Shown here: piece by piece, positions 1 through 32,000 of the stretch | How the letters are laid out: every line of letters begins with the position of its first letter | Numbering within the stretch: position 1 is the stretch's first letter | Source of the DNA: Carboxylicivirga sp. | GTDB taxonomy: Bacteria; Bacteroidota; Bacteroidia; Bacteroidales; Marinilabiliaceae | Assembly: GCA_025210475.1 (NCBI GenBank) | Contig: JAOARW010000039.1 | Coordinates: forward strand, 22,355-54,354 | DNA length: 32,000 nt | Reading direction: 5' to 3' | The notes under the pieces: generated by a model | The model's database searches: none | Told to the model about the DNA's origin: nothing | What the model saw: the letters and a program-made list of their open reading frames with translations, nothing else | Program-made: the position numbers and the translations under genes

Positions 1-639
1 AAGCAAAAACAGTTGGATGAGCAGATAAGCAGTCTAAAAACTCAAGCCATACAGGCTCAAATGAACCCTCATTTTATTTTTAATGCTATTACTTCAGTTC
101 AGAGTTTTATGCTCTCAAATGATAATGAAACGGCCTTAGATTACCTTATGCTTTTCGCTAATCTTATTCGTAAAACACTTGATTTAGTATCTGAAAAAAC
201 GATTTCATTGCAAACGGAATTAGAATACTTGGATAATTATATCAAAATCGAAAGTATGCGATTTGAGAATGGTATCGATTATTCGCTTAAAGTTGACGGT
301 GGTGTTGATGTAGAAGAAATAAACATTCCACCACTGCTGCTTCAGCCATTTGTTGAAAATGCCATCAAGCATGGCTTGGCTGTTTCTAAAATGGAAAAAA
401 AGCTTAGGCTCAATGTAACCCAAGTTAATGGCTTAATTCAAGTCACAATACAAGATAATGGCATTGGGTATGATAAATCATTAGAGATGAAGAAAGACAA
501 TAGGACGGAGCATAATTCGAAAGGTTTAGCAATGGCTGAAGAGCGTATTCGACAGATTGAAGGCTATACAAGTGAATGTGGCTTAAGAATTGAAGATTTG
601 TCACAGGGTACTTCTGTTAATATCAAAATGCCATTATAG
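1..639 (+). CDS. Sensor histidine kinase, LytS/YehU-type (C-terminal part; 5' end lies outside the window)
   Basis: Frame 1 is open from nt 1, so the TTG at 13 is not the true start. The QMNPHFIFNA motif is typical of the His_kinase domain. It is followed by HATPase_c-like boxes (FVENAIKHG, QDNGIGY, SKGLAM). Confidence 0.8.
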   Translation, partial: KQKQLDEQISSLKTQAIQAQMNPHFIFNAITSVQSFMLSNDNETALDYLMLFANLIRKTLDLVSEKTISLQTELEYLDNYIKIESMRFENGIDYSLKVDGGVDVEEINIPPLLLQPFVENAIKHGLAVSKMEKKLRLNVTQVNGLIQVTIQDNGIGYDKSLEMKKDNRTEHNSKGLAMAEERIRQIEGYTSECGLRIEDLSQGTSVNIKMPL

Positions 640-763
640 AAACTGACTCAAAACACAATTTCACTTTGGTTTAAACCCCTTTTACGAAATGTCATTGATT
701 TAAGGTAACTAAAGAAATTATTGTCATGTAAAAATCTCATAAACTTTAAACAAATTGAGATTT

Positions 764-1294
764 ATGGCAAGAGATTTTTTATCAGGTAAATACACATGTG
801 AATATTGCGGAGATGATATAGAGATGGGCACTGGGGTGCATAATGGAGGTGTTATCGTAAAAGAGCGGTTTTGCTCAAATCGATGTCGAACAAAGTATAA
901 CAATCAAAATCTTTCCTCGAAATCAAAAGGTGTTTTAGGTCAAATAAAAGACGAATTTAAAGAAGAAGAAAAAACACCAGAACAATTCAGGGTTGAGGCA
1001 GAGGAGCGTAGAAGAGCGGAAGAGCAGGAGCAAATAAAAAAAGAACGAAGAAAGGCTAAAGCTCAAGAGCTTAAAGAGGATGGGAAGTCATACTCGGCAT
1101 TTCTTACGCAATTTGGAGAGAATTTTGGAGCTACTAGTGCCATTTTAGCTGCGATAGGTGCATTCTTTCTATTTCCTGCCTTTCAAGAGGATGAAATGTG
1201 GATGTATCTTGTGGGATTTGGAACACCTTCTGTTTTTATCATCCTTTGGTCTTTTCTCGGTATTAAATATTTACAAGAGTATTTCAGAAAATAA
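764..1294 (+). CDS. Hypothetical protein with an N-terminal C-x2-C-x21-C-x3-C (TRASH/FCS-like) zinc finger, a charged E/K/R-rich helix and a C-terminal membrane segment
   Basis: CEYC...(21 aa)...CSNRC spacing matches the TRASH pattern. Also present are the EERRRAEEQEQIKKERRKAKAQE tract and the hydrophobic segments AILAAIGAFFLFPAF and YLVGFGTPSVFIILWSFLGI. ATG at 764 is preferred over the TTG at 755. Confidence 0.5.
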   Translation: MARDFLSGKYTCEYCGDDIEMGTGVHNGGVIVKERFCSNRCRTKYNNQNLSSKSKGVLGQIKDEFKEEEKTPEQFRVEAEERRRAEEQEQIKKERRKAKAQELKEDGKSYSAFLTQFGENFGATSAILAAIGAFFLFPAFQEDEMWMYLVGFGTPSVFIILWSFLGIKYLQEYFRK

Positions 1295-1318
1295 TTCAAC
1301 CCTTTTAATATTAAAAAA

Positions 1319-2197
1319 ATGAAGAATCTATTACTTTTTTTAGCTGTTACTATTTTACTAGCATCGTGCAGTGCGCCTAAACCAGAAGAAGCAGCTATTC
1401 TATTTTTTGAGAATATTTCAAACAATAATATTGGAGCAGCAAAGGCATTGTGCTCTCCAAGTGCAGAAAAAGAACTGACTAGATTAGAAAATGTTGGAGC
1501 GTTTGGTAAAAATGTATTCGCAGGAACAAAATATCAGCTCATGGATATTGTATCACCTGAAAAACCGCAGAATGGAGATACAGTAACGGTTAGTTACAAT
1601 GTTCAGACGGACTATGAAAATTATATTTTGCTGGTATTTAATGAAAAAAGATGGGAAGTTGCTTTCGATGATAAATTAAAGCAGATTACTTGTATGGGAT
1701 GGTCGTCCTCCGAATTTCTTCAAGAAGTAGATAAAAATGATAAACTTTTTCTTGAAAATTATGAAGATTGCTTATTCCAAATAACAGACCTTACATTTGC
1801 TTATTTTAGAGATGTAGATGATAAAAGAATTTGGTACGCATATAATCCTTCTACTAGTGAAATATACACTTTTAATAAAGTACCAGGCTTTTCATATTAC
1901 CCTTCGTATTTCATTGGAGATAAAGAATTAAAGGCTTTTGACGATGGGGAATATCCATTTAAGCAGGAAAACGGATACACTTTTTACTTTAATAAATTAA
2001 GTGAGTCTGACAATGTTAAAATCAAAGAACCTGAAGTGAAATTGACTAAAAAGAAAATTGTTGATATGTTCTTTGAGGATGAGTATTATGATGTAAAAAT
2101 CAATACAGTAGCCCAGCTGAGAGGAGTTCTTCATAATCTTGATTTTACTTACTCAAGGGATTATATTGTGTTTGACCAGAGCAAGCTTATCGAATAG
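1319..2197 (+). CDS. Putative lipoprotein, function unknown
   Basis: N-terminal signal peptide with lipobox (LLFLAVTILLASC|SAP). Long ORF with no competing frame. Confidence 0.6.
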   Translation: MKNLLLFLAVTILLASCSAPKPEEAAILFFENISNNNIGAAKALCSPSAEKELTRLENVGAFGKNVFAGTKYQLMDIVSPEKPQNGDTVTVSYNVQTDYENYILLVFNEKRWEVAFDDKLKQITCMGWSSSEFLQEVDKNDKLFLENYEDCLFQITDLTFAYFRDVDDKRIWYAYNPSTSEIYTFNKVPGFSYYPSYFIGDKELKAFDDGEYPFKQENGYTFYFNKLSESDNVKIKEPEVKLTKKKIVDMFFEDEYYDVKINTVAQLRGVLHNLDFTYSRDYIVFDQSKLIE

Positions 2198-2258
2198 AAT
2201 TATATTATTCCCTGTTATTTATAGTGTTGGAATTACTTCAAAACAACTAAATACTCTA

Positions 2259-3398
2259 ATGAAACTTATCTTATTCTTAGCAATGGCTTTTATTCCTTTA
2301 CTCGGAATTTCACAGAGTTCACCTATGCCTACATGGTTTGAAAACCATTTGGGTCAACTGGATAGCATGATTTATTATTATCCATGGGATAATTCACCCT
2401 ATTTTAGGGAAGTGTATAAATATCAAACTAGTACGGGCTTAATTGAGAGCCAAGTTGAATCAACTTGGGATGAAACTGAATCAAAATGGGCGACTGTATC
2501 ACTTACCTCCTATAATTACAAACCAAACTCAAGCCAATTAGAATCCCAATTGACACAAAGTTGGAATTTTAATAAACAAAAGTGGCAAAATCACTCCTTA
2601 GTCAAGTACAACGAGAATATTGCTAATGAAGAACTTTTGAAAGAAGACTATTACTTGTGGAATGATAATACAAAAAGTTGGGACGGTGAGCAATCATTCA
2701 GTTATACCTATTATTCAGATGGACGGGTAAAAAGAAAATACTTCGATATAATTGAACGAGATGGTCGGGTTATATCTCACAAAAAATCCATGATTGAATA
2801 CATCTATAATGACTTGGAAAATTCTATTGAGATTAAGAATTACTCATTCTCAGAATTAAGTCATAGTTACATTTACGAATCCTCTAAAATTAAAACAACC
2901 CTTTTTAATGAAGAGAATAATATCAAAGAAGTTAGCTTTAAGGATAATTCAAAAACAACTTATATATATGATGATAATCTAAGGTTAAAGCAAAGTAAAA
3001 GCTACAGCTACTCTGAGGAAAATTGGACTCTTGATTTAACTTATGATTATGAGTATGACAATGTAAATAGCCAAATTCATATTTATGACTATATTCAATT
3101 ATATGGAGTTGAACAATACAAAATAACTCATTACTATTCAAAACCTACAGCAACGAATATTAGCAAAAATGAAATAAAACAGAGTGTGAGATTATATCCT
3201 AATCCGACTTCTGGATTATTTAATATCAAATCAGATTTACAATTTAAGACCATTGATATTTATTCTATTTCAGGGAAATTAGTAAAGAGCGTTAATGGGC
3301 AAGGAATCGAACAAATTGTTGATATATCTGATTTACCAAATGGAATTTACCTTTTGTCGATAGATGGTAATATTGTTAGTAAAGTTGTGAGAGATTAA
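2259..3398 (+). CDS. Secreted protein with a T9SS (Por) C-terminal sorting domain, function unknown
   Basis: Signal peptide MKLILFLAMAFIPLLGISQ begins at the ATG at 2259; the track start at 2139 overlaps the previous gene. The C-terminus VRLYPNPTSGLFNIKS...LPNGIYLLSI...KVV is typical of a T9SS type A sorting domain. Confidence 0.65.
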   Translation: MKLILFLAMAFIPLLGISQSSPMPTWFENHLGQLDSMIYYYPWDNSPYFREVYKYQTSTGLIESQVESTWDETESKWATVSLTSYNYKPNSSQLESQLTQSWNFNKQKWQNHSLVKYNENIANEELLKEDYYLWNDNTKSWDGEQSFSYTYYSDGRVKRKYFDIIERDGRVISHKKSMIEYIYNDLENSIEIKNYSFSELSHSYIYESSKIKTTLFNEENNIKEVSFKDNSKTTYIYDDNLRLKQSKSYSYSEENWTLDLTYDYEYDNVNSQIHIYDYIQLYGVEQYKITHYYSKPTATNISKNEIKQSVRLYPNPTSGLFNIKSDLQFKTIDIYSISGKLVKSVNGQGIEQIVDISDLPNGIYLLSIDGNIVSKVVRD

Positions 3399-3454
3399 AA
3401 TTATGCCCACCTGCTTATTATTTAATTAGCAAAAGGAGCAGAGTAAAATACTAA

Positions 3455-3478
3455 CCCCTGAAAGAGATTATTCAGGGG
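3455..3478. terminator. Hairpin between convergent genes, a possible bidirectional intrinsic terminator
   Basis: CCCCTGAA (3455-3462) pairs with TTCAGGGG (3471-3478) across an 8-nt loop. It sits between the 3' ends of 2259..3398 (+) and 3490..4041 (-). Confidence 0.5.
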
Positions 3479-3489
3479 GTATATTTGGT

Positions 3490-4041
3490 TTATGTGATAT
3501 TGGGAAGTATTCTGCTTAATTTCAGCCTCCTTTGTAATTTTTTATCCTTAATAAAATGATAGGTGTAAATAACGTCAGTCCTATCGTTTTTATTGGTTAA
3601 AACAATCCGATTATCTTGAATATCAATTTTATAATAAATGTATTTATCAGATGTTAATTCCATAATAAATTCATCCTCAGTATTGAAAATTACAATTACA
3701 TCTCCTTCTGAGAGGTAGCATTCTAGAACTTCTTCCTCCTCAAACAAACATAAAACTACATCTCCCCATTTATCTACATAAGTGTATAAGCTATTGGTAA
3801 ACTGTTGATTAAGTATTCGTGTTTTCAAAATAGTATAACTTCGACTTAGTTCGATAAGTATTTCGGTCAAATCATTATCCGTAATTAGTTTATTTACGAC
3901 ATCTATATCTGGATTAAGTCCCTCTAGTATATTGCGAATTTGTAGGAGTTTATCATTTATCAAGTCCATTTTTACATAATCACGTGGCATTGTAAAGGCA
4001 TACATAATAAGGCTTTCTATTTGGTCTTTGCTAAATATCAT
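3490..4041 (-). CDS. Hypothetical protein (183 aa), third gene of a coupled three-gene operon
   Basis: Its start overlaps the upstream stop as TAATG (4039-4043, minus strand). I recognised no motif. Confidence 0.5.
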   Translation of the reverse strand: MIFSKDQIESLIMYAFTMPRDYVKMDLINDKLLQIRNILEGLNPDIDVVNKLITDNDLTEILIELSRSYTILKTRILNQQFTNSLYTYVDKWGDVVLCLFEEEEVLECYLSEGDVIVIFNTEDEFIMELTSDKYIYYKIDIQDNRIVLTNKNDRTDVIYTYHFIKDKKLQRRLKLSRILPNIT

Positions 4042-4385
4042 TACTGTTTTGTTCTTTTTTTAGCCTTGTCATGAATCCGTTTAATTTTATCTTTTCTCAA
4101 TTCCGATTCTGACTTTAATACTACATAAGCTTGAACTTGTTGACGATTATGATACTCATCCCTTGATGAAATTTTCATGTTGTATTCAAATGAGTTACCT
4201 GCCGTCACCTTTATGATTTGACCAACAGTGAGCCTCCAATTCCAATAATTTAGTTCAAATCCTTTTTTCTCTAATATCTCTTTTCGCTCATCGATATTTC
4301 TAACTGTTTTATTTAGTTCAAGTGCTATTTCAATACTCTTAGCATATTCAGTCAATTCATTTTTATCTACTCTTTCAAAACTCAT
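4041..4385 (-). CDS. Hypothetical protein (114 aa from MSFERVDK), second gene of the coupled operon; lysine-rich C-terminal tail
   Basis: The ATG at 4385 overlaps the stop of the upstream gene as ATGA (4382-4385, minus strand). This is preferred over the track start at 4415. Confidence 0.5.
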   Translation of the reverse strand: MSFERVDKNELTEYAKSIEIALELNKTVRNIDERKEILEKKGFELNYWNWRLTVGQIIKVTAGNSFEYNMKISSRDEYHNRQQVQAYVVLKSESELRKDKIKRIHDKAKKRTKQ

Positions 4386-4606
4386 ATTCTTACATTTATT
4401 TTTTTTACGATGCATTCTATTTTTTCTTTTCTTATTTCTGGATTTGAGCTATCAAAGGCATCTTCTTCAATAACTTCTACATAATCATCGCAGTCATTAC
4501 AATAAAAATCATAATCATCGATATAGCGATTAACCTCTTCACTATTGATGTTGCACCACATCTTTGTGTCTACATCATAACTGCCACAAATACTACATAC
4601 TTGCAT
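4382..4606 (-). CDS. Small zinc-ribbon protein (74 aa), first gene of the coupled operon
   Basis: Two CxxC pairs (CSIC ... CNDC) with acidic surroundings. ATG start. Confidence 0.5.
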   Translation of the reverse strand: MQVCSICGSYDVDTKMWCNINSEEVNRYIDDYDFYCNDCDDYVEVIEEDAFDSSNPEIRKEKIECIVKKINVRI

Positions 4607-4839
4607 ATTTTCTTTTTTATTTTTTTACATCAACATAGTCATTTGTGCAACCATTGTTGAATGTTCTGCTTTTTGTATATGGTAATTGAGAAAAAGTTTA
4701 AAAAGAAATGAAAAAAACTTTCTATAATCGTTGAGTGAAGTTCTGTATTTAACACATATACTGGATATTACTTCGGTTATAAAATGTTCCTTGAAATGAA
4801 TGTTAGTCAATATTTCTCCATAAGCAATGTTTAATTAAC

Positions 4840-4859
4840 TTTAGACACTTTTGTCTAAA
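4840..4859. promoter_or_regulatory. Perfect 8-bp-arm palindrome, candidate operator for the adjacent HTH protein
   Basis: TTTAGACA-cttt-TGTCTAAA ends 12 nt upstream of the ATG at 4872. It lies in the divergent intergenic region 4607-4871. Confidence 0.45.
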
Positions 4860-4871
4860 TAACTACTTCTA

Positions 4872-5162
4872 ATGAAAAACGTAGAGTTTGGTGCTTACTT
4901 AAAGGCACTTAGAGAGAATAAGGGTATACCGCAAAGAAAAGTTGCACACGCTGTAGATGTGGATACAAGCACACTTTCAAAAATGGAATTGGGAGAACGT
5001 CAAATCAGCGTTGATATGATTCAGCCTTGGGCTGATAGTATTAAAGCTAATTTTATGGAGCTGCAAATCAGATATATCTCTGAAAAGATTATGCAGGAAT
5101 TTACGGAACAACCTTATCTGCTAGAAGCAATAGAAGTAGTAAAGGGTAATATCACGAAATAA
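4872..5162 (+). CDS. XRE-family helix-turn-helix transcriptional regulator, first gene of the hsd array
   Basis: GAYLKALRENKGIPQRKVAHAVDVDTSTLSKMELGERQ is a typical HTH_3/XRE pattern. The gene ends 16 nt before hsdM. Confidence 0.8.
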   Translation: MKNVEFGAYLKALRENKGIPQRKVAHAVDVDTSTLSKMELGERQISVDMIQPWADSIKANFMELQIRYISEKIMQEFTEQPYLLEAIEVVKGNITK

Positions 5163-5178
5163 GAAATACGACTATATA

Positions 5179-7617
5179 ATGGCGATTAAGAAATCGGAAC
5201 TATACAGCTCCCTATGGGCGAGCTGCGATGAATTAAGAGGTGGCATGGATGCCTCACAATACAAAGATTACGTACTTACACTTCTTTTTGTAAAGTATGT
5301 TAGCGATAAATACGGGAACAAATCCGATAGCCTGATTGAAGTACCCAAGGGTGCTACATTCGAAGATATGGTGAACCTGAAGGACACGCCCAATATTGGC
5401 GATGACATCAATAAAAAGATATTGCGTCCACTTTTTGCAGCCAACGGTTTGGAAGGCACAATGGAGTTGGTTGATTTTAATGATGACGATAAGTTAGGCA
5501 GTGGTAAGGATAAAGTTGAAACCTTGAGTAACTTGATTGCCATCTTTGAGAATCCTGCTCTCAACTTTAAGAATAACAGAGCTGAGGACGATGATATATT
5601 GGGCGATGCTTACGAATATTTAATGCGACACTTCGCCAGTGAATCGGGTAAAAGTAAAGGACAATTCTATACGCCAGCTGAGGTATCCCGTATCTTAGCT
5701 AAAATAATTGATGTTGAGAAAGCTGATACACCATCTTATACAGTATATGACCCAACATGTGGTTCTGGTTCACTATTGTTGAAAGTGGCCAATGAGTCAC
5801 AAAATGGATTAACTATTTACGGGCAGGAAAAAGACATTGCCACCAAGAGTTTATCCATCATGAACATGTGGTTACATGGTAATCCTGAGGCTGAAATAGC
5901 TTCGGGGAATACTTTAGCCAATCCACAATTTAAAGAGAAAAATGGCACGTTAAAACGCTTCGATTTTGTGGTTGCAAACCCTCCTTTTTCGGTAAAAAAC
6001 TGGAATAAGGGTATTGATGCGATGAAGGATGAGTTCAATCGCTTTAGAGGTTATGGTGTACCACCTGAAAAGAATGGTGATTATGCCTTTCTATTACACA
6101 TTATATCTTCGTTAAAAAGCTCAGGGAAAGGTGCTGTTATTTTGCCTCATGGTGTGCTATTTCGAGGGAATGGAGAGGCTTCTATCCGTCAGAATTTAAT
6201 CGAACGCAAGCTGATTAAGGGTATTATAGGTTTACCTGCCAATTTGTTTTATGGAACTGGCATTCCTGCTTGCATTATTGTTATTGATAAAGAAAATGCA
6301 AAAATACAGGAAAGCCTACCTGCCGAAAAACAAGGAATCTTTATGATTGATGCCAGTAAAGGGTTCATAAAGGATGGTAACAAAAATAGATTGCGAGAGC
6401 AGGATATTCATAAAATTGTAGACACTTTTAACGAACAAAAAGATGCCGATAAATATGCTCGTTTCATTCCTTATTCTGAAATTGAAAGGAATGAGTATAA
6501 TTTGAATATTCCTCGATATATTGACACACAGGAAGAAGAAGAAATACAAGATTTAACGGCTCATCTTAAGGGTGGTATTCCGCAGCGTGATGTGGATGCC
6601 TTAAACGATTACTGGACAATTTATCCTGAATTAAAAAATACCTTATTTACAGAAGGAGCTGATTGCTATTATCAGTTAAATATTGATACCACTGAAATTA
6701 AGGATACCATTTATAGTCACCCTGAGTTTGTTGCCTATAACAATAGCCTGAAAGAACTATTTGATGTGTGGCAAAGAGGTGCTAAAGATTTACTAACGAG
6801 CATCAATGCTAAAACAGCTCCCAAAAGATTTATCATTGAGCTTTCTGAGAGCCTTTTGCAAGCCTACCATAATAAGCCACTGGTGGATGATTACAAAATC
6901 TATCAGCATCTAATGGATTATTGGGAGAATACCTTCAAAGATGACACCTATTTAGTCGTTGAAGATGGTTGGGAAGCCAAGGTGAAACGCATTATTGAAG
7001 TCAATAAGAAGGGTAAAGAGATAGATAAAGGATGGACATGTGATTTATTACCCAAAAGCTTAGTAATCGGCATCTACTTAAGTAAAGAAAAAGAAGCCTT
7101 ACAAAGTTTACAAAGCCAATTAGAAGATTGCACTAACAAGATTAACGCTCAGCAAGAAGAGTATGCTGCTGAAGGAGCTTTATTGGAAGAAGCCACAAAT
7201 GATAAAGGGATATTCACCAAGGCAACTTTAACGGCTTTTACTAAAGCTAATAAAAACAATGCTGCCGAAAAAGAAGCTGTTTCTAAAGCTAAAGAAATAT
7301 TAAGGCTCTTTACCCAAGAAGCTCAGCTAAAAAAGGATATTAAAACTGCTGAAATAGAGTTGGATAATCTTGCTTTGGAACAATACGGAAAGTTAAGTAA
7401 TGATGAAGTAAAGGATATAGTAGTAAATAAAAAGTGGCTGGCACATTTGCAAGATGCTCTACAAACAGAAGTTGAAGGTATTTCTCAAAGTTTGACAACT
7501 ACCATTAAAACGCTATCTGAACGCTATCATGATACCTTAACAGACTTATCTTCCGAAGTTGAAGATTTGGCAAGTAAGGTTAATAAGCACCTTCAAAAAA
7601 TGGGATTATCATGGTAA
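5179..7617 (+). CDS. hsdM: Type I restriction-modification system, DNA methyltransferase subunit M (long form, 812 aa)
   Basis: SAM-binding motif DPTCGSGSLL and catalytic VVANPPFS (NPPF). HsdM-N-like N-terminus (LWASCDELRG...YKDYVLTLLFVKYVSDK). Overlaps hsdS as ATGGTAA. Confidence 0.95.
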   Translation: MAIKKSELYSSLWASCDELRGGMDASQYKDYVLTLLFVKYVSDKYGNKSDSLIEVPKGATFEDMVNLKDTPNIGDDINKKILRPLFAANGLEGTMELVDFNDDDKLGSGKDKVETLSNLIAIFENPALNFKNNRAEDDDILGDAYEYLMRHFASESGKSKGQFYTPAEVSRILAKIIDVEKADTPSYTVYDPTCGSGSLLLKVANESQNGLTIYGQEKDIATKSLSIMNMWLHGNPEAEIASGNTLANPQFKEKNGTLKRFDFVVANPPFSVKNWNKGIDAMKDEFNRFRGYGVPPEKNGDYAFLLHIISSLKSSGKGAVILPHGVLFRGNGEASIRQNLIERKLIKGIIGLPANLFYGTGIPACIIVIDKENAKIQESLPAEKQGIFMIDASKGFIKDGNKNRLREQDIHKIVDTFNEQKDADKYARFIPYSEIERNEYNLNIPRYIDTQEEEEIQDLTAHLKGGIPQRDVDALNDYWTIYPELKNTLFTEGADCYYQLNIDTTEIKDTIYSHPEFVAYNNSLKELFDVWQRGAKDLLTSINAKTAPKRFIIELSESLLQAYHNKPLVDDYKIYQHLMDYWENTFKDDTYLVVEDGWEAKVKRIIEVNKKGKEIDKGWTCDLLPKSLVIGIYLSKEKEALQSLQSQLEDCTNKINAQQEEYAAEGALLEEATNDKGIFTKATLTAFTKANKNNAAEKEAVSKAKEILRLFTQEAQLKKDIKTAEIELDNLALEQYGKLSNDEVKDIVVNKKWLAHLQDALQTEVEGISQSLTTTIKTLSERYHDTLTDLSSEVEDLASKVNKHLQKMGLSW

Positions 7618-8873
7618 AAGAGGGTTATCAACAAACAGAAGTCGGTGTTATGCCTGCGGATTGGAAAGTAGTTGACTTGGGTAGTGTTGCCAAGGTTCGT
7701 GGGGGAGGGACTCCAAGCACAACAGTAAATGAATTTTGGAATGGGAGTATTGAATGGTTTACTCCAACTGAAATTGGCAAGAGTAAGTACGTCAAAGAAA
7801 GTATTAGGAAGATTACTAAACTTGGATTGGAAAACTCCTCGGCTCAAATACTTCCAACTGGCGCAATTTTAATGACCACAAGAGCTTCAATAGGCGACTT
7901 AGCAATATTAACAAAGCCAGCATCTACCAATCAAGGATTTCAATCCATTATACCAGAAAAAATAGACAATCAATATGCATATTACATATTAAGTAGTCTC
8001 AGCAGTGAACTAATGAAGAATGCGAGTGGAAGTACATTTTTGGAAGTAAGTCCTAATAAGGTCAAGGCTCTAAAAATTCCCCTCCCTCCGACACTCAATG
8101 AGCAAACAGCCATTGCCACAGCATTAAGCGATATGGACGCTTTAATTAGCAAGCTCGATGCTCTAATTCTAAAAAAGAAAGCCATTAAAAAAGGGGCAAT
8201 GCAACTGTTACTAAAACCTCCAATTGATGGTGAAATAAGAAGTAACTCTTTTGAAGGGAAGTGGGATGAAATAACAATAGAGAAGCTATCTAAAACATTC
8301 ACAAAGCAAACAGGATTTGATTATTCCAATCATATTAAACCAACCCTTGTTAATAAAAAGCGAGACAATGTTTTACCATTTATTCAAAATAAAGATTTTG
8401 ATGGAGGTTGGGTCAATTTTGATACAGATTATTTTATTCCTGAAGAAGTAGCAGTTCGGTTTCCTATGATATTGTTAAATGAGCAATGTTTACTTATTTC
8501 TATATCGGGGAGTATCGGAAAAGTTGGAGTATTTAATAATAAACAAATGGCTTTTATTGGGGGAGCAGTAGCTGTAGCTAAATTTATAGACCTTCAACTT
8601 CTAACTTGGGTCATGTATTACCTTCAGTCTGAACAAGGGCAAAACAGAATGCTTAAAGATGTTAAAGCAGGTTCTCACCAAAACCTAATTTTAGACGATA
8701 TTAGAAAAATAATGATTCCTATTCCTCCGCCCAAGGAACGACAAAGAATCATATCTATTTTAAATGATATGGGTAAAGAAATCGAGTCATTGGAAGCCAA
8801 AAAAACGAAATGCATTCAGTTAAAACAAGGAATGGCACAAGAGCTATTAACTGGTAAAATAAGGTTGGTATGA
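7611..8873 (+). CDS. hsdS: Type I restriction-modification system, specificity subunit S
   Basis: Two TRD halves, each followed by a conserved helical spacer: LPPTLNEQTAIATALSDMDALISKLDALILKKKAIKKGAMQLLL and IPPPKERQRIISILNDMGKEIESLEAKKTKCIQLKQGMAQELLTGKIRL. Confidence 0.9.
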   Translation: MVKEGYQQTEVGVMPADWKVVDLGSVAKVRGGGTPSTTVNEFWNGSIEWFTPTEIGKSKYVKESIRKITKLGLENSSAQILPTGAILMTTRASIGDLAILTKPASTNQGFQSIIPEKIDNQYAYYILSSLSSELMKNASGSTFLEVSPNKVKALKIPLPPTLNEQTAIATALSDMDALISKLDALILKKKAIKKGAMQLLLKPPIDGEIRSNSFEGKWDEITIEKLSKTFTKQTGFDYSNHIKPTLVNKKRDNVLPFIQNKDFDGGWVNFDTDYFIPEEVAVRFPMILLNEQCLLISISGSIGKVGVFNNKQMAFIGGAVAVAKFIDLQLLTWVMYYLQSEQGQNRMLKDVKAGSHQNLILDDIRKIMIPIPPPKERQRIISILNDMGKEIESLEAKKTKCIQLKQGMAQELLTGKIRLV

Positions 8874-9606
8874 CTCCAAAGCAATACAAAGGTAGCCAAC
8901 GTTGCGTTTTAGACTGGTTAAGTTCTGATACATTCCTTTCTAGTTTAAATGAATTGCTAAAAGCTACCGATGCTACTATTAAATTAAGCGATAGTTGGTT
9001 GCCAGTGGATTATGACAATCCGCAGGAAGGGGAATTGAAAGATTTCTTAAAACCTCACTTTGGTGATGAAATAGGAGAGGGTATAAAGAAATGGTGGTTG
9101 TCAATTGCTCATGCAAACGCTCGAACCCCCAATTGGGATTTATTATCAACTGCCACAATAGAAGGTAGCAAGGGTTTAATCCTAGTTGAAGCCAAAGCTC
9201 ATGCTGCGGAATTAGATGGCGAAAGCAAAGGCAAACCCTTAAGAAAAGATGCATCCGAGAACTCAATTGCGAATCACACACAGATTGGTAATGCCATAAA
9301 TGAGGCTAAATTATCAATCAGTAATCACACACAAGTGAATATATCCAGAGATAAATTTTATCAACTCTCGAATCGTGTAGCTCATGCATGGTGGTTAGCT
9401 AATCAAGGTATACCAGTCGTATTACTATACCTTGATTTCTTAATGCCGATGATATGGCAAATGATGGTTATGAAACTTTTAATACAGATGATGATTGGCA
9501 AACATGTTTTATCAATCATGCACAAAAAGTAGGCGTAGATAGCTTATTAAACAAATGGGTTGATTGTGGTAAAAGCAAGTTTATGACCATTTGCAGAAGC
9601 ATATAA
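8870..9606 (+). pseudogene. Frameshifted gene for a hypothetical protein with a possible PD-(D/E)xK-like motif. The reading frame changes at the T-run 9436-9438.
   Basis: The annotated frame ends in an implausible Met-rich tail (LMPMIWQMMVMKLLIQMMIGKHVLSIMHKK). The other frame reads FLNADDMANDGYETFNTDDDWQTCFINHAQKVGVDSLLNKWVDCGKSKFMTICRSI* and is open from 9436 to the stop at 9604-9606. The start overlaps the hsdS stop (ATGA at 8870). A D...LVEAK motif is present. Confidence 0.6.
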
Positions 9607-9638
9607 CTGAAGTATAAACCACTAACCAAACTTAACTA

Positions 9639-11084
9639 ATGTCAGAACTTATAGAAGATAGAGTCTTACAAAAAGCGGAAACCGTTTCGGAAATAAAGCC
9701 AAATATTATCACTGTATTTGAGTTATTGAGTTTAGGTGAAATTGATTTTCCGAACTACCAGCGTCCGTACAAATGGAGTGTTAAGCATGTGTCACAATTG
9801 ATTAACGATGTAATTACTTTCAAAGATAAACCTGCTTATCGCTTAGGAACTGTTGTAATTCATCAAGACAAAAGTGATACACTAAATGTAGTTGATGGTC
9901 AACAACGTACAGTTACGCTTCTCCTAGTTCTAAAAGCCATCATCAAAAGTTTCGATAGTAATCTAATTACTATCCACAATAAGAGCTTAATTAACGACCT
10001 TCATACTTTACAGGCCAAAATGCCACAGCCTAAGTTTACAAACCCTGTAAGCATTCGTAATATACAGCTCAATTATTCTGAAATAGAACGAATGATGGCT
10101 GTAATTGATGAAGAAATCATTCATTTTTTATTGCATAAATGCGAGGTCGTCAAGTTTGTTTTAACCGATGTGTCGGAGGCCTTTCAATTTTTTGATGCTC
10201 AGAATGCCCGTGGTAAAGATTTAGACCCACATGATTTATTAAAGGCCTTTCATTTGAGAGAATTTAGTGATTCAGAGAAAGAAGAACTGGACGCCTCTGT
10301 AGCAGCTTGGGAAGGTATGCAGACTAAAACTTTAGTAAGGCTGTTTGGTAGATACTTATATCGTATTAAAGGATGGCTAAAAGGTGATTCAGCCCGATAT
10401 TTTACAAAGAGTAAGGCTGACTTTTTTAAAGGAATCACATTGGACAAAATAGATAACTATCCGTTCACAAATGCCATGCGCATTACGCATTTCTATGTTG
10501 AAGGGTACAATCATTCCAATGATAGGAATATTGATTTATCAAAAATGAGTTATCCGTTCCAATTAGACCAGGCGGTTATAAATGGAAAACGTTTTTTTGA
10601 AATGACAGGCCATTATCAAAAGGTAATTGATAATTACACAGGTAACTTTATTGATACCTTAGAATTGAATAAGAAGGCCAAGGAGATAGTATATGCCATT
10701 AACAATTATGAGGGAAGAAATAGAGATGGTGATAAATATGTTCGTATGCTTTTTGATTGTGCTCTTATTTACTACTACGATAAGTTCGGAGGTATTGAAA
10801 TTTCAAGGATGATAGAAAAACTATTTATCTGGGCTTATAAATTAAGGTTACAACAACAGTCTGTATTTCTATCTACCGCTGATAATTATGTCTTAGCTAA
10901 TAATGTGTTTATTGCAATTAAAGAGGCTACACACCCTCAACAAGTGCTTAACTTCTATATTTCTCAGGTTGAAGAAATAAGGATTAACAAAAAGGACTCA
11001 TTGAAGTTTAAAGTCAATGAAGAAATTACCAAGAACAATTCGTTGATAAACATTTTCACAGACTTAAAGTATTATCATGGTTAA
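9639..11084 (+). CDS. DUF262 (ParB-like/GmrS-type) domain protein without a recognisable nuclease domain
   Basis: DUF262 signatures: DFPNYQRPYKWS, VVDGQQRTVTL and FFDAQNARGKDLDPHDLLKA. Overlaps the next gene by 8 nt. Confidence 0.85.
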   Translation: MSELIEDRVLQKAETVSEIKPNIITVFELLSLGEIDFPNYQRPYKWSVKHVSQLINDVITFKDKPAYRLGTVVIHQDKSDTLNVVDGQQRTVTLLLVLKAIIKSFDSNLITIHNKSLINDLHTLQAKMPQPKFTNPVSIRNIQLNYSEIERMMAVIDEEIIHFLLHKCEVVKFVLTDVSEAFQFFDAQNARGKDLDPHDLLKAFHLREFSDSEKEELDASVAAWEGMQTKTLVRLFGRYLYRIKGWLKGDSARYFTKSKADFFKGITLDKIDNYPFTNAMRITHFYVEGYNHSNDRNIDLSKMSYPFQLDQAVINGKRFFEMTGHYQKVIDNYTGNFIDTLELNKKAKEIVYAINNYEGRNRDGDKYVRMLFDCALIYYYDKFGGIEISRMIEKLFIWAYKLRLQQQSVFLSTADNYVLANNVFIAIKEATHPQQVLNFYISQVEEIRINKKDSLKFKVNEEITKNNSLINIFTDLKYYHG

Positions 11085-13881
11085 TAATGACGCAGTAATA
11101 GAATTAGATGTACGCACCCTACTTAGTGAAAGTGGTACTTATATAATTCCTGTTTATCAACGTAATTATGCTTGGGGTGAGGCTCAAATAAGGCAGTTAA
11201 TCAGAGATGTAATTGATTCTATTCCTAGCAACGGAGCTATGGATAAGAAATACTACATCGGAACGCTTATAGTAGATGAAAATACAACAAACGCTCATGA
11301 AATATATGAAACAATTGATGGACAGCAGAGGCTAACGACTCTCAATATTCTGGCAATGGTGCTTAAGAACCATCCTGAGTTTGCTGAAATAGACACAACT
11401 TGGTTTAATAAGTTAAATCTTGACTTCACAAATCGAGCACTATCGGCTAATGCTTTAAAGGATATTTTTAATGATTCCATTAACCCTAACCACGAGTATC
11501 ATAATTCAATAATTGATGCCTACAACCTATGTATTACCATACTTAAAAACGAATTAAAAGAAAGCAATGTAAGTTTAGAAAAGTTTACAAGCTACTTGTT
11601 TAATTATGTGAGTATTCTTCGAGTTAGTGTTCCTCCTCAAACCGATTTGAATCATTATTTTGAGATAATGAACAACAGAGGGGAGCAACTTGAGAAACAC
11701 GAAGTGCTGAAGGCAAAACTATTAGATGTTTTCAACCTTGTTAATGATGAAAAGCAGAAATCCATTTACAACCACCTTTTCCACCTGATTTGGGAAGCTT
11801 CTTCAAACATGGAAAAATATGTGCAGTATGGTTTTAAAGTAAAAGACAGACATGAATTGTTCGGTCATGAGTACTGGGATACGTTTTCTGCTGTTGATTT
11901 TGATGAGCTTACTGAATTGATTTCTATAGAATCTGATAGTGAAAAGTTAAACGAAACTGATAATGAACCAAGCGAATCATTGAGCATTGATGAAATTATT
12001 GAAAAAAGAAAAATAGAAGGGTTAACAGGTTCGAAGAAAGATGATAATCCTGACAGGTTTTATCCCATCATCAATTTTTCAAACTTCCTGCTTCATGTTC
12101 TTCGTATCCAAACAAAAGAAGATATTCCTCTTGATGATAAAAAGCTGATTAGTGTATTCGAGAATATACTTTCAAAAAAAAATGAAGAAGAAAGATTGCA
12201 ATTCACGAAGGACTTTGGGTACAACTTACTTAAAGCCAAATATCTATTTGATAAGTACATAATCAAACGAGATACTTCAACGCATCAGGAAGAGTGGAGT
12301 CTGCTTAAGATGAAGTGTTATAAGCGCAAAAAGGATACTTATAATGCCAACTACTTAAACTCGTTTGCTGATGAAAAACAGAATAGAAAACTGATTCAAC
12401 TACTTTCAATGTTTCACGTTTCTGTTCCAACTTTATCATACAAACATTGGTTAAATGCAGCATTAAATTTTGTTTTTACAAATCCTGAGGTAACAGCAGA
12501 AGTTTATGTAAGCTATTTAGAAGAAATGGCTAAACAGTTTGTTTACAATAGAATTATAGCTCAGAATCCGCAAGAATATTATCAGATGATTTACAATCCT
12601 GATAAAAATGCAGAATTAAAGTGGACTGATAATGAGAATACTATTGACTTACATAAATTGACCTTTGGAGCTATAACAAATAACCTGCTGTTTAATTATA
12701 CCGATTACTTGTTGTGGCGGAGAGAAGTTGAAAACGAGGATGGTGATTCGAAAATCATAAGTTTCAAATTTACTTCTCGTAGTTCTGTTGAGCATTATTT
12801 TCCTCAGAATCCACTGAATGAAGATGTTGAGAAGTTAGATAACAGACACCTGCATTCCTTTGGGAACTTGTGTTTAATCAGCCATGAGAAGAACTCAAAG
12901 CTAAATAATCACCTGCCACAATCAAAGAAAGACTACTATGGTAAATCAGCATCCATTGATAGTATAAAGCAATACCTAATGATGCAGGAAACAGTGAAGG
13001 ACTGGCATATTCAGGAAATTGAGAAACATGAAGATGAAATAATTGAATTACTCAAAGATAATTGTGCAACGGATTATTCATGGGAAGTAGCAAAGCCTTC
13101 TCTTGCCCGTATTTGGTTTAATAAATATAAAAGAGAAGACAAAGCCTTATTGGCACGAACCCTTATGTGCTTTGGACAAATTGATGAATATGTGGGATGG
13201 TCATGGGGCATGGGTAGATGGAGCTTTTATGAATGGGAAAGAATCGAAGCTGAAGAAGAGAATAATACGCTGTCTGAGTTTGAAAAGTATATAGAAGAAC
13301 ACAATCCTGAAACATTAAACGATATAATCGAGCAACAACTGCGTTCTAATACAGATATTAGAAAAGACTCCTATCGCTATGTATTTATAACGAGGCCACA
13401 ATTACTTAAGTATTGTGAACAAGGTAATTTTGGTTGGGGTGATGATGGAAAAAGAATACTTTTATTATCCAATAGTCGTGCAGATAAAGCTGCCTCATGT
13501 GATATGTATTGTTATACCTTAAAGCTTTTTCTTAAAGAGAAATATGATTGTAAAACAAACTGCAATCGAGAAAGGCTTAAAGTTCCCTTAATGGAGAAGG
13601 ATAATATTTTGACACTAAAGATTAAGGGTAATGAAACAGTGGCTTATTTGAGGATTTGGAATCATGAAGGTGCATTGTGTTATGACATTGACCCTCTCAA
13701 CCTTCATGGTAATTCTAAAATTATACGAAACTTAACCAACTCAGGATGGGGATACAACGACAGCAATAGATTGTACTATCAGGAAAAGACATATTTGTAT
13801 GAACTATCTGAGGATGTAGAAGATAATATTATAGAGGCCGAGAAGAACTTAATACAAATACTTTCGTATTTACAGGAATAA
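11077..13881 (+). CDS. GmrSD-like protein (N-terminal DUF262 plus a downstream DUF1524 His-Me finger nuclease domain); putative type IV (modification-dependent) restriction enzyme
   Basis: DUF262 signatures: IPVYQRNYAWGE, TIDGQQRLTTL and YFEIMNNRGEQLEKHEVLKA. DUF1524 signature: SSVEHYFPQNP...HSFGNLCLISHEKNSKLNN. Confidence 0.85.
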   Translation: MVNNDAVIELDVRTLLSESGTYIIPVYQRNYAWGEAQIRQLIRDVIDSIPSNGAMDKKYYIGTLIVDENTTNAHEIYETIDGQQRLTTLNILAMVLKNHPEFAEIDTTWFNKLNLDFTNRALSANALKDIFNDSINPNHEYHNSIIDAYNLCITILKNELKESNVSLEKFTSYLFNYVSILRVSVPPQTDLNHYFEIMNNRGEQLEKHEVLKAKLLDVFNLVNDEKQKSIYNHLFHLIWEASSNMEKYVQYGFKVKDRHELFGHEYWDTFSAVDFDELTELISIESDSEKLNETDNEPSESLSIDEIIEKRKIEGLTGSKKDDNPDRFYPIINFSNFLLHVLRIQTKEDIPLDDKKLISVFENILSKKNEEERLQFTKDFGYNLLKAKYLFDKYIIKRDTSTHQEEWSLLKMKCYKRKKDTYNANYLNSFADEKQNRKLIQLLSMFHVSVPTLSYKHWLNAALNFVFTNPEVTAEVYVSYLEEMAKQFVYNRIIAQNPQEYYQMIYNPDKNAELKWTDNENTIDLHKLTFGAITNNLLFNYTDYLLWRREVENEDGDSKIISFKFTSRSSVEHYFPQNPLNEDVEKLDNRHLHSFGNLCLISHEKNSKLNNHLPQSKKDYYGKSASIDSIKQYLMMQETVKDWHIQEIEKHEDEIIELLKDNCATDYSWEVAKPSLARIWFNKYKREDKALLARTLMCFGQIDEYVGWSWGMGRWSFYEWERIEAEEENNTLSEFEKYIEEHNPETLNDIIEQQLRSNTDIRKDSYRYVFITRPQLLKYCEQGNFGWGDDGKRILLLSNSRADKAASCDMYCYTLKLFLKEKYDCKTNCNRERLKVPLMEKDNILTLKIKGNETVAYLRIWNHEGALCYDIDPLNLHGNSKIIRNLTNSGWGYNDSNRLYYQEKTYLYELSEDVEDNIIEAEKNLIQILSYLQE

Positions 13882-13916
13882 CTTTTAATTAAACTATTAC
13901 CCTTAGCACAAACAAA

Positions 13917-16900
13917 ATGAATTATATAGGCAAACCTGAACGCTTCACACAAGACAGAGTAATCCGATTTTTTCAAGATGAATTAGACTATCGGTATCTT
14001 GGAAGTTGGGAGAATGAAGAGCGCAAACTCCCTATTGAAGAAGGCATATTGTACACTTTTCTGACAAAGAAACAAGGTTGTTCTGCCTATGTTGCCAATA
14101 AGGCTATATCTAAGCTTATAAATGCAGCTACCAATTTATCCAATGGATTATATGAAGCTAATAAAGAGGTTTATAGTCTTCTTCGATACGGAACTTCAAT
14201 TGCAGAAGAAGTTGGCGAACTGAAGGAAACGGTTCACTTTATCAATTGGTCAAACTATATACTTAATGACTTTGCAATAGCTGAAGAAGTTACTGTGAAG
14301 GGTAAAAACAACAAGCGTCCTGATGTAGTTATTTACGTAAATGGTATTGCCCTTGGTGTTATTGAGTTAAAGAAAAGTACAAAAGGTATTGAAGAAGGAA
14401 TTACTCAGAATTTGGATAATCAAAGTGATGAGTTTATTCCGAACTTTTTTACTTCTATGCAATTGGTGATGGCAGGGAATGATACTCAGGGCATTCGGTA
14501 CGGAACAATACAAACACCTGCTAAATATTACTTAAAATGGAAAGAAGATAGTAGTCAGGAATTTGATTACATTCTTGATAAACATATACTACAGCTTTGT
14601 AACAAAGAGCGTTTACTCGAATTAGTTTATGATTTCGTGATATTTGATGCAGGGACAAAAAAGCTATGTCGTCCGAATCAATTTTTCGGAATTAAAGCTG
14701 CACAAACAAATATTCTCACTCGTCAAGGTGGAATTTTATGGCACACTCAAGGGTCTGGGAAATCACTAACTATGGTTTGGCTGACCAAGTGGATTCAAGA
14801 AAATGTAAATGATAGCCGTGTGCTAATAATTACCGACCGAGAAGAATTAGACGAACAAATTGAAACACTTTTTATAGGTGTAGAGGAAAGTATTTACCGT
14901 ACAAAAAGCGGTAAAGATTTAATCAACACTCTCAACCATAAACGTCATCGTCTTATTGCTAGTTTGGTGCATAAGTTTGGCCGAACGAGTGAAGAAGGTG
15001 ATTTTGACAGCTATATCGATGAATTAAAAGCAAGTATTGGTACTGATTTCAAGGCGAAAGGAAACATCTTTGTATTTGTAGATGAATGTCATCGTACTCA
15101 ATCAGGGAAACTTCATGATGCAATGAAAAGCATTTTACCTGATGCGCTTTTTATTGGCTTTACAGGAACACCATTGCTTAAGAAAGATAAGCAAAAAAGT
15201 ATCGAAGTTTTCGGCCCTTATATTGGTAATCCATACAAGTTTGACGAAGCAGTTGAAGATGGTGTAGTGCTTGATTTACTCTACGAGGCTAGAGATGTAG
15301 AGCAATTTATTACCGACCAACAAAGCATTGATGATTGGTTTGATGCAGAAACGAAAGGCTTAACCGATGTGGCAAAAGTTGAGCTTAAGAGACGGTGGGG
15401 AACAATGCAGAAAGTACTGGGTTCCAAATCTCGTTTGGAAAAAATAGTTTTTGACATCATTAAGGATTTCAAGGTAAAACCTCGCTTGGCTAATGGAACA
15501 GGAAACGCAATGTTGGTTTCAGGGAGTGTGTATCAAGCTTGCAAATATTATGAACTCTTTCAGAACTCAGGATTTAAAGAGTGTGCCATCATCACAAGTT
15601 ATGAGCCACATATTGCAGACATAAAGGGAGAAACAACAGGAGAAGGAACTGTAACCGAGAAAGCATTAAAGTATGAAATATACCAAAAGATGCTTAACGG
15701 CAAATCTACGGACGATTTTGAAACCGAGGTAAAAGCTTTATTTATTCACGAGCCACATAAAATGAAGCTTTTGATTGTTGTAGATAAACTATTAACAGGA
15801 TTTGATGCACCGTCAGCTACCTATTTATACATCGATAAAAAGATGCAAGACCATGGCTTGTTTCAGGCTTTATGTCGGGTAAATCGTGTAGATACTGAAG
15901 ATAAAGATTATGGTTTTATCATTGACTATAAGGACTTGTTTCATAGCATAAAAGATTCAATTAGTGATTATACTTCTAATGTATTTGATGCCTACGACAA
16001 GGAAGATGTATCAGGCCTTTTAAAAGATAGGTTTGATGTTAGCAAAGAAAGGCTTGAAACAGCATTGGAAGCAATTAGAGCCATATGCGAACCGGCACAT
16101 CCAAAAACAGAACCTGGTTATATTCGCTACTTCTGTGGTAATACCGAGAATAAAGAAGATTTACAACGAACGGAAGAATTTCGATTGAATCTTTACAAAG
16201 CAACCTCTTCCTTGATTCGTGCATTTGCCAACATTGCCAACGAAATGATTAAGGCAGGATATTCTCAGAATGAAGCCAATAAGATAAAAGCAGAAGTGGA
16301 TTTTTATGCGGACTTGCGTGATACCATTAAACAAGCCAGTGGTGACGGTTTAAATTTTAAACTTTATGAACCAGGCATGCGTCAGTTAATGGACATGTAC
16401 TTAGATGCTAAGAGTAGTAAAAAGATTTCTGATTTTGAAAATCAGACTTTAGTTGACTTAATCATCAATGTAAGTGAGCCAGAAAGTGACTATAAAAAGA
16501 AAAAATCAAAGGAAGCAGTTGCAGAAACTATCGAAAACAATGTACGAAAGGTAATTATTGAAGAATCGCCTGCTAATCCAAAGTATTACGAGAAAATGTC
16601 AGTTCTGTTGGACGAACTAATTAAACAACGGAAAGATGAATCGATAAGCTATCAGGAATATCTGATGAAAATTAAGGAGCTGGCAGAACAAGTAGTTCAA
16701 CCAACAGCTAAAACTACGTATCCTGAAAATTTGGATTCTTCCGCTAAAAGAGCATTGTATGACAACCTAGAACGTAATGAAGTATTGGCTTTAGCTTTGG
16801 ATAGTGTAATTCAGACTCAGGCGCAAGATGGTTGGCGTTCACATCCTTTAAAACTTAAAAAGATACGTATCGCCATCAATGGTTTATTAAATGATGATGA

Positions 16901-16949
16901 TAAAACAGACGCAATACTACAAATCGTAAAAGCACAGGATGAATATTAA
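13917..16949 (+). CDS. hsdR: Type I restriction-modification system, restriction (helicase-nuclease) subunit R
   Basis: N-terminal PD-(D/E)xK (RPDVVIYVNGIALGVIELKKS). SF2 helicase motifs TQGSGKSLT (I), FVDECHRTQSG (II), GFTGTPL (III) and QALCRVNR (VI). Confidence 0.95.
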   Translation: MNYIGKPERFTQDRVIRFFQDELDYRYLGSWENEERKLPIEEGILYTFLTKKQGCSAYVANKAISKLINAATNLSNGLYEANKEVYSLLRYGTSIAEEVGELKETVHFINWSNYILNDFAIAEEVTVKGKNNKRPDVVIYVNGIALGVIELKKSTKGIEEGITQNLDNQSDEFIPNFFTSMQLVMAGNDTQGIRYGTIQTPAKYYLKWKEDSSQEFDYILDKHILQLCNKERLLELVYDFVIFDAGTKKLCRPNQFFGIKAAQTNILTRQGGILWHTQGSGKSLTMVWLTKWIQENVNDSRVLIITDREELDEQIETLFIGVEESIYRTKSGKDLINTLNHKRHRLIASLVHKFGRTSEEGDFDSYIDELKASIGTDFKAKGNIFVFVDECHRTQSGKLHDAMKSILPDALFIGFTGTPLLKKDKQKSIEVFGPYIGNPYKFDEAVEDGVVLDLLYEARDVEQFITDQQSIDDWFDAETKGLTDVAKVELKRRWGTMQKVLGSKSRLEKIVFDIIKDFKVKPRLANGTGNAMLVSGSVYQACKYYELFQNSGFKECAIITSYEPHIADIKGETTGEGTVTEKALKYEIYQKMLNGKSTDDFETEVKALFIHEPHKMKLLIVVDKLLTGFDAPSATYLYIDKKMQDHGLFQALCRVNRVDTEDKDYGFIIDYKDLFHSIKDSISDYTSNVFDAYDKEDVSGLLKDRFDVSKERLETALEAIRAICEPAHPKTEPGYIRYFCGNTENKEDLQRTEEFRLNLYKATSSLIRAFANIANEMIKAGYSQNEANKIKAEVDFYADLRDTIKQASGDGLNFKLYEPGMRQLMDMYLDAKSSKKISDFENQTLVDLIINVSEPESDYKKKKSKEAVAETIENNVRKVIIEESPANPKYYEKMSVLLDELIKQRKDESISYQEYLMKIKELAEQVVQPTAKTTYPENLDSSAKRALYDNLERNEVLALALDSVIQTQAQDGWRSHPLKLKKIRIAINGLLNDDDKTDAILQIVKAQDEY

Positions 16950-17664
16950 AGATGAAAATTTTACGATTGGCAGTGTTCAAATTGAGGTGGTAAGAAAAAA
17001 CATCAAGAATATGCACTTGGCCGTATATCCTCCTCATGGACGAGTGCGTTTGGCTGCCCCCGAACAAACCGATATAGAAGTGTTAAGGCTTTTTGCCATA
17101 TCAAAGTTATCTTGGTTAAAGAAGAAGATAAAAAGTTTTGAGAATCAGGCGAGGGAAACGGCACGTGAATATGTATCAGGAGAAAGCCATTATTACCAAG
17201 GGAGACGATACTTATTGGAAGTTAAGCACCATAAAGGCTATAATAAAATTGAATTACAAAATCGAAAAATTGTTTTTTATACAAAGGAGTCCGCTACAAC
17301 CGAAACACGTTCTAAGGTATTTAAAGAATGGTATCGAAGAGAACTGAAAAAGCAAATACCAACCTTAATAGATAAATGGCAAAAGGTAATTGGCGTTGAA
17401 GCTGATGAATGGGGAGTAAAGCAAATGCTTACCAAGTGGGGAGCTTGTAATATTGAGGCTAAACGTATATGGCTCAATCTTGAATTGGCAAAAAAGCCAA
17501 CTATTTGTTTAGAATACATTATCGTACACGAGCTCATTCATTTAATAGAGCGAAACCATAATGACAATTTCATTGCTCTAATGGATAAGTTTATGCCTAA
17601 GTGGCGATTACACCGAGATGAATTAAACAGTCTGCCAATCGTGCATAACGATTGGGGGTATTAA
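16939..17664 (+). CDS. DUF45/YgjP-like (M48-related) zinc metallohydrolase
   Basis: HELIHLIERNHNDNF (HExxH followed by a downstream His), typical of DUF45/COG1451. The start overlaps the 3' end of hsdR by 11 nt. Confidence 0.85.
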   Translation: MNIKDENFTIGSVQIEVVRKNIKNMHLAVYPPHGRVRLAAPEQTDIEVLRLFAISKLSWLKKKIKSFENQARETAREYVSGESHYYQGRRYLLEVKHHKGYNKIELQNRKIVFYTKESATTETRSKVFKEWYRRELKKQIPTLIDKWQKVIGVEADEWGVKQMLTKWGACNIEAKRIWLNLELAKKPTICLEYIIVHELIHLIERNHNDNFIALMDKFMPKWRLHRDELNSLPIVHNDWGY

Positions 17665-17682
17665 AAATATTAAATAACCATT

Positions 17683-19425
17683 ATGCACCTAGTATACGTT
17701 TATGTAGAAAACTTTGAAAATAGAGTTAAGAATAAAGAGTATAATCTTAGTTCGAAATACACCATTCATTTTAATAAGGAAACTAAGTATTTAGAAGTGA
17801 AGGAAAATGAGGAGTATATCGATAACTTCTGGCCTGACAATATCTATGATATAAAAGCGATTGTAGGGGAGAATGGGTGTGGTAAATCTACTCTTTTAGA
17901 TATATTATTTTCAAATTCATTTGAACACAGGTCATTCCCTAACTGGGATATACCTATTTTTATTTTCGAAGGCGAGGGAGGTATAGTTGTTCATAAGAGA
18001 AAAGGTTATGATGTTAATATAGACCCTTATATTACAGAATCTCCAATTGACTTTTCTACTAATCATTTTAGGTATAATGAAAATATAAACTCAACAACAA
18101 ATGTTGTTTATTATTCAAACTTATGGGACCAAGAAAACTTCAATAGTGATAAAGAGCATATATTTAATATCTCAACTTCTCAATTAGTAAGTCTTAACCA
18201 GTCAATTACATATAAAGCATTTGAGTTTCAAAGGCAAATTGAGTATGTAACTAATAACAGAACTAATACAACATCTTATATTAAAAATATTCCAGAATAT
18301 ATAAGTGTAAAAATCACAACAGACCTATATGAGATTCTTAAATACAGTACTGATGACGTTACTTTTGATGACATTTTAGGAACATTTATTGATACATTGG
18401 ATGACTTTAAAGAAGACAATGTTACTTCTATATTGAGAAAAAGTTTCTTTTCCGTTCTAGCAAAAGCATACTCTTTGGATATAATGCCATATAAGAATGA
18501 GGAAATGACTCCTATATGGGAATATTTAACAAGTAATTTATCGGAAGAAGTTTCGCTTGTCGATATTATTAGTGAAATTAAAGAAATAGAGAAAAAAATT
18601 AGTTATAAGGATAAAGATAATAGTGTTTCCAATGCAATTGAAAGATTTAGTTCTTTTGAAGTTAAGATGAAAGATGCTGTAGTTGAAATCCTCAATTCAT
18701 CTATGAGCGTTAAGTTCAATGAAGATTTTAATGATATATATGAAGAATACTTAAAATCTATCCCAACTTACCCGTATTTAGAGTTTAGTTGGCGAGAAAT
18801 GAGTAGCGGAGAAAAAGGATTATTAGCTTTATTATCAAGATTCCAATATTTAAAGAAGCTCCCAGCATTTAAGAAAGCAAATCCGAACATAGAAGGACAA
18901 TTGTCAAAAGACCTGATTATAATAATGGATGAAGTTGAGTTGTATTATCACCCAAACTGGCAACGTAAGTTGATTAAAATATTAGTTAATGAAATTGCAC
19001 CTATGTTTAACGGAGCAAAGATTCAATTTATTGTTGCCTCACATTCACCCTTTTTAATATCTGACCTACCAAGAAATAATGTTATTTTTTTAACAAATCA
19101 AGAGGATGGTTTAGCTACGGTGGTAGACCCAACTGGACTAGACCATACTTTTGGAGCAAACATTCATGAATTATTGGCTAATCCATTTTTTATGAAGAGT
19201 ACCTTAGGTGATTTTTCAAAAGAAGTCATTAGTGACCTCATTAAATACACTAAAGGGGAGAAGCAAGAAAGAATTAAAGAAGATGCAATTGCACAAAAGC
19301 TAATTGATGTAATTGGAGAGCCAGTTATTAAAAATAAAATTCAGGATATGCTCAATAAAAGAAGACATAAGACTGAGTTAATTAAGTTTTATAAGGAGCA
19401 AATTATCAAACTAGAAAAGGATTAG
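17683..19425 (+). CDS. ABC/SMC-like AAA ATPase (AAA_15/21-type), PtuA-like (Septu-like system component)
   Basis: Walker A GENGCGKST; signature-like MSSGEKGLLALL; Walker B DLIIIMDEVELYYHP; H-loop VASHSP. The next gene starts 1 nt after its stop. Confidence 0.7.
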   Translation: MHLVYVYVENFENRVKNKEYNLSSKYTIHFNKETKYLEVKENEEYIDNFWPDNIYDIKAIVGENGCGKSTLLDILFSNSFEHRSFPNWDIPIFIFEGEGGIVVHKRKGYDVNIDPYITESPIDFSTNHFRYNENINSTTNVVYYSNLWDQENFNSDKEHIFNISTSQLVSLNQSITYKAFEFQRQIEYVTNNRTNTTSYIKNIPEYISVKITTDLYEILKYSTDDVTFDDILGTFIDTLDDFKEDNVTSILRKSFFSVLAKAYSLDIMPYKNEEMTPIWEYLTSNLSEEVSLVDIISEIKEIEKKISYKDKDNSVSNAIERFSSFEVKMKDAVVEILNSSMSVKFNEDFNDIYEEYLKSIPTYPYLEFSWREMSSGEKGLLALLSRFQYLKKLPAFKKANPNIEGQLSKDLIIIMDEVELYYHPNWQRKLIKILVNEIAPMFNGAKIQFIVASHSPFLISDLPRNNVIFLTNQEDGLATVVDPTGLDHTFGANIHELLANPFFMKSTLGDFSKEVISDLIKYTKGEKQERIKEDAIAQKLIDVIGEPVIKNKIQDMLNKRRHKTELIKFYKEQIIKLEKD

Positions 19426-19426
19426 C

Positions 19427-20425
19427 ATGATTAAAGTTGAAATACCTGAAAATATCATACAACTACATAAAGATAGTTTGCTTCCAAAGGTTCTGAGACG
19501 ACTAAGGCGGAAAATAGAAGAGTGTGACAATGAGGAAACTAAAGCATTTTATGAGCATGTGTTAGATGAGGAGAATGACAATCAAATACTTGAAGATATT
19601 TTAATTGGAAAGCCTCATGAAATTAGGGAGTTAATAAGTTATATTAAAAATAATTTTCAAAGTATTTTTGAACCATTCATGGAGAAAGATTTCAAAAAAG
19701 ACCTGGAATCAATTTTTAATTACAAATCCTTCAGGAATGAAAAAAATGGCTGGGGAGCTTATAAGTTAACCAAGCTATTAGACATAAATACGTGCCCTTA
19801 TTGCAATAGGCAATACACTCATACCTATTATAGTGATACAAAAAAAACAAGGCCTGAATTAGACCATTATTATCCTCAATATAAATATCCTTTTATAGGA
19901 TTGTCATTGTACAATTTAATTCCTTCTTGTCATATATGTAATTCAAACTTAAAGCATAAAGATGATTTTTACAATGATTCACATGTGCATCCATATGAGG
20001 AAGGTTTTGAAGAAGATGCTGTTTTCCGAACTGATTTTGTTAAAGATGAAGATGGACTTTACGATATTGATTTAGTAGATAAAAATAGAACCATCGATGA
20101 CTTTAAATTGCACTTATTGATTGATGAGGAATCAGTGCTAAGAGATAAAATTATCAATAGTAACAATACCTTTTTAATAGAGGAACTTTATCAAAAACAT
20201 AAGGATTATGTTCTTGAGATAATTAGGAAATCTGTTATTTATAATGATACGAAGATAGATGAGTTATTATCCGATTTTGGAAATCTGTTTGATAGTAAAT
20301 CTCAATTGATAGAAACCTTAATAGGCAATTATATCCACAATAAAGATTTAAAAAAGAGGGTGCTATCCAAATTGACAAAGGATATTTGGGATGAGTACGG
20401 TATGAAAGAAATATGGAAGCAATAA
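19427..20425 (+). CDS. HNH endonuclease-domain protein, PtuB-like (Septu-like system component) with a C-terminal extension
   Basis: CPYCNRQ...ELDHYYPQ...YNLIPSCHICNSNLKH, i.e. two Cys pairs plus an H-N-H arrangement. Immediately follows the ATPase. Confidence 0.65.
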   Translation: MIKVEIPENIIQLHKDSLLPKVLRRLRRKIEECDNEETKAFYEHVLDEENDNQILEDILIGKPHEIRELISYIKNNFQSIFEPFMEKDFKKDLESIFNYKSFRNEKNGWGAYKLTKLLDINTCPYCNRQYTHTYYSDTKKTRPELDHYYPQYKYPFIGLSLYNLIPSCHICNSNLKHKDDFYNDSHVHPYEEGFEEDAVFRTDFVKDEDGLYDIDLVDKNRTIDDFKLHLLIDEESVLRDKIINSNNTFLIEELYQKHKDYVLEIIRKSVIYNDTKIDELLSDFGNLFDSKSQLIETLIGNYIHNKDLKKRVLSKLTKDIWDEYGMKEIWKQ

Positions 20426-20964
20426 GCTGTTTTAATAAAATCAATTTTTGGGAATATGCATATTCTAACCTGATTGATAACAGGAATAGGGCAGCATTGG
20501 CTGAGTATATTGTGGCGGAAGCGATGCAAGCAACTAATACACCTGAAACAAGCTGGGAATCATACGATATATTAAGTCCTGAGGGAATTAAGATAGAGGT
20601 AAAGTGTTCCGGGTTTGTTCAGAGTTGGAAACAGAATAAGTTATCCTCTCCATCCTTTGATATTAAAAAGAAATACGGATGGAAGGGTGATACTAATGAA
20701 TGGGACGGAATATTGGATAGGCAAGCAGATGTTTATGTTTTTTGCCTACATACCGAAACAGACAAAGATAATTTGAAGCCTCTTGCGTCTGACAGTTGGA
20801 GATTTTATGTTGTCGCTACCTCTGTCATAAATGAAAAACTACCCGAACACAAGTCAGTTGGAATTTCAACAATTGAAAGTACTCTTAAAGTAAATCGAAT
20901 TAAATACGAAGACTTAAAGCAAGAGATTTTAAACGCATACAATCAGAAAGACAAGGTATCGTAG
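20413..20964 (+). CDS. Hypothetical protein with a candidate PD-(D/E)xK nuclease motif, overlapping the HNH gene
   Basis: YDILSPEGIKIEVKCS fits D-x(n)-E-x-K. The start overlaps the previous gene by 13 nt. The 3' end overlaps the convergent recombinase gene by 22 nt. Confidence 0.4.
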   Translation: MEAISCFNKINFWEYAYSNLIDNRNRAALAEYIVAEAMQATNTPETSWESYDILSPEGIKIEVKCSGFVQSWKQNKLSSPSFDIKKKYGWKGDTNEWDGILDRQADVYVFCLHTETDKDNLKPLASDSWRFYVVATSVINEKLPEHKSVGISTIESTLKVNRIKYEDLKQEILNAYNQKDKVS

Positions 20965-21584
20965 GTTTCCAAAAGCTCATCTTTTGCAATTCCGAGATAG
21001 GTTCTGGTTATCTGAGTTGAAGAATGATTAAACAATTGGCTTAGCTTAACAAGAGCTAATTCAGCCTTAGTGCCAGATTGGTCAAATATAGCTCTCCCAA
21101 AAATTTTACGCATTGAATGTGTCGAAAAATTCTTAATATCAATGTTATAGAGCTCACGAATTTCTTTAAAGATAATGTTAATCCGCTGAATTGAATAGAC
21201 GGTATTCTTTTGGGATGTAAAAATAAAATCATCTGTAGTTCTGGGTTCGATGCCTTTGTGACAGTCTAGAATATGACGCTGTAATTGTAGGTTAATTTTT
21301 ATTTCACGAGTTTTTCCAGTCTTCTTTTCAATAAGAATAAGCTTGTCTTTATTTAATATATCATCCCATTTAAGGCTTAGTAGGTCAGAAATTCGCAGTC
21401 CCCAAAATGTGCCTAGGGATATTAGTAGCGAAATTTTATAATTACCATCATCATATAATCGCCTAATCAGATTGAGGTTTTTATCCCATGGTAGATAGTC
21501 GGCTGTGGTATTCGAATATTTAAGACTCATAATATTCACTTTTAATAGTTTATAAATAAAACTGAAACACTCTTTCAAACTCAT
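20943..21584 (-). CDS. Short tyrosine-type site-specific recombinase (catalytic domain only; alternative start at 21530)
   Basis: Catalytic pattern R (WGLRISDLLSL), HxxR (THSMRKIF), H (NHSS) and Y (TRTYLG). No N-terminal core-binding (SAM-like) domain fits in 195-213 aa. Confidence 0.8.
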   Translation of the reverse strand: MSLKECFSFIYKLLKVNIMSLKYSNTTADYLPWDKNLNLIRRLYDDGNYKISLLISLGTFWGLRISDLLSLKWDDILNKDKLILIEKKTGKTREIKINLQLQRHILDCHKGIEPRTTDDFIFTSQKNTVYSIQRINIIFKEIRELYNIDIKNFSTHSMRKIFGRAIFDQSGTKAELALVKLSQLFNHSSTQITRTYLGIAKDELLETYDTLSF

Positions 21585-21621
21585 TTATGCAAAACGCCTA
21601 AATACCTGCATCTTACAGAGT

Positions 21622-21657
21622 AACATTCACTTTTATACAATAGTGAATGTTTTTTTT
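21622..21657 (+). terminator. AT-rich hairpin followed by T8; terminator-like in the plus orientation
   Basis: AACATTCACT (21622-21631) pairs with AGTGAATGTT (21642-21651) across a 10-nt loop. The T-run 21650-21657 overlaps the last two stem bases. The stem has only 3 G:C pairs, so its strength is doubtful. Confidence 0.3.
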
Positions 21658-21687
21658 AAGAACTCGCTTCATTTTCTTGATAATTAC

Positions 21688-21749
21688 ATTTACCCGTTAC
21701 ATTGGGTAAATATACTAAAAATGGAAATATTACCCAAAAATATGGGTAA
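21688..21749. promoter_or_regulatory. Two related palindromes (TTACCC-N-GGGTAA core), candidate tandem operators for the downstream HTH protein
   Basis: IR1 is ATTTACCC-n8-GGGTAAAT (21688-21711). IR2 is TTACCCA-n6-TGGGTAA (21730-21749). Their centres are about 40 bp apart, directly upstream of a -7 box. Confidence 0.5.
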
Positions 21750-21754
21750 ATGGT

Positions 21755-21762
21755 TATATTTG
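21755..21762 (+). promoter_or_regulatory. Bacteroidota-type -7 promoter box (TAnnTTTG)
   Basis: TATATTTG lies 18 nt upstream of the ATG at 21780. Confidence 0.45.
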
Positions 21763-21779
21763 TGAAAAACGCATCTCAA

Positions 21780-22022
21780 ATGAGTGAAAAAAATATATCA
21801 AAAGAAAAGTTTGAAAAAATTGGTAGCCACCTCCGGATTTTGCGAAAACAATTCTATAAATGTGGATACATCGAGTTCGCACAAAAAGTAGGAATCGACA
21901 AAAAGACATATTATAATATGGAGAAACCTAAAAACGATTATTCTATTGGCAACCTAATTAAGGTCCTAGAGATGTATGACGATATGAATCTAAGTACATT
22001 TTTTAGAGAGGCTGAATTGTAG
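21780..22022 (+). CDS. XRE-family HTH transcriptional regulator (start reassigned to MSEKN)
   Basis: IGSHLRILRKQFYKCGYIEFAQKVGIDKKTYYNMEKPKN has an HTH_3-like pattern. The track start at 21750 lies inside the palindrome/-7 box region, so the ATG at 21780 is preferred. Confidence 0.7.
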   Translation: MSEKNISKEKFEKIGSHLRILRKQFYKCGYIEFAQKVGIDKKTYYNMEKPKNDYSIGNLIKVLEMYDDMNLSTFFREAEL

Positions 22023-22056
22023 ATTTATTGTTAACCATTAACCTTAATAGAAAATT

Positions 22057-22926
22057 ATGAATGGAGTAATCGCTCAAGTATTATCAATGCTTTCATTTGG
22101 TTTTAGTAATGCATTATGGAGAAGGCCAGTTGGAAAAATGGTAGTTGAAGAAGCTATAATCTATCGTACCATTTTTAGCCTGTCATTTTTTGTTATTCTA
22201 CTATTTACTATTGATGAGAAGTCAACGATAACGATTGAAAGTACATGGGGATTAAACATCTGGTTATTTGCATTCATTATCAGTTGTATTAGTTACTTTG
22301 GACTATTCTTTTATAATAAAGCATTACAATACAGCACAACGGGATTGGTTGTTATTGTAGTAACTACCTCTTTTTTATTCGGGCAATTCACCTCTTTTGT
22401 ACTATTAGGTGAAGTTCCAACAAAAGGATATATCTTACCATTTTTACTTTTTATTATTGCGATTGTTTTATCCGATTATCCATCCATATACAAGTTGAAG
22501 CTATCTAAAGGAGTAGGGTATGGGTTGTTGGCATCAATGTTTTGGGGTATAACATTACCACTATTAAGTATCCCTTCTAAGCAAATAGGGTATATTAAAA
22601 CTGGGTTAGTACTTGAGATTTCGGTAATGTTAATGAGCTTTTTGAGCTTGCATATATATCACAAAAAAAGAATGAGTTATAGAGTTTTTAAAACAGATAT
22701 TCGTTTTTTCATTCTTCTTGGTTTATTAGCAGGTTGTGGCGTGTTGTTTAATAATTTATCCTATACTAAGATTTCTGTTTATATAGCTAGTAGTATTTCT
22801 TCAAGTACACATCTAATATCCATAATTGCAGCTTGGATAATGTTTAAGGAGAAACTTAAACCTTATCAGTATCTAGCAGCTATTGTTTCGGTGCTAGCAA
22901 TTTTTGTTTTATTGCAGGTCACCTAA
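22057..22926 (+). CDS. EamA/DMT-superfamily transporter
   Basis: 289 aa and almost entirely hydrophobic, with about 10 predicted TM segments in two halves. This is typical of a duplicated EamA architecture. Confidence 0.75.
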   Translation: MNGVIAQVLSMLSFGFSNALWRRPVGKMVVEEAIIYRTIFSLSFFVILLFTIDEKSTITIESTWGLNIWLFAFIISCISYFGLFFYNKALQYSTTGLVVIVVTTSFLFGQFTSFVLLGEVPTKGYILPFLLFIIAIVLSDYPSIYKLKLSKGVGYGLLASMFWGITLPLLSIPSKQIGYIKTGLVLEISVMLMSFLSLHIYHKKRMSYRVFKTDIRFFILLGLLAGCGVLFNNLSYTKISVYIASSISSSTHLISIIAAWIMFKEKLKPYQYLAAIVSVLAIFVLLQVT

Positions 22927-25392
22927 AATGAATCCGCAATTCTCAAACATCAGTTTACCTTGTTGCTCTAGTTTTTCATTGCCAAATGGATTCTTAAAAT
23001 AAATATACGCTGTCAATAAATCATATTTGCAATATTTGCTTAACCTGATGGCCATATTGAAATAATCTTTAGCTTGTTGTTCATCTCCTCGTTGAAGAAA
23101 TAATTCTGATGCATATAAGTTAATAAGGACAATATACTGGTAGGAACTGTAATGGCTGGCATTACTTACAGCAAAAGAGGATAATTTGCTTAAATCTTCA
23201 GGATTCAATTTATGCCCTGTTTTGAATTTTGCATAAACCAATAATGAGTTAATTACATCATAATGAAAACTTTCTGCATAGTAGAAAAAATCATCAGGGT
23301 GGTTTAAATTTTCAACTATATCGATTACTGTATTTCCATAATCAATCGCCAGCTTATAATTGCAGGTTAACATTAAAGCATAAACTATAGAAACATCAAA
23401 TAGAAATTCTTTTTGATACCCAATGTGATAATTGGCATAAGCAATCTCTCTCACTCTTAATAATTCATCAAGTGTAATATTTCTTTTCACCTTTTCGCAA
23501 ATGCTTGAGTATAAAATAGAATAAGCAGTTTTTCTTCCTACAGGCCATGGAAAAGTATTTTCGTTAAAATCTAATTTCTCAAGATTAGAATAGTGTTTTA
23601 GGGCTTCCTTTTTATTTAGAGTTAGTAACGAATAATATAGGTGCAAAGATGTTGTGAATAATCTTGCTTCATTGTCGTATTTATATTTGCTGTAGGTTAT
23701 GAGTTGATTATTAAATCCGATTACTAAATTATTAACGTCTACAAAAAGTTCGAATAAAAACTTTTGTGCCTTTGGTATCGATACTAAAGTGTTAATAACG
23801 GTTTGTTGGAAACTACTATGCTTTCTGAGGCAATTACCAATTACAATTGAAAGGTTAATTGTGCTAAAAATATCATCACTCAAAGTGAAAAAGTGACAAA
23901 CATTTTCTAAGTTCTCACTTTCGTAGGCAATGTAAAATAGATGCTCAAATACATTTATTTTAAATTCAAGATTTTCATATTCTTCATCAAGATTGTCCAA
24001 TAATTCAGTATCCAAACCATTATTTATTTTTATAAAATAATAAGCACATAAATAATAGTAGAAATTCACGTGTTTAAAACCTATATGGTAGGTTGGTATA
24101 TGCCCATAAGTTTTTTCGATAAATTCATAAAGAACTCCGTCAGAAAGTAATTCGTTGTATGCTAAGTGGTAATTGCCATTTTGTTTTAAATGTATTGGGT
24201 AATGTTTTTTAATTAGGTTTTTTGGAATAGAAAAGTTGTTATTTTTAGTAATTAGCGCTTCTAAAAGAGCTTCGATAATGTCAATTTTCTCCTCTGCACA
24301 AAATGAATGATAAATATATTTATCAACTAGCTGTTTATATAAATTATGAACCGTTTCTTCGCTTCCCTTTTTATCCGCAAAATTATTACTCTTATAAATT
24401 GCACTATTTATAGGAGTTTGCAATAACGAAATAATCTCAGGATTAGTGATTTGACACCAAATTGCATCAAAAGTGCTAGAACTATCTAATTTTTGCAGTA
24501 CATCAATTACTTCCGCTTGAGAGAGTAAAGGAACATTTATTTGATTTTGCAAAGCTAGTTGACTCTCACTACTCTTAATGCTTAAATGTTCTTGGAATAA
24601 AGGCTGAATATACCTTTGATAGGTAATGTCGCGCACTGAAAAAATAACTTTCAGCCATTTGTATGCTTCATAATTTGCCATAAAATCGATGAACCATAAG
24701 ATGAAGCGTTTTAGTTTCTCAATATTTATGGAAAGCTCATCAATACCATCAACCATGATTATGAACTTACCCTCTGCTAGTTTATGCTCATTAAGTAATT
24801 GAATTGAGTTTGAACTATTCTTTGAAAAATCAATAAAGTTTGAATGCTGGCCATTGTTTTGAAAAGTGTTTTCAAAGACCAAAGCATTCGTAAATAAAAG
24901 TATATCGCTATTATCAACACTTGTGCTTTCGCTCCATTTGCCTAAAAGAGTCGATTTTCCATAACCACCAGGGGCTGTGATTACCGTGAATATTTGTTCT
25001 GAATCTAAAAACTCATTCAATTTTTCCTCTACTGTCAAGCGGTGTATTGATTTAGAATAGTCAGACAGTGATTTTTTCTTAATACTATTTAAACAGTACT
25101 TGGTATATGAGTTCGCCTCTTTTTGAATGTCTTTCCAAAGTGTCTCAATATTTATGACATGCTCTTTGTGAATATCAAACTGGCAATAAATACATAAGGT
25201 ATCCGAATTGTATGGTGAGAGCTTAGAAGAAGATGGGAGTAAACCGAAGAAGCGTCTTAAAGTAGCACTGCTAATACGCCTTTTCGTTTCATCTAATATT
25301 GCTTCCTCCAATATTCGACATTGTTTGGCGGTAGTTACTTTCTCTCCAAATTTTTCTTCAACTGCATAACGCAGCTCTTTTATATTGACCAT
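22909..25392 (-). CDS. NACHT/STAND-like P-loop NTPase with an N-terminal HTH-like segment and a C-terminal helical-repeat (TPR-like) region
   Basis: Walker A ITAPGGYGKSTLLGKW. Walker B of the NACHT style, FIIMVDGIDELS. About 450 aa of helical sequence follow. The N-terminus TTAKQCRILEEAILDETKRRISSATLRRFFG resembles a DNA-binding helix pair. Confidence 0.65.
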   Translation of the reverse strand: MVNIKELRYAVEEKFGEKVTTAKQCRILEEAILDETKRRISSATLRRFFGLLPSSSKLSPYNSDTLCIYCQFDIHKEHVINIETLWKDIQKEANSYTKYCLNSIKKKSLSDYSKSIHRLTVEEKLNEFLDSEQIFTVITAPGGYGKSTLLGKWSESTSVDNSDILLFTNALVFENTFQNNGQHSNFIDFSKNSSNSIQLLNEHKLAEGKFIIMVDGIDELSINIEKLKRFILWFIDFMANYEAYKWLKVIFSVRDITYQRYIQPLFQEHLSIKSSESQLALQNQINVPLLSQAEVIDVLQKLDSSSTFDAIWCQITNPEIISLLQTPINSAIYKSNNFADKKGSEETVHNLYKQLVDKYIYHSFCAEEKIDIIEALLEALITKNNNFSIPKNLIKKHYPIHLKQNGNYHLAYNELLSDGVLYEFIEKTYGHIPTYHIGFKHVNFYYYLCAYYFIKINNGLDTELLDNLDEEYENLEFKINVFEHLFYIAYESENLENVCHFFTLSDDIFSTINLSIVIGNCLRKHSSFQQTVINTLVSIPKAQKFLFELFVDVNNLVIGFNNQLITYSKYKYDNEARLFTTSLHLYYSLLTLNKKEALKHYSNLEKLDFNENTFPWPVGRKTAYSILYSSICEKVKRNITLDELLRVREIAYANYHIGYQKEFLFDVSIVYALMLTCNYKLAIDYGNTVIDIVENLNHPDDFFYYAESFHYDVINSLLVYAKFKTGHKLNPEDLSKLSSFAVSNASHYSSYQYIVLINLYASELFLQRGDEQQAKDYFNMAIRLSKYCKYDLLTAYIYFKNPFGNEKLEQQGKLMFENCGFILGDLQ

Positions 25393-25451
25393 TGCTTCTG
25401 AACGATTCTTCGTTGATTAAACATATACCAACGGAAATTAAGAACATGAAA

Positions 25452-25482
25452 ATTTTCGTTATCTCTGTCTTTTAACGAAAAT
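25452..25482. promoter_or_regulatory. 10-bp-arm inverted repeat in the divergent intergenic region
   Basis: ATTTTCGTTA (25452-25461) and TAACGAAAAT (25473-25482) with an 11-nt spacer. A third TAACGAAAT copy lies at 25539-25547. Confidence 0.35.
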
Positions 25483-25520
25483 AATCAAAGCCTCTAGAAT
25501 TATCACCCTTCGTGACAAAA

Positions 25521-25538
25521 TTGACAAGTTTGACAAGT
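25521..25538. repeat. Tandem direct repeat TTGACAAGT x2, preceded by a degenerate copy
   Basis: TTGACAAGT at 25521-25529 and again at 25530-25538. GTGACAAAA at 25512-25520 is a 6/9 match. The repeat lies between the STAND gene and the LRR gene. Confidence 0.4.
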
Positions 25539-25607
25539 AACGAAATGATAAGATAGGTTGTAAAACGGATATTATAAAAATAACCACTTAATGCTTTGAT
25601 TTTTGCT

Positions 25608-28418
25608 ATGAGAAAAATAATTGTAAAAGTATGTTTTATCGTATTAGCATTATTGCTAAAACTTTCATCAGTCAACTCCCAAACAACATTAACAATTGAT
25701 GATGTTGATTTTGATTATGAGGCTGGTGTCATTACAAAATATAACGCAACATTTACCCAAATAATAGTTCCTTCAGAATTAGATGGTGTTGCTGTAAGAG
25801 AAATTGGTGTTAGAGCTTTTGATAACAAGGGCATAACAAATCTTGACTTGCCTGGAACATTATTAGAAATTAGAGGAAATGCATTTAGTAATAATGAAAT
25901 TAGGACTATTATAATTCCTGAAGGTGTTAAGGCAATTGGGAAATCGGCATTTAGTCTTAATTTACTTGAAACTATAAGTATAGCATCATCGGTTGAATCG
26001 ATAGGAGAAAGTGCTTTTGCAAATAGTAAACATAAAGACAATATTCCAAATGTATATCTTACTTTTAACTCTCATAGTAAATTGTTGGATATTGGAGATT
26101 TTGCATTTGCCAATGCTTTCTTAGTTACTACTGGAGATATACCACTTACGGTTAAGAATATTGGTAATGGCGTATTTGCTAATAACTCAATTAGTAACCT
26201 TGATTTGTCTTTAACAAATATTGTAAGTATAGGAGCTAATGCTTTTAATAAAAATAGCTTAAGGGTTGTGAAATTACCAAACTCATTGAGAGAAATTGGA
26301 AGTAATGCTTTTAGCAATAACAATAATGTGCTAGTTAATTTGCCAGAATATTTAGAAGAAAGGAGTCAGTTCATAAATTGGATAGATTCCAATGGTAACA
26401 CATATGATAAAGGTGCAAGAATAAGTGACTATTCGTTATCATACAAAGCTCAGTATTATTATACTCTGGGTGATGTGGACGTAGAAGTGTCGGAAGGTGT
26501 AATAACTAATTGTTCCTATGATTTCTTCAGTAAATATATCAAAATACCATCTCAAATTGGAGGAGAGCAAATAATTAGGATTGGTCACAATGTCTTTTTC
26601 CAAAAAGAACTTAAAGCGGTTAATCTTCCTCTTTCTTTGCAATCAATTGGTTCATATTCTTTTGGGCAAACTTCGCTAACTGAAGTTTCATTTCCTGAAG
26701 GTTTGTTGGAAATTGAACAAGGAGCTTTTTCGAATAATTCACTCAGTTCGATTAGCCTGCCGAGTTCGATTAAATACATTGGAAAGCAGGCGTTTATTGG
26801 CAATTCTTTTGACAGATTTAACTTGCCTAAATCTAATGATGAATTATTTGTTGGATGGCATATTTATGATTACTCTAAACAAGATGAAATAATTGATGGA
26901 GGAGCTGTTGATGTAGGGTCGCATTCTTCAGGTATTCTTCCCTCATATACAAAACTTGAATATTACATATTGTCTGATACTGATGTGGAAATGTCTCAAG
27001 GTGTGATACAATTTTGCTCCTACAGCTTTGATAATAAGTGTATTCTAATACCTGAAGAGCTGAAAGGACAGAAGGTTGTAGGTATTGCGAGCAAAAATTC
27101 TGAATATAATGGTGTATTCGGAAGTAAAGGGTTAATGCGAGTGAAACTTCCTAATACGTTAGAACATATTGGGGTATTCGCATTCTCAGGTAATAGAATT
27201 TCACAAGTTGATTTACCAGAATCGTTGACGGTTATTGACCGTTGGGCGTTTAATAATTGTCATTTAGAAAAATTAACACTTCCCACATCTCTTAATAGTA
27301 TAGCTTTTAAAGCTTTTTTTGAAAATGACATAAGGGAAATAGCCTTTAATACATCTATAAATACCATTGGTGAGAGTGCTTTTGAAAACAATTCTTTAAG
27401 TACAATTGAACTTCCTAATTCAATTACTTTTATTGGAGAAAAAGCTTTCTATAGTAATAATATCAGTGAATTTCGACTTCCTTATCCATCAAAGGAAGGC
27501 TATCAATTTAAAGAGTGGCAAGATTATAATAACAATAGTTTTGAAGCAGAAGCTAGGGTTAGTGACCTTTATAGTTCGTACACGGCAATTCTAGAAGGTT
27601 CTATTATTGAGTTAACAACTTGGGAAAATTCTATTGGTAATGTTGTTATAAAAGATGAAATCCAATTCTCTGACAACTTTGTTGATAGCAGAGGATATAT
27701 TGATTTTAGTATATGGAACAGGGGGAATAAGTCAATGACCATTACAGAAATTAGGATTCCAGATGGTTTTGAAATAGGCTCAGAAGCTTGGCCCATTGAA
27801 ATAAACCCAAATACTGGACATAGCGTAACTTTATATTTTGCTCCAACTAAAATTGGTAACTATAATGGGGGGGTAGAAGTTGTTGGTAATTTTACAGGAG
27901 GTGTAAATACTTTTAATGTAAATGGGAATTGTATCAATAGGTCATATCTAATAACAACAATATCTGGCGAAGGGGGAAATATTACTCCGCAAAATCCAAC
28001 GCTTGTTGAAGGTAGTGAGCAAGAGTTTGTATTTACTCCTAATGAAGGTTTTTCTATTGATGAAATTTTTGTTGATGGAGTTTTACTTGAGAACAATGTA
28101 CATACTTATAATTTAGTTGTTACAGAGAATCATTCTATAGAAGTGGTTTTTAAATTAGCTACTTCCATCAATAAGAATAGCCAAATAGACAAGTTAAATC
28201 TCTATCCAAACCCAACTTTGGGCAGATTTAAAATAAATATAGGGGATGTAACCAAGGATGCTAAAATCGAAATATACAGCCTTTCAGGAAGGTTGTTGTT
28301 TTCAGATTATTTCCAATCCAGCGAATATAATTTTAAAGAAGACCTCAAGAAAGGTGTCTATATTGTGATGGTAAAAACATCAAACAAAAGTTATAGTCAA
28401 AAATTGATTGTTCGATAG
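25608..28418 (+). CDS. BspA-type leucine-rich-repeat surface protein with an InlB-B-repeat-like domain and a T9SS C-terminal sorting domain
   Basis: Signal peptide MRKIIVKVCFIVLALLLKLSSVNSQ; the ATG at 25608 is preferred to the TTG at 25596. Many I..IG..AF..N.L..I.LP.S repeats are present. The C-terminus LNLYPNPTLGRFKINIG...KGVYIVMVKTSNKSYSQKLIV is T9SS-type. Confidence 0.85.
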   Translation: MRKIIVKVCFIVLALLLKLSSVNSQTTLTIDDVDFDYEAGVITKYNATFTQIIVPSELDGVAVREIGVRAFDNKGITNLDLPGTLLEIRGNAFSNNEIRTIIIPEGVKAIGKSAFSLNLLETISIASSVESIGESAFANSKHKDNIPNVYLTFNSHSKLLDIGDFAFANAFLVTTGDIPLTVKNIGNGVFANNSISNLDLSLTNIVSIGANAFNKNSLRVVKLPNSLREIGSNAFSNNNNVLVNLPEYLEERSQFINWIDSNGNTYDKGARISDYSLSYKAQYYYTLGDVDVEVSEGVITNCSYDFFSKYIKIPSQIGGEQIIRIGHNVFFQKELKAVNLPLSLQSIGSYSFGQTSLTEVSFPEGLLEIEQGAFSNNSLSSISLPSSIKYIGKQAFIGNSFDRFNLPKSNDELFVGWHIYDYSKQDEIIDGGAVDVGSHSSGILPSYTKLEYYILSDTDVEMSQGVIQFCSYSFDNKCILIPEELKGQKVVGIASKNSEYNGVFGSKGLMRVKLPNTLEHIGVFAFSGNRISQVDLPESLTVIDRWAFNNCHLEKLTLPTSLNSIAFKAFFENDIREIAFNTSINTIGESAFENNSLSTIELPNSITFIGEKAFYSNNISEFRLPYPSKEGYQFKEWQDYNNNSFEAEARVSDLYSSYTAILEGSIIELTTWENSIGNVVIKDEIQFSDNFVDSRGYIDFSIWNRGNKSMTITEIRIPDGFEIGSEAWPIEINPNTGHSVTLYFAPTKIGNYNGGVEVVGNFTGGVNTFNVNGNCINRSYLITTISGEGGNITPQNPTLVEGSEQEFVFTPNEGFSIDEIFVDGVLLENNVHTYNLVVTENHSIEVVFKLATSINKNSQIDKLNLYPNPTLGRFKINIGDVTKDAKIEIYSLSGRLLFSDYFQSSEYNFKEDLKKGVYIVMVKTSNKSYSQKLIVR

Positions 28419-28493
28419 GTTGTCATACTATAATTGTACTAGTTGCACTTAAAGAAAGGGTCTTTAGTTATAGCATATAAAAACTTCTTACAT

Positions 28494-28537
28494 AAATGCT
28501 CTAAAATGCTTTCTATGCCTTTTAGAGCATTTGTTTT
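28494..28537 (+). terminator. Intrinsic terminator-like hairpin downstream of the LRR gene
   Basis: AAATGCTCTAAAA (28494-28506) pairs perfectly with TTTTAGAGCATTT (28520-28532) across a 13-nt loop, followed by GTTTT. Confidence 0.55.
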
Positions 28538-28873
28538 GAACTGTTCTGTTAATAACATCGAAAATCCTTCTCTCAGAGCCTTAATAACCTTTTTTTTATT
28601 CAAAAAAGCTTTTCTGGCGTCCAGAGGGCATATTGCTATGGTTTAGTTAGCACAATAGTGAATAATTTCAGTTTCAAACTCATTTTTGGTCTATCGCTTC
28701 ACTTAGATATTTTTATCAAAAACGGCTCTCAGATGCATAGAAAACATTTTCATGTATCAGTAATGTGTATTTTTTACTTGTGCCAACTTAATCTTAATAT
28801 TATCAATCAAGACAATTCAGATGTTATAAAAGTAAGCGCAAAAAGTTAGAGGAAATAAAAATAGGACAAAAAA

Positions 28874-29785
28874 TTACTTTTTTATTTGACCGTTGTAGAA
28901 ATCATCTGCTTTCTTGAAAATGATGTTCTCATGAATATTGATTGCAAATTCTTCAACTTTATCAATTACATCATCAACAACTTCCTTAGATATTTTTATT
29001 TTATCACCATTTTTGTTTTTACCGTTTCTATGCACTAAGTCATGCCGTTTACCAATAATTTCCATCAATTCTTCTATTCTCGGAAAATCAATTTTGAAAG
29101 TGCCTTTGTACATCTTTCTTACAATGTGCAAGTTGTGGTATATTACATTTAATAATTCTTTCTTAATAATATCGTTTAATTGCTCTAACTTACTGTATAT
29201 CTGAGTTAAGTCAAATATATATTTTTTAAATACCTCATTAGATTTAACAAAATTCTTAAAATACTCTTCGTTGTTTAACGTCTTTTCAATCAGTGTTGTC
29301 GATAGAAAATCTTCTAAACATGTTATTGAGTTAGAATATATTTGTCTTTGTAATGCTTCTTGCAATTCATCATCATCAAGAACAACGTTATTTAGTTTCC
29401 TTAATTTAGAAATCTCATTATTGAATTGGTCGATAAATTTAGTACTGGCCTTTATGGACTCAATACGTTCATCCATCATTAACATGTAGTCTTTATAATC
29501 TTCATCATCAATAGTTTCAAGTGTTATTGTGTCATCATCTGCATCTTCAACATCTACCCATGCATCACCCCAACCTGCATAAACAGTAACATAAAAGTGT
29601 TTGCCGCATTTTTCACATTCAGCAACACTAAAATTATCACCATGAGAATCACTTGGTTTTTCAGCATCCATATTTGGGGATGGTAATGATATTTCTTCAC
29701 TAATAACCTTATTTTCGCATTTGTCACATCTAAAATTTGCAATAATTGCTTGAACACCATAATGTGAAAATTCACACATTCCCAT
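28874..29785 (-). CDS. Zinc-ribbon protein with a C-terminal helical domain carrying an Rx4H (HEPN-like) motif
   Basis: N-terminal CDKC...CEKC pairs, an acidic linker (VEDADDDTITLETIDDEDYKDY), then a helical domain of about 200 aa ending in GKRHDLVHRNG (R-x4-H). Confidence 0.5.
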   Translation of the reverse strand: MGMCEFSHYGVQAIIANFRCDKCENKVISEEISLPSPNMDAEKPSDSHGDNFSVAECEKCGKHFYVTVYAGWGDAWVDVEDADDDTITLETIDDEDYKDYMLMMDERIESIKASTKFIDQFNNEISKLRKLNNVVLDDDELQEALQRQIYSNSITCLEDFLSTTLIEKTLNNEEYFKNFVKSNEVFKKYIFDLTQIYSKLEQLNDIIKKELLNVIYHNLHIVRKMYKGTFKIDFPRIEELMEIIGKRHDLVHRNGKNKNGDKIKISKEVVDDVIDKVEEFAINIHENIIFKKADDFYNGQIKK

Positions 29786-29799
29786 AATAACTATTTCTT

Positions 29800-31209
29800 T
29801 TAATTTCTATTTTGCCTCCAACCGCCACATTTTTTTTCAGCTTCTTTAATACGTTTAACAACATCCAGAGTTAGGGTATTGTCAATTTTTCCTGTTTCAA
29901 AATCTGATACTTTACTTTCTGTTTGATTCTGTAATAGATTAACATCGGTAGGAATCGCATGTCCTCTTTCATTATCAAATGAATCAATAATTTCTTTCGT
30001 TAAAGTACCATAAGTAATCATAGGAGGATACAGTGAACATCGTTTGTTTTGCAAAGAAGTAATAATTTGTGTCTTGTCTGCATAGAACTTATTGATTGTT
30101 GGAATGCCAATTTTATAAAAGCCACCGCTACGAATAGATGAGGATTGAATACCACATCCTTTAAAGCATACATTTCTTAAATATGAACCGTCAAAAAGTG
30201 TACTTTTTATTACACAATTCCATATTTTTAGATTTTCTAATAAAGAACTATGAATCTGAGTTTCCTCAAATAGTGATTTGAAAAATGTAGTTCCCCCTGA
30301 AATGTTAGTGCCTAATAATTTACATTGATATAATTCGGTCATGCCAATATGACAATTAAGAATATTAGTGCCAATAAAAGATGAACTGTATTGTGAGCCG
30401 CTAACTCGTGTCTGTTCAATAAAACTATCATTAAAATTAACTTTGTTGCAATGAGTAAAAGTTAGATTAACGTTACTTAAAATTGAACTACTAAAGTCAC
30501 ATTTTTGCAATTTGGAACTACTAAAATCATTTCGATTAAATTTTGAATTGATAAAATCAGTTTTGTAAAAAGATGATGAATTAAAATTAACATGTTCTAG
30601 ATTGGCATTGTTAATTTCAGCGTTCCTTAATTCCAACCCTTGTAAATAACTACCATTTAAATCAGCCTTAAATTCCTTAAAACTAAATTCATTTTTTTCT
30701 CTTTTTTTAAAGAGTATATTGATTAGGGTTATAATTTCGTTAGATGGTTTGTTACTATATATGTTTTTATAGGTTGGGTTGTTTGTGCTTGTTCTAATAT
30801 GTGAACAAAGAACATTAAATACTAATTCTTTGAACTCAGCAGGGTATTCCATCCCTAAATGAAATAGTGATTGGATTCCACCAATTCGTGCAGATTCATG
30901 TAGATTTCCAAGTAACTCTATAGCTTTCTGAAACCTATTGTTTCTTTCACTTTTAGATTGAAGGTTAATTTGTTGCTGTTGGTTAACTAAGCGATTATTG
31001 TTGATTGAGATGTTAATTATTAAACCAATTACCCCAAATACAGTAATCCAAACAGAAAAGAAATCTTTTAGAGGTAAGCCAAGAGTGTAAATGTTTCCAA
31101 TATCCCATCCGAGCCAATCATTTATGGCTATCCCCACAAATGGAATTAAGAAAAAGGCAAAAAGGATAATTGGTGTGATATACTTCTTTAGGAACTTTTT
31201 AAATTTCAT
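29800..31209 (-). CDS. Membrane-anchored pentapeptide-repeat protein
   Basis: Two N-terminal TM helices (YITPIILFAFFLIPFVGIAI and FFSVWITVFGVIGLIINISI). Unbroken 5-residue periodicity runs for about 36 pentads from ADLNG/SYLQG/LELRN/AEINN/ANLEH onward. The ATG at 31209 is preferred (27-34 nt downstream of a -7 box); the track start at 31254 is a TTG. Confidence 0.8.
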   Translation of the reverse strand: MKFKKFLKKYITPIILFAFFLIPFVGIAINDWLGWDIGNIYTLGLPLKDFFSVWITVFGVIGLIINISINNNRLVNQQQQINLQSKSERNNRFQKAIELLGNLHESARIGGIQSLFHLGMEYPAEFKELVFNVLCSHIRTSTNNPTYKNIYSNKPSNEIITLINILFKKREKNEFSFKEFKADLNGSYLQGLELRNAEINNANLEHVNFNSSSFYKTDFINSKFNRNDFSSSKLQKCDFSSSILSNVNLTFTHCNKVNFNDSFIEQTRVSGSQYSSSFIGTNILNCHIGMTELYQCKLLGTNISGGTTFFKSLFEETQIHSSLLENLKIWNCVIKSTLFDGSYLRNVCFKGCGIQSSSIRSGGFYKIGIPTINKFYADKTQIITSLQNKRCSLYPPMITYGTLTKEIIDSFDNERGHAIPTDVNLLQNQTESKVSDFETGKIDNTLTLDVVKRIKEAEKKCGGWRQNRN

Positions 31210-31242
31210 TCGATTTAGGTTATGAAAGAGTTTCATTTCCTT

Positions 31243-31250
31243 CAAATATA
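31243..31250 (-). promoter_or_regulatory. Bacteroidota-type -7 box (TAnnTTTG) for the pentapeptide/HEPN operon
   Basis: Plus-strand CAAATATA is TATATTTG on the minus strand. Confidence 0.4.
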
Positions 31251-31325
31251 TCAATTGTTATTTCGCAATTGACTAATTATTTGAAGATGTTTCATGAGGT
31301 AGTGAATTTGAAAAATTGAAATCAT

Positions 31326-31333
31326 TAAATTTG
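31326..31333 (+). promoter_or_regulatory. Bacteroidota-type -7 box (TAnnTTTG) for the ORF starting at 31353
   Basis: TAAATTTG ends 19 nt upstream of the ATG at 31353. Confidence 0.4.
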
Positions 31334-31352
31334 GCCAACCTAAATAATGAAT

Positions 31353-32000
31353 ATGAGCACATTTAAAGACATTACAATATCTTTTGCTAACCTATTGAAA
31401 AATAGGGCAAGAAATCCATTCTATGGAACTCTTATTTTAGTATATCTGATTCGAAATCATCAGTCTATCTATCAACTGTTTTTTATTAAACAAACTACAT
31501 TGAAGGCAAGGTTAGGTATACTGAGTGAACTATTTGGCCAAGGTTTCATTAAAGAATTATCAATCTGTGTAGGTTTGGCCTTTTTAGCGATGCTGATTTC
31601 ATATGTCCTTACAAATATTAGTGAATTACTACAGGTCTTTTTTAAGCAAGTGGTTAATGTTTGGGTTCAAAAACTAATTGATAAAATCACTAATAAAACT
31701 AACACTTATTCAAAGGAGGACTATTTGAAAATGGGAGAGGAGAAAGACTTTTTCGAAAAAAAGTTTAATGCAGAAAGGGATAAAAGGTTATTAACAGAGA
31801 AAGAGCGAGATGACTTTGAAGAGACAATTAAGAAGCAAAATTCGGATATTGCAAGTAGCAGGAATACAGCAATGAAAAAGGATGATGAATACCAAAAAAT
31901 ACTCAAAGAAAAGGGCGAATTAGAGAATGAGTTGGATTGGTACAAAAGTGAGTTGGATAAAAGTGGAGTAATAAATAATTCTGCTCCTACTGAAATGTCA
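31353..32000 (+). CDS. Hypothetical membrane/coiled-coil protein, 3'-truncated by the window end (absent from the ORF track)
   Basis: My own translation from the ATG at 31353 gives 216 codons with no stop up to nt 32000: MSTFKDITISFANLLKNRARNPFYGTLILVYLIRNH...ICVGLAFLAMLISYVL...KEDYLKMGEEKDFFEKKFNAERDKRLLTEKERDDFEETIKKQ.... The antisense track ORF 31721..31945 is its shadow. Confidence 0.55.
   Translation, partial: MSTFKDITISFANLLKNRARNPFYGTLILVYLIRNHQSIYQLFFIKQTTLKARLGILSELFGQGFIKELSICVGLAFLAMLISYVLTNISELLQVFFKQVVNVWVQKLIDKITNKTNTYSKEDYLKMGEEKDFFEKKFNAERDKRLLTEKERDDFEETIKKQNSDIASSRNTAMKKDDEYQKILKEKGELENELDWYKSELDKSGVINNSAPTEMS

Follow-up and report, generated by a model that had tools for sequence, protein, structure and literature searches.

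A probable two-gene Septu-type module of the PDC-M62 subfamily and an adjoining putative PD-(D/E)xK nuclease gene in a Carboxylicivirga defence island

Septu is an anti-phage system of two genes, encoding an ATPase (PtuA) and an HNH nuclease (PtuB), in which the helical C-terminal domain of PtuB docks onto PtuA and PtuAB nicks DNA (PMC12819146); Septu is also reported to cleave tRNA-Tyr (PMC13096335). PtuAB also serves as the effector of type I-A retrons (Ec78/Eco7), and PtuAB-containing retrons are triggered by phage nucleases that cut single-stranded DNA (PMC12640716). A related candidate system of PADLOC, PDC-M62, is unpublished, and no direct experimental validation of it was found in the literature; in a published survey, loci called as PDC-M62 were usually called as Septu too (PMC11811056). 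Among phage nucleases, T4 endonuclease IV (DenB) is reported to be a dC-specific single-stranded DNA endonuclease with toxicity to Escherichia coli (PMC1635256; PMC12916289).

Here, we analysed a stretch of 32,000 nucleotides from Carboxylicivirga sp. (contig JAOARW010000039.1, positions 22,355 to 54,354; hereafter designated the window), in which an ATPase gene, an HNH gene, and a gene for a 183-residue protein (hereafter P3) follow one another closely. The initial annotation had read these genes as a possible three-component variant of Septu. We found that positions 17683-20425 probably constitute a two-gene Septu-type module of the PDC-M62 subfamily, with P3 being a separate, independently travelling nuclease.

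Gene layout of the island

The genes concerned are as follows.

5179-7617, + strand: hsdM (N6_Mtase and HsdM_N domains; full-length match to MTase_I)
7611-8873, + strand: hsdS (Methylase_S)
8870-9532, + strand: uncharacterised open reading frame of 220 aa
9639-13881, + strand: two GmrSD/DUF262-type genes, type IV restriction-like, between hsdS and hsdR
13917-16949, + strand: hsdR (full-length match to REase_I)
16939-17664, + strand: YgjP-like metallopeptidase (YgjP-like, E 1e-59), directly upstream of the ATPase-HNH pair
17683-19425, + strand: PtuA-like ATPase of the ABC/SMC type (PDC-M62A), 580 aa
19427-20425, + strand: PtuB-like HNH protein (PDC-M62B), 332 aa
20413-20964, + strand: P3, predicted PD-(D/E)xK endonuclease (PF26887, Phage_T4_End_IV, DenB-like), 183 aa
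20943-21584, - strand: short tyrosine recombinase, 213 aa (Pfam Phage_integrase, E 7e-18)

The last three genes on the + strand lie exactly where the initial annotation had placed them (17683-19425, 19427-20425, and 20413-20964), a single nucleotide separating the ATPase stop from the HNH start and the first 13 nt of P3 overlapping the end of the HNH gene. The motifs cited for the ATPase (GENGCGKST, SSGEK, DEVE, and SHSP) and for the HNH protein (CPYCN, DHYYP, and NLIPSCHICNSNLKH) can all be read in the translations, and the 183-aa open reading frame is a real gene, having 172 homologues as well as 3,926 cluster representatives in a large library. The position of the module at the tail of a type I restriction-modification (R-M) operon likewise holds, with HsdM beginning at 5179, HsdS at 7611, and HsdR at 13917. 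This R-M system is complete, HsdM, HsdS, and HsdR all being present by Pfam and full-length PADLOC matches. One of the two GmrSD-type genes carries the Pfam domains GmrSD_N and DUF7834 and the other GmrSD_N and GmrSD_C, and PADLOC matches to HEC-06, Orf5, and SspE-like profiles were obtained for these genes. In this Carboxylicivirga lineage, the type I R-M genes, the GmrSD-type genes, and the YgjP-like gene form a composite island that has the pair at its 3' end. The recombinase gene is convergent with P3 and overlaps its 3' end by 22 nt.

Throughout the array at 5179-20964, nearly all genes are joined by overlaps or very short gaps, those of clearly independent systems included, so that the 13-nt overlap between the HNH and P3 genes represents the local norm. 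This overlap leaves no intergenic room for a separate P3 promoter, and P3 and the pair probably share one long transcript. A scan for sigma-70 promoters and terminators, which is ill-suited to Bacteroidota promoters, gave no more sites than shuffled sequence, and the common transcript is thus an inference. The repeat search returned short imperfect matches only, with neither att sites nor hsdS shufflon repeats, and searches of the window found no tRNA gene, no Rfam family or retron ncRNA, and no retron reverse transcriptase. The GC content is 0.34-0.38 for the R-M genes versus 0.29-0.30 for the ATPase-HNH pair. The locus is an ordinary defence island.

Family assignment of the ATPase-HNH pair

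Both proteins of the pair matched the PDC-M62 profiles over their full lengths, the ATPase aligning with PDC-M62A (E 1.5e-97) from residue 1 to residue 579, against positions 1-618 of the 633 in the profile, and the HNH protein with PDC-M62B (E 1.9e-93) through residues 1-327 on positions 1-326 of 328. The nearest characterised relatives are the PtuA and PtuB profiles, the solved PtuA (8ee4), and the TIGR02646 (9n69) chains. The PADLOC PtuA profiles matched the ATPase in its C-terminal half only (E 4e-25), and PtuB matched over the HNH core (E 4e-8); in addition, PtuA 8ee4 matched the ATPase at E 3e-9, the ATPases of retrons Ec83 and Ec78 were also matched, and the HNH profile matched PDB chain 9n69_F (TIGR02646) at E 7e-4. 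The ATPase, encoded beside the HNH nuclease, further matched AAA_21, AAA_15, and SMC_N of Pfam and contains the Walker A, signature, Walker B, and H-loop motifs. The matches to the PtuA and PtuB profiles and to the solved PtuA support the initial annotation in calling these two genes a Septu-like pair, the full-length matches to PDC-M62A and PDC-M62B being much better.

With respect to PDC-M62, nothing structural differs: the system comprises two genes, the ATPase gene preceding the HNH gene with almost no gap, as is the case for most relatives, and the copy in the window ends a type I R-M/GmrSD array, a placement seen in few of them. The pair shares its architecture and domain types with Septu, including the PtuAB effector of the type I-A retrons, whereas the sequence likeness extends only over the HNH core and, in the ATPase, over the C-terminal half. 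The curated NCBIfam cut-offs were not reached: NF041760, the PtuA equivalog model of the Ec78 retron type, scored 72.3 bits against a 500-bit cut-off and covered the ATPase only in its C-terminal half, and TIGR02646 gave the HNH protein 17.7 bits against a cut-off of 52.15 bits. Both proteins are also larger than the Septu profiles (580 aa versus about 420-545 positions for the ATPase, and 332 aa versus about 216-250 for the HNH protein), and, unlike the type I-A retrons, the window contains no retron.

The HNH protein consists of a helical N-domain, a Cys4 HNH core (about residues 121-181), and a helical C-terminal domain. In an alignment of 46 homologues, C123, C126, D146, H147, N163, C168, C171, and N172 were invariant, and conserved columns of the C-terminal region extended to K315; an AF2 model (pLDDT 92.4) placed helices across 239-329. 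A region C-terminal to the HNH core, estimated in the initial annotation at about 130 aa, is indeed present but measures about 150 aa (residues 182-332). The initial annotation did not recognise this region as part of canonical Septu, but it is not exceptional: it is conserved across the family, and a helical C-terminal domain is known in canonical PtuB (PMC12819146). Presumably, it corresponds to the PtuA-docking domain of PtuB. When the complete HNH model was compared with the PDB by Foldseek, no significant match was returned, PtuB included; the proposed correspondence is therefore based on the conservation within the family, the predicted secondary structure, and published work. By analogy with PtuAB, the ATPase would oligomerise and hold the HNH nuclease through this helical C-terminal domain, and infection would free the nuclease activity, leading to DNA nicking or tRNA cleavage and to the abortion of phage growth.

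Fold and relatives of P3

A precomputed match to PF26887 (Phage_T4_End_IV) is available for the protein identical to P3 (P0001) and for nearly all of its homologues. Among 41 sequences of the family, D52, E62, and K64 were invariant, as were E31 and Q70. The catalytic motif noticed in the initial annotation is therefore confirmed, but its spacing is D52-x9-E62-x-K64 and not D-x12-E-x-K. The AF2 model (pLDDT 91.9) gave NhoI, Eco15I, PvuII, and EcoRV as top Foldseek matches (best E 3e-5; TM-scores 0.45-0.55), while the P3 alignment profile matched nothing among PDB sequences. The earlier description of P3 as a PD-(D/E)xK-like protein agrees with the invariant triad, the confident model, and the restriction-enzyme folds, and, judged by predicted fold and conserved triad, P3 is a genuine PD-(D/E)xK nuclease. 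The best fold matches, that is, the modification-dependent NhoI and Eco15I of the BisI family (PDB 8q5n, 8rpx, and 8q5m) and the PvuII/EcoRV-type enzymes, are small stand-alone PD-(D/E)xK nucleases with no partner methyltransferase, like P3; the sequence identity to P3 is only 14-18%, and the TM-scores are moderate.

The direct relation of P3 to T4 DenB is remote. An hhalign comparison of the two aligned only the catalytic core, with a probability of 22.5% (E 9e-4), PHROG 1360 matched P3 at E 0.0026, and Foldseek related P3 to the endonuclease IV of a T4-like phage at E 2.8e-3. The core of P3, AE[YF]xVA...W-D...G-[IL]-[KR]-[IV]-E-V-K, aligns with DenB, and the two proteins are of similar length (183 aa for P3 and 185 aa for T4 DenB). 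P3 differs in being chromosomal and bacterial, and it has thousands of bacterial homologues although DenB is lethal in E. coli. The PF26887 family is large and common to phages and bacteria, with no fixed neighbour gene; 192 relatives were found in viral contigs, and the family is also present in Faecalibacterium phage FP_Brigit. Some longer homologues carry NUDIX, HIT, or DUF6508 as fusion partners, but these show no consistency and could be artefacts of gene calling. In our reading, P3 is a separate entity that belongs to the T4 endonuclease IV (DenB) family, is a metal-dependent PD-(D/E)xK endonuclease, and most likely acts alone. As a speculation suggested by its fold neighbours and by the preference of DenB for unmodified dC, it might read the modification state of cytosine.

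Neighbourhood of the pair and of P3

The linkage was surveyed from both sides, each scan contributing its 80 best matches out of more than 550, a depth at which rare three-gene arrangements could be missed. On the HNH side, 86 loci with HNH relatives were collected, of which 66 had enough sequence for the upstream-gene test and 63 had at least 700 nt downstream; on the P3 side, there were 160 loci (80 genomic and 80 viral). Among these best matches, an ATPase gene adjoined the HNH gene upstream in 61 of the 66 testable loci and was the -1 gene in 72 of the 86. No gene family recurred in third place after the HNH gene among the 86 loci, and a P3 homologue was present in only two (L081 and L082), the HNH proteins of which are 88% identical to that of the window; the best 80 of more than 550 metagenome matches contained none. 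Conversely, a PDC-M62-type pair occurred in one of the 160 P3 loci, these being the top 80 of over 550 matches in either scan. In this locus (L002, from a second Marinilabiliales genome), about 1.1 kb separates a divergent PDC-M62 pair from the P3 homologue downstream, and a further defence gene, PDC-S18, lies between them.

The two close relatives, L081 and L082, keep the arrangement of the window at 87.5% nucleotide identity, with the 13-nt overlap and the same strand, and only in them is the recombinase adjoining P3 retained. In L083, from the same genus (HNH 61% identical), the order GmrSD-HsdR-YgjP-ATPase-HNH is followed by unrelated genes and no P3, and in L084-L086 (HNH 50% identical) the pair comes after an MmeI-type enzyme and is followed by AbiV. 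Homology between the window and L083 stops at 20394, 19 nt ahead of the P3 start, and the GC content, 0.294-0.298 in the pair, steps at the HNH/P3 junction from 0.294 to the 0.364 of P3. The neighbours of P3 relatives are mixed (UzuA, HEC-05/GmrSD, methyltransferases, gyrase, ligase, and others); defence genes account for about 15 of 78 immediate neighbours, 7 of them from one syntenic block, and in Marinilabiliales P3 adjoins UzuA, PDC-S18, or the PDC-M62 pair. Among the loci surveyed, P3 is not a conserved partner of the ATPase-HNH pair, and the R-M-tail position of the pair is specific to the lineage of the window. Two general rules were also considered and rejected: a mobile cassette of P3 and the recombinase, for which a relative of the window's recombinase occurred with P3 in one of 80 genomic loci (best 80 of more than 550 matches) and was not adjacent to it; and R-M dependence of the pair, for which HsdR and YgjP relatives flanked the HNH gene in L083 alone among the 86 loci.

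The initial annotation had made its three-component variant depend on conserved linkage between P3 and the pair, and the variant is not supported because such linkage is absent in both directions (2 of 86 HNH loci and 1 of 160 P3 loci, the latter non-adjacent). A narrower form, in which the DenB-like P3 was recruited within this lineage to serve the pair as accessory effector or sensor, its translation being coupled to that of the HNH gene, could draw on the overlap and shared strand kept in L081 and L082, since an overlap that leaves no promoter room and persists at 87.5% nucleotide identity allows a lineage-specific link. It could also draw on the nearby P3 homologue in L002 and on the triggering of PtuAB-containing retrons by single-stranded DNA-cutting phage nucleases (PMC12640716). 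We nevertheless regard it as very unlikely: co-occurrence does not extend beyond close relatives among the best matches surveyed, L083 has the pair without P3, an independent gene (PDC-S18) intervenes in L002, GC content and synteny both break at the HNH/P3 junction, overlaps are usual between unrelated genes of the array, and the window contains no retron reverse transcriptase or ncRNA. The pair itself might be viewed as auxiliary to the type I R-M enzyme and not as an autonomous defence, as the name of TIGR04435 (restriction system-associated AAA family ATPase) would imply. This model matches the C-terminus of the ATPase at E 1e-19, and the pair follows HsdR-YgjP in both the window and L083 and an MmeI-type enzyme in L084; however, the match amounts to 70.5 bits, far under the 300-bit cut-off, the flanking HsdR and YgjP are confined to L083 among the HNH loci, the GC content of the pair departs from that of the R-M genes, and many plasmids carry relatives (53 records), all of which makes such dependence hardly probable.

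For P3, a selfish or phage-derived origin with no role in host defence, either as a homing-type nuclease or as a remnant of an integrative element that included the recombinase, is consistent with the abundance of the family in viral contigs, the naming of the Pfam family for a host-DNA-degrading nuclease of T4, the housekeeping genes among its neighbours, the adjoining tyrosine recombinase, and the coincidence of the synteny break with a gene boundary. This origin seems unlikely, if less so than the two readings above, given that neither att-like repeats nor a tRNA flanks the segment, that the recombinase is so seldom found with P3, that defence genes recur among its immediate neighbours, and that P3 looks like defence-island cargo where it lies beside UzuA, PDC-S18, or the PDC-M62 pair in Marinilabiliales. 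We tentatively suggest, at similarly low confidence, that the bacterial PF26887 proteins, including P3, could be an unrecognised family of stand-alone defence nucleases that read the modification state of cytosine, resembling type IV restriction, and that hitch onto the 3' ends of other defence operons; carried on the transcript of the pair, P3 might then complement it against phages with modified DNA.

Collectively, the two-gene Septu-type module with an independently travelling P3 remains the reading we favour, and it carries the lesson that closely overlapping genes within a defence island do not argue for a system of several components. On this reading, the R-M island contains one further pair of the Septu type (PDC-M62), which is ordinary. 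The feature of interest is the P3 family, with its thousands of solitary bacterial and phage homologues, an intact catalytic triad, and no fixed partner; it takes its name from T4 DenB, which is lethal to E. coli. If the family consists of modification-sensing defence or counter-defence nucleases, a new single-gene system would be added, and this would bear on how retron and PtuAB defences sense DenB-like activities.

Septu-type assignment of the ATPase–HNH pair

The genes from HsdM to P3 (the 183-aa ORF following the HNH gene) form one long same-strand array, beyond which a recombinase gene runs convergently:

5179 (+), HsdM
7611 (+), HsdS
8870–9532 (+), 220-aa protein, member of the restriction–modification (R-M) array, 4-nt overlap with the hsdS stop codon
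9639 and 11077 (+), two GmrSD/DUF262 proteins (GmrSD_N+DUF7834; GmrSD_N+GmrSD_C)
13917 (+), HsdR
16939 (+), YgjP-like peptidase
17683–19425 (+), ATPase, 580 aa
19427–20425 (+), HNH protein, 332 aa, starting 1 nt past the ATPase stop
20413–20964 (+), P3, 183 aa, 13-nt overlap with the HNH gene
20943–21584 (−), short tyrosine recombinase, 213 aa, 22-nt 3' overlap with P3
21750–22022 (+), 90-aa ORF, divergent from the recombinase
22909–25392 (−), 827-aa P-loop protein ('APGGYGKST')

Translation of the window placed the ATPase, HNH and P3 ORFs exactly where the initial annotation had them and contained the motifs quoted for them, the spacing in P3 being D52-x9-E62-x-K64 instead of D-x12-E-x-K. In PADLOC-DB profile searches, the ATPase matched PDC-M62A (residues 1–579; E 1.5e-97) and the HNH protein matched PDC-M62B (residues 1–327, 328-position profile; E 1.9e-93), both over the full length, while alignment to the PtuA profiles was limited to the ATPase's C-terminal half (E 4e-25) and alignment to the PtuB profile to the HNH core (E 4e-8). 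Matches to the NCBIfam PtuA and TIGR02646 models were far under their cut-offs, and the Pfam domains of the ATPase were AAA_21, AAA_15, and SMC_N. The closest solved structures by sequence were Septu PtuA (8ee4) and the retron Ec83/Ec78 PtuA ATPases for the ATPase, and a TIGR02646 HNH protein (9n69) for its partner. In a survey of the Bacillus cereus group, in which PDC systems are described as unpublished candidates, PADLOC calls of PDC-M62 fell mostly on loci also called Septu, accounting for 203 of 244 Septu duplicates at the same locus (PMC11811056). Because of these profile matches, nearest structures, and overlapping calls, the pair is assigned by sequence to a Septu-type subfamily already catalogued, which bears out its Septu-like label.

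The initial annotation had also not recognised a C-terminal extension of the HNH protein as part of canonical Septu. A region past the HNH core is indeed present, although it spans about 150 aa rather than 130. It lies within the coverage of the PDC-M62B profile, contains invariant or near-invariant columns among 46 homologues (including F249, Y255, H258, D260, K315, and D319), and is all-helical at residues 239–329 in an AF2 model (pLDDT 92.4). In canonical PtuB, too, the C-terminal domain is helical; together with the C-terminal extensions of a PtuA dimer it builds a nine-helix bundle (PMC12819146). Profile coverage, conservation, the helical model, and the PtuB counterpart thus make the extension an expected feature rather than an anomaly, most likely an ATPase-docking domain. 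A whole-chain Foldseek search with the HNH model returned neither PtuB nor any other match.

Domain composition, conserved catalytic residues, and a conserved two-gene unit are established for the pair, and relatives of the HNH protein occur on 53 plasmids. By analogy with PtuAB, an ABC ATPase oligomer would hold the HNH nuclease through the helical C-terminal domain of the latter, and infection would unleash DNA nicking and/or tRNA-Tyr cleavage, aborting phage growth (PMC12819146; PMC13096335).

Genomic setting of the pair and of P3

The three genes had been proposed to constitute a three-component Septu variant. The HNH protein has 452 homologues (E ≤ 1e-10), and 86 loci were surveyed; the ATPase gene lay directly upstream of the HNH gene in 61 of the 66 loci with room for it (−1 gene in 72 of 86), and no other gene family recurred beside the HNH gene. 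P3-profile matches near the HNH gene were confined to two close relatives of the window (L081 and L082), whose HNH proteins are 88% identical to that of the window, and were found in none of 80 metagenome HNH loci. A Carboxylicivirga MAG locus (L083; HNH 61% identical) has the same GmrSD–HsdR–YgjP–ATPase–HNH array, followed by unrelated 782-aa and 337-aa proteins in place of P3; nucleotide homology with the window ends at 20394, 19 nt ahead of the P3 start codon. At 50% identity, an HNH relative is preceded by an MmeI-type enzyme and followed by AbiV.

The survey from the P3 side led to the same picture. Scanning species-representative genomes gave at least 534 P3 relatives in many bacterial phyla and archaea; among the best 80 of these loci (8-kb flanks), ATPase and HNH relatives were found by BLAST and profile only in Saccharicrinis (L002), where PDC-S18, an independent candidate defence gene, sits between the pair and P3. 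The pair was near P3 in none of the 80 viral loci examined of 192 further relatives on IMG/VR contigs. No neighbour family recurred in more than 10 of 78 P3 loci. Immediate same-strand neighbours varied (GmrSD/HEC-05, ResIII, methyltransferases, UzuA, PDC-S70, HmaC), the seven GmrSD/HEC-05 cases all belonging to one syntenic Clostridia block, and housekeeping genes (gyrase, DNA ligase, enoyl-CoA hydratase) also occurred next to P3.

Nor is the 13-nt HNH/P3 overlap special in this array. Nearly all junctions in 5179–20964 overlap or have gaps of at most 35 nt (−7, −4, −8, +35, −11, +18, +1, and −13 nt), and such tight junctions also join clearly independent systems. The GC content is 29.4–29.8% for the pair and 36.4% for P3. 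The initial annotation had named gene-neighbourhood analysis as a check and a lack of conserved linkage as grounds for dropping its proposal; with no conserved P3–pair linkage from either side, the L083 array without P3, the differing GC, and an overlap that is the array norm, the three-component proposal is not upheld.

The R-M setting is not typical of the pair, HsdR and YgjP relatives flanking it only in L083 among the 86 loci. Within the array, the pair is the low-GC outlier (0.29–0.30; R-M genes 0.34–0.38, P3 0.36), suggesting that it was acquired separately from its neighbours. The GmrSD/DUF262 genes (9639–13881) make up a type IV-like module between hsdS and hsdR; in L083, too, a GmrSD gene lies directly upstream of hsdR. 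Neither the 220-aa nor the 827-aa protein had a Pfam or PADLOC match. Conservation of the recombinase and 90-aa ORF beside P3 is limited to L081 and L082. These otherwise colinear loci lack the ~6.7 kb at 21978–28691 (EamA transporter, 827-aa P-loop protein, LRR/T9SS-sorted protein). No hsdS inversion repeats were detected in the window by repeat search; nor were att-like repeats, tRNA genes, or Rfam families, and hence no retron is evident there.

The Saccharicrinis MAG locus (L002, 2781–9687) is a one-strand defence island comprising the PDC-M62 pair, PDC-S18, the P3 homologue, DUF6946, and a GIY-YIG-like gene; its divergent pair consists of a 982-aa ATPase with a long N-terminal extension and a 391-aa HNH protein with helix-hairpin-helix motifs. 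In Carboxylicivirga sp. (L001, 7109–8546), 88 nt separate a P3 homologue from the Uzume gene upstream of it (UzuA, E 5e-63), the third distinct defence neighbour of P3 in Marinilabiliales. The P3 family is common to phages and bacterial chromosomes: Faecalibacterium phage FP_Brigit carries a relative (MG711465, 1865–2398), and many viral relatives lie 1–2 kb from the end of 50–70 kb contigs.

P3 as a DenB-like nuclease

A word-indexed search gave 172 P3 homologues, and a library of 1.84 billion proteins contained 3,926 cluster representatives at E ≤ 1e-3 (1,028 at E ≤ 1e-30); an identical 183-aa protein is recorded in a Carboxylicivirga sp. MAG (Bacteroidota). Pfam PF26887 (Phage_T4_End_IV) is assigned to nearly all homologues. 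Residues E31, D52, E62, K64, and Q70 are invariant among 41 aligned homologues. The top PDB fold neighbours of the AF2 model (pLDDT 91.9, pTM 0.88) are the PD-(D/E)xK enzymes NhoI and Eco15I (E 3e-5, TM 0.45–0.55), followed by PvuII and EcoRV. The invariant D52/E62/K64 and these neighbours confirm P3 as PD-(D/E)xK-like. Three direct comparisons agree in pointing weakly to T4 DenB: PHROG 1360, 'DenB-like DNA endonuclease IV' (E 0.0026); hhalign with T4 DenB (E 9e-4), placing the core AEYIVA...W-D...GIKIEVK on AEFFVAD...W-D...GLRVEVK; and Foldseek with a T4-like phage endonuclease IV (E 2.8e-3).

P3 is predicted to act as a Mg-dependent endonuclease through D52, E62, and K64, and is probably read off the array transcript as its last gene. 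Many PD-(D/E)xK restriction enzymes work as dimers, and the P3 family probably does likewise, as judged from two tandem P3-family genes in L036 (7350–8501) and a 381-aa homologue with two P3 domains (P0241). The enzymes closest to P3 in fold are modification-dependent, and no conserved methyltransferase partner was found among the P3-locus neighbours examined. T4 DenB, an enzyme lethal to E. coli, cleaves single-stranded DNA on the 5' side of unmodified dC (PMC1635256; PMC12916289). As the most economical, still speculative guess, P3 may be a solitary nuclease reading cytosine modification. The locus overall is an ordinary composite defence island in which the Septu-type pair is of an already known kind, and what interest it retains comes from the family of P3, the uncharacterised DenB-like proteins of bacteria.

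Follow-up and report, generated by a model that had tools for sequence, protein, structure and literature searches.

A predicted HEPN RNase gene beside a membrane-anchored pentapeptide-repeat gene in Carboxylicivirga sp.: probably a solo defence-type gene and a chance neighbour

The two genes and their surroundings

Two genes lie one after the other on the minus strand of the window, that is, the whole stretch of 32,000 nucleotides of Carboxylicivirga sp. DNA that was analysed. The upstream one, gene 1 (29800..31209, stop codon included), codes for a membrane-anchored pentapeptide-repeat protein of 469 aa, and the downstream one, gene 2 (28874..29785, stop codon included), for a protein of 303 aa predicted to join a zinc ribbon to a HEPN domain of the RiboL-PSP-HEPN family. 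The spacer between them (29786..29799, minus strand) is 14 nt long and harbors no minus-strand TAnnTTTG box; the open reading frames (29800..31254 and 28874..29785) agree with the two minus-strand genes separated by 14 nt of the preliminary description, and the two neighbours are probably co-transcribed. A promoter box of the Bacteroidota -7 type, TATATTTG, can be seen in the sequence at 31243..31250 on the minus strand, some 34 nt ahead of the ATG start codon (31209). Hence, the TAnnTTTG box claimed ahead of gene 1 is present; its motif, however, is no commoner in the window than expected (39 occurrences observed vs. 50 +/- 7), so that it is position alone that speaks for a promoter. A sigma-70 promoter scan, which does not suit Bacteroidota, was uninformative. 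The end coordinate previously assigned to the gene pair, 31250, marks the promoter box, and no codon boundary falls there. The mechanically called reading frame of gene 1 opens at a TTG at 31254 (29800..31254, 484 aa), and the public gene call (P0085, 100% identical) starts at the ATG at 31209 and comprises 469 aa; this ATG is the sole start fitting a transcript that begins right after TATATTTG.

Downstream of gene 2 no gene occurs before a convergent LRR gene. A terminator-like hairpin followed by a T-run lies some 250 nt beyond the end of gene 2 (28613..28625, minus strand), and it represents weak evidence, given that one such site was found between 28300 and 31500 against 0.8 expected by chance. 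The gene pair adjoins, at its edge, an integrase-bounded defence island: the window embeds a Type I restriction-modification (R-M) system, two GmrSD genes, an AAA_21 ATPase gene and an integrase gene.

Organization of the two proteins and the gene 2 family

Gene 1 (all coordinates on the minus strand) starts with two transmembrane helices, the first at about aa 10-30 (31120..31182; hydropathy up to 2.59, AF2 helix 2-33) and the second at about aa 49-69 (31003..31065; hydropathy up to 2.18, AF2 helix 47-100), hydropathy being expressed as Kyte-Doolittle means over 19-residue windows. The first helix is preceded by the basic stretch MKFKKFLKK, which, according to the positive-inside rule, suggests a cytoplasmic N-terminus; the helical domain and the beta-helix that follow would then face the cytoplasm. 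The juxtamembrane helical domain (aa 70-181; 30667..31002) carries the family signature RFxKAIELLG, with R92, F93, E98, L100, G101, G110 and L115 invariant in 18 homologues; AF2 places helices at 105-167 with pLDDT >90, and the helical region ends at aa 167. It is followed by the pentapeptide-repeat beta-helix (aa 182-366; 30112..30666), composed of 37 uninterrupted, in-register repeats, 35 of which have a hydrophobic centre residue according to the register count. The Pfam models PF00805 (Pentapeptide, 42.6 bits vs. a cut-off of 20.2) and PF13599 (Pentapeptide_4, 43.8 vs. 38) recognise the domain, and phmmer matched its repeats to pentapeptide proteins in the PDB. In the AF2 model (pLDDT 85.4 overall, >90 over aa 180-360), whose Foldseek matches include HetL, AlbG, Qnr and MfpA (E 1e-9 to 1e-5), the predicted fold is a right-handed quadrilateral beta-helix. 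The protein ends with a helical tail (aa 367-469; 29803..30111; last residues CGGWRQNRN) shared only by five full-length homologues (about 40% identity) and the relative (locus L004). The two hydrophobic segments, the helical region and the repeats (about 36 in the first count) had all been recognised at the outset, and the quadrilateral beta-helix then proposed agrees with the AF2 model and its Foldseek matches.

The N-terminal part of the protein encoded by gene 2 (also on the minus strand throughout) is a beta-rich domain, read as a Cys4 zinc ribbon (aa 1-93; 29507..29785; AF2 strands 2-93), in which the CxxC pairs C20/C23 (29717-29728) and C57/C60 (29606-29617) provide four cysteines, all conserved within the zinc-ribbon subfamily; the zinc-finger Pfam matches are weak only. 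An acidic linker (aa 71-115; 29441..29575; 16 D/E vs. 3 K/R) overlaps the final strands of this domain and the first helix of the next one, which is all-helical (aa 116-303; 28877..29440; AF2 helices 117-302) in a model with pLDDT 90.5. The single Rx4H motif of the protein, RHDLVH (R247-H252; 29030..29047), falls within this C-terminal domain and is followed by an invariant RNG. Across the 84 sequences compared, H248, V251, H252, R253, N254 and G255 do not vary and R247 is retained in at least 90%, the family as a whole being most conserved at RHDxVHRNG and E158. The CxxC pairs, the acidic linker and the helical domain with RHDLVH are thus as first described.

The analysis of the homologues supports the assignment of the RHDLVH domain to HEPN, and hence to a predicted RNase, as previously proposed. 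The model PF18735 (HEPN_RiboL-PSP) was matched by 40 of the 84 gene 2 homologues at E <= 0.01, and five of them (P0010, P0016, P0064, P0079 and P0080) exceed its gathering score of 28.4 bits over model positions 7-191 of 191. Gene 2 itself matched no Pfam HEPN model at E <= 1; its membership is therefore assigned by transitivity, through homologues that match the model and whose similarity to the window protein reaches E values as low as 1e-128. A sequence search of the PDB with gene 2 gave no match, and Foldseek retrieved no solved HEPN structure with its model; the latter finding and the score of the window protein below the Pfam HEPN models count against the HEPN part of the interpretation. 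Anantharaman et al. (2013, Biol Direct 8:15, PMC3710099) count Ribo L-PSP-HEPN among the active HEPN families, as a distant relative of AbiD and AbiF.

A profile search placed gene 2 in a family that, at 50% identity, forms at least 2,292 clusters; nearly all of the best 150 clusters contain proteins of 240-310 aa (typically about 290 aa). Different N-termini precede the HEPN domain: the zinc ribbon, a module beginning with MGRAKE and having no Cys pairs, HEPN/RES-NTD1, and longer extensions. Such swappable N-termini are consistent with a sensor-plus-effector protein. The family has a patchy distribution, 185,579 species genomes yielding 200 relatives, and its members occupy variable positions, often adjoining R-M, BREX, DISARM or Lamassu genes, transposases and integrases; their neighbours include PglX, BrxH, Type I/II/III R-M, LmuA, DrmD and mad5. 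All-against-all BLAST clustering revealed no recurrent neighbour family around the gene 2 homologues, and the same-strand neighbours located within 200 nt (n=72) are spread over 93 Pfam families, each present in at most two neighbours; nor did scans carried out member by member reveal recurrent Pfam or PADLOC content next to them. The gene 2 family is normally solitary. Plasmid and phage searches gave distant, HEPN-level matches only (23-37% identity), and the 2023 PADLOC catalogue, PD-T7-4 model included, matched neither gene 2 nor its 84-member family. Gene 2 belongs to a large and uncharacterised set of solitary proteins that combine a variable N-terminal domain with a RiboL-PSP-HEPN domain and are not in that catalogue.

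The pairing of the two genes and its possible meanings

The preliminary description considered the two genes as a coupled sensor/effector module, an idea that fails when the conservation of the pair is followed in other genomes. On the gene 2 side, 80 genome loci (out of the 200 relatives) were examined, and a pentapeptide gene lies upstream of the homologue in one, the closest relative (locus L005, 66% identity); the next-closest homologues, P0005 and P0007 (metagenomic, 55-58% identity), have no such partner. On the gene 1 side, no gene-2-like HEPN gene occurs in any of the 84 loci harboring its relatives, i.e., proteins that combine transmembrane helices, RFxKAIELLG and pentapeptides, and clustering of neighbours by BLAST revealed no recurrent partner in those 84 loci. 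The four longer proteins of the gene 2 family that were inspected contain no pentapeptide-HEPN fusion. The pair was thus seen in two related genomes only. In the relative the upstream gene appeared truncated (L003/L005); it is no pseudogene, the 228-aa call being an artefact of a run of Ns in the assembly. We infer that the two genes belong to separate, normally solitary families and are functionally independent. The proposed two-gene defence system does not stand, the adjacency being limited to one small clade, and the locus probably contains a HEPN gene of the usual solitary, defence-type kind that has gene 1 next to it by chance, and not a novel system of two genes.

Based on these data, we suggest, with moderate confidence, that gene 2 encodes a self-contained predicted sensor-plus-HEPN RNase and that the pair is not a conserved two-component system. 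The variable N-terminal domain might keep the protein inactive and recognise an infection cue; HEPN domains would then pair, R247 and H252 of two subunits forming a composite RNA-cutting active site, and the resulting cleavage of RNA might halt translation and abort the infection. RAZR, which has a different HEPN family, was shown experimentally to follow this logic; for gene 2, the RNase activity and the activation by a phage cue are proposals.

A different reading, which we consider possible but rather doubtful, confines the idea of the preliminary description to this clade: a lineage-specific two-gene module, in which gene 1 would tether, inhibit or activate the HEPN RNase and the cassette would move or diversify as one; for example, an envelope or injection event sensed by gene 1 might release the RNase. 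This idea is suggested by the shared strand and the tight gap (14 nt here, 6 nt in the relative, locus L003), by gene 2 having no TAnnTTTG box of its own and by the position of the pair next to the defence island. It is also in agreement with the degree of divergence of the two genes, which share with the relative 47% (gene 1) and 66% (gene 2) aa identity vs. 88-96% for the flanking genes, as would fit a cassette moving or evolving as a unit. The same strand, the short gap and the lack of an obvious internal promoter box, as well as the retention of the pair with a 6-nt gap in the sole related genome available and its divergence exceeding that of the flanks, are also the observations that count against the solo reading. 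However, the pairing is restricted to two related genomes and is absent from 79 of the 80 gene 2 loci, from the next-closest metagenomic homologues and from all 84 loci of the gene 1 family, with no fusion among the longer proteins inspected. Moreover, the HEPN family is clearly able to work alongside numerous other N-termini and neighbours and thus has no need of a pentapeptide partner, and plain synteny would equally account for conservation in one related genome. A more specific version, a young abortive-infection cassette in which the membrane-anchored beta-helix of gene 1 would hold the zinc-ribbon HEPN RNase docked and silent at the inner membrane and free it once the envelope is disturbed by an entering phage, appears to us unlikely; exchange or diversification of such a cassette as a unit would explain the contrast between the 47-66% identity of the pair and the 88-96% of its flanks.

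It is quite improbable, in our opinion, that the two genes have no role in conflict, gene 2 being a housekeeping zinc-finger protein of RNA processing or regulation and gene 1 acting as a scaffold in the membrane or in transport, as a pentapeptide protein resembling those of the (cyanobacterial) HglK type. The PADLOC models, which match neither protein nor their relatives, would fit this possibility, as would the varied and partly metabolic contexts of gene 1 relatives (e.g., glycoside-hydrolase-like neighbours in contigs from termite gut); it is contradicted by the patchy occurrence of gene 2 (200 relatives in 185,579 species genomes), by its changing positions, often beside R-M, BREX, DISARM or Lamassu genes, transposases and integrases, by its fast divergence compared with the flanks and by the strict conservation of the HEPN Rx4H motif. 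HEPN toxins belonging to two-gene modules are well known. Still, a toxin-antitoxin pair modelled on HEPN-MNT, with gene 2 as a constitutively active toxin and gene 1 as its antitoxin, is highly improbable, in spite of the fitting gene order (the toxin downstream of its partner) and of the precedent of HEPN toxins in two-gene modules (Anantharaman 2013, PMC3710099), since gene 1 is neither an MNT nucleotidyltransferase nor a known antitoxin type, is membrane-bound and 469 aa long, unlike small labile antitoxins, and since gene 2 homologues, in their hundreds, lack a conserved neighbour, so that the family cannot need a dedicated antitoxin.

Comparison with known systems

Gene 1 shares with the gyrase-protecting DNA mimics Qnr, MfpA and AlbG, and with HetL, the quadrilateral beta-helix built from tandem pentapeptides, and differs from them in its size of 469 aa, its two transmembrane helices and its additional helical domains. 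MfpA and Qnr expose a strongly electronegative surface that mimics B-DNA. The DNA-mimic role once suggested for gene 1 is not supported: in terms of composition only, its repeat domain has 14 D/E vs. 16 K/R in 185 aa (net +2) and so is not acidic, and the equivalog cut-offs are far out of reach (Qnr, 21.2 bits vs. 240; MfpA, 18.5 vs. 360). It is most likely that the beta-helix would serve as a rigid protein-binding scaffold rather than as a DNA mimic, and gene 1 is not linked to HEPN proteins as a rule.

Two known two-gene arrangements were compared with the locus and rejected. According to a published summary, Hailong is a two-gene defence operon consisting of the membrane effector HalA and the nucleotidyltransferase HalB (Tan et al. 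2025, summarised in PMC13434031). The likeness consists of a membrane protein in a two-gene operon and of a weak NCBIfam HalA match of gene 1 (E 8e-5); this match, limited to aa 210-290 within the repeats, scores 21.9 bits vs. the 250 required, HalA is not among the best 50 Foldseek PDB matches listed for gene 1, and the partner of gene 1 is a predicted HEPN protein rather than a HalB-type nucleotidyltransferase. As for HEPN-MNT toxin-antitoxin systems, the minimal nucleotidyltransferase is absent, the gene upstream of gene 2 being the pentapeptide one and the downstream one the convergent LRR gene.

Concerning gene 2, its closest sequence relationship is with RiboL-PSP-HEPN (PF18735), a bacterial, conflict-associated family whose model is matched end to end by the C-terminal domain of the gene 2 family, with a conserved Rx4H. 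The founders of RiboL-PSP-HEPN either contain an endoRNase L-PSP domain as a fusion or occur in ParB operons (PMC3710099), whereas in the branch of gene 2 the N-terminus is a Cys4 zinc ribbon or another domain.

In terms of architecture, the closest characterised system is RAZR (PD-T7-4), a ring-activated zinc-finger RNase that senses phage ring assemblies and causes abortive infection via RNA cleavage, its N-terminal domain being the variable, specificity-determining part (Nature 2026, PMC13017515). A variable zinc finger of the RAZR kind was considered for gene 2 and rejected, its divergence from the relative being roughly uniform along the protein (73% identity in the zinc ribbon, 56% in the linker and 66% in the HEPN domain). 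Gene 2 does not belong to the RAZR family: the HEPN domain of RAZR is DUF4145, with R146 and H154 eight residues apart, that of gene 2 has Rx4H, and DUF4145 was matched by neither gene 2 nor its family in the Pfam scan. Both, however, are solitary polypeptides in which a linker connects an N-terminal Cys4 zinc ribbon with a C-terminal HEPN domain, predicted in the case of gene 2. In the light of the RAZR precedent, the gene 2 family is a plausible candidate for another lineage, independent of RAZR, with the sensor-plus-HEPN design.

Architecture of the two genes

The preliminary description of two minus-strand genes, 14 nt apart, coding for a membrane pentapeptide-repeat protein (gene 1) and a zinc-ribbon/HEPN protein (gene 2) was confirmed; in this AT-rich window (GC 30-39%), the ORFs were called at 29800..31254 and 28874..29785, respectively. 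By exact protein matches, the window derives from a Carboxylicivirga sp. MAG (Bacteroidota). Following the public gene call (protein P0085), ATG 31209 was used as the start of gene 1, giving a product of 469 aa. Upstream of this codon lies a TATATTTG box (31250-31243), with which two alternative starts (TTG 31254 and ATG 31236) coincide or which they adjoin. Judged by position only, the box is a plausible gene 1 promoter; the window holds no excess of its motif (39 sites observed vs 50 +/- 7 expected). Since no box of the TATATTTG type was found upstream of gene 2, and a terminator-like hairpin, a weak one, occurs only downstream of gene 2 (about 250 nt 3'), the two genes are likely to be cotranscribed.

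Gene 1 encodes a membrane-anchored pentapeptide protein. Hydropathy revealed two transmembrane segments (about aa 10-30 and 49-69) preceded by the basic N-terminus MKFKKFLKK, and by the positive-inside rule the remainder of the protein would be cytoplasmic. The following helical part (aa 70-181), bearing the motif RFxKAIELLG, is the most strongly conserved in the family. It leads into 37 uninterrupted, in-register pentapeptides (aa 182-366), 35 of which have a hydrophobic centre, and the protein scores above both the Pentapeptide and Pentapeptide_4 cut-offs of Pfam. The AF2 model (pLDDT 85.4 overall, >90 across the repeats) and its Foldseek matches to HetL, AlbG, EfsQnr, QnrB1 and MfpA (E 1e-9 to 1e-5) agree on a pentapeptide beta-helix. 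The idea that this helix mimics DNA was not borne out, as the repeats contain 14 D/E vs 16 K/R and the protein falls far under the Qnr and MfpA equivalog cut-offs. Membership in the Hailong system was likewise rejected, the score being far under the HalA equivalog cut-off.

Gene 2 (303 aa) carries two CxxC pairs (aa 20-23 and 57-60), an acidic linker (aa 71-115; 16 D/E vs 3 K/R) and a single Rx4H motif, RHDLVH (aa 247-252). In its confident AF2 model (pLDDT 90.5), aa 1-93 form a beta-rich N-terminal domain and aa 95-302 an all-helical C-terminal one, RHDLVH closing the helix 238-252. The protein itself matched no family in Pfam, NCBIfam or PADLOC. Among the 84 homologues found, 40 matched PF18735 (HEPN_RiboL-PSP), five of them above the curated cut-off and spanning model positions 7-191 of 191. 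Conservation is complete at E158, H248, V251, H252, R253, N254 and G255 and at least 90% at R247. These matches, the conserved R247 and H252 and the helical C-terminal domain support the HEPN call, and on the strength of its family membership we accept gene 2 as encoding a predicted HEPN domain. It is a new member of a known family, described as active and distantly related to AbiD and AbiF (Anantharaman et al. 2013, PMC3710099).

Conservation of the gene pair

The previous interpretation, a sensor or DNA mimic coupled to a HEPN RNase, is partly supported: it stands for both folds, for HEPN and for the defence context, but not for the DNA-mimic idea or for the coupling, which failed the test of co-conservation that the earlier description had itself set. 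With each species represented by one genome, a scan yielded 200 relatives of gene 2, and the best 80 of the 200 loci were examined with a gene 1 HMM that picks up generic pentapeptide proteins as well. An adjacent gene 1-type partner was present in only one of the 80, L005, a locus on the same contig as L003 whose gene 2 homologue is 66% identical to ours; one cyanobacterium harbors an unrelated pentapeptide gene 4 kb away on the opposite strand. Clustering of the neighbours at these 80 loci gave no recurrent family, and the 72 same-strand neighbours within 200 nt matched 93 different Pfam families, each in at most two neighbours. The next-closest metagenomic homologues (55-58% identity) also have no pentapeptide neighbour.

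On the gene 1 side, a common C-terminal tail (...GWRQNR) is shared by five full-length homologues that are about 40% identical. No HEPN gene adjoins the three whose loci were looked up; their neighbours are an MmeI-type restriction-modification (R-M) enzyme, HNH-containing genes or ParE. A further 80 metagenomic loci combining transmembrane segments, RFxKAIELLG and pentapeptides contained neither gene 2-like proteins nor a recurrent partner. The closest full-length homologues overlap other genes: in L087 (423-4899) the overlap is 17 nt, with an MmeI-type R-M gene at its 3' end, and in L088 (125-5023) it is 20 nt, with a four-gene run that contains an HNH protein. These overlaps suggest that this pentapeptide subfamily may be tied to defence operons with changing partners. 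Fusions were searched for with a profile against 1.84 billion representatives, which returned at least 2,292 gene 2 family clusters; nearly all of the top 150 measure 240-310 aa, and the N-terminal extensions of four longer proteins inspected contain no pentapeptide repeats. The pentapeptide-HEPN pairing is therefore not general.

The defence island and the related contig

The window contains a defence island. Its Type I R-M locus (5179-17664) comprises HsdM (5179-7617), HsdS (7611-8873) and HsdR (13917-16949), followed by a YgjP metallopeptidase gene (16939-17664); the hsdS-hsdR interval holds a gene for a 220-aa protein and two GmrSD-type genes, GmrSD_N+DUF7834 (9639-11084) and GmrSD_N+GmrSD_C (11077-13881). 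The next block (17683-21584) includes a 580-aa AAA_21/AAA_15 ATPase, a 332-aa protein (HNH match not significant, E 0.078), a 183-aa protein with a precomputed Pfam match to Phage_T4_End_IV and, on the opposite strand, a short (213 aa) tyrosine recombinase; it may represent a three-gene defence system. The pair follows about 7 kb past the recombinase; between them are genes for an EamA transporter, a protein of 827 aa (nSTAND NTPase5 match below threshold, E 0.003) and a 940-aa BspA-LRR T9SS-sorted protein (about 21977-28692). Divergent from gene 1, on the plus strand, is a 319-aa protein (31347-32000; complete in L001, 1169-2128) with a hydrophobic N-terminal and a charged, coiled-coil-like C-terminal part, whose sole family match, with the N-terminal domain of RTX, is weak (E 9e-4). 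Elsewhere in the window, the protein of 179 aa encoded at 755-1294 starts with a zinc finger of the zf-FCS/MYM type (E 2e-6), and 3490-4415 holds an abutting minus-strand pair (124 and 183 aa, sharing base 4041) without family matches.

In the related contig (L003/L004) the EamA/827-aa/BspA-LRR block is missing, so that the pair sits immediately next to the recombinase region; the two sequences differ by an indel of about 6.7 kb at about 21977-28692. The recombinase, 183-aa, 332-aa and ATPase proteins are 88-96% identical between the two, and an 83-nt stretch 3' of gene 2 (28692-28774) is 89% identical, whereas the gene 1 and gene 2 proteins reach 47% and 66%, a contrast drawn from this one comparison, with the divergence spread evenly over the domains. 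Two genes with independent links to conflict could have diversified rapidly, or a diverged cassette could have replaced both. The second reading is the main support for considering the pair a lineage-specific functional module, and because of it we retain that explanation, unlikely as it appears. The contig of L003/L005 (DHQH01000076.1) is labelled Alphaproteobacteria bacterium UBA5343, yet, given genes 88-96% identical to this Bacteroidota window, it is probably mis-binned; a run of N inside its gene 1 homologue accounts for the seemingly truncated gene call of 228 aa.

The gene 2 family and RAZR

Members of the gene 2 family carry a Cys4 zinc ribbon, an 'MGRAKE...' module without Cys pairs, a HEPN/RES-NTD1 domain or longer extensions, among them long cyanobacterial ones; differing N-termini are joined to HEPN in homologues P0169, P0177, P0159, P0079 and P0080. 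By eye, the N-terminal domain of P0169 (about 240 aa) resembles a nucleoside phosphorylase. Sensor-effector defence proteins typically show such domain shuffling. Immediate neighbours include PglX, BrxH, Type I/II/III R-M subunits, LmuA, DrmD and mad5, besides a Tn3 transposase and integrases. A modular N-terminus together with defence-gene neighbours is characteristic of defence proteins that unite sensor and effector in one self-contained polypeptide, and testing this solo zinc-ribbon/HEPN family for a defence role by experiment would be reasonable and inexpensive.

The zinc-ribbon/HEPN architecture has been worked out experimentally in RAZR (PD-T7-4; PMC13017515). That gene 2 is a RAZR homologue was rejected, finding no support in Pfam, PADLOC, PDB sequence or Foldseek searches. 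The architecture of gene 2, an N-terminal zinc ribbon followed by HEPN, parallels that of this recently characterised protein; however, the HEPN of RAZR is DUF4145, whereas that of gene 2 belongs to a different family, known but uncharacterised. Gene 2 plausibly works in a RAZR-like manner without being a RAZR.
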